A stretch of DNA of 63,994 nt, the filler included, from Dimargaris cristalligena (taxonomy: Eukaryota): NCBI GenBank assembly GCA_003614675.1. It is 3 parts of 3 records of this genome, joined end to end, with 100 filler letters (N's around TTAATTAATTAA, not from the genome) between each part and the next. Parts side by side here need not be neighbours in the genome. Positions count along the whole stretch, not along the records: positions 22,177 to 44,229 come from ML002643.1; 2 more parts are not named here. The stretch is one strand, 5' to 3'. Made by a program: the position numbers and the translations under genes. A model generated the notes under the pieces. It was given only the letters and a program-made list of their open reading frames with translations, was not told the origin of the DNA and made no database searches. Below are positions 1-63,994 of the stretch, one piece after another (the first letter of the stretch is position 1; each line of letters starts with the position of its first letter).

Positions 1-1336
1 GAAGTCCGTTGTCTTCGGGCGATGACCAGCCGTTGGGACCCATTATAGTAAAATGTTAAAATACAAGCTAATGCTTAATAGAAGCTGGTAATAATACTAG
101 CAATGATACAAATAAGTTTTAAAAAAACGCCTGTAATAGGAAACAACGGACATGGTGGCCATTGTTTCTAGTTTATATACCTTGCTTGAGGCCTAATCCG
201 ACCCTCTACTGCCCACACCAGAGTATAAAATGAGGTGCTTCCCATGAAACAGCAGGTAATCAGGCATCTGGGAAAAGTATCCACCGAACCCCCTAAAAAA
301 ACGGTGCAAATCACTGTGGGGTCTTCCAGCTACCGAGTATGGGCTGGCCAAGGTCATCCCCCATTCGGCCACCTAGTCAATAGCCTGTTTCATAAAATAG
401 TAAATGCCAGCATGCCTCACAGTAGAAGAGGGCTATTCCCTCTCCTCTGCTATGGGGGCTGGGCTTCATTAATTCCCAGTTTTACAAAGGAAAGATATTG
501 TATTCACCCATAGCCAACCCCATGCCTCTATAGTTGATGTAGTCGACCACTTTTGTTTAATAATTTTAGAACCTACTGCCATTATCTACAAAAACCCACA
601 GTCCGTTTAAATACATCTTCTTTTGGTCATACAAGGCCTATTATACCTTACGTGATGAATATATCTATTATCCCCTGGAAATTAGTTTCCGTCCACTGGT
701 ACACCTAGTAAATCCTTCTGCACATTGCCTGTTCAGTGTTCGACAGCTTCTTTAGCCTATTGTGTTGTTACCAGTTAGGCGGCCGCACCGAATCTTCCCT
801 TTATCGACCCCCCCCATTAGCGGTTAATCTAACGCCATACATAGTTAGTACTGTTTTGTTGCATTTTCGCAATTTATATGCTCCTATGGCTAATAACAGA
901 TGTGGTCTGCATGTTTTCATATTAAATTATCGATAATAAATTAAATGGAGTGCCTTGCTTTTACCGGCCGAGGGACAGCACTGGCCGTAGATACGAATTA
1001 CCAGTCTCCTTCCCAGGCCCATCGCATAATTATCGGCGGATATCCCCCCTGACCAGACTACCCTGATAATATGGTATGCTACGCGGCATTTAGAAATTAT
1101 AAAGAGAGCCCCATCTTATGTATACCAATGGTGAATATTAGTATGCTAAGACGACACTCTGTAAATCTCATTAAGATAATTCATTGTCGGCGTATTGAAT
1201 ATCAAGTATACGTGCATTTTAGATACTTCAAGTGGTGCTAGAATTGCCTATAAATTTTACTTATAGCATAAGCCAGAAGACTCCTCAATTTTTTTATTTT
1301 TTTTAAAAAAAATAAATAAAAACATACCAAAAATAA

Positions 1337-3799
1337 TTAGACGGATTGTTCGGATGAACCTGAAATCTCCGTTGCTTTGCGGAGTCGGTAGCGGCGGACG
1401 GTATCTCTAAAGAGTTGGGTAGCGGGTACCCGGGCCTTCAGCTTATTACACAATAAAAAGGCCCCGGAGAGTTTACGATGTAGACTGTACGTTTCCTCGG
1501 GGGGCGGGGTGAGGCGGTGTTCCAGCATGTAAGGTATATTTTTCTCCACGCGTTTGATCACGGTCTGTTGACCAAAGGCGTAGAGGGGCAGGTCCGAAGT
1601 AGGGCCCTGCTTGGCCCCCGTTTGGAAGAATGGTTCACCCAAGGCGAGCACGGAATCCACGTGGATATCGGTCATTTGCTTCGTTTCGTAGCCCGTGAGG
1701 AAGCCCAATTCCTGCGAGTAGTGGCGGCATTGGTCCCGGTCGCCTCGGGACGCGGCCTCCAGGACGGCTAGGTACAAATCGGTGAACCGGTCATCAAATT
1801 CCCGGCTGGCCCCGAAGTCCAATAGGCCGATGCGGTGGGTGGCTGGGTCGTAGAGAAAATTGCTCCAGTTGGGGTCGGTTTGCATGAATTGGAAATCAAA
1901 GATTTCTCGAAGGCTGAGATCGAGGATTTTGGTTCCAACCTGATAGAAGGGAAGATACCAAACGGAATAGGGGTAATACAGGCGAAACCGTATTAGTAAT
2001 GCCGAAGTGAAAATGTGGATATTGTTATTCATCGTGGTTTTGATGGATCTAAAGTACGATGTGATTATTTTTTTTGATCGACTTACCCAGTCTCTAGTGG
2101 CCTGGTCCATCTCAGCTACCTCGGTGATCGAAACGCCCTTCAATAGTTCGGTAGTCAGGACTTTGGCGGTAGAGCGCTCCGGGATTACAATAGGTACGAT
2201 AAAGTCTGGATCCTCCCGCAACAATTCGCGGAACCGATCAATACACCGGGCTTCCCGAACGTAGTCGGTTTCCCATTTAAGTTCCCGCTGGGATACCCGG
2301 ATAGTATTATCCAGGTAGAGGCCCTTGGGCAAAAAATTACCCATGATCAACAGGGTTCGCAGGTTGTCCAAATCATTGTCGATGGAGTCGGCTACCCCCG
2401 GGTACTGCACTTTAACAGCCACGGGGACCGTCTGATCCGCGCCACTGCTTTCGGGACCCGTGGTCGGTGGGATTGAAGCGCGGGCTTCCAGGAGTTTCAC
2501 GTCGGCAGGGGCTAACCCCAACTCTGACCCAAGATCAATAAATCCGACATGGACCTGGCCGATGGAGGCTGCTGCAAACGGCACGTCCGTGAACTGAGTA
2601 TACCCACTCCGCCATTCTGGACCTAACTCGTCGGTCATGACTTTAGTCATCTGGCGGATAGGCATATAATTGGCACTTTTCTGGACCCGATTCAGAATTC
2701 GGGCCAGGTCGGGGGATAACGCGTGGTTGTCTTGGATACTCAACATTTGGCCTAATTTCAGGGCGGCCCCCCGCATTTGGGATAGCTTGTTCACGAGCCG
2801 ATCTACATTAGCCCGGCTGACGAATGCTGAGCCTTGCTCGCTGGAAAGACCGACGGCGCGCTTGACATTTTCGGAGAGAGCACCCAAACCAATGCCGGCG
2901 GCGAGCGCTACATAACCGTAAACGGAGGCAGGGGGTTCCCCGATAAAAAATATGGTTTGTAAATAGGTAGTAAAGAATCGGGCGGTCAAGAAATATTAGA
3001 AAACTGGTGATCCCCGGGGTACGCCCTGTGTATATATGGGCTATATAGTACTGACGTGTCCCATGCTAGATAACACGGGGCCAACAAAAAGGTCGGTCGA
3101 GGAATGGGCTACCAGTAGCCCGGTTTACTTACAGCCATAATGGAAGAGACGACCAGTTCGAGAAGCCGGCATCCGGGCCTCGCGGAGTGTGGGTATAGGC
3201 TGAACATTTTCAAAGTAGTATCATCGTGACCAAGCAATGTAACGACGAGTTAGCGATTGGGTTATGGAGTTAAACCAAGGAGATTGATCCGAGGATTGCA
3301 CAGCCGTATTTGACAGTACGAAACGTGGTTGGAAAATAATCTATAGGTTTACCTCTACCGGGGTGCTAGGGGCGGCTTCGGGGTGGTCCAGGGCGGCTTC
3401 AGCGGCTGCTGGGAGTGGCGCAGGCATAGTGTCGTTTGCCTGAAGGGGCCTGGCAACCTGCTCATGGCGACGTGGGGGGTCAGAATGGACCGATTCCTTC
3501 ACGAAGCCACTGTGCGAATCAGGGGTGGGGTGAATGGGAGAAGCGGCCTCGGCTGGTTGGGGAGCCGTCCCTAAGTCAGTGTGAGGCTGGTTATTAGAGT
3601 AGGACGAATGCGGTGGTGGAGAGCCCGGCGAAGGGGTGACATGAATCGACGGTTCGACCTTGGTCGGATCGGCTGTAAAAAGCGAAGACGACCGGTAAAT
3701 GTATTCCGCCTGGCGTACGTGCAGCCGGGCGTACTGTTTGAAAAACCCGGCCGTTGCTCGGAGCAGTATGGCTGTATCGGCTAGCCGTTGGGAGCTCAT
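1337..3799 (-). CDS. COQ8: Atypical ABC1/UbiB kinase COQ8 (coenzyme Q biosynthesis); exons ~3799-3353, 3199-3133, 2907-2087, 1939-1337
   Basis: Motifs ASRTGRLFHYG, KLSQMRGAALKLGQMLS, FAAASIGQVH, VAVKVQYPGV, MQTDPNWSNF, LLDFGA and PPPEETYSLHRKLSGAFLLC. Canonical GT..AG introns keep the frame. Confidence 0.95.
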
Positions 3800-4436
3800 G
3801 TCGTATTTAAAATAGAGAAGAAGAGGGGGGGAAATGGGACTAACTTGAATACCGGAAATTCAGGTACAGACTTGGGAGTTGAGGGGGTAGAATCTGGGGG
3901 TAACATTTAACCAAACTGGGTAGGCAACTGTCAGTTGGCGCTATGACCTCCACTCGATACCCTCCTTTCTCTCAAATCAATCTGTCTTATAAGCTTCTAA
4001 ATTAACATCCCACATATTGGCAGTAATTCAACTATTGGGGCTATTCGACAAGTATGTATTCCGCGCTACCGCAGTGGTTGGGATGACTTATCAAACGAAT
4101 GGCAGGGATACGGTTTAAGAAACCAACCAACTAATTCCAGCCCCTCTGATACTCCTACAATGGTGCCACAAATGGCTGCATCTTGGTGCAGTACCTCGCC
4201 ATACCCATAATAAATCAACACCCGAGTCACGATGAACGGAAGCCAAGGCACTTGGTGTAGTAAATAATACATTGAGTTTTATAAGAAAATAATGGTACTG
4301 GAAGCAGCATTGCAGGTACTTTGGGGTTTAAGCGGGGAGGGACGTTAGTCACCCAACTGGATCTGGCCAAGCTGTGTAACTCCTCAGTTTAGTCACACCA
4401 ACGATGAAAAGGAGGGGTACAAGCCCCCCATTCCCA

Positions 4437-6962
4437 TTAGAGAGCGTTGGTTCCCCAATGGGCCACCAGAGGGGGGCAGTCGGGGTATTTTAGGACCGCT
4501 TCCTCTATATGACTGGGCTCCAAGAGTAACTGCACCATGGTAAATTCCTTTAGAATATTGGAGGATGCCAAACGAGAACCGCCACCAGCGGTACTCATGA
4601 TACTACTGGAGGCCCGCAGGTGGGGGTCATTCTCCAAATTACCCCCACTCTCGAGGGGCCGAATAAGTTCCAAGGCCAGCAGGTGTTCAAAAGCCTTGAG
4701 CGCGACTGCTTTTTTATATAGCTTCATGCCGCTACCCGAGACGGAACCACTGCGGCCCATGAGGGTTTTGTACTCGTCATAGACCATCTCGAAATTGAAC
4801 TTGATGATTCCTTGGTCAAGATACTGTTTCATCGCAATGATGAGGCATAGTTCCAGCAGGGAGATATCTGAAGTGCGAGGGCGGGGAATAAGTATTGCGA
4901 GAAAAGATAGGTTATTAGAAACCCCGTTCACATAATTGTAATAGCAGTCGAGATTGGAGCTGAGGAAACTCCGGTAGGAACCAAGAGTCGATGGGCCGAA
5001 ATACGGGGTTATTTGGTAATGGTAAAATAAGCAGCATTGCCTTACCTTGAATTGTCTCAATCTTCATGTCCACAAGTTGATCAGCGACTGATGCTTGGAA
5101 AATGTCCAAGCGTAGGTAGGGAGAATCGGCATCCAAAGCAGCAACCATTGGTATCTAACATAATCGAGAGCATAAAGCAAAGACGCGCCAATAATTGATG
5201 ATTAAAAAAATTTCACCAACAGAAATTATAAGCCACCAGATTTTCTAAATACCTAATCAAAGTCAACCGGGTTAGATCAGAACCACACGATAGAGTAATA
5301 ACTAACCACCTACCAGAATACGGTGTAGACTTGAAATATCCCGGAAGAAATCGAACTGCCGGCGGAGCAGTCTCACGAAGTCGGAATGTTCGAATAATTG
5401 CTACTCGGTGAGAATGGTGAAGGGTATAGAGTTGGTTGATTTCAGTATCGTCGGTTTTAAATGAGACATCTCGAAGCAGACCTTCTAGATAGAGTGCGTA
5501 TTGACCTTTCAGCCCAACGACTATCACCGCATATTTAAGCACAAAAAGGCACATAGTTTCAGAGAAGACCTCTCTACTAAGGTCCAAACTTACCGATACC
5601 ACTGCATTAAAATCAGTGCGGTAGGGCGTGGAAGCTATTTTCCGATTCCGTGAGTCATGGATACCCACCTCCAAGGCATTCCGGGCCACCTGTAGGTAAG
5701 ATTTAAATTGGGCGGGTGGGTACACCGAGATTTGCCGGTGCGAAAACCGACTTTTGACCCGTTTCTCGAGCAGCTCCACGGCATCCAGCCGGGGGGTTAT
5801 CCCGAATACCGCCATGGGCTGCGGCTGACTTTGCACCAAGTCGAACAAGGTATATAGTAGGGTCTGTTTAGGGTGCTGGGTAAACAAATCAAACTCGTCC
5901 AATATAAAAATCAAGGGGGTGCCAGTTCGGTCGCCGCCTTGAAGTACGGCTAAGAGATGGAGTAGAGTCTCGGCAAAGGTTCGCTTGGGTTGCTGGCGAA
6001 GGTTCGAGCGGTTGGCCGGGTCGTCGTCGCCATCTTCTTCGTCACCGGAAGGACCTAGGTCGGCATCCAATTGCGAGACTAAACTAGCTCGGCCGGACGA
6101 TCCACTGTCTAATTGAAGAGCAATTTCCCGTAGGGAAGACCGGTCGTCGGTATGGATAAGGCCATTGAGATGTATGACTTTGAATGGGTGGTTTTGTTCA
6201 GAGACCATTTGGAGGGCCTGCTTCACAATCTATTTTTAGGTGGATCATATGTGGTAGTTGTTTGGATTAAGTATGGGAATTGGTTCAGAAAAGGCATGCC
6301 CATTCCTGAGGCACAATTTAAGGAGGATTGTGCGGAGCCCCTGGGTGATGCATGGCCAAGGAATACAGTAGTGCGGCAGCAACTGTAAATGAGTTTTTAT
6401 TGCAGTAAACTGATTGTAGTTGAATATTAAACTTACCGCCGATTTACCTGAGCCCCGTTGGCCTACTATTAGTGCGGAATTGCTCTCAGATTGGATCACG
6501 GTTTTCTCTACGAGGCTGAGCACTTTGCTAATGATATTGACATTAGTGCCGGTAACATCCGTAAGGGATGGGTTTAATACAGGTTGACAATATATAAGTT
6601 CGGAGGTGAGCATTACTAGTTGTATTCATTATTGTTTTGCATTAACATTACTATTTGAACAATACTATTCGGTAACAGGGAGTTGAGCCTAGGATAGAAA
6701 CTACCCTTTCTAACAAAGAAGACGTTGTAACCACGGGTAGAAAAAGGGCGTACCTGCAGGGTTCCTCCACGTCCAAAAGGGCTTTCGGCGGTGTGCGCTG
6801 GGTAAGCACATTCATGATTTCATTGCGGGTGCCTTGAACCCAGCTCGGCCCTTTGACCGGTGGCAGGGCGTACAGGGGCGTTGCGGTGGCCTCGACCGCC
6901 TGCGTTCCGGCACGGGAGACATGCGACAGGTCAGTGTCAACGTCGTCAATATCCATTAACAT
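4437..6962 (-). CDS. ORC4: Origin recognition complex subunit 4 (AAA+); exons ~6962-6754, 6527-6437, 6229-5594, 5400-5314, 5154-5046, 4867-4437
   Basis: ESNSALIVGQRGSGKS (Walker A), LNGLIHTDD, FILDEFDLFTQHPKQTLLYTLFD, ELLEKRVKSRFSHR and the C-terminal LLELCLIIAM...KAFEHL winged-helix region. Splice phases are consistent. The start could be 6962 or 6956. Confidence 0.93.
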
Positions 6963-8939
6963 GTTGACCAAGTGTGTCCAGTAGACTAGGCGACGGGGGC
7001 TGGAAGGTGGTTCACAAAAAGAAAAGGGGAGTAGGTTGAATGAAGAACAGGGAAATGGCTAGACTGAGTAGGAGTCCCAGTATAAACGGTCTGTTGTGAA
7101 TTCAAGGCCACTACCACATACGGTGCCGCTTCTTCTGAAGGGACCCTTGGAACATCCTAACCAATAACTAAGATTGTGTTCCCATTCGTGTAGAGATCTA
7201 CCATGGGATATAAAATAACATTGGCTTCACCCACTATATCTAATGAGGGCATTTCGGGATTTCAACCACGTGAGGTATTTTAAAGGCTATTTTATCTCCT
7301 GCTCTGTATTTTCTTGGGATCGGAGAGGTGCATCGGTGGAATTACGGCCACCAACAGCACTTGGGTAGAACAGTTGCCGGATTGGGGAAACGGCACAACT
7401 GCCAGGGTGTCAGCTGGTGACATCAATGCCCTCCATTTCCCCAAATGGGCCAAGCCGCTTATAACTTCCTATCGGGGACCATCAGAAGTCACAGATGCTA
7501 TCTCTTCTCTATGTAGACCTGCTTAAAAACCTCCACTGCGTTTAATGGGACAGGCCCCATTGCGGTAAAATCTCATTTAGCCTTATTAGCTGGCAGATTA
7601 CCATATTTAGGCCACCAGAATAACGGTTAGTCTTTGCCACTCAGCTTTACTATAGAAGTCGTAAGCGAAAACCGCCCCCGTTATTCGACCCAAAGCGGAA
7701 CGATTCCCTGAGGTAAATTACCAACACAATACTTTAATATAGGAAATACGTGTGCACCCCCTTCTTCCCGTTTTTTTACTCCCCCACCCCTAAAATAGCG
7801 TGGGTCATGAATGTCAATAATTACAAACCGAGGCGGACAGCCTAAGGTCAACCATCCTTTTGGAGGTGACCATGGGCAATCCCTTTAATTGGATAAAAGC
7901 TCCAAGCGGCACGAGGGTATGTGTACCGACAAACGATGGTGGCTGGACGAGCGAAGGGGGGAGGACACTTGGCGATGCGGCTCACAATTGTATAAGCTAA
8001 ACCTATTTATGGGGAAGGGGAAAGGGAGCGCCCCTGAGGCAAAAGTGGAGCCATTTGGACTTGGTTAATGGCGGCACATTAGGTCGCTCACTGGAAAGCT
8101 CGTCCAATCATTTTTCTATAACTGTTCCAGAGGAGGTCGCACAAAGTGCCACAAAACGACAGGATGAGTAGGCGAAAAAAAGGACGAGGAAGCGACTGGG
8201 CGTATAGTTCGTTTAAATAATGGGGGAAGGGTGTGGTTCCCGTCCCCTCATTAAGCTACTTGGGCGGTCTAAAATGTCCATCGTGAGGATAGGGCCGGGA
8301 TATCCAAATAGCTGGCGAGTTGCGGAACTGTAAAGAATTGCCGTACAAATTGGCTGATTTCCAAGTCTGTGTTCCCCCATTATTGGTTTACCAATTAGGC
8401 ATTATCACTCTCTCCCTTTCTTCCCCCACCGAGTCCCTCATTGTTGGGGCGTATTTAATAGCCAGACCCCCCGCCCCCTCGGCCGTTTCACATCTTCTTT
8501 GCTTCCAATGTCGCTTAAAAATACCGAAAACTAACCCACCTTTGTCCCGAGGTTACCTATTTTCCTTTTTAGAGTCTGCCTATCAGCACCTCATCTGTAT
8601 CATTTTCTATACTAATTAATATGTCCATCGAGTCACCCTGTATCTATCATTTGTACGTATTAACGAGCGTTTTGGTTTAATTTTTGCCCGATTGTGCCTA
8701 TTTTTTAACGGTTTATTGAACGAACCGGCACCCACGCCAGCTTTTACCACAGCCTCCCCTTTTCTCTAAATCATTTTACCTTTATTTGGCCTCTCAATAA
8801 TAACTGGACATTACATTTCACCCACAATTATCTTTAAAGCATTCTGTTGGCCCGGGACGCTTAAATACTACACCTGCGCGCCTTCTACACATCCTTATTT
8901 CTATACCCCCCTCCTACCATTGTAAATCTTCCTATAAAA

Positions 8940-9905
8940 ATGATGCCCTACGTTGCACTGCTGCTCTTGGTAGCATTTTTGAAATACGATATTCCAGTCA
9001 CCACCAACGACAGCCAATTCACCAATTTCCTGCAGCAACTCGTCACCACTCCCGTCCCCGACCAACTGGTCATTCCCAAACTCGGCTCCCCCCTCAGTTA
9101 CATTTCCTCTATTCGACCCATTGACCAAGAACTCCTCCACGAACTGTTCATTTGGCGCAACTATGCCTCCGCGTCCTACAAGGACGATGCCGACCAATGG
9201 AGCTGCGAAATCTGCCTCCGACCCCCGCTGTCGGCCACCATGTTAACCATGATGGTGGAAAACCCCGAATCATCGTGTCGGGCCGTCGTCACCGTCAACC
9301 CTAAACTGCGCGTCATTAATGTGGCGTTTCGGGGCACCCAGGGCTTACGGGGTTTCCAGGCCGATTTTACGGCCAATTTAGTACCCTGGCCCGCCAACCA
9401 AAGTCGGACTCATGCCCATTTGGGGTTTACATCGACTTATTCGAGTATTGCCCCCTCAGTCCTCAAGATCCTGGGTCTCTATGCCCAGTCGTTTCCCGAT
9501 TACGCTATTGTTTTGGTGGGCCATTCGCTCGGTGGGGCGCAGGCAGCGGTCATGGCGGTCGATTTAATTTACCACCACCCCGAATGGATCAGTCGCCTGG
9601 AGTTGTATATGTTTAATCCCCCGCGCCCGGGCGACCACGCCATGGCCCAGCTCATTCTGCAAAAGGGCATCAAGGCCTACCGGGTGATTAACCACAAGGA
9701 TAAGGTGTCGTCCATGCCGCCCCGCAAGTCCGGCTATAGTCATGTGGGCAAGGAGGTGTGGATCAAGAGCCACGATACCACCTTGCTGTGTGATACTAAT
9801 ATGGCGAACACGGAGAATCCGCGGTGTAGCTTATTCTGGCCCCGGCGGAACCCCTACCGGTCTCCCCTGGAGGAACATTCAGACTTTTGGGGGGTTCGTA
9901 TGTAA
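8940..9905 (+). CDS. Secreted class-3 (Rhizomucor-type) lipase, intronless
   Basis: Hydrophobic N-terminal signal, VAFRGT, GHSLGGA nucleophile elbow, DKVSSMP (Asp), YSHVGKEVWI and C-terminal EHSDFWG (His). Confidence 0.9.
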   Translation: MMPYVALLLLVAFLKYDIPVTTNDSQFTNFLQQLVTTPVPDQLVIPKLGSPLSYISSIRPIDQELLHELFIWRNYASASYKDDADQWSCEICLRPPLSATMLTMMVENPESSCRAVVTVNPKLRVINVAFRGTQGLRGFQADFTANLVPWPANQSRTHAHLGFTSTYSSIAPSVLKILGLYAQSFPDYAIVLVGHSLGGAQAAVMAVDLIYHHPEWISRLELYMFNPPRPGDHAMAQLILQKGIKAYRVINHKDKVSSMPPRKSGYSHVGKEVWIKSHDTTLLCDTNMANTENPRCSLFWPRRNPYRSPLEEHSDFWGVRM

Positions 9906-10597
9906 TAACATCGATTAGATTGACAATATGCGATTATAAAATAAAGTAACTTACGAAGCAGTCTACGGGCTCTTGTGAAGACAAGCGGGGCGGGAGGATG
10001 TTCTTTTTCTAGTGGATACTTGTCGAAAAGGTGGGTAATACAATAATAATAATAGAAACCAATAGACGGAACTGGAGACCAGTAATGTAGCTCGTCATAG
10101 GTTCAGCTTGCTTTCATGATTTTGTAAATGGAAATGGTGGTGGTGGATAAATCACCAAGCCTCGCCAGCTAAGTTAAACTATATCACGTGATAAACGTGA
10201 ATAGTGGAAGTATTCCGTTTTTCCAGCTTACTACTTGAAGCCTTCGGTTGAGTTTTGGGGAAGGCGAAACGAAGTGAATTTATTAACTAGGCCATGTAGC
10301 AAAACGATAATCTAGGGAAGGCGGTATATTAGCCAAGCGAAGAGCCCCCCCCCCTTAGGAAGCCAAGCAATAGACCTGGCTTGGGATTTAAGGCACGCTA
10401 TATTTTTTTTTGCTCCTGCTCATTACTGAACTCGCTACTTTATCCTCCATTTGCATTTTTCAGCTGACACTTTTTGCAAAATCGCATTCTTCAATCCTAG
10501 CATTCACTATCAGTTTTGCGTCAATTTCATCCTTGCCATTATATATATACGTATACTTCATTAACCAGCCTTTTATTTAACTAGCCACACTTCAATA

Positions 10598-11973
10598 ATG
10601 GCTCTCGATAGACAGCACGACTCCAAACTCAAGTTCGAGACGAGCGAGGACGTCAAAATTGTGTCCCGGTTCGACCAAATGGGTCTCAAGGATGACCTCC
10701 TTCGTGGTATCTTTGCTTACAGTAAGTCTGGACCATAAGTTTTTTTTTAGAATGTACAACCATATATAGTCTACCTTAAACCTCCCCCTAATGCCGCCAC
10801 TATCTCAACCGCGGGACCAATACTATATTACAGTATTAACCATACTGTTCCCTTTTGTAACCAAATTGCGTTTTCCATGGAATCCCTTCCCGTCACTCCA
10901 CTCTAGACTTTGAACGGCCATCGGCTATCCAGCAACGTGCCATTACACCCATCAAGCGCGGCCGGGACGTGATCGCCCAAGCGCAGTCGGGTACGGGTAA
11001 GACGGCCACCTTTTCGATTGGTATTCTCCAGTCGGTGGACACCAGTGTCCGGGACACCCAGGCCATTGTCCTGGCCCCGACCCGTGAACTGGCCACCCAG
11101 ATCCAGAGCGTTATTATGGCGCTCGGCGACTACATGAACATCCAGTCCCACGCCTGCATCGGTGGTACCCGCGTCGGCGAGGATCTCAAAAAGCTCGACC
11201 ACGGTCAGCATATCGTGACGGGTACCCCCGGGCGAATCATCGACGTGCTCAAGCGCGGCAACCTCCGGACGCGCCACTTGAAAATGCTGGTGCTGGACGA
11301 AGCGGACGAACTACTCAACAAGGGATTCAAAGAACAAATCTACGACATTTACCGCTACCTCCCCCCGGGCACGCAGGTGGTACTCCTCAGCGCTACGCTA
11401 CCGCCCGATGTGCTCGACCTGACCAAAAAATTCATGACGGACCCCATCCGGATTCTCGTCAAACGCGATGAAATCACGCTCGAAGGGATCAAACAATTCT
11501 TCGTGGCCGTCGAAAAGGAAGAGTGGAAATTCGATACGTTGTGCGACCTCTACGACACCCTTACCATCACGCAGGCCGTCATTTTCTGCAATTCCCGGCG
11601 TAAGGTGGACTGGCTGACGGCCAAGATGCGCGAAGCCAATTTTACCGTCGCTGCCATGCACGGGGAAATGCCCCAGCGGGAACGCGACGCGATCATGCAG
11701 GAATTCCGGCAGGGGGCCAGTCGGGTACTAATTACCACCGATGTGTGGGCCCGCGGTATTGATGTCCAACAGGTGTCGCTGGTCATCAATTACGATTTGC
11801 CGATTAACCGGGAAAATTATATTCATCGCATTGGTCGGTCGGGTCGGTTCGGTCGCAAGGGTGTGGCCATTAACTTTGTGCGGAACGAAGATGTCAAGAC
11901 GCTCCGGGAGATTGAGCAATACTATAGTACGCAGATTGACGAAATGCCCATGAACGTGACGGATTTGGTTTAA
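10598..11973 (+). CDS. FAL1: DEAD-box helicase eIF4A-III/Fal1 (exon junction complex); exons 10598-10721, 10907-11973
   Basis: [27 protein letters not shown], the eIF4A3-type [14 protein letters not shown] and [23 protein letters not shown]. Confidence 0.96.
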
Positions 11974-13466
11974 ACGTGGTAGTGGAAGGGTTGGTCTGTT
12001 TTTTATTATTTTTATTTTGGTACTATGAGTGGCTGATAGCTCAGCCCTACTTCGACGTGCGCTTGGCGGGAATGGCTCGGCTAGGTTGCTTGCCTATAAT
12101 TATGCTACGCAGGTCTGTTGAAATATGGAATAAATGAAAATCTAGCATGTTGAATATAAATTCTCTCATTCACATCCCATACTATCGGCATTATACTTAC
12201 ACATTGAATGGTGGCTGTTTGTCCCGGTAAATCATGGGAGACAGTGGGTGTGTGGGGGTGGTTGGTAATATCAAGGTCATTGGTATGGGAGATTCACCCA
12301 GTATGACATGTTTCGCCCTATCGGGCAATGGTAGCGAAGGTTCGGGGTTGAATGGGCCAAGAGATACCTGCCGTTGAAGCTGAGACTTACATCACCTTAA
12401 AGTAAAGTACAGCGCGTCTCTGAAGGCAGAGAAATGAGGGGTACGTCGGATAGGTCCCATCACGTGACTATGCTGGATAAAGGTAAACAAAAGCCAGGCC
12501 ATTCCTTCTTTTTCGGGCCGGATGAGTTCCAAAATAAACACAGGCCTAGATCACCCCAAATGCCGATAGGATAATGACGGCTTTTTACCCTTCGCTACGT
12601 CGCACCGTTGAGTTCATTGGCAAACGGCTATACAGTGCGAGTGTGGTTTAACCTCCCCCCCCCCGTCTGAGCGGGTGCTGTTGCCTCACTACTAGCGCCC
12701 TCCATTTCCCTTAGATTTAGGCCGTTTAGTCATCGGAGTTTCATTTTATGCTTTCTTTGGCTAGGCTTCTACTAATGAATAGGGCCAACTCCCCAAAGTG
12801 AACATGGCGGGATAAAGTAGCCCTACATGGCGAAAACCTCCGAGAAAGCAACCCATACCGCTCACACTGACTGTACGGGGTTATTTAGTAGGGTAGGAGG
12901 AGGGGGGTTGTTTCCTATTACGACTACCTTTTGGTTCCCTTTTCACTCATTCACTTTGTCCATGTCTATAATAACCCCTTCCGCCCGTCTTCCTGTCCAG
13001 AACCCGCCCTTTAGAGCTCCCCAGTTTTTGGTTGCTTCCTTCGCATTCCCCCCTCCGTGAACCTGTTTATATATATATATATATATTAAAAAATTGGTTA
13101 ATTTCGGCGCTGCGTTGAATTCCACCAACGTGGAGCGATTCTCTACTTTCGGACAGCCTGCTACTTCACCCACAGCGTCCCTCCCCTTGTATAGCTTAAT
13201 ACCACTTTCCCCACGTCCTGTTAGCGTACTTACTCTTATTTCGACTTCTCTCGGGGCCTTCCGTACGCAGCTTGCCGGTGTTTTAATTTTTGGGGGTTTA
13301 CCCAGTGCCTGTTGTAACCACCAGTATAGCATACCATACTACACTAGTGACCCTCGCCTTCCCTTGACTAGTTCGGCCCGGCCAGCTTCCACCACGCTTC
13401 TTTAGTTAGACACACACTCACACACACATATATATATATACTTAGATAGATAGAAGTAAATATACT

Positions 13467-14940
13467 ATGGCGGCCTACTTCAATATTTACGCATTGTTCC
13501 TTTTTTTCAACTTTTTGAACCTGGCCGTACTAGGCCTCGTTATCGCAGTCTCCTGCCAAAATGTCATACGGTCGCCCACCAATGTCATAATATACAACGC
13601 CTACACGGGGTTTTTGTGCCTTCTCCTGTTTTTCGCCGAGTTTCGTCTTCCTGGGTTCGTCCACGAGTATCTCCGCTTTTTATGCACGTACCGGGGTCGG
13701 GGCCTGCTCTATACCTTGTAAGTTTATCGACCCGCACAGTCACCTCCTTGCATTTCACTCGACTGCCCTACATGACTCCACTGTGCCGCCGTGTCGTGTC
13801 CTGTCCCCACTCTCTCACTTTCTAGGCGGAAGGGTAATTCTATGGGCTGATTCGATAACGGGAACCGCAATTACCCCCCTCGTACCTGCGTATTTCGCTG
13901 GTTCGGCTCGCGATCAAAGATTGATTCGGGACTGTTTCTAAATTGAACCACGCCCCCAAGATGCTAGGACCTGACTAAAATTAAATATGTTAAATCTACT
14001 AACCCCGTGTATCCCCCCTCTCCCCCCAATTCTCCACATCCCACTAATTAGTTTCGGTTGTTTAGTATACGCCAATACCGTATTCAATATCGTCGCGTGC
14101 GTGCTGGTAGTGACCGTGGGCGTGGCCTACTTTATTATATCCTGGGTTCCCATGGCGTCGCCCAGTTTCGGCCTACTGGAGAATTGGCGGGCGTGGACCC
14201 ACCAGGGCACGCGGAATCTCTACCGAAATACGACGTCCCAGGCCCGTAAACCCGATCGGCAGAATTCCAAATACGTGGACTTGACGAGTCACCACCACCG
14301 ACAAGTGGCCGAGGATATTCTCGAGTACCACGAGGATCAATTCATGACCGACATACGGGGTGATGATATTGAAATGCTCAAAGCCGACTTGCAGCGGCAT
14401 CCCACCACCCTGGTGACTACGGGTGGGGTGCATACCCACACCTACACCGCGGTCCCACTACCGCCCGAACTCGCCCATAAGATATCGTCAGCTTCAAAGG
14501 CGTCGTCGTCTTCATCATCGTCAACCTCGGGCCCGACTATCACCCCATCCAGCGGCATCACCAGTGGAGTAGTGGCTCCGCCTACCCTAAATACCACGAA
14601 CCCTTTCCAAACGACCAGTCATTACACGTATAACCCCACGTCCCTGGCTATTCATAATTTGGCGCTCGAACTCGAACGGGATTACCCCCACCCCCGGCCC
14701 TACCCTAACCACCCGTCGGCGTCCGCCCACGACGATCACGAAGGCATTACCGCCGATTCGCATTTCTACGAACCGCCTTCGGGCGAGGCCCGATACGAAA
14801 TCTCGCCCCACCCGGAATGGTCGTTCCATGCACCGCCTCTGGAAGTTACCCAGACGACCGAGTCGGACCGGACGCTGACCCATCCCCTCAGTCCCACACA
14901 CGGCGGCAAACGGGGTTATTCGAAAGATCCGTCATTTTAA
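13467..14940 (+). CDS. Tvp15/COPI-associated-like membrane protein with a long disordered C-tail; exons 13467-13717, 14052-14940
   Basis: Four hydrophobic segments. The FLCTYRGRGLLYT-F-FGCL motif is typical of the Tvp15/COPI_assoc family, and splicing rejoins it. Confidence 0.7.
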
Positions 14941-15500
14941 CTCCGCTTAGTTCGACGTTTCCTGACTGATCATGCGTTTTTCTTATTAATAACCCCCCCC
15001 CTCTACACACACACACACATACACGTTGCCCTTGCCATGTCTATAATGACGCGCCGAGGTCATATTATCGTCGGTTGCATCTGCTTGCTTATTTACCTCT
15101 TTACTTGTTATTATCTTCGTGCCTTGAGAGACATCTGCCAATCCTATAGTGCCCAGAGTCGCATGATCTATAACGCCTCGTATTTACACTTCATTACCCT
15201 TTCTTGTATTGCTCTACTCCTATTCCTATTCTTATACATATATTATATATTAACATTCCGTTGCCTGCCTTCACATAGATAGTTATATCCATCTCTCTCT
15301 CAATTAAAATCGGTTCAACAAATATATTATTTATGGATCCGAGCATTATAGGACGGAGCACAACCACATTTAGCAATCGCTACTATGGATACCCAAGAGG
15401 ATTCCTTTATTACGTATTGTGAACCGAAATTGGTGGAATAATAGGCCAGCCAGAGGGGGGTTTGCTAGGGCGCTGAACTAATTTTTCTGCAATATACATC

Positions 15501-16947
15501 TTAGATTACTTCAGTAGGGGTTGGGCTATTCTCCCGGGATTCCTCGATTAGTTTACGCATCATAAATGTAGCCTTGAGGATATTTTTGCGATATTTTGCG
15601 GAGACTGGTACGATGGGAATCTTGGTGCGGGATTGTAACTCGACCAGGTTAGTTTTGGCCATTTCACTCAAGTCGGCCTTATTAGCAATGATCAGCGCGG
15701 ACTTCTCCAACAGGGTCGTGGAGTAAAGTTCCAGTTCCCGCTGGAGGGTGGCCAAGTCATCCCAGGGCCGGGGCTTGCCAATGTCGAGCACATACACCAG
15801 AACGTGGCTCCGCACGATATGGCGGAGAAAGTGATGGCCGAGACCGATATTCTGGTGGGCGCCGGCAATTAGGCCGGGAATGTCGGCGAGGGTGATTTGC
15901 TGCAGGTCGTCGTAGTCCACTGTACCGAGGTAAGGGTTGAGGGTAGTGAAAGGGTAAGGGGCCACTTTCGGGTGGGCATTGGATACGGCGGACAGGAACG
16001 TGGATTTGCCGGCGTTCGGTAGACCCACGAGGCCAGCATCAGCGATGGTTTTTAGTTCCAGTTCCAGCCACCGGGCCTCGCCTAACAGACCCCTCAGAGC
16101 GAAGCGGGGGGTGCGCACGTCACCCGACGCAAAGAAGGCATTTCCGAGACCGCCCAGCCCCCCCTGGGCCACTACTGTTTCCGTGCCCGGCTGGACAAGA
16201 TCCAGCTGGAGGCGGTTGGCGGGCCGGTCGGGATGGGGTACGAGGTATTCCTTGGGAATGGTGGCGTTTTTAGTTTCGCCCTGATCTTCCCAGCCCGGGA
16301 AATAGACAAACCGACCCGAGACCTCCTCGGGTTTGGCTTCCTCCCAGACCCGACGTCCCTTCACCGGTACTTCCGTTTGGACGGGGATAGGACCGGTGGC
16401 GACGGGCACTTCGCGGGGGAGGTGGGGCGGATCAATTTCGCGGATGACGGTCCCGGGGGGTACCCGCACAATAAGGTCATCCCCGTTGGAACCGTGTTTC
16501 GACTTGCCGCCTCCGTTGCCCCCAGGCTGGGCCCGGCAGGTGGATTCAACAAAATTGAGACTCGTCTCCTGGGGATCGACCCGGAAAATCACGTTCCCGC
16601 CTCGTCCGCCGTGGCCACCATTGGGGGGACCGTTTTCAACATACTTTTCGCGCAGGAAACTGACACAGCCATTGCCGCCTTTGCCGGCGCGTACCGCAAT
16701 CCGACGGATATCTTTAAAGTTACCGGTCTAGATACGATGGGTGGGGGCATTAAACCAATGTAGCGGAAAGGTCAGTGAAGTGAGCGGTGGGAAGGTTTTC
16801 AATGTACCTAGGCTCATTATGAGAGAGGGGGGGTATGGTTAGACATTGGGTCGGTGGATGGTCGAGTCTGCTATACAGCCCATGGGCCTGGTCCCCACAC
16901 TTCGGAAAGGTGATTTAGGTTACCTTTTGGAAAATTTTATAGCTCAT
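15501..16947 (-). CDS. MTG2: Mitochondrial Obg-family GTPase; exons 16947-16924 (possibly extended upstream, see findings), 16727-15501
   Basis: GKGGNGCVSFLREKY..GPPNGGHGGRGG Obg fold, ELELKTIADAGLVGLPNAGKST, YPFTTLNP, DIPG, ANKAD, VSAK. Confidence 0.93.
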
Positions 16948-17553
16948 GGCTGAGGCGAAGTCCACTAATGGGTGGCCTGTAAATAGATCGGAGTGGTGGG
17001 TCTGGGGAGGTTGGCAGTTTCGGAATGCACTAATGGGGTGGACTAGGTAATATTTTAGAGAAGTTGGGAATCGGCGAAGAAAAGAGTTATGTGATATTAT
17101 CGAGAAAGAGACTTACTCGCCTTTTATATTTATAGCTGGTATTCTACACTGTGTGTGTTGGGTTCTTTCTTCTAAGTTTGGACAGGAGCCGCAGCAACCA
17201 TGTATCGGAGTATCCATGCTGACCCAGGCAGCTTTATTATATAGTAATAAAAACTTCTTAGGCATGTTAATAGCTACTTTACGGTGGAATATATGCCATT
17301 TATAGCGATGCATCCTTGGGCACTTTGCCTTTTTTATACGCTACATTTCACCTTTGAGTGACTCATTCATTAGGCGGCAGCTGTGACTACAGTTTCTTTA
17401 AAAATGCTCCCACCCACCGTATCAAAACCCATTTTTCCCAGCTCCAAGCAGAGCCGGTCCTCTTTATCACTCAACCTTATTGATTGCATTGGCAGCTCAT
17501 TCTCTCTCATTCTTTTTCTCACCTCTACTCCCTTTCGCTTCTCTACTTCCGCC

Positions 17554-18483
17554 ATGACCTCACCACCCGCCAAAGAAAAGCCCATCAACTCCCTGCTTGC
17601 CGGGGCCGTGGCTGGGGCCGTCGAAGCCACCATCACGTATCCCACCGAGTACGTCAAGACCCAGGTCCAGCTCCAAGGGGCCAGCCCGTCCACCGCCAAC
17701 CGCCTCGCCTTCAAAGGCCCTCTGGACTGCGTGGCCCAAACTGTGCGCACCCAAGGCATCACCGCGCTCTACCGGGGCCTGTCTGCGATGGTCATTGGCA
17801 CGGCCGCCAAAGCCGGAGTCCGGTTCCTCTCCTACGACTTTTACAAGGCCCAGCTGGCCGACGAGCGGGGTCAACTGACCGGGTCGCGGTCCCTCCTGGC
17901 GGGCCTGGCCGCGGGTATGACGGAAGCCTTTCTGGTGGTCACCCCCACCGAGGCCATCAAAACCAAACTAATCCACGACCAGAATTTGGCTAACCCACAA
18001 TACCGGGGATTAGTCCACGGCGTGTCGTCAATTCTCCGGCAGCAAGGCCTACCGGGTATCTACAGCGGGTTATTTGCCGTGATGCTTCGACAGGGTGCCA
18101 ACGCCGCCGTGCGGTTCTCGGCCTACAACGCCATTAAGCAGTGGGTGATTAATCGCAAATACCCCACGGACGACCCCGCCATGGCCCCGCCGCCGAATTT
18201 GGTGCTGCCCTGGACGACCACCTTCATGATCGGAATGGCCGCGGGTACCATCACCGTGTACACCACGATGCCCGTGGATGTACTAAAGACGAAAATGCAG
18301 GGTATTAATGCCAAGGCCCTGTACCGGAACTCGTTCCACTGCGTTTGGCGGACCTTCCAAGAAGAGGGTGTGCTGGCCTTTTGGAAGGGAGCGACCCCGC
18401 GGTTGTCACGACTAATGTTCTCGGGGGGCATTGTCTTTAGTGTGTATGAGCAGGTGATTGCGGTGATGCGGGCTATCAACTAA
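17554..18483 (+). CDS. CTP1: Mitochondrial citrate/tricarboxylate carrier (SLC25A1-like), intronless
   Basis: Three carrier repeats (YPTEYVKTQ, TPTEAIKTK, MPVDVLKTK), KAGVRF, RQGANAAVRF and GATPRLSRL. An upstream in-frame ATG at 17404 is an alternative start. Confidence 0.92.
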   Translation: MTSPPAKEKPINSLLAGAVAGAVEATITYPTEYVKTQVQLQGASPSTANRLAFKGPLDCVAQTVRTQGITALYRGLSAMVIGTAAKAGVRFLSYDFYKAQLADERGQLTGSRSLLAGLAAGMTEAFLVVTPTEAIKTKLIHDQNLANPQYRGLVHGVSSILRQQGLPGIYSGLFAVMLRQGANAAVRFSAYNAIKQWVINRKYPTDDPAMAPPPNLVLPWTTTFMIGMAAGTITVYTTMPVDVLKTKMQGINAKALYRNSFHCVWRTFQEEGVLAFWKGATPRLSRLMFSGGIVFSVYEQVIAVMRAIN

Positions 18484-19449
18484 GTTTCCCATCTCTCTCT
18501 GTTGTTTTCCCTTTTTGTTTCGCTTTTTTGGTATCTCACATGACCCACTGGCCATTTTCCCCCTCCTACGGCAACCCGAACTGTTGGGAGACATCGGCGC
18601 AGTGAACGATCTCCATGCTCCACTCTTGATATATCCCTTTTAAAAACAACTGCCCGGGTAACAGGTGCCGATTCTCGCGTTTATATATAAATATACTAGA
18701 TCTACACATGTATTTGTTTGGGTAACTGTATTATCCGCTGCCTTTCATAGCATTCTTGTATCCACCCCACTAAAGAGTCGACTACGCGCACAGCACAGGG
18801 GTTAGAATTATGTGGCTATGCCTCCACTACTATAGTCGGAATCCATTCTGAGGAATCGGACGGACGCTCCGCTGGGGGGTTTCCTAACCGCTTTAAGTAT
18901 TTCCTTGGAGCTCCCCCCTGGTTAACGGGTGTTTTAGTGGAAAGTCGAGTTGTAATCATGGCGCATCCCATTCAGAATACCGAATAATATCAAAGTCCTG
19001 TAAGTCTATCCGGCTGATTTTTTGAACAAAGCGAGGAGGGTAATGTCACTCAATATTCCCAAGCTAGTTCCTAGATACTGGGGTTATAGAGCTAATATGG
19101 ATCCACAATCTTCCAGATTTTGCTCTGTTCTATTTCAATGAACTCCCTAGGAAACATACCTGTGTACTATTGTCACAATTCCTTTTAAAGCATCCACTCA
19201 CCAAGTCTTACTACTTCCCCCCCCCTTTATTATCCTTGGCTTGTAGACTAGTACGCAGTTCTGGAGTCATAGGGAACCATCATCGTGCACCCCCACCCAG
19301 GTAGTGTTGTACCGCAGTGTTCAGGCACATAAGATCAGCAGGGTAATAAAGTGGCATACTTCCCATCGGGGGAGCTACCTCGATTCCCTTACCTTGACAG
19401 TGGATTCTCCTACTGTACGGGATCCCCTTGTCAATTGGAATTCCCAACC

Positions 19450-20886
19450 ATGCTCACATTGGCCACCACTCCTCCGACCCATTCCGTTGGATTGGAGCTC
19501 CTGCAATGGCTGCTCAGTCCAGCCCGGTTCTCACTAGGCCGTCGCCTCATAGGCTCACTCACCACCCACGACCAGGTACGTCTAGCAGCCACCTGCCATT
19601 TGCTGCGCCATCTGGTTGAACCCATTTACCAGTTGGATTGTCAGCATAGGGTTGGCGAAGAGCCCATGGCCCCGGCCCTGGCCCGGATTCTCTCATCCCA
19701 GGGGGACGCCATTCGTTCGTTGGAAATCCAACTCCTGGCACAAACCCTCGCCGACGATAGTGACGCCGCCTGGGCCGAAGCGCACCGCATCTTCCGTCGG
19801 CTATCCCATTTGGACTCGCTGACGGTGCAATTGGATAGTTTCGGGCTATGGCCTGTGGTGGCTGACTGGCTGACGAGTCTTCCGAAGGCTCCACGTCAGT
19901 TAAATGTGGTGATTGCGAATGACGACTGTTTCAACGAACCTGAACCCGAATCCGAGGCTGACGCCATCAGTGAGGGGTGTATCCCCGATGCTACCTGCGA
20001 TTTTCTCGGGCGAATCCGAAGCTTAAGTCTCCACGTGGCCCTCGATATCGAGGATTTCGGCATCGAAGTGGTTTCGGCCGATTCCATCGCGGGTTTCCTA
20101 TACCCGTTCGTAGGACTTCGGTCTCTTCGCATCAACTCTAAGACTACCAATGATAGTTTAACTCAGTTACTAGTGAATAATTTCTCAACTTTGGATCGAC
20201 TGGAACTAATCGGGGGCCAGTGGAACTGCGGAATCTTATTTAACCCCGACCAATTGACTTTCCGCCGCCTGACGGGCCTTGAACTCGCTTTGGATAATAA
20301 TGAGGCCAGCGCCGGCAGTTTTTCGCGCATATGCGCACTGAACTACCCCTATTTAACAAATCTGAAACTACATTATTCTAACTACCTATACGAGAGTGAC
20401 CAGCTGATCAATCGTGACCAAATTCAACTGTTCGACCAACCCTGGTCTTCGATCACTTCCCTTACCATTACCAATACACTCCTCTCCGATATGCTGGGCT
20501 CGCTTATTGTCCACCACTTCCCTAAACTTACCCATGTGCGTATCAGTGAATGTCCCAACATGGCCCCTATATGTATTGAGATGGTGTCCAAATGCCGCCA
20601 ACTTTCCTCGGTAGCATTATGGTTTTGTAACAAGGCGGAGGCTTCGGCATTTTGGGAAAGCGACTTTACCAATCATTCAGTGACGCGGTTATCCCTTAGT
20701 CATGTAGTATGCCCCGACTTCTTAAACACGGCCCTACGGCGCCTTCCCAATCTCCAAGAGATTGGCCTTCCAGCCGACCAATCAGCCGATTCAGGCCCCG
20801 ATTTTTATCACAAGCATCCTGGAATCCGTCGTGTAAACGATTGTAATCCGGGTCAATATGAGGATCGAATCCCGTTCCTCGAATAG
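19450..20886 (+). CDS. Putative F-box-like / RNI-type leucine-rich-repeat protein, intronless
   Basis: N-terminal LIGSLTTHDQVRLAATCHLLRHLV resembles an F-box. Repeated LxxLxL motifs (LSHLDSLTV, LRSLRI, LTGLEL, LTNLKL, FPKLTHVRI, LPNLQEI). The start is uncertain. Confidence 0.6.
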   Translation: MLTLATTPPTHSVGLELLQWLLSPARFSLGRRLIGSLTTHDQVRLAATCHLLRHLVEPIYQLDCQHRVGEEPMAPALARILSSQGDAIRSLEIQLLAQTLADDSDAAWAEAHRIFRRLSHLDSLTVQLDSFGLWPVVADWLTSLPKAPRQLNVVIANDDCFNEPEPESEADAISEGCIPDATCDFLGRIRSLSLHVALDIEDFGIEVVSADSIAGFLYPFVGLRSLRINSKTTNDSLTQLLVNNFSTLDRLELIGGQWNCGILFNPDQLTFRRLTGLELALDNNEASAGSFSRICALNYPYLTNLKLHYSNYLYESDQLINRDQIQLFDQPWSSITSLTITNTLLSDMLGSLIVHHFPKLTHVRISECPNMAPICIEMVSKCRQLSSVALWFCNKAEASAFWESDFTNHSVTRLSLSHVVCPDFLNTALRRLPNLQEIGLPADQSADSGPDFYHKHPGIRRVNDCNPGQYEDRIPFLE

Positions 20887-20919
20887 GGATCCCTTTTGAT
20901 TCAGCCAGTTTAATCCGCT

Positions 20920-22076
20920 GCCCAGCTGTCTGTTGTCACAAAAACACTAGTGTATCTGGTATCCAAACCACTGTATCTAAAAATTGTATTAATCTATCTA
21001 ATCAATTACTGGTATGCCTATCCATTCAATGGCACCACATCCAACCTTTGTAAGGAAAATAATAATAGCCTCAAATAAATATATGCTGTCAGCTTGACTA
21101 TACTATAAGCCACATGAGCCATAGAAAAGCCCAGTAATGACCAAAGTATTATATTGCTGTAAAGTGCAGAAAAAGCATAGTATATCTGGTTACTTAATTT
21201 CTTTACTGATTATGACTCTATCATTAATAGATAAAATAACAGTTTTATGCTTATACCTTGTTGCCTGAGTTAACTACCCTTAGTCCATTAAGAGTCCTGA
21301 GGATAGGCTTCTAACAGTAGACAGGGCTTTGGCTTAGCCAAGTGGGCTACTAGTATCAGGTACAGGCATGGTGCTAACTAATAAAGGCCAAGTGCAGGTA
21401 TAGGTAAGGGACATGCAGTGGGCATACTTACTAGTCAGTATAAAGGGGGTGAGTATATATAGGGTTTATTAGGGTAAACCAAGGTGTAAGAATAAGATAA
21501 GGAATTTAACCAGCCCCAATGGGGCCCAGTTATATATACATAGGAACAACTCCAGAGGGAGGTCCTGGGGGAATGATACTACTAAGACTAAGGTATAGGT
21601 AACTAGGCTAACTGGATGGCCATTAGTATCTGGAAGATTCTGATGGTAACTAGAAGAGTCTTTGGATCAGCACCTGAGTGATTAGTGTAAAACAGTGGGT
21701 TCTAGAAGGGGAACAGTTATATGGTATAGGGTAATCTCATAGTACCATGGGTGACTATGGGATGGTTAATATGGCATTATAAGGCCTAATAGGGACAGGC
21801 ACTAATGTGTCTGGATTAGGGCAGATTAGATGGTCTGACAAATACTAAGTTAAATTTTGAATAGTAGTTGGTGTAATTATGGTCCCACTGATTCAATAGT
21901 TTCACTCTTTGTTAAACATGCTGAATAGAGTTTAGTAAGCTGCATCAGCTATTTGGCTTTTCAACTGGTCCATAGAAAACGATGTGGGTGAAGCTCAGCT
22001 TGGTTATATAAGGGTTTAACTGATATGTGTATGGGAAAATTGGTGGGATGTTTATTTTCAACCAGTAGTACTTGCC
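20920..22076. mobile_element. CpG-depleted degenerate repeat or transposon relic, running into the contig end
   Basis: By eye, only one CpG (21980-21981) between 20941 and 22076, versus abundant CpG elsewhere. No ORF in the track. Family not identifiable. Confidence 0.5.
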
Positions 22077-22176
22077 NNNNNNNNNNNNNNNNNNNNNNNN
22101 NNNNNNNNNNNNNNNNNNNNTTAATTAATTAANNNNNNNNNNNNNNNNNNNNNNNNNNNNNNNNNNNNNNNNNNNN
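22077..22176. other. Artificial contig linker (44 N + TTAATTAATTAA + 44 N)
   Basis: Six-frame stop spacer inside Ns. An identical copy is at 44230-44329. Confidence 0.98.

Positions 22177-22233
<57 letters not shown>
22177..22233. repeat. (ACT)19 microsatellite at the contig start, just upstream of the RDI1 ATG
   Basis: Read directly from the sequence. Confidence 0.95.
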
Positions 22234-22242
22234 GTCAACACT

Positions 22243-24078
22243 ATGGCTACTAACCCTAACCAGCGCATCGAGGACGAGCTTGTGGCCACCGAAACCGAAG
22301 GCTACAAGGTCGGCGAAAAGAAGACGCTCGAGGAGTACCAGAATCTGGATGCCAACGATGAGTCGCTCAATCGGTGGAAGCAGTCCCTCGGTATCGGGCA
22401 GAGCACCACCAGCCCCGCCAACGACCCCCGCCGGGTGGTCATTGAAAGTTTGGCCCTCGAGGTAGCTGGACGTCCCGACGTTCTGCTCGACCTCTCCACT
22501 CCCCGTAAGTGTCTTTATATATATACCTATATATATGGTTTGGCCGCTGTACATGGTAGTCATCCGAATGCGCCATTCAGTTGGGATGTTCCTGGGGTTT
22601 CCATCCGCTTGTTTGTCATGTGTCCGGCGATAGACGGCTGAGCGAGGGGCCCCTCCTGGCTTCTTCTTCTACCCTTGGCTCCTTTTAGACTCTCCTCCCT
22701 TTCGTCCACGTGGTATTGGCAAAAAAATAACGAGTACCCTACCCTTTACCCGTAGTGGCGGGGCCGCATACACTCCCCATCTCTGGTGGTAAAGGGTCTG
22801 TGGCCTCTAAAAGGACGGGAACCCCGGGTTAGTAGGGCTAACTCCGACGAAGCTGGGGGAGAGCGTCTTGAAGTGACCTTATGGCTATTCCGTCCATTGG
22901 GCTGCTGCGGTGGTGGACCGGTAGTAACTTCCCTGGCCACTTTTGTCTTTAACCAAACCTGGTCGCCAGCCCCAAAATACCCTCCTCCCCCTTCACCTCG
23001 ATGACTGTTTATTCTTCGGCGATCATTGGGCTAGTATCATCATCTCCCTCGGTACTTTCCTGGTCCGCCCCCTCTTCACCCTTCCACCACCTCCATGTCC
23101 TTATTGCCTGTTGGCACGAATCACGTGGAGTATAAATCTGGGTGGATCTCTCTGACTCTCCCCTTCACTGAATAAGACCCCCCACAGTTATCTATGGTTG
23201 GGAAAAGAAGGAGGGACGTGAAGGGAGAGGGTGCTTGATCACCAGAGCTAAACAATCAGCAACGTATTGTTCGCATTGGCTTAGCATTTTCCCAAGCCTT
23301 CCAGTAAACTATACCCATTCCCAACATGGATACTAACCCCTTTTGCTTACTCTCCTGCAATGGGTGCTCCTCATACATCCAACGGCGTCCCTTCGTCTCC
23401 ATGAACTGATAGAGGCCATTCAAAAGATCAAGGAAACCCCTGTTACTATCAAGGAGGGTGTTGAATACCGCCTCAAGGTGAAGTTCCGGTAAGTTCTTCT
23501 GGTCGCCCCCATTCAATTGATACCACCACTCATACATCATGCCTACCCGGTTATATTCTTTGGGCCACCGCTAATGATCGACCCATATTCTGTTTATTCC
23601 GATAATGGCGCGCTGTTCTTTAGTGTCCAACATGATGTCGTTTCGGGGCTTAAATTCCTGCAAGTGGTCAAGCGCAAGGGTATCCCAGGTAAGTTTCCGC
23701 AAATCGGGTTATTTGATCCATAAGCACACCGATAATTCCCGATCTACCCCCTCCATTACAGCCTGGGACGTGCATATTTATTTATGGCTCTGGCGCACGG
23801 ACGGTAGCCCCATATAGCATATCCATGCAATTTATTTACCAATGGTTTCCTAATATCCCCTTTCTCTGCCCCACAATGTAGTCGACAAGTCTCAGGAGAT
23901 GATTGGCAGCTACGGCCCAGCGGTCGCTCCTTATGAGAAGAAGTTCCTGCCCGAGGAGGCCCCCAAGGGCATGCTTGCCCGTGGCAACTACAAGGCCAAG
24001 AGCCGGTTCGAAGACGACGACCGCGTCGTCCACGCCGAATGGGAATGGACCTTCGATATCAAGAAAGACTGGGAGTAG
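22243..24078 (+). CDS. RDI1: Rho GDP-dissociation inhibitor; exons 22243-22504, 23413-23488, 23624-23688, 23882-24078
   Basis: GYKVGEKKTLEEYQNLDANDESLNRWKQSLG, TIKEGVEY, VVSGLKFLQVVKRKG, EMIGSYGP, EEAPKGMLARGNY, FDIKKDWE. Confidence 0.96.
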
Positions 24079-25159
24079 AGTTCGACCCGAATTCATTTAT
24101 ATTTATAAGTGGTTCGGTTGCTTTCTCTTATTTTATTTTTTTGTATCGGCTCGCGGGTCCTTCGTCCCATCCTTTCGCCTTTTCCACGGGAGTTTCATGA
24201 ACAGCTCCTCATTGCACCTGTGCCTGTGCCTCTCCCCCTTTAAAAGATGCCATTGGGATCCGTCATTTGTTTGTTGTGTGTGCTTCTCGTCATGACTTTT
24301 ATTATTGCTCAAACATGCCCCCCTCTCTCTCTCCCACTTTTCTATTTCTGTTTTGAATATTCATTCCATGTGTAAGGGCTGGTATCGGCCTTTTCAACGC
24401 TCGAAAACACCCGAATCCCCGGGGGTTGAAATTAATTTCGCTTTAATTGGCAATCCTTTCGGTAGGGTTCTTTTCATTTTCATTTTGGAATATTCTCATT
24501 TCCATTTATTCGATTCTAAGTGATTTTTTTAAATAGGCTGGTTTTGACAGTTGGGGGAGTTGGTTGGACTTGGGTGAGTTTGGCCCTAGGATCCAGCTGG
24601 GGTGAGAATAGCCATCCATCAGACCACCTCGAGTATTCACCCAACTGTCTTGCCCCCTCTTCTCTCTCTCCCCCCATATCCTACTTTCCTTTTTTTATTT
24701 TTGTTGGTTTCCCCAGAGGCATGTTTTTGCCTTGGTTTCCTTAATCTCTTAAATAAAGTTAACCCAATCTACAACCCCAAGTACAGTAGTCCCATATCTG
24801 GATCCGACCTTACCGGAAAGGCCAACCACTAATGGAGAAGTGATACACTATTACTTTCTAATTACAAATCTGAATGATGAATAGTACGCTCGTTTAAACT
24901 ACATAGAAAAATCAACGATATAATCTATTGAACCTCGCGAACATATAATAAAGCTAAGCCGGAAAAGAACTCATAAACATAGTTTATAGTGAAAAGATAT
25001 GGACCTCAAACTTAGAAACAGGCAATCTCCCCAGCACCACACCCACCTCCTTCCTACCTCGGACAACCACCGGTTAGCGGATGAGGGAGGAGGAGAACAT
25101 GAGAGACGCACTTTTGCGGACGATTAATAAAAACCAGAGATAAAATCAAAAAAGGGTGT

Positions 25160-26775
25160 CTACTCCAGAACAACGGTAGCACCCAGGGCTTCCAAAGTCT
25201 TCTTAATCTTCTCCGCCTCCTCCTTGGAGGCACTTTCCTTGATGACCTTGGGGGCACCCTCGACGAACTTCTTGGCCTCCACCAGGTTAATGTTGGGGAT
25301 CATGCCCTTGATTTCGCGGATGACCTTGGCCTTGCTGGCCGCGTCGAAGGCTTCCAACTTGACCTTGAACTCGGTCTTCTCGGGGGCCTTTTCCTGTTAT
25401 GGGCGGTGTGTACATTATGGGTCGGGTATACACGTAGAGGATTAATGAGTGGGTCGATCAGTAAGGGTGGCGGGTTTTCAGTTAAACGAGTATAGATTAG
25501 AATGTAATAGTAATTTAATAAACACAAAAAAACAACCTCCGTGTCTAGCCAGAAGAAGACTAGGGGTATAGGTCCCAGAGTAGTGCCAATAAACCAATCG
25601 ATCACTTACCTCAGCAGCTGGTGCACTCGAGGCGGCGGTGGAGGCAGCGGCGGCCATCATGGGAACACCCATGTCCTTAATATTGAAGCGAGCCTGGGGA
25701 AGGGGAGGGTCGGGGTGGGGTGGTGATAAATCAGGTAGAATAGTTGAAGGGGAAGTGAGTAGAGTAAATAACTGACACCCAGTTCAGATAGATAGGTGGG
25801 AGAGGAGGCGAATGGTCGAAAGACCGGAGGGTAGCGGGATTCTAAACGACTTTTGAACCATACCTTAAGCAAATCGACCAGGTCGGCCGTTTCCAACAGA
25901 GTCAGCTTCTCGATTTCGCCCACAATCGACTTTAGCTTATCCTGGGACCCGGCAGCACGCACGACGGGGATGTCTAGCGGGGTGACGTCGGCGGCGGGGG
26001 TCGATGCCGATTCGGAAGCGGGGGCGGCCATGCGGCTGTAGAGAGCACTGGAGAAGCCCCGGGACTGGACCAGACTCATGCTATGGGAACGGAGCAGCGT
26101 AAATTAAACCGATCAACCAATCAACATATTTATCCATAAATACATTCATTATTGAGTTAGTTCTAATCCCAAGCATCCATGCCATACCATATTCTTACAT
26201 TCTAAATCAGAGTCGACGGGGGACTGCTAAACATTAGGAGGTGTATGTGGGGTTTGGTGGACTGACGGGGGAAATCGCCCCAAATCCCCCCCATATCTGC
26301 TCTCTCCACAGCGGTAATGTTCAACGTAGGGGAAGAGAAGCCCAGAAACTTACCGAGTCTTGGACACAGCCAGAGTAGTCTGGGTGAGCTTAGTGAAGGC
26401 GGGGCGGATCTACACGTTCGAGTGGGCAGGGTGGTATATATATATGTAACAGTTAATATAATATACAATACAAACGCGGTGAGTAGAGGGGGTGGGGAAT
26501 CGTGCAACTAATCGAAACCCGGCGACATTGGTCCGGAACTACCCCCTCGTGATCCCATTTGAAGGTCTCACATTCCCGGAGATCTTCTCTGGACCAGAAC
26601 TAACGCTTAGAAACTGGGGGATCGTGGTCGAGTGGTGGACAAGTCCGCTTTGGAAGGAGTGGAGGAGGGATTCACATAAGAGATCACACACACACACACA
26701 GCTCACTTGAGTTGGAGGTGATCAAACTAGGCGAACATGAAATGGAGGGGATTCGTCTCTCCACACACCTACCAT
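25160..26775 (-). CDS. MRPL12: Mitochondrial ribosomal protein L7/L12 (bL12m); exons 26775-26773 (ATG only), 26409-26354, 26080-25864, 25693-25610, 25393-25160
   Basis: LTLLETADLVDLLK, EKTEFKVKLEAFD..KAKVIREIK, NLVEAKKFVE and LEALGATVVLE. The spliced N-terminus MIRPAFTKLTQTTLAVSKTRMSLVQSRGFSS is a typical presequence. Confidence 0.9.
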
Positions 26776-27566
26776 TGTGAATAGTGGGGATGTCTATGGG
26801 GGAGATGGAGGTGAATCAACCGGGGGGGATCAAGCAATGGCAAAAATAAACCCGAAAGGAGCGTGGTTTTTTAAATTAGACGAGTAGGTAGGTAAGGTAA
26901 AATAGCTAGGCCAATTGTTCTGGATCAAGGGAAGGGGTGGTTGTCTCCCAGTATGGACCACTACTGCTGACTGAGTCGGAGCGCTCAGACGGATCCATTC
27001 CCAACCCATGCATGTGCTTGGTAGATCCGGAGATTGGCTGTTCACAAGTTTCCCCACTTTCGCTTCTTGGGTGGCCCCCGAACAGCACCAATAGCAGAGC
27101 GGGGCAACTTCTTTAATAATGGCCCAACCAAAATATCCCACTCCGGTCGATTTGATCTATTACACCGCGGCCAATACTTCAAATTACAATGCTATTAAGT
27201 CACTCCCAGCAGACATGTTCCATTTATATATAATAGGGCCCTCATATTAATGCTCCCCACAGGTTCCATTTCACCTGAAAACAGAGTTTTTACAAGGGTC
27301 GGGTGACGATTACGGTTTATTGATGGACCAACAGCCAGAGTATCCACAAGGTGTATCAAATTACACTCAACTCGACCTACTTAACTTTCACCACCCACCC
27401 CCTCTCGCCTACGCTTAACAGCGGTCCACTATAAACTGCTACCTTGGCTTAGGGACGAGGGACTATAGCGGTGGTGGTGAAGAGCCAAAAAGGAAGCATA
27501 CCGTCTTGGATAGGAGTGTACAGCGACGGATATGTGCCACGGGGCGGAGGAAGGGAAAGGGTGGGG

Positions 27567-27567
<1 letters not shown>

Positions 27568-27601
<34 letters not shown>
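27568..27601. repeat. (TA)17 microsatellite
   Basis: Read directly from the sequence. Shorter (TA)n runs are common throughout the window. Confidence 0.9.
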
Positions 27602-27603
<2 letters not shown>

Positions 27604-27814
27604 TACATATATAGATATAAGTTTGTGCGTGAACGAGAGAGGGGGAGAGTCGGGGTAGGAAAGAAACAAATACCATCCCTATGGGATATACAAGTCACCG
27701 CCGATTGTTGATAAATAAAGCCAAAAAGTAGTAATAATAATAATAGGGGTGACGATGAAGAGATGCAGCGAAGGGCACCGAATTGCCAAAGATGGGGGAA
27801 ATGAATCGATTACT

Positions 27815-30800
27815 TTACAACAGTTCAGTATCCTCTAGATACTGATACTCAAACCTGTACATACGGGGAAGAGAGATCATTAGGCATGGGGGGGGATATA
27901 ATGGGTTCATGAGGTTTAGTAATGTGGGGATTTCATACTGAAATAAGGGCTGCAATATTACCAATACAAGGGGTACTAAGATGGGCGGGAGGACAGACCC
28001 ACCTCACCCCGTATACCACCTAGCCCACCGGCTAAAAACTGTTACTTACTTGAAATCGGATTTTTGCCGCGGGCACCAGCCACCTTCATAGTCGAAAAAC
28101 ACATAAGTGCCAATCTCGTACTCGTCGGTTGTGAGTTTGGGCTTCTCATGTCGCTGGAACCATGTGAGGTACCGCTTGTGGAAGCGCCAGGACTGTCGCT
28201 GCAGTTCCTGAGCCGCCAGATAGCTGGGGGTTTGAAAGTGTGGGGGTGGTGATAATAGAGTACATAGAATATGATTATAAGTGGGTGCGTAATGATCAGT
28301 TAAAGCAAAAAGAAATAAATAGGGTCTAGACTACAATGTATGACAACCAACGTGCACTAAATACGCCCCCCCTTGGATACACTTAACCGGTTAGACATAG
28401 AATGGCCGTCAACTTACTGCTGGTAGGTATCCTGCTGATAGTAGAATATGAAGAACAGGGTATCGAGATTGAAGTTACTGGCCATGGCCGGTCCATCGAA
28501 AATGGGCAAAGGCACTTGGGGGTAGTACGATGGTGTAGCCGCGGGGGTTTGGGGGACGTACTGCCGGGGCTTCTCCGAGTCGGCCAAATCCGGCAGACAC
28601 TGGAAACTCGTCTCCGTCATTTGGGCCTTGAAATGGGGGTCAGAATTCCAACTCTGGTTGCCGGGGGCCTCTTCCAGAGACTGCAATAGATCACCGAAAG
28701 CAGCCCCTAGGTCCTGGTGCTTAAAGTAATCCAGTGGGGGGTAAGAGGCGTCCGCCGCTGACGTGGTCGTGGCCGTTGTCGAGGTCGTTGATGCCGACAT
28801 CGTATGGGTAGCAGGTCCGGGTAAACTGACTGGTGGGGGCCGGGCAATTCCTAAGGGAGTCGACGCCGCCGTGGGGGTCGGTGGTACCGAAGCGTCCATG
28901 GACCCGGACCGGCCCATCGTGTCCATGGAAACGGAGGCCTCCCGGGAAGGTAGCGCCGAAGAGGCGGACTGGGAGATGGTACTACCGGTATGGCTGACCG
29001 CAGACGACATGGGACTACGTAGGTCCGTAATGGATGGTGATGGCATATTGGCCACCACCGGGGTAGCCGGCTGACTCGTGGTGCTGGATGGTGGTAATGA
29101 CGAAGAGACGACCGAAGAGTAGGGCTGAGGGGCCGTGGCCGAGGTGGGGGTGGTGGGCATTGGGACCACGGGGGTTGAAGCCACGAGTTTGGCCAATTTG
29201 GCCGCAGCATTGGTGTTGGCGGCCCAGGCATTGGTTTCGGGTTTGGATACCGTATCCGATTTGGTCGAGGGCCGGGTGTCAAGGGAAGCGGAACTGGTCC
29301 CGGTTTTGGCGGGGGAGCTGGCGGTGGTACTACCCAGGGGAACGGTGCTCGTCCGTTTAGCGGGGAAGGCTGTTGAAGCGGTGGTGGTCTTAACTCCGAC
29401 TAATTTAATAGTAGACCGACCCGTCGTACCGGTGGTGGTAATGGGGGTAGGGGCCGGAGTCTCCGGGATTGGTGGTTCAGCGATCTTAGGAGAACTCTTG
29501 GCACTGGCGGGCTGATCGGGTGTAGAGGGCTCCTTTTCCTTGGACTTGATGGGTCTTTCCTCCTCCTGCTCGTGGGCATTTGGACCCATGTAGTATTCAT
29601 CGTTAAGTCCGAATTCGTCAACGTCGCTAAGTCCTAGGTCGTCATAGATACCTTCATCCTCTTCAAAGTCATCGTCCTGGCTACAGTCCACGTAGTACTG
29701 GACATCTTCTTGGATCTCGGTTATCTGGGGATTGGAGGGATGGGGGGAGTGGGAACGGGGATGGGTGTGATAGCAGGAAGGGAGGGGGTTAATGAATTAA
29801 TAATATGAGGCGACCCGCTGAGCAGGAATGATAATAATAATGATCGGAGGGATGTATTAAATAATACGGGCGAGATGCCCGGTAAACACCGAAAGCCTAA
29901 TTAAGCTCTAATGGGGCAGGGTAATCATTTGAGAGCCACTTATATAAGAAAAATAGTGGAATGGGACCACCCATCCAGTAACATGGAGGGGTGAAAGTAT
30001 TTGGAGAAGGGGGGAAGCACACGCACTACACTTACCTCGTCAGGCTCGATCCGCCCGTTTTCCATTGACCGGAGCATCAGTTCTAACCGCTGAATGTGCC
30101 ACTTATGCCGGTCGACTTGCCGTTCGATCCCTTTTATCCGGGAGGCCTTATTCGAGTCCTTCTTGCCTTTTTTCGGACCGGTGGATAGACCTTCGGCCTC
30201 GGCCTCCAAGATATCGATTTGAGTGTTGAGCTGGTCGACGATGGACGAGATCCAATTACTGACTTCGAGCTTGGCCTTCTCCTTGGGATCCAGTTTCGCG
30301 GTCTGACTTAGGCCCTCTTTCGAATAGGCCTTGGTCTTCATTTCCTTTTCGCAGGCCTTGAAGGTTTCCATCTTCTTTTCGATCATTTTCCGGTTCTCAA
30401 TCAGCTCGCGCTTGTCCTTGATTTCATTGGAGGCGATCCAGGTCTTGATCTGGTCCCGGTGCCGTTGGAGCTTCTTGATTTCTTTTTTAAGGTCCTGCTC
30501 GTACTTTTCCTTCTGGTTGATGTTCGGCGTCGACTGAAGATTATCGAAGATATCCTCGAATGACTCTATGCCTTCGGCAACCCGTTTGACGAGCTTGTCA
30601 ATCTCGCCTGATGGGCCAGGCGGGCGGGGAGTATTGGAAGGGTTACAAAATATAAGACGGAAGGAGGAATAGTCCATAATACACCAAGAATTAAACCAGA
30701 GACCAGGTCAGTACAACGGGTAGTAGGTGTATGGGCGACGGAGGGCGGGGTTAATGGTAAGGAATAGGGGGATGTACTCGACTGCCGAGTAGAGAGGAGG

Positions 30801-31031
30801 TGGGTGAACTCTAGATTAGAGGGCATTTCGATTTTGACTTGGCCTGGACCAGCCGTGATAGAAATGGACAGGCCTTCCAGATGAGACTATTTCAATCCGG
30901 GGTGCATTCTTGCTCTAGAAGGTAGGTAGGTAGGTAAGGTGTATACGGCGTGGAGCGGTGTTACTGGCCAACGATTACCCCACCAAGGCAGTGGACATGA
31001 ACACCCTACCTTGTAATTTCCGACCGGACAT
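27815..31031 (-). CDS. NOT3: CCR4-NOT subunit Not3/Not5; exons 31031-31010, 30607-30036, 29724-28418, 28223-28050, 27854-27815
   Basis: [51 protein letters not shown], and the NOT box [35 protein letters not shown]. Confidence 0.95.
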
Positions 31032-32554
31032 TGCGAAAGGTATGGAGGGTTCGTCAAGATCAGAGTAGCGGGGGTGGGGTAAGAAAGGACTGGAGAGATT
31101 CAGGTAGTTTGAGGTAGTAGATGAGGGTTGTAATAAACAGAAATGAGTTCGACTAGATGAGCGTATAAAAAAGGAGGGATGAGCAGCAATGGCTTGAATT
31201 GGCGGTGTAGACTAGTCGCGGATGAGCAGGGGAGTTGGAGTAAGTGAGTGGTTGGCTGTTCTACTACTACACCCACTTAGGTAGAGTAGTACAGCGGTGT
31301 GTTGGTGTGGGTAAGCGGGCGGGACTGGTGTTATGTGCACACACGCCCGTTACGGTTCAGGTTCCCTTTCTCTTCCTTCCCTTCTTCCTCTTTACCTTGT
31401 TGGCCTTAGCCTTCGGCTTAAAGCGAGCCATAGACGACGGGACTATACGGCTGCGTTTCTCCTCTTTGGTCTATTTATAGTATTGAAGCCGGAAAGGGTA
31501 GTTAGTGCCATTATTCCAACCGGTGACTAGTATTCCGCCTGACTAATTATTGGGTTAGTTAGTCACCTCCTTATTAATGGTAGTAGCGACCCTCCCTAAT
31601 GGCTGGGTATGATATTCTTTTGGGTAAATTCTTCAATCTCACCTTGCTATTAGTGAGAAAGGGGAAGGGAGTAGCTTCCACTATAATAACGGGCCAGGCT
31701 GCACCGCCACGTCTATAACTTGAGTCACATGACACCACCGGTTCATATCCCCCACCTTGAATAACTTTTTCTACTGCTTTATTGGCTTGTATAATAAATA
31801 ATACCGCCTCCCCGTCCATTATATACCAAATCCCCCTTCTACAATGGTTTTTTACTAATTAATTTCCGGGACTTTTGTGGTGGATAAAATAATATAAACC
31901 GAAGCCAGGCGCGGCATTGCCTTTGTCATTCCCAGTGAGGAAAGAGGTGTAAGGCCGGCGCATCTGGACCCTGGCTCCACGAGTGTATGGATCGAACGCG
32001 AAGAGACGTCCTTGCAGTCTCTCTCTCTCATTCCCACCCCGTCAAGGCCAGAAAAGTGTGCTTTCCTCCTCTTCCTCTCCTGAATGTCGGTTGCCCTGCC
32101 TTAACCTACTTGGGTAATTGTTCTTGGATAGAATGGTGGCCAGCATAGCATTGCCCGCCATAGGGCCTATTATTCGCCATCCGTTATCTTCTTCTCTCCG
32201 CGTTGACTATTTCCATACCGGGAAGCGCGACAGACGGATGATGTGGTGGAACCTTCCCTCAGGAACAATGGGTCCCACCCGGGTGCACTGACTTACTTAA
32301 TTATCTATCGACCTGCCTAGGTATTTGTCTACCTACTTACTTAATCACTTACTTATGTATCTACGTACCTGCCTTTGGCCCCTGGTGGAATTCGACCTGG
32401 CACTAAGCCCGCTGCTGGTCGGGGTAATGTACGCTAATTGAAGGATGATATGGTCACCCGGTCCGTGGAAGGTCCAAATGCGCTCTTTTGCTCGGGACTA
32501 CGCCCCATTATTATTCGCCTTCCAAACCACTTGCCATCGTATGGTTTGGGAATA

Positions 32555-32578
32555 TGTGTGTGTGTGTGTGTGTGTGTG
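32555..32578. repeat. (TG)12 microsatellite
   Basis: Read directly from the sequence. Confidence 0.9.
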
Positions 32579-34377
32579 GGAATGGCACCCGGGAGGATGA
32601 CCCCCACACCCATTCCCCAATATCGCCATAGTCGATGGATTCGCAATGTTTGCGAGAACCGTAACTGAATGGCCTACCAACCCCCTGGTCGATACCGATG
32701 GCCCAGCAGGGTCGCCGGGCCTCCATATAGTCAGCCGGGAGGGTGTGTTTATTACTGCTTGCTCACGTTCGTGGCCCTAACATAGCCAACAGTCGCCGGC
32801 CATGGGGTTTAGCTGTCATTTGCTGGCCATATATAGCGGTTAGAAGGATGTGTGCTGTGATGTGGTGGTGATCTTATGGAGAGGGCCTATAAAAATTAAA
32901 CCACTCGGGTAGATGTCTAAATCAATTCAATTCAATGTAAAGAAATAGGGCGGTTTAGTAAGCACCCGGCCGTAGGTAGGCCTGGCTATTTCTAAAGCGA
33001 AGAAATTAAACACCTGCATCGAGCCCCTCTTCTTCCTTCTTCATTGTTCGCCGTTAGCGCGTTCTTCCCAATTGGATCCCCAGGTAGGTTCATAATTGAT
33101 TGGTTTTGCCGTACCATACCATACCATACTATACTATATTTGATTTTGCTTTATTTGACGTAGAAGTTAAACCCAGTGCGAATGACGAAGGCGTGTGTGC
33201 CTATCCGCGCCTGCGTCGACTTCGGGCTGATTGATTAATTAGTGGACCAATTAGTTAGTTAGTCAGTTAGTTAGCTAGTTAGTCGGATAATGACCCTGAA
33301 TGAATTAAGTCCACGATGATTCCATCGCTGGGGTGGGGATGGACCGCCAAAGTGGAATTATCCATCAGCAATACCATCTGTTCTTCATTCCTTCGCTCGC
33401 CTACAAGTGTCGCATCTGGTGGGGTCTTCCAACCTTTGGCTTTGCATGGCCCTATTCTAGCCAGATTCGTTGCGTGGTGAAAGCACAGCCGAAGTCCCAC
33501 GACCCGGAAGGCTGCAGTCAGTGTATAGGTCTTGTGGCTTGGTGTTAAAAAGACCGACGACGCCGGAGGGGTCTTTTATCTGCCTCGTCTTTCTTGGTCC
33601 TGACCAGCTGTGTTTAGCTTAGCTCCTTCTCTTGCCTTTTATTGTCCGGCAGCCCTCCCTCTTTCCTCCTTCTTCCTTCCTATTTTCCTACGTTCACTCC
33701 TTCCCTCCTCTCGTATTTCACTTCTTTCATTTCCCCTTGAACTCACCTTATTGGTCTCTTCGATTATCTTCCGTCCTTTCGTTCACTTTAGCTTCAACAA
33801 CGACGGCCAGTGTCGTTTAGTTTATTGTTGCGCACGTATGTTCGTTGTGGCCCTTGTGGTCGCCGCCAACCCACTTTCTTATCAATCAAGGTGTCACCCC
33901 TTCGTATTTCCGGCTGTATTGGATTTATAGACCACTATTGCTCATTATTCCTTCTTTCAGCAAGCATTTATATATAGGTATTCCGTTTGGGCGGCTCCAT
34001 TGCTTATCTTGCACACCAGCCTTTCCCCCCAACCATTTTACATCTTTCAGGGTTTGTACTACACCCCTGGACCCGCGTTTCTTTTAATGGTATATTGGAT
34101 GCGCCTAGGAATCCAGGCCAGTATCCCCGGCTCGTTTCTTAATTTAGTGTCCATTCCGTCGAATTCACGTATATACATTTACAATAATACATCGATATAT
34201 CTATATATATCTCTATATCTATATATATATATAGATAATATATATAAATAGGTACCTAACTGCCTGGTGACCACCAACCTAAACAGACCCCACCGTTTAC
34301 CTATTTCGTCATCGCCGTGTATTTTACCCCCCGCCCTATTCCTTCTTCTATCATCGATTGAACCCTGCCCTCCAACC

Positions 34378-36042
34378 ATGTTCCAGGACCGTTACTACCG
34401 AACCGACAGGGGGGTATCCACCTCGGACCCCCTGGACCTCCGGTCTGGGTTCGCCCATTCCCTGTTTGAGCCCATGGCCGCGGCTGCCGCTGCCGCCACC
34501 GCCTTTTCCATTCCCATTACCATTCACTCCAGCAGTAGTAGTAGTAGTAGCAGCAGCGGCAGTCGACCTTCTAGTTCCAGTAGTCGCACGTCGTCTCCCG
34601 CTCCTAGAGAGTTCCCCTACCGTCCCCAGAACTATAGTCGCAGTAGTAGTCGGGACCGTAGTCGAAGCCGGAGTCGGAGTCCCAGTCCTAGTCCCTTCTT
34701 CGCCCGAAACAGTCCTAGCCCTAGTCCCTCCTCATTCGGCGGTCCCTCCTTTTTCTCCCGCTCCCCCTATGGTCAACCCAGCACCACCAGCGGCAGCAGT
34801 AGCTGGCGTCACGTAAGCGAGGCGGTGGAATCGGCGGCTGAAGACGAAGCCGGCGACTCCCAAACGAACCAGTTCCGATTCGGAACCTTTAACCACAGGA
34901 GTCGCTGGACCCCCTCGGACCAAGACAATGACAACCATGGGGTCGGTAGCATTCACCGGCCGCAAGCCCGGGCCGCCACTTCCGCCGCGCTCCGGTCCTA
35001 CTTGGGTCTCGACGACGACGACGCTTCCTCCCCCGAGGACGACCACGACCATGACAGTACGCCCCCCGCCCCCCTCGGTCGCCAGGACTTTGACCAATTC
35101 CAGGAATTATTCCGCAAACACTTCGATATGCGTCCACCATTAAGTCGTCCCACCTCACCCTCCCCTCACTCAATCTACCGGCAATCCTCCTCTTCGACGT
35201 CTTCGGCCGCGTCCTCGCCCCCGACGTCGACCACGAACCAACCCATTTTAAGGTCCTGGTTTCCCTCCGAACCCGAACCGGAACCGTACACCGTCAACGG
35301 CCGCCACCCGAACGGAACGGCCTACGGCGAACATTGGTTCCCCAATTCCCCCGTCCCGGTCCGTAACGATACCGACCTTAGTGACAGCGAAGATGGGATC
35401 GTCCACTTTAGGGTACCCCAGCTCAAGACCGTTACTCCGCCCAACTCGTCCCAATCCACTTCTTCGTACCGGTCCGGCGAGAAGTCCTACAGCATCGACG
35501 GCGGCCACAAATACCCACTCATCTATGTACCCTGGCGGAACCGGTACCTCGCCCGCCGGGTGGCGGTCAGCAACGGCAGTTGTCTGTTCCACGCCCTCGC
35601 TTTTGCCACCAAAAACCGCTACGGGCGCGCCCAGTCCCTGCGGCGCTACGTCTCCCGGTACATCGTCAAGTACCCCGACGTGTATTACGAAGCCGCCGCC
35701 GCATCCCCTACCCGCACCGCCGAGGAATACGCCGAACGAATTCTACATCCCCGCGAATGGGGCGGCGCTTTGGAAATCAGTATCCTGTCCCAATTATTCC
35801 AAATGGAAATCAAATCGCTCTATATTCACGACGGTCGCATCGATCACTACGGTGAACATATGGGCTATTCCGAAGTCGCTCTCCTCCTGTATACCGGTAG
35901 TCATTACGATGCCGTGGGTATGACCGACCATTTGGACGAGTCCTACGAAGATGATCAGACCGTGTTCCCCGTGGAAGACGGGTCGATCATAGCCGCCCTG
36001 CATAAACTCGGCGACAAAATTGTGGCGAGCAAGGCTGCATAA
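34378..36042 (+). CDS. OTU1/YOD1-like deubiquitinase domain behind a long Ser/Arg/Pro-rich disordered N-terminus, intronless
   Basis: SNGSCLFHALAF (Cys), EWGGALEISILS, RIDHYGE, LLYTGSHYDAV (His/Asp) and DQTVF. Confidence 0.85.
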   Translation: MFQDRYYRTDRGVSTSDPLDLRSGFAHSLFEPMAAAAAAATAFSIPITIHSSSSSSSSSSGSRPSSSSSRTSSPAPREFPYRPQNYSRSSSRDRSRSRSRSPSPSPFFARNSPSPSPSSFGGPSFFSRSPYGQPSTTSGSSSWRHVSEAVESAAEDEAGDSQTNQFRFGTFNHRSRWTPSDQDNDNHGVGSIHRPQARAATSAALRSYLGLDDDDASSPEDDHDHDSTPPAPLGRQDFDQFQELFRKHFDMRPPLSRPTSPSPHSIYRQSSSSTSSAASSPPTSTTNQPILRSWFPSEPEPEPYTVNGRHPNGTAYGEHWFPNSPVPVRNDTDLSDSEDGIVHFRVPQLKTVTPPNSSQSTSSYRSGEKSYSIDGGHKYPLIYVPWRNRYLARRVAVSNGSCLFHALAFATKNRYGRAQSLRRYVSRYIVKYPDVYYEAAAASPTRTAEEYAERILHPREWGGALEISILSQLFQMEIKSLYIHDGRIDHYGEHMGYSEVALLLYTGSHYDAVGMTDHLDESYEDDQTVFPVEDGSIIAALHKLGDKIVASKAA

Positions 36043-36656
36043 ACTCAACATCCTTAATAATTCCGGCTAGAAGTAGAGGGGCTAAGGTAGTCCACCCGGG
36101 ACGGGATGTACCCGCATTACTTTTAATGGAAAGGAGGAGGAGGAAGCCCGATATGGTTCCCATTCCCCCTCCCAACCGCGTTTCATACACCCCAACCCCC
36201 GATTTTTGATTCCTATGATTATCCTGGCATTCCGCTTTATTTCCTTCGCACCCTTGTACGCCCGGGGTTGATTGCGAGAGGGTTCTAGCATTAGACATTT
36301 CCATTCTTCGACTCGTCTTGTATTTGTATTTAAACCATATCCTATCCATATATATATATATATATATATATACCCCTTCTCTCACCCTCTGTCCTTATCT
36401 CACACGCCCGACCCACACACTTCTATTAGTTAGAAATCCTCAAAGTTAGTAGTAGTATTAGTAGTAGTAGTGGTGACCTTACTTTGTCCCAAAGTCTCCC
36501 AAACTGCTTTTAACTTAGTTCATATTGTGCATTTCTTAGAAATCCACCGTCTGTGTATCCCCCCCCCGCCCATTATTTGTTTATCTGTAACCAAGCAATA
36601 TATGTGCCTTTATTCTAGTATGTAAAACAACTAACAAAGTGGGACCACCCAACCAT

Positions 36657-38346
36657 TCATTGGGTTGACAACGCGTTCGAAGGATTGAGGGAGAGACGGT
36701 GGAGCATGGTGAAAAATAGATGGCACGGAAATCCAACCTATATGGGAGGGGATCAAATGGAAAGCGATCGTGGTAAACAAACCAACAGTGAAAGGTTAAA
36801 CGAGTTTTCTGTACCATATATCCGAAAGGGAAAAGGGGTTAGGGTAACAATTAACTATTCGTAAAATGTGGAAGAGGAGGAGATGATTGTCCCAATACCA
36901 TACCCCAACCAGCCTCACCAACCCACTTGAAATTAATTCTATTGTGATGCCCTCATACATTCATTGACCCCATGTATTAGTACTATCTATTCACGATATA
37001 TCAATATAAATATCAATAAACACACACACACATATATGTATATATATATGAACAGTAAAATGAGATTCGCCCTACTTACCACATTGTAATAATCGCCATT
37101 GATGCGGGAGATAAAAAAGGCCGCCAGACCCTGATAGCCGTAGGAACCCGCCTTATCCTGTGGTTCGCCGGTGTTCACGTACGCCTGGAGGGCTTCATCA
37201 GGAATGTGGGGATCAAACACGACTTCGGTCCGCTCTACCGCCCCGTAACAGAAGTATTGGCCCGGTTCTTGCGTGAACCAAGTACCCGGCGGTGAGCCGT
37301 CGTTAGCGGCTGCGAAGTCCGCTGGGAAGAAGGCAGGCGCTGGCAAACCGGTCGACGGGTGAGTGCCCAACAGGCAAATGGCCGTAATGACCTGGTGGGG
37401 TTGCCGGCCGTAGCTGCGCAGCGCGGCTAGGGCCTCTTCATCATCCCGGGGCTTTTCAAGTATAGTTTGGTCGGCGTAAACGACCGTATCGGCACCGATA
37501 ATTAAGTAGGGTTGATCGGTTTCCCGCTAATTAAGGGGCGGTTATTATGGGTTAAAATCAATCAATAAATGTTTATATATATATATATATATTAGTGCGG
37601 AAGCGACGCAGATGGGTAGATTAACCATGGTGCAAAACTCAGGTCAATAGGACCATATAGGCCTGAAGGGTTAGATAGATTCATCCTATAATATAGGCTA
37701 GCGATACCTCACCCCTCCCCTTCGTTTTCCTTCTCTCTCAGCAACTGCCTAGCCATTCATTAGCCAACCTTCCGACAGGATATACATATCGAGAAATCTG
37801 AACTTACCTTTCGAAGGCGGTGGTACACATCGAGCGCTTTTAGCTTGGCGTTTTCGCTCACATAGTCACCGGGATCAGCGAATTGGGATTTGTCGAGGTT
37901 CTCCGGAAATTCGCTCACCACCACCTCAAAGTCGATATCCTGAAGTCAACATTGTCGACCGGCGGGGCAAGAAAGCGGCGGTTAAAAGACCCCCCAGTGG
38001 TCGGGCAAAAAGGAAAGGACCGCCCAAGTGACAAGGTGCAGTTTGGTTAGTCTTTCTGCTTGGTGTTGAATGGGTAAAGTATACGTGGCGTAACGACAGA
38101 GGCCTATAGCACCCACCATCCCCCCCCCCTTCTTCCCACATTTGAGGCATTCAGCTCAGTCCATTTCAGTTCAATGGACCATAGCATGCCGCTTATAACA
38201 CAAAAAGTAATAGAGGCCACCACCAGCTACTATCGACTTACCAGATTGCGGAGAATGTCCTGACGACGGGGAGAGCCGGAGGCCAGTACAAACTGGTACT
38301 CGGTTTGCAACTTGGCCAGAAAAGGCACGGAAAAGGGAGAAGACAT
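36657..38346 (-). CDS. Maf-family nucleoside triphosphate pyrophosphatase (YhdE/ASMTL-Maf type); exons 38346-38242, 37939-37808, 37526-37080, 36737-36657
   Basis: VLASGSPRRQDIL, FPENLDKS, ENAKLKA, IIGADTVV..ILEKP, DKAGSYGYQG and GDYYNV|VGFP. Confidence 0.92.
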
Positions 38347-39918
38347 GACTGGAGACGAAATGGCAATCCTAGAGAAGGCAAGTTATGGCGATCGCGGCTA
38401 ATGTAATTGGCAATAATAGTTGATACGATTTCAGGGGGATTTATTATGATAAGAGAGTACTAAAGCAGCGGTAATATAAGAAACTAATAGTGTAAAAACG
38501 GGAGATAGGTAATATGGGGGCAGAGGAAGGGGAGGCGCTGGTCAGGTAGTGTCACTAATAATAGTTCTAATTATTATACCACGCACTATCGCCGATGAGG
38601 ATATAGGAATAATGAAAGCGGCGGAGTCTATCGTATTGGCAGGGCGGGATACTTGGTAATATTGAATAGCGCCCCCCTACCTTCCCTCATATTTGACCAG
38701 GCATGTGGCCAGATGCGACTACGGTTGCCATCCCTTAGTACCTTCGTGGTAATATACCATGGCGTAGAGCCAAGAGGATAAGTGAGAGTGAGTATCACCA
38801 GGTCGGTGACCGGTAACCGAATCCAGATGCCGGGTATTACTGCTTACTGCCATGGACTAGCGGGTCACGACGAGCTTTGCAACGGTCTCTGGGCAAATTA
38901 AATCGGGGATTCCGGCCCCGCCAAAACCATGAACAGAGTCGGTCCGATGTGACATTGACCCAGTCCACCACCTTAGTGACTTCTACCCAGGGGAATATAT
39001 AAAGTAACACATTGGAAAAGAAAAAGAAAATGCATCACACAACTAATATAAAAGGAAAGGGGACTCTACATCCATGCCAGTCCACCAAATCTGCCGGGAA
39101 CAGTCCTTCCGAAAAGTAGGAGGATGGTGATGTTAACCTCAAGACGAGGGCAATACGTTCATAGCCCAATAGCACCATGAAGATGAAATGCAGAATAACC
39201 CAGCGGAAAAAGAACGAAACAGCGAAAAATCAAATGAATGCAGTATGGATAAGCGGGTGGTGATATACTGAGGTAGGAGGGACCAAGGTCATTGTATACA
39301 TGTAAGCAAGGCATAACTAAAGAACAAGGGGAGGAAAAAATAGGGCGAGGGATTAGTGGTCCCGTCGAAGGTCGCAGATGCAATTACCCTGGCATTCCGG
39401 TGTTTTTAATATGGCTCGAGTGGATATATCTAAGGATCCTTTATGCTTGGCCGCGCTCGCCTCAGAAACTTGGGCCGGATTTGCTAACGGACCATATTAG
39501 GTGGCCAGAATGGGAACAAGGGTCGACTGGACAGTGGATGTTAGCCAACTCGTTAGCGATGGGGTGATTAGGTGCCTGAACAACGGGGCGTGAGGATCGT
39601 AGCCAACGGTTAGGCCGGTTGGGGCGCAGGTTGAGATAGGCCCAGTGCTTTAAGGCCACGGATCTAGATTATCGAACAAATACATGACACATACAAAAGA
39701 CAAGGGGGGGTGGGTAATTGGAAGGCGCCGTCTCTTCTTTGGAGCGTAGAATTGGAGCTCGACAAGAAAAGGTCTCCACAAACGGCAGGGGGGTTAGTAT
39801 TAATCATAATCATCGGAGAAAAGACGAAAATAGAGTCCTGAAAACGAAGCGCAAATGAGGGTGTGTGTGCAAGGGGATCGCGTGGCTCAACCATATCCAT
39901 TTTCAGGGCCCGACTTAT

Positions 39919-42190
39919 TTAAATAACCCCAGTAATATCCGATTTCGACGCCCGTCCAAGACCATTGGTAAACGCAGCAATAGATTCTCTGCACTGAAGC
40001 ATGGGTTGATTGGCTGGGCCAGTTGTCAGCTGTGCATTGTACTCCCGAAGGAAATGGAGGGCATCGGCTTGCGAGCCCAAAGCCAGTTCCTGGGCAATGA
40101 ATTCCACAGACACACTGGATCGGTAGCTAAATACAGCGGAGGGATGTGTACATTTAAAAAGAGGGCAGATTGTGGCAAAAGCAGATAAGTATATATCCGG
40201 GTGGTAAAAAAATGGGGCATGGACTAAACCGATAGCACACAGCCGTAGCAGTAAAAATCCCCCGATAAAGTATGGCAATGGGTCCTCCTATATTTAATGC
40301 CGAAGGGATATGTTCCCCGGATGTTTTGCTTACCTTTGCGCAATAATAATCAGGGCCAATACCCGCTGCCGTGTAATAAAATGGTTCATGACCAATTTGT
40401 TCATGTTAGGCGCTTGGGTAAAGAGACGGAACAGGCGGTGGTAGTTAAGCGTGGTCACCGCTGTACGCACGTCCAAGGCATGTCGGACACCTGGGTTGGC
40501 CTTTTGCTCAGGGGTGAGATTGGTAATGGTGGAAATCATATCTGTAGGGAGGGGGTGATCAGTATGAAGGGAACAAATGAAACATATCAACGGTTAGTTA
40601 ATCCAACGCATCCATGCACACCATAATTTAGTCATGCGGGATAGGCGATTCTCCTATATACAAGCTAATTGGCCTATTTTTTAAAGAAATAAATGACTTA
40701 CCCGACTTCTTGTTCACATGGATTAGGTACAGGATATAATAGCCCAAAAACTCGTTAACATGGCCGTTGATGCCCAGCCCGTAGAGTTCCTTGAGTTTCG
40801 TAAAACACAGGTTAAACTCGCCCAAATCGCCCGACTCCAGCGCAATCCAGGCATGGCGCTCGTAAACCTGGACAGTGAATTCATTCTGAATTCGCTGGAC
40901 GGTCAAGTCCTGGCGCAGGGATTTAAACTGATCCCGAATATAGGGATAGTGGCGCTCGCGCTCCCATTTGGCCACCACGTGGTCCAGGGCCTGGCGGAGA
41001 ATGTGCAGGGGTCGGATGGTGGCCGGATTGGCCGGGCCAGTTAAGCGGAAGTATTTCTTTTCCAGCTGGGTCGCCGTCCCTACGACGGTGTGCTGGTCCC
41101 AATCCCGAACTCCCACCGCGCCGGCAGCATCCGCCGACGTAGCCAGAGAAATCCGCTTGGACTCGGGGGGCGAGTCGGAGGGGTCCTGCTTAAACCGTTC
41201 CAGGCGCCTCTGGCGCATCAACAGCTCTCGATTGCTGACCGACTTACTCGAATTAGCAATGGTAGTGGTAGGGGGGCTAGGACTCGCGGACCGTTTAAGG
41301 GAAATGGAGGGCTGGCGCGACGGAGGTGATAATTGGCGAGGGGCCAGCTGACAGCTCCGGGGCAGGGGCGTATTATCCCAATCGGTTAACAGCAGCTCGT
41401 CGGTCTTTAATTTATCCATAATTATGACCTTGAGGTCCTGTTCAACCGCATCCCGGTTGCTTGAGTGGGCCTGGCGGTAGGCCCGCGTGACAAAGTCCCG
41501 TAAATCCGGGGGCCAGTTGTTGGCGATGGATGACTGGCTGAACGCGTCAAATGTGGAGGCGGGCACCGATTTAGCGGGGGAAGGGGTCTGGGTCTGAGGG
41601 GCCGGCTGGGCCTTTACAGCGACTGGTACCGGAGTCTTGTTCTTCTTCTTCTTCTTTTTAGAAGGTATTTTGACCGCAGTGTAGGCCGGTGGGGTCGGGC
41701 GGGGACTGGCCTGAGATACACTGGCGACAGGTGCCTGAGTTTGGGCCGGCGGGGGTGGAGGAGGGGGCTGATCCACTGGCGCGGTAGGTGCGGCCGGCGG
41801 GACCTGGTGGGCAGTCCAGCTGGGGTGGGGCATGTGGTAGGGCGAATAGCCGGGATAGGTCGGGTAGTGGTAGCCGGCGTATGCCGCGGCATAGGCGGAA
41901 TAGTCGACTGCACTTGTCGGAGCGGTTGTTGTAGTGGCGGTACTAGAGGGGGTGGTGACAGAAGCAGGTGGTGGCGGATTAGTACTTGCCTCAGAAGAGG
42001 ACTGGGGAGTAGTCCCTTGGGCGGGCGGAGGCGGGTAGTGCTGGTGGGCCGCTGAAGGCGGATACCCGTAGGCGGCCTGGGGATACCAGGGGTAGGCCTG
42101 GTACGGCGACGCGGGCGGAACCGCGGCGTAGGACCCCGTGCCCGCAGCCCAGGGATTGGGGGCGGAGGAATTACCGGTGGAGGGATCCAG
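39919..42190 (-). CDS. THP3: THP3/LENG8-like SAC3/GANP-PCI protein; exons 42190(CTG; first in-frame ATG 41833)-40702, 40541-40334, 40126-39919
   Basis: WPPDLRDFV, TDWDNTPLP, VVGTATQLEKKYFRLT, DQFKSLRQDLTVQRIQNEFTVQVYERHA, GDLGEFN, NYHRLFRL and C-terminal SKSDITGVI. Confidence 0.9.
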
Positions 42191-43030
42191 GGTGAAGGAT
42201 GCAGAAAGGGGCCAAGATGGAGGCCGAAACAGGGGGAAATGGGTTAGTAAAAGTAGGGAGAGTCGGGCTCTACAGGTCTACTGGGAAAAAATACCACCAC
42301 TGAATTCTTCTGGAAGTAAAGAATGCCAACGATTATTACACGGGTAGTGGACAATAAGGCCGGAGTATTTAAACGATGCGAAAGGAGGGAACAGTAGGTA
42401 GTTAGGCTAAGGCAGGTTGTGGAGAGACTGAAACCGGGGAGGAAAGAAAGAGCCAGCAGTAGTGAAAGGCAAAGCAATGCTTCACGAGGAATATAAAATA
42501 ACAGAAGGAAGTGATGAAACAACCGAAGCAATAGAGGACGAAGAAGGAAAGGGTAACACAAAGTTGTAGCGATGGGCCCCGCTAAATACATTGTTTAAAA
42601 AGAGGCTGAGAGGGAAAATCCAATGTAATAAACATCGTCTCCTCCCATTTCATTTCCTATATCCTCCATATTGGCTTGACAGCGCACCACCTGTTTCCCC
42701 TCTAGGGTCAGGTGACTCCCACCAGAACCACCCCATACTGTATTTACTACTGTACCCATTCCAACCAACTCAATCCCAAATCTCTCTCAGTTGGTAGGTC
42801 GCTTCTCTCTTTTACTATAGGCTGGATAAAATAACTACCGACAGGTGCAGAGCGCATATACAAAAGCAACGGTGGTGAACAATCCCCTCGAATGACGAAC
42901 AAAACTACTCCGCCTTCTTCCTATCCAAGTTCAAGTCCAAGTCCAATTCTCAACTCGTTTGCACTTCTAACTGCTGTTTCGCCTGAATTCCCCTCTTTAC
43001 CTACCTACTTCCCTTACCCTTCTCTTCCCC

Positions 43031-43792
43031 ATGCCCGCCGACTCTACCCGTACTCCACCAAACGCTTGGAACAGCAATGTTGCCATTGATGTCTACCCAC
43101 GGCCGGGGTCGTCCGCTGCCCTTCTGCCGCCGCCTAACCGCCCCACCTCCAACTGGGTCGATGACGAACAGCAGCTGCAAACCACCGTTCTTCGTCAGCA
43201 GGACCAGCAGCTTGACTCTGTGATGGGCACCGTCAAGAACATCCGCCAGATGGCCCACACTATGGGCTCCGAACTAGAGGACCATAACGTGTACGTCGTA
43301 TTCTATAGTCTCCAGTCTATAATTGTATGCCAAGTACAGCTCCCGAATACCCCAAACCACCCCTCTTCTTACTGATTGTTTATGCTTCTATTCAACTACA
43401 ATACCTTTCCTGCTATATATAGGATGCTCGAGGAGATGGATACCCAGACCGACTCCACACAAAACAAGCTATCCCGGGCCATGCGGGGCATCGATACCAT
43501 CATTCGGAAAAACTCAAGTAGGTACCTTACTGGCTAACCCCCCCCCACCTCCTATACTATATCATTTCGGCCGGCACTATCCCAATATCACCTATATTAC
43601 ATGCTCCTTACCAAAACTACCTCGTCTATTACCTGTAACCCCAAGCCTAACTAACCACTGCCTCTTATTTTATTTAATTTTGCATTCCATTTTCCCCTCT
43701 GACGTATTTCACTAGGCAACAAGTCATTTTACCTAATTTTATTCCTCATTCTGACCATCTTCATACTACTGGCTCTGGTCATCTTTACTTAA
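43031..43792 (+). CDS. Short (143 aa) Qc-SNARE of the Tlg1/syntaxin-6 type with a C-terminal TM anchor; exons 43031-43290, 43423-43517, 43716-43792
   Basis: SNARE motif RQQDQQLDSVMGTVKNIRQMAHTMGSELEDHNVMLEEMD..QNKLSRAM and tail anchor FYLILFLILTIFILLALVIFT. Confidence 0.85.
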
Positions 43793-44175
43793 TGCTATCA
43801 CGCCTTGTATCATTGAATGTTGTACCTGTATACCTTGCCCTCCCCATCACCATCCACTCTGTAATTATGCTAACTAAAGCTGATCATTGTCCCTTTCGAA
43901 GAAATACTTTAGGCCTATGGGAATCGCCCGGGTTATATAATGCTATCTTCAAAGCTTTGTATATTTTTAGATTAGCCAAATCCCACATCTCCAACTAAGT
44001 AATTAAGGTACCAATTAAAGCACCGGTAAATGCGCAGACTAGTCGGATGGATAGTCCGTGTAACCAAGAGAATTTGGTGCTGTAGGACCTAAAAAAAAAC
44101 TAGAAGGAAAAACACGATATGTCATAAAAGTGCGCCCTCCCCCGCCCCCGACCAAAAAATAGCACAAAAAGGAAA

Positions 44176-44229
44176 TGGAGGACCAGGGTATCGATCCCCG
44201 TGCCTCTCGCATGCTAAGCGAGCGCTCTC
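44176..44229 (-). tRNA. tRNA-Ala(AGC), 5' end truncated by the contig end
   Basis: Minus strand reads GAGAGCGCTCGCTTAGCATGCGAGAGGCACGGGGATCGATACCCTGGTCCTCCA: anticodon arm CTCGC-TTAGCAT-GCGAG, eukaryotic Ala-type GATCGATA T-loop, then a T-rich Pol III terminator. Confidence 0.9.
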
Positions 44230-44329
44230 NNNNNNNNNNNNNNNNNNNNNNNNNNNNNNNNNNNNNNNNNNNNTTAATTAATTAANNNNNNNNNNNNNNN
44301 NNNNNNNNNNNNNNNNNNNNNNNNNNNNN
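44230..44329. other. Artificial contig linker (44 N + TTAATTAATTAA + 44 N)
   Basis: Identical to 22077-22176. Confidence 0.98.
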
Positions 44330-46621
44330 GACCTGAAGTGGGGAAAATAGAATGGTGAGTGGATTTTTCGGAAACACAAATAATGGGCCAAAGCGATGGT
44401 CTATCTGTATTAAAATAGTATAGGGACATCCAAAAATGACGTATAGATGTATACTCCCTTGTGGGTTTAAATTGATCTTCGGACTAATATTTTTATTCTT
44501 GGATCTCCCATACATATATTGTGTCAAATCTTATACAGTTGGGTTGAAGTTCACCCATATGTATAGATCACCCCCTCTCTTATTCATCAACTTTAAGGAA
44601 TACCAACTTTTGTACTATACCAATGCAAGCTAAGTAAAGTTGGTGGCGGTAGTTTTACTATTTCCTCATTTTGGCCCGAATTGGGTAAATATGGCTTAGG
44701 GGGAAGGAATGCATTATGGTTCAATGGCAAACTAGTGCGTGGGTGGCGCCATAAATGGCGGTGGATGATGATGAATGTGCCGTTGGCCACCCAACGCCCA
44801 CATTCATTTGGCGGACGGTGTAACTGGGCTGCTCAATCTGCCGGTCAAAATAAAAGTACCGTAAAAAAGGGGCCCTCTGGAGGAGGGAGGGGGCGGTGGT
44901 GGTATAGTTTGGTTGCCCTAGGCGGCCGAAATCGGCACGGTAAGTTCCACAAAAAGGGTTTCGAGATGGGATGCCTTGAATAAAAGAGCTAAGCACACGC
45001 GCCAAGTGATACACCATGGACATTCTTATTCTTGATGTATTTTTAATACGCGGGCAGCTCACTTGAATTAACGCCCCTTTTTGAAATATTTGCCCCCCTT
45101 CTACCTACCTACCTGCCTACGCTGGGTGGGCGATACGAGTCACACATCGAAGGGGGAGGAGGTTAATGGCGGTAGGAGGAACACCAAGGGTCATTCCGTC
45201 TTGTACTACCCGGATGATTTGATCACAACCCGAAGTAAGTATTAGTGCTGGTGCTGGTGCTGGTGCTGGTATAGGTTAAGCATATCCTACCTTTCGAGCC
45301 TCTGTAGGGTCATCATGACTCACAGTGGGACAGGGCAAGTTATTTTGCTGAGCTGAGCTGAACTTCACCGAACCCTGTGACTTGGCAAGCTCCCATATAT
45401 ATATATATATATAATATTTTTGAAACTCGGTGAAACAATTCAGGCAGGTGGGCCAGTCTTGATACAGCCTCCACATTGGGGCTTGGTGAAGGACATCGCA
45501 GCCTAGGATGTAATATAAAATGATATAAGGGGTATTTCTATAGACTGGGCTATAATGGTTGGGCAGGATATACTTTTAATGATGGTGTAGGGGCTTAGTA
45601 CTGCCCTGCCTTTAGACGCCTGAATCCGAACTAGGAGAACTCTCAGGGAATCCTGAAGGTATATCTCTAATGACGATGGTGCAGTTCTATGCCTTCAATT
45701 CAAAAGCACCAACTATTGTGCCCCGTGAATTTATCCATCATCACAGAATGTGCTCCTCTTTTAATGTAGCTGAATTCAAGATGATGGCTGAATCTTCCAG
45801 ATAGACGTATTTCAATACTGGGATGTATGACCGAATCGCCGGAGCAAAAATAACACAATCTAAAAAGAAACCATGGCTGGTCGATGGGGTTCTTTCTAGG
45901 TCCTCAGTTTCCTCATCCTCGTCCAACCCCCATTTTAATGGCAGAATGCCTCCCCCCCCAAAAAATGCAGCCATTTCCAGCCGCCTAGTTTGAGGTCTAT
46001 TTTTATATATTGATTAACTCAGTTGGTTATGGCGCATCGACTGTCGCTTCTGTTTCCTCGCCCTTGGTCCTCCAGTCTTTCTCTTTTGGACGGTATTGAA
46101 ATCCCAATGGAAAAGGGTCAGTGAACATCGGTCAACTGTGCAACCCAAACGTCCAACAACTCACTGTGGCGGACCACTTTGGCCGCCTTGGTGGGTGTTA
46201 CCCTTGTGAGGGGCTGGCTTCTATTTTTGTAAGGTGGACCACCGAATCGGACGACTGCTGTAAAGCTGTTCCCTAGTTTACCTGATAGGAAGCAAAGGGA
46301 GCGATGCAACTGGCTGGCGGGGTCTTCTGTGTTATGGCTATAAACCGAAGTTGAATCGACGAACAGCTAGTCCGTCCCTTAAATGAAACATTCTTTACAT
46401 TTTAAGCAGCCAGAGGTTTGGGGAACCCATGTGGCTGGCCAGTAGAGTCATCGGGGCCCTTATCGCCACACCACCACTACACTACTCCCCGTAATCGAGA
46501 GTTGTTGTCTTACTTTATACACACCTTTCTTTGGTAGGTCAGATTGCTTTCACTGCACCATTTCCGGCAATTGGGTGTGTCCAACGAGCATCGCAAATCG
46601 TGACACCCTTGGCCAATGCAG

Positions 46622-46630
46622 TATATAAAG
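46622..46630 (+). promoter_or_regulatory. Probable TATA box of the small secreted protein gene
   Basis: TATATAAAG followed about 30 nt later by a pyrimidine-rich leader that runs to ATG 46908. Confidence 0.5.
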
Positions 46631-46907
46631 GTCGGCTCGGGGCAGGCTTGGTACATCTTCATTCAATCACCTTTACCTCACTGCATTACCAGCTCGCCTG
46701 CCGCCATCTCCCAGCAACCACTACTCTCAGCTAGCCCCACCGACATTACTTCTTGATTCCACCCTTGTGTTTTTGAACGTGAACTCCAACTGCAGCGCGA
46801 CGGCACTGTGCATCGTACCAATTATTCCCTTCAACCACCGACTCGGCGTGTCTCGTCGGGCTTGTACGAATAGTGCCTTTAGTGATCACCGCCTAACTCC
46901 GTCCAAC

Positions 46908-47276
46908 ATGTATCTTAGTCGCACTTTCCTGTATACTACCGCGGCACTGCTGGCGTTGGCTAGTGTTTGGTCCAATTCCGCAGTCCAGGCTCGTCCCATG
47001 AATTACGGAAAACCAAACGATATGACCCTGTCCTCGGTCAAGGTCGCCCCCATCGACATCCCGACCCGGCCCACGCCGAGGACTTCCTACCAGGACGACA
47101 TGGCCTATTCGCTCCAGACTTTTAATGAGGGCCTGAAGGATTATATGGGTCACAGCCGCCCCAAGCCCTACCCCCGATGGAGGATTGTGGAGTCCCCCGT
47201 TGTTAGCCAGTCCTTTTCGGACGATGATATTTTTGGATTTGAAGACGATAAGCGTGCGGATAGCGAAACCGCCTAA
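46908..47276 (+). CDS. Small secreted protein of unknown function (122 aa)
   Basis: Signal peptide MYLSRTFLYTTAALLALASVWSNSAVQA-RP, good ATG context (aacATG), upstream TATA and an AT-rich 3' region. Confidence 0.7.
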   Translation: MYLSRTFLYTTAALLALASVWSNSAVQARPMNYGKPNDMTLSSVKVAPIDIPTRPTPRTSYQDDMAYSLQTFNEGLKDYMGHSRPKPYPRWRIVESPVVSQSFSDDDIFGFEDDKRADSETA

Positions 47277-48232
47277 TTCTCTGGATGTAATAGTAATTTA
47301 CTTCCTAATATATTTTTGTGGGTTTAGTTTTTTTTAATCTGGCGTTTAGCGCGGGGCATTTTAGCCGGATCAACCCGACAGCCCTTTTATAGTAGGAACT
47401 GTATAAATATATAATACAATCGTGGTGGTAATGAAGATCTCCTTATTGGAAAAGGGTAGCTTTTAGCAGTGGGCGGATCGGGGGTTGCGTAGAGGTGAAA
47501 CCCACGGACACTTGGACTCGAGCGGCCCTGCAGCTCAACACGGTAATGGTGCCTAGTGTCGGTGTTTGCTATGCCTACTGGATATGAAGGGCATTATGAG
47601 ATGGAGGGGGATGCTTGATATTATTAATCGTGGGAGACGAGCCAGGGGGAGGGGGATTGGAGTGGGGCCGTGAACTGCGGCGCAGGCAAAGCAATGCTGA
47701 CCGTACAGTTGGGGCACCCTGATCCAACAACGGCGGGGTTGACGTAGGATGCATGGGACGGTGAGGGGAGAGAGAAAGAGAGAGATATAAGATAGAAACC
47801 GGCCCAATCAGCGGGGTGAGATGCTTTTATAGGTCGCGCGGTATCCAGGGTATATGCGTGCCCCTCCTTGCCCTTCTTCCTCTCTGTAGTAACGACGAGC
47901 TTCTTTGACTTGCTCCGCGAGTGGTGGTTGGTTTGTTCACCCTTTCTTCCTTTCACCCGTCTTTTAGTTGAGGCTTATTCTATCTTATTATATTCTATTC
48001 TATCCAGTTTGCTTACCCTCTTTTAGGTGGACTTTGTCGGCTGTTGCTCCTTCACTGATTCTCGCCTTCTTTACATAGTTCCAATTCTTCCACCTTCTCC
48101 TCTCCTATTCGATACCTGGTGGTCCCTTTTGGGTGACGGGCTCCCGTTCCCCCCTTTCCCTTTCTTGTCTTTCCTGTGTTCCTCAGTTTGCTGCCTTAGT
48201 ACATTCTTAAACCCCGCTCTGCTCGTGGCATC

Positions 48233-51200
48233 ATGTCCGATTCCTCGCTCCACCGCCCCGTTGCTGTGCAGCCCTCGCCGCGGGCCGCCATCTCCCGTCG
48301 TCCCGTGGCTGCCGTCGCCAGTCCCGCCGCCCCATCTCGTACCGCGCGAGCCCGTCCCTTCGACGCGACCACAGGCTCCCGTATGACTTTTCGCGAACGC
48401 ATCGCGAAATTCCAGGCCCATTTCCCCAACGGCCCGCACTTCCCCTCGAGCGACCACCACCTGGCTACTTTCGTTCGGCCCTGCCAGGAGTCCCGCACTT
48501 CCCCCCCTTCTACCGCGGCTACCCCTCAAGTTCCCAACAGCACCTCACCTTTCCCCGTGGCATCACCCTCGCCAGTCGCCGATCCTAGCGGGGTCCATTC
48601 GAATGCCAAATCCCGCCCCTCCCCTCGACTGTAAGTACACGGGTCTAGGCAAGCGCGCCCACTTCAACCTTCCCTTTCCCTACCCGTTTGGAGCACCGCT
48701 GGTTGGCCCATGTGTGCCATGAGCCCCGCCACTCATTGCCTTGTCCTACCCGTCCCTGCCTAATCCATTTTGCTGCTGTATTCTGTTCTTATCCTACTCC
48801 CTTTCTTAGTAGCCATTCCAAACCCGCGACAGCGGTCCCTCGCCGCCAATCGCTTTCACAACCTGCGGCCCCCAGTAGCCTGAAAAGGTTCGCAGCTTTC
48901 TTAATATATATATATATATATATATATACGCTTATTGTCTCCTACTCTAGCTTATACTTTAGACCCTTGTCTCGGGTGTAGTCAGACCCTTGGGGTCCTG
49001 GACTATCATCAGCCGTGGGCTATATAGGGGGTCTTTACTCTCCGTACATATTTTTCCCAGCGTCGTTGAGTCGCTTCGTTCCTTCACTTATCCACTCCCC
49101 CCCATTGTTTGTATATTAACCACCTCCACCCCCCTTTTCGAATGTCCCTTTACTACCCACCCCTTCCTCACACTACCATGGGCCCCTAGACCACTGCCGG
49201 AGTTCAAGGAGGAAAGTAGTCCTAAGCGGGCGTCCCACCAGCCCCTGCCTGGTCTTAGTTTACGGGATATAATGAGCGAGCTGGAGGTAATTGCGCTTGA
49301 ATGTCTACTATGATGCGAGTTCTTTCTTATCTGCTTACTCGCCATGATCTGGGCCCGGTCTCGCTCGGGCCCCTTTAAAGTGTCTACTCTACGGAGATGA
49401 TGGCCCATAGGAAGGCCGGGGTCCTTTACCCAGCACTTTACCCAATTAGGAGAATGCACCGGTCGGGTGGATTGTCCTCGTGTGGTGTGAATTAGTGACT
49501 GGATCTGACCTCACTCCAGATTTTTCCAATGTACCATGCGACTAACCCCACGTTTCGTAATTATTGGATTACTTGTTATACTCCGATGACGTACGAACCC
49601 TTTCAGCTTATGCAAGCGTCCAACTGCCCCACCCCTCTAAGTCCAACCCTGCCCCCATTCACGTTTCTCAGGAGTCCTCTCGCTACGGCTATTATTTCTC
49701 CCCCGGCTGATAGTTCGCATCGCCCCGATGTTCCCGCCCTAGCGCCTACTCCACCTAATATAGAACCGGCCGCGTCCTATCGAACACCGAGCTCGCAGGA
49801 AAAACCTGTTACCATTGCTGTAGACCCACCGTCCAATGATGCACGCCCTAGTCGATCCGAACGTAAACGCGGTCCCGAACCCGCGCCTGTTGTCATGGTC
49901 CCTGCCTCTATTATCGTCAAGCTCCCTCTACCTACTCGTAGCCAACCTCTCCGCTCACGGCCTCTGGCCAATCGGACCACCGCTGCCGACCAACTAACCG
50001 TATCTGCCGCCTCGACGAATCGCCCCAAGGACCGCAATCGGACCAAAAGTCCGGTAAATCCCATCGGCGAACCCCGGCGGGCTCCGACCGAATCTAATGA
50101 GCCCCCGCGTCGTTCGGATCCGCGAACCCCCTCGAAGCGGCGCCGCTCGATATCCCCAACCGGGCGCTCAGACACGGCACCGTCCTCGTCGCGTCCCCGG
50201 TCCAAGGGCCGGGATTTAAGCCAGTCTGACGTACCGCCTGAACGATCGGTCCCTCGAAGTAGCTCTAGCCATCGCAAACCCTCAGTTGAACGGTCACGTC
50301 CAAGTCAGCGGCACACTAGCGCCGATTCTGAGGTACAGCGCTCCCCACCGCATCGGGACCGGTCCCTCACCCGACCGCTACCTGCTGCCTCTATACCTAC
50401 AGCCAGCCGAAGTACGACCAAGTCTACCGTGGACACCCCTACACCCAGTGCCACGGTTACCTCCCGATTCGGCGTCCTCCCGACCGAAACACCCCGCTCC
50501 TCCCACCGCAGTCGATCACCTGTGCGACGTACTCAAACCCCGAGTGAACGCACGACCTCTCGCCGACCGGAATCCTCCGGTCGGCGTATAACTAAGGATA
50601 CTGGCGAAGATAAGGATAGAGACCGGCCGCGGGACAGCGGTCGGGATAGGGAGCGCGAGCATGCGTCTCATAACTCTGATTGGGATACTGACCAACCCCA
50701 GCGCAGAGACCGTTCCTCAGTCGAACGGTCCCAGTCTCGGGAAGCCACCCTCACCCGGCGAACCGGCGCTTCCAAGCTGGAGAAAGCGATAGCCAACCAC
50801 GCCAGCCCGGTTCTAGAGGCTACCCGTCATCCCTCCACTACCACCACCGCCAATGCCCGCGGTCCCGAGCCTATAACGCAAAAATCCCGCTCCAATTCTC
50901 ACTCTGCGACGGCGGTTCCCTCCCCTGATACCCCGCAGAAATCAGCCCCCGTACGGTTCTCTATTCAAGCCTACCAGCGGCAGCGGCACTCGGGTACCGG
51001 CGAGGGAGCACCGCCGACCTCTTTGGCCACTGAGACGGCCCCCGGTCCACTTACTCCGGATAACTCGCGGCCCCTAGCTGGATCTCAAACTCGGGCCACT
51101 CCACAACCCGGCCGACATGCCCGTTTAACGAGTAACGATTTAATTGAATGGGGGCGCCGCTACAAGCGGGCGGGCCATACCAACTTGGCCAGCCGTAACC

Positions 51201-51862
51201 CAGAGCAACTCACCCTCGGAATAGTTCAGATCCTCCGGGCCAACTTAATTTTCTTGATGCAATACCATGAACTGGGGGACCATCGCGCTACGCAGGATAC
51301 CTTCAACGTGTTGAGCACGGCCCTTCAGTTTGCCAAGTGGGTTTCCGGCCAATGCAAAGCGCACCGCCTGACCACTTTATTTGGCCTTGCGCAGCAGATT
51401 GAGGCCGTGTTCCAACACCGGCTGGGGTTGCTCCACTTCAAACAGTTAGACGGGGAGATTCGTCAAGCGGCAGTGCAAAACGGTCCCCGGCCCAGTAGCA
51501 CCGTGCTTTCCCCGCCCTCCATAGACTCGTTGGCGGAGAGCAGTGCTAAGGGCACCCATAATCTACGCGAGGCTGAAAAATGCTGGCGGGACGGCTCCGA
51601 GGAGTTTTCTCTCCATACCCTAATGAGCAAATTCCCCAACACCTGGTCCCTTTGCCAAGGTTCCTCGCCGTCCGGGGACACTCGGCTTCCTACCACGGGC
51701 TTTACTTCAGCCCGTGCCGCCGTTGATTCCATTGTGGGCTCCAGCTCGGTCCATTGGCCGGTCTCGGTGATTTCCCCGATTCCGAATTTTATCGGATTTT
51801 TAGACTGTGTACTCTTTGAGTATGCTTACCAGCATAAAATTAACTACCGACTCGAGCGGTAA
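48233..51862 (+). CDS. Large disordered protein with an Ebp1/AF4-FMR2-like C-terminal helical domain; exons 48233-48630, 48810-48887, 49190-49286, 49607-51862
   Basis: Splice phases chain in frame. LSPTLPP motif, R/S/D-rich middle, and C-terminal domain WGRRYKR..LFGLAQQIEAV..LMSKFPNTW..PVSVISP..LDCVLFEY. Confidence 0.6.
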
Positions 51863-53084
51863 CCCTCTCCCTATTCATTTGGTCCGCATGGCCCTATTGC
51901 GACGGGAGTTGGGCCCCTGTTATAATCATAATATGATTATTCCCTGGGACCTAGATTTGAGATTGTGGCTATTCGATGGACCTGCCGACCCTTCGTCTCT
52001 CCCTGTTTCCTCGTGGGCATTTACCAGATGCCATTCAACAAACGTGTATTTATAAATAGACGGGGCCGCTGGCTTCGTTTTTACGCCATTTTCATTTTGT
52101 TTTTATTTACAACACCACTCATCCGCACCTCCCCCGTCCTTTGTGTGTTTTTTTGTCCACTCCTGTGCTTATTTGTCTGTTTTCACACTCATAATTTGAT
52201 AAGGTCCCAACTTTAAGTGTGCACCCATTTCGAATTTTTAATTACAATTGACTTAAACGTTTTTCCAAGTGTGTTGCAAGTCCCTATTTTCATTATGCCC
52301 TTCTTCCATAGTCATTATTATTATTATTATTCCTATTTTTTATATATACCAAACAAAAGTATGACGGCGCCTCCCCGCTTTGTAACATTTACCACTTTTT
52401 CCAATCTAACATACGTGATATTCCATATTTTTTTATCACAATATTACACCTTCTGTATTTAGGCCTGTTTCCGCCTTTCCGTGGCTCTGGCTGGCATTTT
52501 TGTTGTTGTTGTTTTTTTTCGTTTTTGACAATGACTCCAACTTCCTATATCGCTGCACTGCTCTCAATATATACATTTGGTCATTGAGCCATGACCCCTT
52601 TGCAATAGACCTATTTTACCTGGTTAACGAAATGAACTTGCGGGCCGAGCATAAGGGAAATTTAGTCTTTGTGGACTTGGGCATATAACATGTGGCCAGT
52701 GAATTATCCTAGGACATAATCCAACCAAGTGGAACTAATAATGTCACAGGTAGGATTAAAACTACTACTGCCAGTAGGCCAATATTATCTTGTCTAATTT
52801 CATATATTTGCTTGGTTTGTGGGGGGCTCTCTTAGGAATATTCACCCTTATTATAGGGAGTCGGAATGACTTACCTGGAATGAGTAAACGTAATCTATAT
52901 AACGTTAATATTATCGTTATTTTTTCGGTTCTTCCAACCCACCTCCTCAAGCCCCAACCTACCTCCGTGTCCCGATTGGGTTTAATTGTGTTTTTCCATT
53001 TTACTAGCTAGATATTTTTAATTCGGCTCCATTATTTGGTTCTAGCTTGCATTGTACCTTTCATAAATCTCCCCAGTCACCGCC

Positions 53085-54386
53085 ATGAGCCAGACTTACT
53101 ACGAGGTTCTCGAGGTTGACGAACAGATCGACGAGCATGGCCTCAAGCGGGCCTACCGGAAAATGGCCATGAAGTTCCATCCGGACAAGAACCCGGAGGG
53201 GGCCGACCGGTTCAAGGAGATCCAGCACGCCTACGAAATCCTCAGCGATCCGGACAGCCGGCGCATGTACGACCAGTTCGGGGAAGCCGGGCTCGATGGC
53301 GCGGGGGGACCCGGCGGTCATTCGGGCGGTCATCCGTTCCCGGACGATATTTTTGCGGATATCTTTGGGGGGACCGAATTTTTCGGTGGGCCTAATATGG
53401 GAGGAGGTCCACCACCCCCTTCGTCGCGGCCCCAGAGAAGCGGTCCGGCCCAGGAGAAACCCCATGACTTGGACGTGTCGCTTGCGGACCTGTACACAGG
53501 CAAAAAGTTCCGGATGGCCCTGGAGAAGAAGGTGGTGTGCGGGGTATGTGACGGCTCGGGTAGCCGCACGGGCAAGACTTTCAAGTGTAAACTGTGTGGT
53601 GGCCAAGGGTTTACTTTGGCCACCCGTACCTTGGCCCCGGGCCTGACCCAGCGGATCCAGGTCGTATGTTCCGGCTGCCACGGGGAAGGTCGCATCATTC
53701 GTAAGAAGGACCAGTGCCGCAAGTGCCACGGTGAAAAGGTCGTGCGGGCCCGCAAGGTGGTCACTATCACGGTCGAACCGGGAATGGCCGATGGTGATCG
53801 GATCACTCTGGCCGGACAGGGTGACCAAACGCCCGGCCAGGATGCCCCGGATGTCATTTTTGTGCTCCGGCAGACGGAGGACGCCAAGTTCCAGCGTAAA
53901 GATAATGACTTGCACACCGCCGTGTCGATTTCCCTGGGCGAAGCCTTGGTCGGATTCAACCGGCAATTAGTCACCCACCTCGATGGCCGGGGTCTCGTGG
54001 TCAACCAGCCGACGGGCAAGGTCGTCCGGCCGGGTCAGGTGAAGTGTATCTACAACGAAGGTATGCCCCATCGCGGCAAGCCCCACCTGCGCGGGGCCCT
54101 CTACTTGACGATTGATATTATTTTCCCTCCCGATCACTGGATCAAGGAGGCCCGGGAAGTGGCTGCCCTCAGCGACCTACTACCGTCGCTGTCCGCCCAG
54201 GATACCCCAGCGCCCGCTGAATCAACCACCACGGTAGCGTTGGCGCAAGTGGCTGATGATGTCAATCCGTTCGCCCAACCCGAACCGGCCCACGGGCACC
54301 AACACTACGACGGGCCCCATGATTACGACGAATTCCACCAATACGGAGGCGGGGCTCCACCCGAAATGGAATGCAATCAACAGTAA
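53085..54386 (+). CDS. Type I DnaJ/Hsp40 (Ydj1/Xdj1/DNAJA family), intronless
   Basis: J domain with HPD, G/F region, four CxxCxGxG-type repeats and a C-terminal CaaX-type CNQQ. Confidence 0.95.
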   Translation: MSQTYYEVLEVDEQIDEHGLKRAYRKMAMKFHPDKNPEGADRFKEIQHAYEILSDPDSRRMYDQFGEAGLDGAGGPGGHSGGHPFPDDIFADIFGGTEFFGGPNMGGGPPPPSSRPQRSGPAQEKPHDLDVSLADLYTGKKFRMALEKKVVCGVCDGSGSRTGKTFKCKLCGGQGFTLATRTLAPGLTQRIQVVCSGCHGEGRIIRKKDQCRKCHGEKVVRARKVVTITVEPGMADGDRITLAGQGDQTPGQDAPDVIFVLRQTEDAKFQRKDNDLHTAVSISLGEALVGFNRQLVTHLDGRGLVVNQPTGKVVRPGQVKCIYNEGMPHRGKPHLRGALYLTIDIIFPPDHWIKEAREVAALSDLLPSLSAQDTPAPAESTTTVALAQVADDVNPFAQPEPAHGHQHYDGPHDYDEFHQYGGGAPPEMECNQQ

Positions 54387-55314
54387 AGCCCAGCCGATCC
54401 AGGGGCGGGGACCGGGGTGGCAAGGGGGGACGGAATGTGCCTTGAGTTCCCGGCAAAATAGGAATCGACTAAATGGGCGATATTATGGCACGGACCCCCG
54501 GGATTCACGAAATTTAATTTTGACCTTTACCTGTTGTTCATTTCTCTTCCTGTTTACTCGCTCGTGGTAAGCTGATCCGAGTTTCTAGTATTCCCTTTTC
54601 TTAGAGTCTTAATTGTAATTAATACTTTGCTTATTTCTTCGAGGTAGAAAACTGACTGTAATAGAGGGCTTTTACCAGTGATCCGTGGAAGTGTCTACTG
54701 GGGAATTTGGGACAATTGAACTGGGTAGAGCCAGTATTAGTACCTCTTCTGATCTACAATATAATTTGTGATTTCTTACGCCATGCCTATTGTTAAAGAG
54801 GTGGTGGGGGGTCATAAAGTATTCTGGGAGCTTTTCTTACTGTTTCCAAGGAAATTATGTACCATATTCGCTCTCAGTGCCAATTATGCCAAGGGATGGC
54901 TGTTGGTTGTTGTTGAGTGGAGGAAATAACTAGTTAGCCAAGGAACGTATTGGTTGGCGCAAAAAGGAGAGGACCAAGAGTAACAGCGTTAAACCCCACT
55001 CTTGCGCGATTAAAGTATACATGGGCTGTTCGCCACCTGGTTACATTTAAAGGCCAAAGAAAGAGAAACAACCCTTCACTTACATGCCCGCTCTTCGCTA
55101 ATTTATTCCCATTTCTCCCTTTTCACTTCCTCTATCCTTCGATCGCAGCCCTCCGTTTTTTTTCAATTCTGGCCCAAGACCACTTCATTCTATTCATTTA
55201 AAAGTGATTTCGGCCAATTACGCATACCCAGCGTAACAGCGCTATATCTCGCGACTCGAGCGGCTCCTCGCTACGCATTTCATATATATATTAGCTACAT
55301 TCATACCCACCGCC

Positions 55315-57262
55315 ATGTCCAAAGCTGTATCGACACTCGGCGGCTCGTTAGCGGCCAACACCGCTGAGTACCTGGCCCGGAACTCCTCCATTCCCGCATT
55401 CCTAAGCAAATTGTACAGGTAAGAATGGGCCCCACTTCTTGCTAACCTCCATTGCTTTCCCTGGCGATGTCTTTTAAAATTCTTATTATATCTACATACC
55501 ACAAAATAAGGAAAACTTGCTATCCCGAACTCTCGCTTCGTCGTTCACATAACTCGTTCTACCAAAGAATACGTCCCTCAAGGCCGAATGCCAAGCCGTC
55601 AGCACACGTTATTCTCTTCAGCCACCTTTCTTAACTCGATCAACCACCCCTTAACACCAATCATTTGATTGGCTTTTACATTTTTTCATACCACACCATC
55701 TATCATTCACAAAATAGAATGGTCGACGATGTATCAACCGACGGCTTAATAGCCTGGGCCGAGGATGGTGATTCGTTTTATGGTAAGTGACCACTGTCAC
55801 CAAAATTGAACACTATAGCCGTATACACTGCGACTACACCGCCTACATTAAGCCGTCCAATTTTAGTCTAATTCCCTGACACCAACTATAAATCCGCGGA
55901 TTTAATAATATTATCACCCCATTGACCTGAATGGCCTCTACAATTTAATCAGTTTTCAAACCAGAAAGCTTCGCTAAACAGGTCCTGCCCCGCTACTTCA
56001 AACACAACAATTTCGCAAGCTTCGTCCGCCAATTAAATATGTATGGCTTTCACAAAATTCCCCACCCGCAGCAAGGCGTACTTAAGGCAGACCCTGGCAC
56101 CGACAAGCTGGAATTCAGCAACCCCCACTTTAAAAAGGACCGCCCCGATTTGCTGTGTTTTGTTCTGCGCAAGCGCTCCAAACCCGAGGATGACAAGCAA
56201 TCTGATATTATGGACATGCAGCGCGTTCTCCAGGAACTGGCCACGATCCGCAATCACCAGATGGCTATTAGCGACGACCTGCGCAAACTCCAGCAGAACA
56301 ATGCCCTCCTGTGGGAAGAGGCCGCTGCGGCCCAGCAACGCCACCAGCGGCACCAGGCCACCATTGACAAAATCCTACGGTTCTTGGCCTCGGTGTACAC
56401 CACCACCACCAATTCCACCCGTTCCCTATCCCGGAAACGACCCCTGCTGATCGAACCCCTGGACCAGGAGGCGGCGACCAGTCCGGCCAAACGGCCCCAT
56501 GTACAACAACATCCACAGTCGTCCCCTCGGCCGACCACCGCTCCCCCGTCGCCGGCGTCAGCCCTGGACCCGGGCCTTGTCCCGTCCAGTCCGTCAGTGG
56601 ACCCGAGCATGATCGATATGCATAACCCATTGGACCCGAATGCCCATTGGCAATACCCCTTAGACCCCAATGTGCTCTCCCGGCTAGGCCATTACTTGGG
56701 TCTGGCTGACATTGGCGCGTCTGCCCCTCCCCCGGCCCCAACTACCCTCCTCACCGTGAACCCCCATCCTCTATCGACCCCGCCAGCTGGGTCTGCTCCC
56801 CTACCCACTCTCGCCCCCGCCCCAACTTTGGCCCCCGCACCAACAATACCCCTTTCCTCGGCTGCGTCGAGCCCCACGCCCAATAACCACCTGCCCCTCA
56901 ACCACCAGGATATAACCGATAGTATGGACCAGCTCAAAAATAACCTAGATTCCCTCACTGGTTCGTTTGGGTTTGATTTCCACAATACCCCCATGGAACA
57001 GTTTCCATTCAATATGGGCGATTTATTAGGGTCCGAGGATGCCCTCCACCAATTTCTTAACCTGCAGGAGACCGCCAAGAACCCAGGCTCGCCCAGGCCA
57101 CCTGAAATTCCATTAACCACAACCGCCGCTACTCCACCCCCCGCCCCCGCCTCCCGCAAACCCATTTATATAGTTATCCATTGCCCTACGGGTTGCCCCA
57201 ACTGTGTGTTTATTTGTGTATTATTATTACCACTACCTGGGTGGAATCTAAATGTTTCCTAG
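55315..57262 (+). CDS. HSF1: Heat shock transcription factor; exons 55315-55418, 55718-55782, 55953-57262
   Basis: IPAFLSKLYRMV, LIAWAEDGDSF, VLPRYFKHNNFASFVRQLNMYGFHK, and the HR-A/B region NALLWEEA..RHQRHQATIDKILRFLASVY. Confidence 0.93.
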
Positions 57263-57682
57263 TTCGGCCTAGGAAAATACGGATTGACTGGATGTCCGAA
57301 TGAATGGGTTGTGTTTTGCCAATAAATTAAAAGTTCAGTCGCGAATATCGGCTTTGGAAGAAAAGTCAAACTGCTACCCAATGGGTTGTATAACCAATAG
57401 ATGTATCATTTGTACCGCAACAAGATGTGGGGGGGGAATGACTGCACATAATACTCCCCCCCCCACCCCCAATCGACCTTGAAGGCCAAATGGTGAAACA
57501 TATAATGTGAGCCGATCGGCCAATTCCGGAAGGCCCGGATCCCATCTGTCAACGATTTTTTCGGGTTGGTTAGCTACAGGGATCTAATGGGACTCAATGG
57601 CACTTCACCTTGGTACCTTATTCCACTGCTACTACCAACGGTATATTCGTTTAGCCCTCTTCGGCCTGTGCATTTGGCTACA

Positions 57683-59326
57683 ATGCCCGTGCAAACCATT
57701 CCCGAAATACCGGGTCTCTCAATGTACCCCGAATTTATTGGCCCCGATGAACAAACGGCCCTGATGGCCACCCTCGACGGCCTACCCTGGTCGGGTTTAG
57801 GGGTTGGGTACGTTACTCTATACTCGAATATGGCATAGGATTCAGCTAAGAGATTAAGTCTGGCCCATTTGAACTTCCCCCCTTTACCCGAGTTTCCCGC
57901 ATCCTTGGAAACCCCCCCCCCCGATTCGTATGGTCCCAGGTGCTGTAGTTTACCTCTAACCCACATAGGACCGTCTTCTACCCACACCATGCCCCACATG
58001 CATGCCCTCCCCACTACCACCCAATGTATAAATTAATAGGCCAAATCCTGAGCTTAAACGGCGTACCCAACAACGCGGGTGTACCTTCAGTTTTCGCTAC
58101 AGGTGAGGAAATAAGCTACCCCGAATTATATGGCGAATGCTTTATTTATTCGGCATCAGGACATTCACTGCATTCTATACCAAACGTATTCGTCACCTCA
58201 CTGAATATTTCCATATACCCATCAAATGGCTCCCCCTTGTAATACGTGCCAAGCTGCTTATTAACCACTCTGCCACTCTACGTGTTTACTTGGTCTGTCA
58301 CGATACCCCCTGCCCCTCATTACTTTGGCTTATCGGCCTAACAGAAAAGCCATCACTTCTACTGAACCACTTCCCGGCTGGGCCCGGGATCTGGTGGCCC
58401 GACTGGCCCCTCTCACTACAATGAAGGATGCCCTCAACTCCATTATTATTAATGAATACCAGCCTGGTCAAGGTACGTGAAACTCATATAACTTAAACTT
58501 CGGAAAGGGATTTCCCGTGGTTTACCAGCCCTGGCATTTGAATTATCTATCATACTAATCCTGGCCTCGTAACGTTCGTCACATGTCCCCTCCTCTTCTG
58601 TTCATCCGATTTAGGTATAATGCCCCATGTTGGTAAGTCGGCTGGCTGGAATAGCCTTGTACTACGGCCATCACGCTCTTTACATGCTAAATGATAACAT
58701 CGTATAGTAGATTTAAACAGGAAGATGTTGCTCGTATTGCTGTTTTTCTCACTTATTCTGGCTGGATACCGCGACTACGTTTTGTAATTGTATATCCCCC
58801 ACCTCTAGACTCTCTGACGGCCTTTGGGGATACGGTATTCGCGTTGTCGCTTCTTTCGCCCTGCGTTATGACATTTGATCGCGTTGGTTCAACCGATTCA
58901 TACCCCATTGTTTTGGGTAAGTCCAGACTCCCCCTTCTCATTACGACCCAAAGGGACGGAGTTTGATAATCGACATGCTTGCTGTCATCAGCCATATATC
59001 TATATGGTATTGGTGCCCAAGTTGACCGACATCAGCAGGAAAATAAAACCAGCAAGAAAGGAGCCTAAGAACTAACTGTTCGTATACCGTAACCAATCCC
59101 AATACTTACCATCAAAAACCCCTTGCCAATATTGCCTATTTCCTCTCTAGAACCCCGGTCTCTGCTGGTACTCACCGGACCAGCCCGATTTGGGTTCAGG
59201 CACGGAATTTCGAAGGATCTTGTCGAGACCCTAGGTGATCGAACTATTCACAGAGAGCGCCGCGTATCGCTTACCTTCCGATATATCATTCCAGGTCCTT
59301 GTAAAGAAGAGGCCGCCTGTAAATGA
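57683..59326 (+). CDS. AlkB-family 2OG-Fe(II) dioxygenase; exons 57683-57807, 58040-58102, 58345-58472, 58615-58632, 58809-58916, 59151-59326
   Basis: IPGLSMYPEFI, LKRRTQQ, IINEYQPGQGIMPHVD (HxD), ALSLLS, LEPRSLLVLTGPARFGFRHGI and RRVSLTFR. Confidence 0.9.
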
Positions 59327-60026
59327 TGCTGACAATAAACTCAGCAGCTCTGAAATTCAACAGGACCCAAGGCCCTGGAACCAATGTACTAGAATAATAT
59401 TTTTTATTGATATATCTACACGGAATAGTACCACTCTCCCTGACTTGTAAATAGCCGCCTAATCCAATATTATAACGTTTGGACTGTAGCCCAGCTACTT
59501 TTTCTTACAAAAATAATTAACACGCCACTTTAATTTCGTATAAGCTGCCGAGTTCATAATAAAAGCGTTTTTGGATACAACACATAACTGTGACGATTGG
59601 AGAGTTCTCTGACATGGTGACATCACCAGTGATTTCCTGGGAGTAATATAGTTCACATCACCCCATCCCAGACTGGCGGAGCGTTAGATAAGCCCCCCTC
59701 CACCATTAGCTGGATCAGACTTAGTTGGTAGAGTTTCACCTATTAGCGCCCACTGCTGTGCGGCAACGGGCTTGAATTCACGTCTGCATTAGCCGCGGGC
59801 CACTTCCATAAACCCGCCCCTCCGCCTGAGAAAAAAACAAGTTGCCTATATTAATTAGGCAGTCTGCCCCCTGTAGCTCAGCAAGCTTGACAGGTATTAC
59901 TCCAAACCGACAGAATATATATAACACTCGTCGTTGCCGATTACTCTCATTCACCATTCCACCCACCCCTCCCCCAACCACCGTAACGCCATCACCACCA
60001 CTACTACTACTACTACCCCCCCCAGC

Positions 60027-61609
60027 ATGCCCAACCATCGCCCCGTCATTCTCGTCACCGGTGCCTCTCGTGGCATCGGCCTGGCTATCGTTCAGGAGGC
60101 CCTGAAGCTAGGGTCCCACGTGGTCGGCATTGCCCGGTCCGAGTCCCGTCTGCAAGAGATTCAGACAAAGCACGAAGAACAGATTGGCTCCAAGTCGGAT
60201 AACCCCGAGGCCGCCCCACAGTTCCGCTATGTGGCCGGGGACCTCAACGATGCCAGTACCACCCAGCGTTTGGTGGACGTGGCCATCCAGAACTTTGGCC
60301 GCATTACCGGACTCGTACACAATGCTGGGTAGGTTTCATTATATATATATATATACAGAAAAATTCGACGGTGTGAGACGGTAGTATGCCGTTACATTGG
60401 TATATGGAAAGTCTGGTTGTATGACTGTTTAAATCTAGCCCCCCACCCCACCACGTATCTCCCCACTTCACCCCACACTATGGGAAAAATAACCAATGAC
60501 AGAGTGGAGCGTTGGTAGATAAGCCCCCCAAAAAACCGTCACTTACAACTGATATTATGTACTCCCCTACTCTATACACCTGTACGGCCAACTAGCGTAA
60601 TCGAGCCCATTCAGAAAATCGCAGACGTGGACGTGGACGCCTGGAAGGCACTATTTGATGTCAACGTCTTCGCGGTTGTCCGACTGACCCAACAAGCCAT
60701 CCCCCATTTGCGTAAATCCCAGGGCCGCATTGTGATGCTGGGTTCGGGTGCATCCACCCATGCTTACCATGGCTGGTCCTCCTACTGTTGGTAAGTCAAC
60801 GTGTGACCCATAACATTATCGCATTCAAGGTGTAATAATAATAATGGTGATGGTGAGGGTCCCCCCATTCAAGCGAGGGTAATAATAATTAGCCCGCCCT
60901 AACATTGCTCCTTGTTCTCTCCAATTAACCAACGATCATGATTTAACCTCCCCTCCTCTCTCTCTCGCACGTACTCTCCCTCGCCTAACCTACGTGACTG
61001 TATGGACGAACTCCCACCTAATATAATCTGATCTCTCCGCACCTGGGATTGGTGGTGGCAATACTATATAGCTCGAAAGCGGCCGTCCACCGTCTGGCTG
61101 CTTCGTTGACCGTTGAAGAGGCTGCCATCACAACGGTCACCATCGCACCCGGAGTTGTCGATACGGATATGACCCGGATTGTCCGTGAAGATGGTAAGTA
61201 GTATGATTAAAAGAGGGTTTATTAACGCTAAAAATGGATCGATTCACCTACACGAACGGATTTGGAGAGACAAGGAAAACAATGGAAATGCGCGTGGGAT
61301 CATGTAAATTTATGGCTTTTATTAATAGTAATATCGAATGGACTGAACTATCCTATTTTTATATTGGGCCGATTTTGTCCCTCATCTATCCAAACGGGTG
61401 TGCTCGCATGCACCACTTCAGCCGAATCGGGCATGTCGTCGCATGAGCACGCACGTTTTGTTGGTCTCGAAGCCAACAAAGAAATGGTGCGTCCCGAGCA
61501 GCCGGGCCATGTTATCGCCGCCGTGGCTATCTCTGGCGAATCTAGCCTGGGTGGTAAAGAGTTCAAGTGGAACGACTCTCCCCTGGCCCAATACCAGCTG
61601 CCAGCCTAA
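60027..61609 (+). CDS. Short-chain dehydrogenase/reductase; exons 60027-60328, 60596-60790, 61072-61193, 61422-61609
   Basis: TGASRGIG, LVHNAG, SG, YCCSK (YxxxK across a splice junction) and APGVVDTDM. Confidence 0.92.
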
Positions 61610-62309
61610 CTCTCCTCTCTCTCCATACTACCGGGGTATATCGGAGGTCAAAAATCCTCCCTCCATAACCGCATAGACGCCCTTTCCGTGTACAGCGGCC
61701 ATTTTTAAGAAATATTGACAGCTGGCCACAGCGGGAATAAAGTAAACATATCTAAGTCACAGCTTGACAATTTATTGAACACGTATGTAAAGACAAAAAC
61801 ACAACGACAGGGAAAAGGGAGAGAGATGGCAAAGCAATGCGGATATATGTATTAGTGCAACCTCTAACTATACTATAGGGGGGGAGTGGACGTTGAGTAG
61901 GTGAATGGGGAGTAAAACAAGGTGAAGGAGAGGGGGGCATATAAGCAACATAATCAAAGCAGATAGGAAAGGGATATAGAACGAAAAGGGGAGAATACTA
62001 TGGGGGAGAAGAGGGCGGAGCTTATATTGGTGACGAGTGTAACAACCTGTCCATGGCTCGCTTCGTTAGCAATGAAGGTTTCTCGTCTCTACTGAGCCCA
62101 TAATTACAAAAGACAGTTGCGATAGATTATGTGCCATCCGAGACGTTAGGTAGCAGCGACACTCCCCAGGCCCGAATGACCTGTCCAACAAGCTAAAAGG
62201 ACACCAAACGACGAGATGGTAGACGCAGCGGAATTGACGGCTGGGAGTATACAAAAGGGAGGGGAAATAGGTGGATAATGCGATGAAGTATAGGTGGGGG
62301 GGAGAATAT

Positions 62310-62792
62310 TTAACAGCACCCGCTGCTGGACTGCTGCTGGGGCACGGACTGGGTGCCGCCCAGGTTGATGGACTTCTTATCCTTCTGGCTGTTGGTGGGG
62401 ACGGTGTCCATGATATCCTTAATCTGCTTAGCCATGGTCAAGAAAGCCTGCTCCACATTGGTGGAATCCTTGGCGGAAGTTTCCAGGAAGGGAACGCCCA
62501 ACTGGTCGGCGAATTCCTTGGCCACGGTGTACTCGACCACCTTCTTATCTTCCAGATCGCTCTTGTTACCGACCAGCAGTTTGCTGACGCCCTCGCTGGC
62601 GTAGCGGTCAATTTCCTGCAGCCACTGCTTGACGTTGGTGAAGGTATCGGTGTCGGTGACATCGTATACCACGATAATGCCGTGGGCGCCCCGGTAGTAC
62701 GACGAGGTGATGGTGCGGAAGCGTTCCTGACCGGCCGTATCCCAGATTTGCAGCTTAACGGTCTTGCCCTCGAGCTCTATGGTGCGGATTTT
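62310..62792 (-). CDS. YPT1: Ypt1/Rab1 GTPase, 3' half (exon 3, residues 46-205)
   Basis: Preceded by a TATTAAC branch point, pyrimidine tract and TAG acceptor. Reads [51 protein letters not shown] stop. Confidence 0.95.
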
Positions 62793-62857
62793 CTAGTGGG
62801 GGGTGGAATGAAGTAGGGTGAATGAATGGAAGGGGGTTAATACAGGAGGGAACAAGG

Positions 62858-62903
62858 CGGGGAGTACTGTGGGCTTGGGGGGAATGGGGTGGTGGTACAT
62901 GGG
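62858..62903 (-). repeat. Left arm (46 bp) of an inverted repeat; partner at 63890-63944
   Basis: Minus strand CCCATGT(ACC)3CCATTCCCCCCAAGCCCACAGTACTCCCCG. Confidence 0.95.
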
Positions 62904-63533
62904 TGGAAGTAATCAGAACTGTCAAACGGGCATAAAGGGTATATATATTATAAATACGGGAAAAGGCAAATACAATGGCCGGATGGGGTAGCGAGATGCA
63001 GAAGATGATCGACGTCGTCAACAGCGCCAGGCCACTCAGTGAATAACAAAGAACGGGTGATTGAAAAGAGAGCCACAAGAGACAAGAGAGACTACTATAC
63101 TACTTTACTTTACAGTCACATGATTAGAGGGGTCAGGCGGGGGGTCACATTTGATTCCGCTGTGCTGAGTAGGAGGGGAGGTCTTGGGTATATGCGCAAT
63201 GAAACCCATCTGCAACTGTGAGCCTGGGGTGCGCATACATCCTCCTCCCCTCCGCCCTTTCTCTCTCTCTCTCTCTCTCTCTCCACTTCTATCTACTAAT
63301 ATTACCCGTTTGTTTCTCAGCCAAGGCGGAAACCAAACTCTCGCTTGCTTCATCTCTTTCCTTTAGCCATTGTTGTGTTATTCCTTGTTCTGTTCATACT
63401 ACCTTTCTTTCTTGCTTTCGCTTCTACAGCCCGCCCTCTCCTACTTAGCTCCTTCGTCTCTCTTTCCTCCGTCGACGCTCCCTCCCATCTGCCCGTTTCC
63501 TTATACTCTCTACTACACACACTTCTGCCCAAC

Positions 63534-63832
63534 ATGAATCCCGAATAGTAAGTCCGCTTGACGAGCCTTCATCTCTGCCCGCCCACTCACTTACTCCTGG
63601 CCGTAACCTGTCTAGGCCGTTGCTATACTGTACTGTCCCATACCCCCATACACACGTATACTCATCCTACTCCCTTCTATGACCCCCTCACTACTCTCCC
63701 AACACCCATAGCGACTACCTTTTTAAGCTGCTGTTGATCGGCGACTCCGGCGTCGGTAAATCCTGCCTGCTGCTCCGTTTTGCTGACGACACCTACACGG
63801 AGAGCTACATCAGCACCATCGGCGTAGACTTC
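63534..63832 (+). CDS. YPT1: Ypt1/Rab1 GTPase, 5' half (exons 63534-63547 and 63712-63832, residues 1-45)
   Basis: [45 protein letters not shown] followed by a GTAAGT donor at 63833. Confidence 0.95.
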
Positions 63833-63889
63833 GTAAGTATATACCTGCCTCCCCCTTCAGTTCTCCATAGCCAGTTTCATAAGTCTCAC

Positions 63890-63944
63890 CCCATGTACCA
63901 CCACCACCACCACCCCATTCCCCCCAAGCCCACAGTACTCCCCG
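63890..63944 (+). repeat. Right arm (55 bp) of an inverted repeat; partner at 62858-62903
   Basis: CCCATGT(ACC)6CCATTCCCCCCAAGCCCACAGTACTCCCCG, identical to the left arm except for three extra ACC units. Confidence 0.95.
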
Positions 63945-63994
63945 ACAAGTGATGGGTGTGAATGGGACATGAGGCGTTTGATAGGTAGGAGTAA

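Follow-up and report, generated by a model that had tools for sequence, protein, structure and literature searches.

How translation begins in a gene whose coding frame runs far upstream of its first in-frame ATG is the question that this locus raises. In the window (the whole stretch of DNA that was analysed, 63,994 nucleotides from Dimargaris cristalligena), the minus-strand gene extending from 42190 to 39919 stays open for 119 codons ahead of that ATG, and an earlier note, made by inspection of the sequence, had proposed that the gene encodes THP3/LENG8 and is initiated at a CUG codon. We lean, with due caution, towards a genuine CUG start at 42190, a reading that hinges on one base of a draft assembly. 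Unless that base is an assembly error, this weak, non-standard start is probably the one from which the full-length protein is made. The features of the locus are collected in Table 1.

Table 1. Position of the THP3/LENG8 gene and of the features around its start (positions along the window).
Feature	Position	Strand	Remarks
Proposed CUG initiation codon, ttcaccCTGg (A at -3, G at +4)	42188..42190	-	Aligns with Met of Dimargaris/Dispira orthologues
119-codon N-terminal extension, Tyr/Pro/Ala/Thr-rich, low-complexity	41834..42190	-	Frame-0 composition; Smith-Waterman alignment against shuffles
N-P-W-A motif, residues 12-15 from CTG	42146..42157	-	Agrees with N-terminal PW[AGS] of long THP3 orthologues
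In-frame TAG, 30 codons 5' of CTG	42278..42280	-	
ATG-free, T/C-rich presumed promoter and 5' leader	42191..42588	-	
Out-of-frame 115-codon ORF, ATG 42591 to TAA 42246-42244 (frame 42244..42594)	42244..42591	-	
First ATG after the ATG-free stretch, out of frame, weak context ccgcctATGc	41890..41892	-	Frame open to 41614, overlapping ATG 41833
First in-frame ATG, weak context taccacATGc (C at -3, C at +4)	41831..41833	-	Gives 515 aa
SAC3/GANP/THP3 PCI core, first part	40703..41200	-	PF03399, PDB matches
Exon 1 (from CTG)	40702..42190	-	
Intron 1, 160 nt, GTAAGT...CAG	40542..40701	-	Junction peptide agrees with orthologue P0001 (Tieghemiomyces parasiticus)
Exon 2	40334..40541	-	
Intron 2, 207 nt, GTAAGC...TAG	40127..40333	-	
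Exon 3, including stop codon	39919..40126	-	

The gene is a three-exon orthologue of THP3/LENG8, the PCI-domain partner of Csn12/PCID2 and Sem1/DSS1 in nuclear mRNP surveillance. Exon 1 alone matches the SAC3_GANP family (PF03399) at 34.9 bits (gathering cut-off 27; E = 1.5e-8), and the remainder of the SAC3_GANP PCI domain is encoded by exons 2 and 3. Among 8000 candidates scored, 445 members of the THP3 family were found at E <= 0.001, with Dimargaritales proteins ranking at the top and one named family match being 'Thp3p'; none of the THP3 matches in the protein collection exceeded 46% identity. Exact look-ups of four presumed single-exon proteins of the window likewise found none of them there, and the two results together suggest that the collection does not contain the proteome of this organism. 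The PDB sequences matched at E <= 0.001, five distinct ones, all belong to LENG8 constructs or to yeast Thp3, ranging from LENG8 9dlr_A (E = 2.8e-36) to yeast Thp3 7ewf_A (E = 4.8e-27), and no Sac3 or GANP chain is among the PDB matches listed at that threshold. Judged by these matches, the gene is nearer to Thp3/LENG8 than to the Sac3/GANP paralogues. The identification made in the earlier note is thus borne out by the Pfam, family and PDB searches alike.

When read from the CTG, the spliced coding sequence is 1905 nt long and gives 634 aa with a single terminal stop, compared with 515 aa from ATG 41833. The long orthologues have 629-642 aa (Dimargaris verticillata 629, Dispira 640 and 642). 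Between the CTG and the PCI core lie about 390 residues, mostly of low complexity, and a long disordered N-terminal region (residues 1-540) ahead of the PCI core is likewise described for human LENG8 (PMC12363940). With the long forms of THP3/LENG8 from early-diverging fungi the gene shares the PCI (SAC3_GANP) core, the WPPDL(K/R) motif, a lysine-rich stretch after P(A/L)YT(A/S)V, a Tyr/Pro/Ala-rich disordered N-terminus with PW[AGS] near residue 14, and the same total length. It differs from them in that they have an annotated ATG at the position where a CTG is found here, followed by 119 codons with no in-frame ATG.

As judged from composition and homology, the 119 codons that precede the first in-frame ATG are genuinely coding. 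The composition of frame 0 correlates with that of the N-terminal low-complexity regions of the Dimargaris and Dispira proteins with r = 0.96, compared with 0.45 and 0.25 for the other frames, and the 29 in-frame codons 5' of the CTG (42277-42191) have a non-coding look (r = 0.27). When aligned by Smith-Waterman with the N-terminal 40 aa of each of the 46 long matches (>= 500 aa), residues 1-30 and 1-48 of the extension beat 1000 shuffles (P = 0.007 and 0.004, respectively); for residues 49-96 the best score was no better than those of shuffles (P = 0.34). Residues 13-15 counted from the CTG are PWA, with W at residue 14. PW[AGS], a motif that was picked after the sequences had been inspected, occurs within the first 25 residues of 8 of the 46 long orthologues (>= 500 aa), as against only 5 occurrences among the 27183 positions that remain in these proteins; none of the 74 shorter matches (<500 aa) has it. 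In the eight orthologues that bear it, as read from their N-termini, W is found at residues 8-17. Over the six frames of the window, 106463 positions in all, NPW[AGS] is found a single time.

The boundary of the coding composition also falls near the proposed start. The best change points of T content lie at 42194-42184, within 4-6 nt of the CTG, and codon log-odds make frame 0 the best frame from about 42220 downward, a weak signal from a codon-usage scan that is weakly informative in low-complexity sequence. In a MAFFT alignment, Met1 of the orthologues and the CTG are no more than a few residues apart. When the 119-aa extension was compared by itself with two orthologues, BLASTP gave nothing significant (E = 4.9 for P0002; E = 0.17, at an off-target site, for P0003). 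An HMM built from the N-terminal 32 aa of 13 orthologues, run against 2565 six-frame ORFs of the window, had its best E of 1.2 in unrelated short ORFs, and the THP3 ORF was absent among the 1123 ORFs listed in that search; the exact 24-mer adjoining the CTG had 0 matches in metagenome contigs. The claim that the extension is Tyr/Pro/Ala-rich coding sequence was upheld by its composition, by the motif and by the shuffle-controlled alignment, and these also speak for its conservation at the protein level.

It is on this homology and composition that the weight of the evidence rests, and not on the scarcity of ATG or on the open frame. No other stretch of the window, on either strand, goes so long without an ATG as the 699 nt from ATG 42591 to ATG 41892 (next in length are 564 nt on the plus and 400 nt on the minus strand), and the minus strand has no ATG in any frame from 42588 to 41893. 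The minus strand is locally poor in A and G. First-order Markov simulations of the local composition (5000 each) led to an expectation of 3.7 ATG in the 696-nt desert, with a probability of 0.026 of finding none; in the 398 nt 5' of the CTG, 2.6 were expected and 0 seen (P = 0.066), and in the extension 1.5 were expected and 1 observed (P = 0.54). An open frame of 119 codons was found in 11.7% of mononucleotide shuffles (P = 0.117), and a second frame is likewise open across the extension. The ATG-free stretch to which the earlier note had called attention does exist, but it is mostly compositional and is weak as evidence. Because they are only weakly non-random (P = 0.026, 0.066 and 0.117), the desert and the open frame taken alone are not strong evidence. 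As for RNA structure, no stabilising hairpin beyond those of shuffles was found downstream of the CTG (MFE -36.6 kcal/mol, z = -0.02), and the leader is unremarkable in comparison with shuffles, neither more nor less folded (z = -0.46).

The arrangement of codons around the start was confirmed on the minus strand. CTG 42190-42188 lies in the sequence ttcaccCTGg, the open frame starts at 42277 after the in-frame TAG (42280-42278), and the first in-frame ATG (41833-41831) is exactly 119 codons 3' of the CTG (codon 149 versus codon 30 of the stop-to-stop frame). No in-frame AUG is present between this TAG and the conserved PW motif (42157-42146). From the TAG to ATG 41833 the frame contains CTG 42232, CTG 42190 and ACG 42139 as its only near-cognate codons, and CTG 42190 has a purine at -3 and G at +4; of the first ATGs of 22 long ORFs of the window, taken as predicted starts, 11 have A at -3 and 16 have a purine there. 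Lying where the orthologues have Met, CTG 42190 is the only plausible in-frame start. ATG 41833 had been disfavoured in the earlier note, and this view holds, considering that it has C at both -3 and +4 and that ATG 41892, which is out of frame, precedes it with a frame that is open to 41614 and overlaps it. Further upstream, the out-of-frame 115-codon ORF at 42244..42591 is non-coding in composition (r = 0.15). If transcription began upstream of this ORF, it would count as a long uORF; presumably the transcript starts 3' of 42591 and undergoes no splicing in the start region.

A genuine CUG start could have arisen, and could operate, as follows. An ancestral ATG in a strong context (ACC-ATG-G) would have changed to give ACC-CTG-G. 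The 43S complexes would scan a leader that is AUG-free, weakly structured and T/C-rich, and would initiate at CUG 42190 with Met-tRNAi, yielding the full-length protein of 634 aa, inclusive of the N-terminal PW motif and of the Tyr/Pro-rich disordered region. Ribosomes passing the CUG would reach the out-of-frame AUG 41892 and then the in-frame AUG 41833 in its poor context, and therefore the 515-aa short form would be a minor product at best. CUG is described as generally the most efficient near-cognate codon (PMC5666671). We infer that the codon at 42190 is put to actual use. Initiation that is 'obligately' non-AUG, as the earlier note had it, would depend on one base of a draft assembly.

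That base is the subject of the alternative that survives best, namely that the true start is an ATG and the wild type has ACC-ATG-G, the C at 42190 having come from a mistake in assembly or base calling, or from a mutation private to the culture that was sequenced. We regard this as unlikely, if by no means negligible. The Met of the orthologues falls exactly at the site of the CTG, the context is the classical ACCATGG with a single base altered, and the assembly is a fragmented draft: the window is made of three contigs with N44-TTAATTAATTAA-N44 linkers, and the gene lies on a contig of about 22 kb. Against this, the spliced THP3 frame is intact with its single terminal stop, and the nearby long ORFs carry Pfam domains. 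Moreover, by our own estimate, a substitution error at one given base is rare in short-read assemblies, and its prior is comparable to, or lower than, that for a real non-AUG start or a start-codon substitution. The C at 42190 is presumably the true base.

The comparison with orthologues, which the earlier note had suggested as a check, gave a divided answer. The extension is conserved, while the CTG is not, in that the annotated Dimargaris and Dispira proteins have Met at the aligned site; the CTG is therefore unconserved among them, as would fit either a recent mutation or an error. Doubtful in our eyes is the stronger proposal that CUG is a fixed and selected start codon of the lineage, perhaps common to Tieghemiomyces, whose annotated protein is without the N-terminal region; a gene caller would give just such a result for a gene without an ATG.

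If the C is real, the start may instead have been lost recently, the extension surviving as an untranslated relic and the protein being made from AUG 41833 (515 aa) as a step towards the forms with a short N-terminus. Such forms are common: 74 of the 120 homologues listed are shorter than 500 aa and without the long N-terminal region, and many begin at the WPPxLK motif. The closest relative among the matches listed, from Tieghemiomyces, is annotated with 488 aa and without the Tyr/Pro-rich region. The extension is dispensable in some lineages, since many members of the family are without it, and an open frame of this length is not improbable by chance, as seen above. We nevertheless consider a start loss quite unlikely. 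AUG 41833 is a poor substitute, both for its own context and for the preceding AUG 41892, whose frame runs past it. The extension has retained its composition (r = 0.96) and its PW motif, and at the CTG the composition still changes sharply, so any start loss would have to be very recent. A CUG with an optimal context and a leader free of AUG would, moreover, continue to see some use, to go by what is described of such codons (PMC5666671).

Splicing could also supply a normal AUG start, by way of an ATG-bearing upstream exon or of an intron between the TACTAAC near 42249 and the CAG near 42098. The genome is intron-rich, both of these elements are present as the earlier note had pointed out, and AGs resembling acceptors, with a pyrimidine tract, are found at 42282-42268. 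A sequence-based enumeration yielded 125 in-frame combinations of ATG exon and intron, the best of which joins ATG 42759 and the GTAAAT donor 42747 to acceptor 42278. None of the 125, however, has a GTAAGT donor, the real introns of the gene being GTAAGT/GTAAGC introns of 160 and 207 nt, and CTRAY branch sites are at least 124 nt from the acceptors at 42278-42268. With these acceptors the protein would gain at least 26 residues, non-homologous and non-coding in composition (r = 0.27), and W would come to lie past residue 40, as against 8-17 in the orthologues. The next AG 3' of the TACTAAC is that at 42099-42098, with no AG between 42268 and 42099, and an acceptor at CAG 42098 would remove the conserved PW motif. 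No convincing upstream ATG exon thus emerged from the 125 combinations, and a spliced start is very unlikely.

Initiation at one of the other near-cognates can be set aside as extremely improbable, for, although both are in frame and 3' of the TAG, CTG 42232 has C at -3 and T at +4, lies in T-rich sequence of non-coding composition and would make W residue 28, and ACG 42139, with G at -3 and G at +4, is downstream of the PW motif and would be reached by scanning ribosomes after the better CUG.

If the CUG start is genuine, an early-diverging fungus would depend on CUG alone to produce a conserved housekeeping protein of nuclear mRNA surveillance. This would be a fungal addition to the short list of cellular proteins without an AUG start, and would indicate that substitution of a start codon is tolerable given an optimal context and an AUG-free leader. 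Gene callers would shorten the protein by 119 residues, with loss of the conserved PW motif and of part of the disordered region, and the 488-aa annotation of Tieghemiomyces may suffer from the same truncation. If the base is an error, the finding reduces to a caveat about annotation. Should the CUG instead be fixed and selected, the abundance of the factor would depend on start-codon stringency (eIF1/eIF5 levels, stress), and the ratio of the full-length form to the short form from AUG 41833 could be tuned. The equivalent region of human LENG8 is reported to mediate binding of U1 snRNP (PMC12363940); by analogy, the full-length form would carry this region and the short form would be without part of it.

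Among the papers listed by a search on the LENG8 name, none joins LENG8 and non-AUG initiation in its title or abstract. Elsewhere, some cellular proteins are described as initiating solely at non-AUG codons (PMC5666671), a repeated exchange of AUG and near-cognate codons is reported for fungi (PMC7049704), and a CUG-only start has been proposed for IDI-4 of Podospora (PMC5487733). EIF4G2/DAP5 (GUG) and Podospora anserina IDI-4 (CUG) resemble the present gene in having no usable in-frame AUG ahead of conserved coding sequence, and a near-cognate codon in good context (PMC5666671, PMC5487733). In those cases, as there described, experiments support the non-AUG codon and different species share it, whereas the THP3 codon is a feature of one genome, read from sequence, and is not shared by the annotated Dimargaris and Dispira orthologues. 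In Neurospora cpc-1 (NCC6-8) and in the dual-start aminoacyl-tRNA synthetases, a near-cognate codon (CUG included) likewise opens an N-terminal extension 5' of an in-frame AUG (PMC5487733, PMC7049704). These are described as producing two isoforms, with a strong main AUG; in THP3, by contrast, an out-of-frame AUG screens a downstream AUG that is itself weak, and the form with the extension would be the main product.

The open frame contains a SAC3_GANP domain, and its PCI core matched the solved structures of LENG8 (E = 2.8e-36) and yeast Thp3 (E = 4.8e-27), with no Sac3/GANP chains among the structure matches listed. Of 8000 candidates scored in a database search, 445 were family members at E <= 0.001; the best-ranked were Dimargaritales proteins with 38-46% identity (Tieghemiomyces, 488 aa; Dimargaris verticillata, 629 aa; Dispira, 640 and 642 aa). 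The spliced CDS of the three-exon gene model is 1905 nt long and has one stop, which is terminal; the junction peptides agree with the orthologues. The protein would have 515 aa from ATG 41833 and 634 aa from CTG 42190, the latter falling inside the range of the long Dimargaritales THP3/LENG8 forms (629-642 aa).

Features of the THP3 locus and of the rest of the window
Feature	Position	Strand	Remarks
Candidate start CTG	42190-42188	minus	context ttcaccCTGg
In-frame TAG upstream of CTG	42280-42278	minus	strand reading
First in-frame ATG	41833	minus	119 codons 3' of CTG 42190
Out-of-frame ATG	41892	minus	frame open to 41614, overlapping ATG 41833
Exon 1	42190-40702	minus	counted from CTG
Intron 1, 160 nt	between exons 1 and 2	minus	GTAAGT...CAG
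Exon 2	40541-40334	minus	gene model
Intron 2, 207 nt	between exons 2 and 3	minus	GTAAGC...TAG
Exon 3	40126-39919	minus	gene model
Divergent neighbour gene	42971-43375	+	first ATG near 43033
Partial tRNA, cut by contig end	44176-44229	minus	Rfam RF00005, model positions 18-71
(ACT)n microsatellite	22177-22230	+	directly at contig start
Pfam-bearing long ORFs	1340-2995, 8865-9902, 10861-11970, 15504-16727, 17374-18480, 28417-29796, 34252-36039, 53067-54383, 55949-57259

The earlier note had proposed a CUG start at 42190, and its statements about the sequence, including the overlap of the ORF from ATG 41892 with ATG 41833, were all borne out by reading the strand and listing every ATG and ORF. 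No ATG occurs in any frame of the minus strand from 42588 to 41893, and this ATG-free gap of 699 nt is the longest of the window on both strands, followed by gaps of 564 and 400 nt. Because the minus strand is locally A- and G-poor, the gap was tested by simulations with local first-order composition, which gave 3.7 expected ATGs in 696 nt (P of none = 0.026) and 2.6 in the 398 nt 5' of the CTG (P = 0.066). Shuffling produced an open frame of 119 codons in 11.7% of cases; over the same stretch, another reading frame is open as well. The ATG desert and the open frame are thus real, yet only weakly non-random, and neither alone is strong evidence for the proposed start.

The note's interpretation is partly supported, and its coding extension fared better than the desert. 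BLASTP found no significant match to two orthologues when only the 119 residues served as query, and the THP3 ORF was missed when the window was searched with a short HMM built from orthologue N-termini. In a global alignment, however, the first Met of the Dimargaris and Dispira orthologues lay at most a few residues away from the CTG. Of the 46 database matches of at least 500 aa, 8 have PW[AGS] within residues 1-25 (W at residue 8-17, as read from the printed N-termini), against 5 occurrences at the 27183 other positions in these proteins and 0 in the 74 shorter matches; the motif was defined post hoc on data already seen, so that P-values are indicative only. The extension reads A-P-N-P-W-A-A-G, with W as residue 14 from the CTG, and NPW[AGS] occurs just once in the 106463 six-frame positions of the window. 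Among long forms, PW[AGS] is common to Dimargaritales, Mucor and chytrids (matches P0002-P0004, P0022, P0043, P0067, P0074 and P0107). Smith-Waterman scores against the N-terminal 40 residues of each of the 46 long matches exceeded those of 1000 composition-preserving shuffles for extension residues 1-30 (P = 0.007) and 1-48 (P = 0.004); for residues 49-96 the best score did not (P = 0.34). Finally, the frame-0 amino-acid composition correlated with residues 2-130 (129 after Met1) of three long Dimargaritales proteins at r = 0.96, against 0.45 and 0.25 for the other two frames and 0.27 for the 29 in-frame codons from TAG to CTG. These last four tests agree. Independently of them, the best T-content change points lie at 42194-42184, and the codon log-odds, a weak signal, turn in favour of frame 0 only below about 42220. 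Together this indicates that the coding sequence starts at 42190 or at most a few codons from it.

The stretch from the TAG to ATG 41833 contains just three in-frame near-cognate codons; of these, CTG 42190 is flanked by A at -3 and G at +4. We consider it somewhat probable that this is a genuine CUG start, although the whole case hangs on a single base of a draft assembly. The Dimargaris and Dispira orthologues carry Met at the matching position, so that the CTG itself is not conserved between genera. The same Met, and the fragmented state of the draft, leave a modest chance that the C at 42190 is a base error or a private mutation. That the source is fragmented follows from the three concatenated contigs, which are separated by identical artificial linkers (22077-22176 and 44230-44329; 44 N, TTAATTAATTAA, 44 N) acting as six-frame stop spacers; the THP3 gene lies about 2 kb from the end of the 22177-44229 piece.

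It is rather doubtful that the extension is a relic and that the protein starts at AUG 41833; still, the region is missing from the annotation of the closest relative and from many family members, which makes a recent start loss a reasonable rival. As annotated, the protein of this relative, P0001 (Tieghemiomyces parasiticus, 488 aa), the closest among the matches listed, starts only 17 residues ahead of the conserved P-A-Y-T-A-V-K motif and includes none of the Tyr/Pro-rich region. A similar cause, the lack of an ATG at the true start, may have led to a truncated annotation there.

An upstream ATG exon spliced onto exon 1 appears unlikely. Enumeration of every ATG at 43086-42591 with each downstream GT and frame-restoring AG gave 125 combinations possible on paper, but a GTAAGT donor is absent from all of them; GTAAAT at 42747 (intron of 470 nt, ending at 42278) is the best on offer. 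Acceptors at 42278-42268 have CTRAY branch matches at least 124 nt away and would lengthen the protein by 26 or more residues whose composition is non-coding; no AG occurs between 42268 and 42099, and later acceptors, including the CAG at 42098 pointed out previously, would remove the PW motif. Initiation at another near-cognate codon is very improbable, as CTG 42232 (C at -3, T at +4) lies in non-coding composition and would shift W to residue 28, while ACG 42139 is 3' of the motif.

If CUG 42190 is the start, scanning ribosomes would traverse a leader free of AUG and begin translation at this codon with Met-tRNAi. Transcription would have to begin 3' of ATG 42591, which otherwise opens a uORF of 115 codons ending 54 nt before the CUG. 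Ribosomes leaking past the CUG would meet the out-of-frame AUG 41892 before the weak AUG 41833, so the 515-aa form should be minor. No downstream hairpin favouring the CUG stood out against shuffles (z = -0.02). Among near-cognate codons, CUG is described as in general the most efficient; initiation at these codons uses Met-tRNAi, and for some proteins a non-AUG codon is the sole start (PMC5666671); repeated exchanges between AUG and near-cognate starts are reported in fungi (PMC7049704), and for Podospora IDI-4 a start at CUG only was proposed (PMC5487733). If genuine, this gene would join an already known kind, cellular genes started at a near-cognate codon, with relevance chiefly to annotation and as a test candidate. 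The disordered N-terminal region of human LENG8 is reported to bind U1 snRNP and the PAXT complex (PMC12363940).

About 840 nt separate THP3 from the divergent neighbour, whose first ORF had no Pfam match at E <= 1e-4; nor had three other long ORFs (49499-51859, 19333-20883, 5216-6229). Judging from predicted domains, the genes around the locus are ordinary eukaryotic ones: ABC1 kinase, class-3 lipase, DEAD-box helicase, OBG GTPase, mitochondrial carrier, Not3/5, OTU protease, DnaJ (Ydj1-like) protein and HSF. ARAGORN found no complete tRNA in the window, and the partial one scored 22.4 bits (E = 0.0081), under the gathering score. The microsatellite at the contig start fits contigs breaking at repeats.

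Follow-up and report, generated by a model that had tools for sequence, protein, structure and literature searches.

How does a YPT1/Rab1 gene come to lie in two divergently oriented halves on opposite strands? The question is raised by the final part of a 63,994-nt stretch of Dimargaris cristalligena DNA (GCA_003614675.1), here called the window, in which three exons of such a gene were delimited (Table 1). YPT1 is essential in yeast. Exons 1 and 2 occupy the plus strand and together amount to 135 nt, or 45 codons, the last residues being GVDF; exon 3 occupies the minus strand. The ATG and the 5' end of exon 3 are 741 nt apart, and the two halves are directed away from one another. An earlier reading made from the sequence alone (the sequence-only reading) had placed residues 1–45 and a GTAAGT donor on the plus strand, and exon 3 about 740 bp away on the minus strand, pointing off. 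Coordinates and translation agree with the first statement, and the measured distance and the AG acceptor directly upstream of exon 3 agree with the second.

The three exons were joined by their coordinates in a script, which gave a translation of 205 amino acids. This translation was identical to the NCBI protein KAJ1994846.1 from Dimargaris cristalligena at 205/205 positions and to protein P0004 of Tieghemiomyces parasiticus at 199/205. It had been proposed that the halves are complementary (45 + 160 = 205 aa) and free of visible decay, and both points hold: the joined halves reproduce the full length of KAJ1994846.1 with 0/205 differences, and the splice sites of both halves are intact, with a GTAAGT donor, an AG acceptor and phase 0 at the boundary between exons 2 and 3. 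A protein search with exon 3 (8000 candidates scored, best 120 considered) returned two matches of 100% identity over its 160 aa, RKP36098.1 (179 aa) and KAJ1994846.1 (205 aa). These were the two D. cristalligena entries among the 120 matches listed.

The identity of the protein was assessed by profile and structure comparisons. The 205-aa protein matched the Pfam Ras profile (PF00071) over positions 1–161 of 162 (E = 1.2e-67), that is, over a complete Ras-family GTPase domain. The halves are exactly complementary, since exon 2 spans Ras profile positions 1–36 and exon 3 spans positions 38–161. A comparison with solved structures yielded 132 sequences at E ≤ 1e-40. Among the best 60 of these, the 24 top matches were all Rab1A, Rab1B or Ypt1 chains (342–296 bits), and the top match to any other Rab was Rab8A (230 bits). 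As judged by these sequence comparisons, the protein is nearer to Rab1/Ypt1 than to other Rab subfamilies. Exon 2 encodes the P-loop GDSGVGKS, and exon 3 ends at its C-terminal side in SGCC, a double-cysteine prenylation end.

Table 1. Positions of the features discussed, counted from the first letter of the window.
Feature	Position	Strand	Description
Contigs in the window	1–22076; 22177–44229; 44330–63994		Split by linkers 22077–22176 and 44230–44329
HSF-type factor	55949–57262		Between DnaJ and YPT1
Short-chain dehydrogenase fragment	near 61.0–61.6 kb		Between DnaJ and YPT1
YPT1 exon 3	62310–62792	-	160 codons (62792 to 62313, KIRTIE...SGCC) plus stop at 62312–62310
Intron 2, 3' part (I2b)	62793–62857	-	65 nt; AG acceptor adjoining exon 3
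IRa	62858–62903		46 nt; intron-2 sequence S with (ACC)3
Turned segment	62904–63889	+	986 bp; upstream region, exon 1, intron 1, exon 2 and I2a
YPT1 exon 1	63534–63547	+	ATG plus 11 nt, then GTAAGT donor
Intron 1	63548–63711	+	164 nt; GTAAGT...AG
YPT1 exon 2	63712–63832	+	121 nt; P-loop GDSGVGKS; translated from 63713; Pfam Ras positions 1–36
Intron 2, 5' part (I2a)	63833–63889	+	57 nt; GTAAGT donor at 63833
IRb	63890–63944		55 nt; same sequence S with (ACC)6
Spurious first exon of RKP36098.1	63914–63970	-	19 codons, from Z plus IRb; residues 1–19 read from 63970 to 63914
Z	63945–63994		Unrelated 50-nt tail that reaches the contig end

The segment carrying exons 1 and 2 lies between the two arms of an inverted repeat, IRa and IRb. 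The perfect core of the repeat comprises 39 nt (62858–62896 versus 63906–63944) with 100% complementarity. In an alignment of the two arms, the sole difference was (ACC)3 versus (ACC)6, and the flanks diverged immediately on both sides. The repeated sequence, S, is intron-2 sequence: I2a runs into IRb on the plus strand, and IRa runs into I2b and exon 3 on the minus strand. We found 104 inverted-repeat pairs in the whole window. Among the 25 longest, the repeat at YPT1 was the only one that was not of low complexity, the other 24 consisting of (TA)n or (ACT)n. We also considered whether S might be a dispersed repeat or a transposon end, and this candidate was rejected: within 64 kb, the other long match of a 55-nt query with S was IRa itself (39 + 16 nt), and beyond IRa every match in the 64-kb window measured 15 nt or less.

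When the turned segment was flipped between the two arms, a collinear three-exon gene appeared on the minus strand. Its restored intron 2 measured 168 nt, close to the 164 nt of intron 1. The gene is thus neither scrambled nor decayed, as a single flip of 986 bp makes it normal. The locus amounts to a single clean inversion of 1 kb in which the sequence of one breakpoint is present twice.

The restored intron also bears on a partial inverted duplication, according to which a plus-strand exon 3 lying beyond the end of the sequence would complete the gene, and the minus-strand exon 3 would be a spare. With the contig stopping 50 nt beyond IRb, whatever follows is hidden from view, as such a duplication would allow. 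Against this, the sequence after IRb differs from the 3' part of intron 2, the flip restores an intron of normal length, and the contig break would be expected at exon 3, yet the contig continues for 18 kb. We regard a duplication of this kind as highly improbable.

The position of the locus within the assembly was examined next to its internal structure. Four runs of 44 N occur in the window, in the pattern N44, TTAATTAATTAA, N44. This pattern is a six-frame-stop linker, and the window therefore consists of three contigs; neighbourhood across either linker carries no meaning. The last contig is 19,665 nt long, and the rearranged part is its terminal 1.1 kb. The third contig stops there, so position 63994 is a true contig end, located 50 nt beyond IRb and the second junction. 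Sequence comparison across the window, its other contigs included, detected no second copy of the terminal 50 nt (Z), and Z as a match to another contig of the window was thereby ruled out.

The origin of the assembly is described in the portions of the D. cristalligena genome paper available to us. These portions report multiple displacement amplification (MDA) of sorted cells, co-assembly of pooled libraries, and SPAdes in its 'careful' and 'single-cell' modes with k = 21, 33 or 55. IRb, at 55 nt, is exactly as long as the largest of these three k-mer sizes. The final 55-mer of the contig (63940–63994) shares 5 nt with IRb, and the 50-nt tail would therefore consist only of k-mers spanning the second junction. 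A 55-nt arm and a 5-nt overlap would together be the geometry of a k = 55 graph edge made of junction-spanning k-mers, a reading that draws on the general behaviour of de Bruijn assemblers. A frame of 89 aa reads through from exon 2 into intron 2, IRb and Z. A search with this frame gave 4973 candidates, 4568 of them at E ≤ 0.001, and the best 120 were considered. Among these 120, no match followed the intron; those of 100% identity spanned 44–49% of the query (the exon 2 part), and no match of any identity spanned more than 88%.

An intact counterpart of the gene was found in a second D. cristalligena assembly. KAJ1994846.1, the 205-aa protein identical to the joined translation, and KAJ1994849.1 are three accessions apart and share one contig of 187,429 nt. 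The window carries a DnaJ ORF 8 kb from YPT1, and KAJ1994849.1 is its ortholog (429/433 identical). The three-step gap between the accessions fits the gene content between DnaJ and YPT1 in the window, where an HSF-type factor and a short-chain dehydrogenase fragment are located. With KAJ1994846.1 intact and the DnaJ ortholog on the same contig, the second assembly, known here from its protein records and their contig membership, so carries YPT1 in collinear form at the syntenic position. Between the two DnaJ proteins there are 4/433 differences, and so the comparator represents a different genotype or allele. A paper on further Kickxellomycotina genomes describes, in the sections accessible to us, unamplified Illumina data, SPAdes and Funannotate; these sections name the isolate RSA 1219 and do not tie KAJ1994846.1 to it.

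The DnaJ gene itself is a Ydj1-like single-exon gene (53085–54383, plus strand) with a CaaX-type end. One of its four differences from KAJ1994849.1 is an L versus P beside a cysteine of the zinc-finger region. Variation between strains or alleles may underlie the four differences, as may errors of amplification.

The rearrangement has left a trace in the deposited protein set. The first 19 residues of RKP36098.1, a D. cristalligena protein of 179 aa, are read on the minus strand from Z and IRb. In this model, then, exon 3 is preceded by a spurious exon, and the splice between them spans the inverted segment. Ras profile positions 1–34, the P-loop included, are missing from it. Lacking the P-loop, RKP36098.1 is therefore unsuitable as the Ypt1 of the species.

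Taken together, these results lead us to consider the split layout probably the product of an inversion that arose during MDA or assembly. This explanation is the most likely one because the second assembly has the gene intact at the same place. In the living fungus, YPT1/Rab1 would then be an ordinary three-exon gene, most likely collinear on the minus strand, and the split layout would belong to the contig and not to the chromosome. MDA would have joined nearby segments in inverted orientation at short homologies, as it typically does, and SPAdes would then have built these junctions into the terminal 1.1 kb. The resulting order would be exon 3 with I2b, S, the promoter-to-exon-2 segment backwards, S again, the 50-nt tail and the contig end. 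Both novel junctions would stem from amplification or assembly, not from the chromosome. The sequence-only reading had listed an assembly or whole-genome-amplification chimera among four possibilities. It emerged as the best supported of these, by the MDA origin, the contig end and the intact syntenic gene, and it stays a probable reading, not a settled one.

MDA produces chimeras frequently, and they have been counted in MDA products of one E. coli cell. The accessible text of that study gives 495 chimeras in 10.9 Mb of reads; among the chimeras analysed, 406/475 were inverted joins, the partners in most of these lay on one branched molecule at a distance of <10 kb, and priming took place at 2–21 nt of complementarity (Lasken & Stockwell 2007, PMC1855051). 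As far as that text goes, the YPT1 locus is like these chimeras in its amplified DNA, its inverted join, its spacing of about 1 kb and its location on the same molecule. The template was amplified: the contig is tied to RKP36098.1, and the genome paper of the species describes MDA in the portions at hand. The join is inverted and falls within 10 kb, the 986-bp segment being turned beside its own continuation. As for complementarity at the junctions, there is the 5-nt overlap between IRb and the terminal 55-mer, a figure whose comparison with the published range needs the true reference sequence. A few bases are possibly shared at the YPT1 junctions, as in the MDA chimeras of the accessible text. 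The undecayed halves, the intact gene elsewhere and the position at a contig end match the look of an MDA chimera.

The published MDA chimeras, in the accessible part of the study (PMC1855051), are single junctions in reads, whereas the YPT1 locus has two junctions framing a 46/55-nt duplicate and is found in a contig. This difference counts against an artefact: there are two novel junctions, one at each edge of S, and a single chimera gives only one. The difference between (ACC)3 and (ACC)6 also speaks against an artefact, in that a one-step artefact does not predict it. It needs two microsatellite alleles or slippage products among the reads, which is plausible in a co-assembly of a species reported to be non-haploid. 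Misorientation by the assembler across a natural repeat was considered as a sole cause and rejected as unlikely: the arms share 39 exact nt, less than both k = 55 and the length of a read. This doubt is grounded in the general behaviour of assemblers.

Three further points weigh against an artefact. A real inversion that followed a staggered break would look the same, clean and with its breakpoint duplicated; the comparator is of a different genotype, and the layout may reflect a real strain or allele difference; and a non-haploid genome could shelter a broken allele. These points lead to the main rival of the artefact, which we hold to be unlikely, namely a real inversion confined to one haplotype or to this isolate. 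According to this explanation, a staggered break in intron 2 would have left a copy of S at either end of the inversion and inactivated one YPT1 allele, with an intact allele, not assembled separately, supplying the function. A heterozygous allele with an intact copy elsewhere was also among the four possibilities of the sequence-only reading. Ranz and colleagues (in 2007) reportedly attributed breakpoint duplications to staggered breaks.

The structure of the locus, a clean inversion plus an inverted duplication of one breakpoint, is what such an event would leave behind. Inversions with inverted duplications at their breakpoints are described from Drosophila in the accessible part of Ranz et al. 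(2007, PMC1885836). The YPT1 locus is like those cases, to the extent that this part describes them, in having one breakpoint sequence at both ends in opposite orientation. The Drosophila inversions measure kilobases to megabases, lie between species and are verified in several genomes, whereas the inversion at YPT1 measures 1 kb, lies in an essential gene and is known from a single amplified assembly. The arms at YPT1 differ in microsatellite length, as two genomic copies might. D. cristalligena is reported, in the literature portions available to us, as likely not haploid, and the source of the intact gene differs slightly in genotype (the 4/433 DnaJ differences). A contig break just past the breakpoint would also be expected where haplotypes rejoin in the assembly graph.

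Other observations point away from a real inversion. This assembly offers no intact YPT1 model beside the split one: KAJ1994846.1, from the second assembly, is the one member of its 90% cluster, and D. cristalligena accounts for 2 entries among the 120 matches listed for exon 3. MDA chimeras are far commoner than 1-kb inversions within an essential gene, and a broken allele would have to persist without decay. If a real inversion were nonetheless present, this non-haploid fungus would be sheltering a null allele of an essential gene, or else the locus would represent something far less common.

The sequence-only reading had also suggested a reversible switch, in which natural inverted repeats surround a cassette of promoter and exons 1–2 and flipping in vivo turns YPT1 on and off. 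The inverted repeats that it presupposes are present and constitute its sole support: arms of 46 and 55 nt, of which 39 nt are perfect, frame exactly the segment that makes or breaks the gene. The enzyme to act on them did not turn up. Of the stop-to-stop ORFs of the third contig, 8 in the neighbourhood of YPT1 were scanned, and none carried a domain of a recombinase or transposase. Known invertible switches are the bacterial ones of fim/hin type and the FLP-mediated flipping of the yeast 2-micron plasmid. As in these systems, inverted repeats flank a promoter-containing segment at YPT1; unlike in these systems, no recombinase was found in the 8 ORFs scanned, the target is a housekeeping gene, and one orientation was seen. 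Turning off a gene that is essential in yeast has no obvious use, and repeats so short are poor recombination substrates. A real repeat would, moreover, equally promote template switching during MDA, which leads back to an artefact. We therefore give an in vivo switch very little credence.

Trans-splicing was evaluated through the pairing potential of the two half-transcripts. It was proposed that the inversion is fixed and that the divergent halves are joined by spliceosomal trans-splicing, in the manner of the split introns of Giardia. The exon ends would permit this, with a GTAAGT donor after exon 2 and an AG acceptor before exon 3, both in phase 0, and both halves are without decay. The pairing, on the other hand, is lacking. 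The longest match able to pair the two RNAs was 7 nt. The predicted duplex had an energy of -79.4 kcal/mol, as against a mean of -83.3 (sd 7.2) for shuffled sequences, and 67/100 shuffles were as low or lower, which places the energy within the shuffled range. The two copies of S are unable to pair as RNA because, with the repeat inverted in the DNA, both transcripts carry S in the same sense. Direct repeats of at least 14 nt were absent from 61800–63994, and the second assembly has a collinear gene.

The trans-spliced introns of Giardia lamblia show extended base pairing between the two pre-mRNAs, according to the accessible portion of Roy (2017, PMC5224939). Like the Giardia split introns of that portion, the YPT1 halves are exons with canonical signals in separately transcribed pieces. 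The Giardia intron halves described there pair extensively and carry a cleavage motif, in contrast to the YPT1 halves, which are without pairing potential. The Giardia-like reading thus fails on pairing, and we rate trans-splicing as extremely improbable.

A combination of the above would be that the inversion is real and YPT1 is still expressed, either because the cassette flips back in some nuclei or through trans-splicing that dispenses with intron pairing. We consider this very unlikely. If true, expression of YPT1 from an inverted locus would be unprecedented among the essential housekeeping genes of early-diverging fungi.

An artefact of amplification or assembly, the explanation we prefer, would make this locus a clean example of a contig end at which a single-cell amplified assembly imitates a spectacular rearrangement of a gene. 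Structural claims based on amplified assemblies require confirmation at the read level or from unamplified DNA.

Several further features of the window were recorded. An open frame of 777 aa on the plus strand (49529–51859) is rich in Ser, Arg and Pro and has no Pfam match. Its single match at E ≤ 1e-10 was from Dispira simplex, with 27% identity over 40% of the query. The 777-aa sequence was not found exactly in the protein collection, and so the deposited model differs or is absent. A second ORF, of 122 aa (46908–47273, plus strand), likewise has no Pfam match and is identical in both assemblies (two contigs, the longer of 187,429 nt); its N-terminus is predicted to be signal-peptide-like. 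Among the simple repeats, a long (ACT)n microsatellite (22177–22234) opens the second contig, and (TA)n runs, also long, lie at about 27560–27625 and 36340–36375. Simple repeats seem to coincide with some of the assembly breaks.
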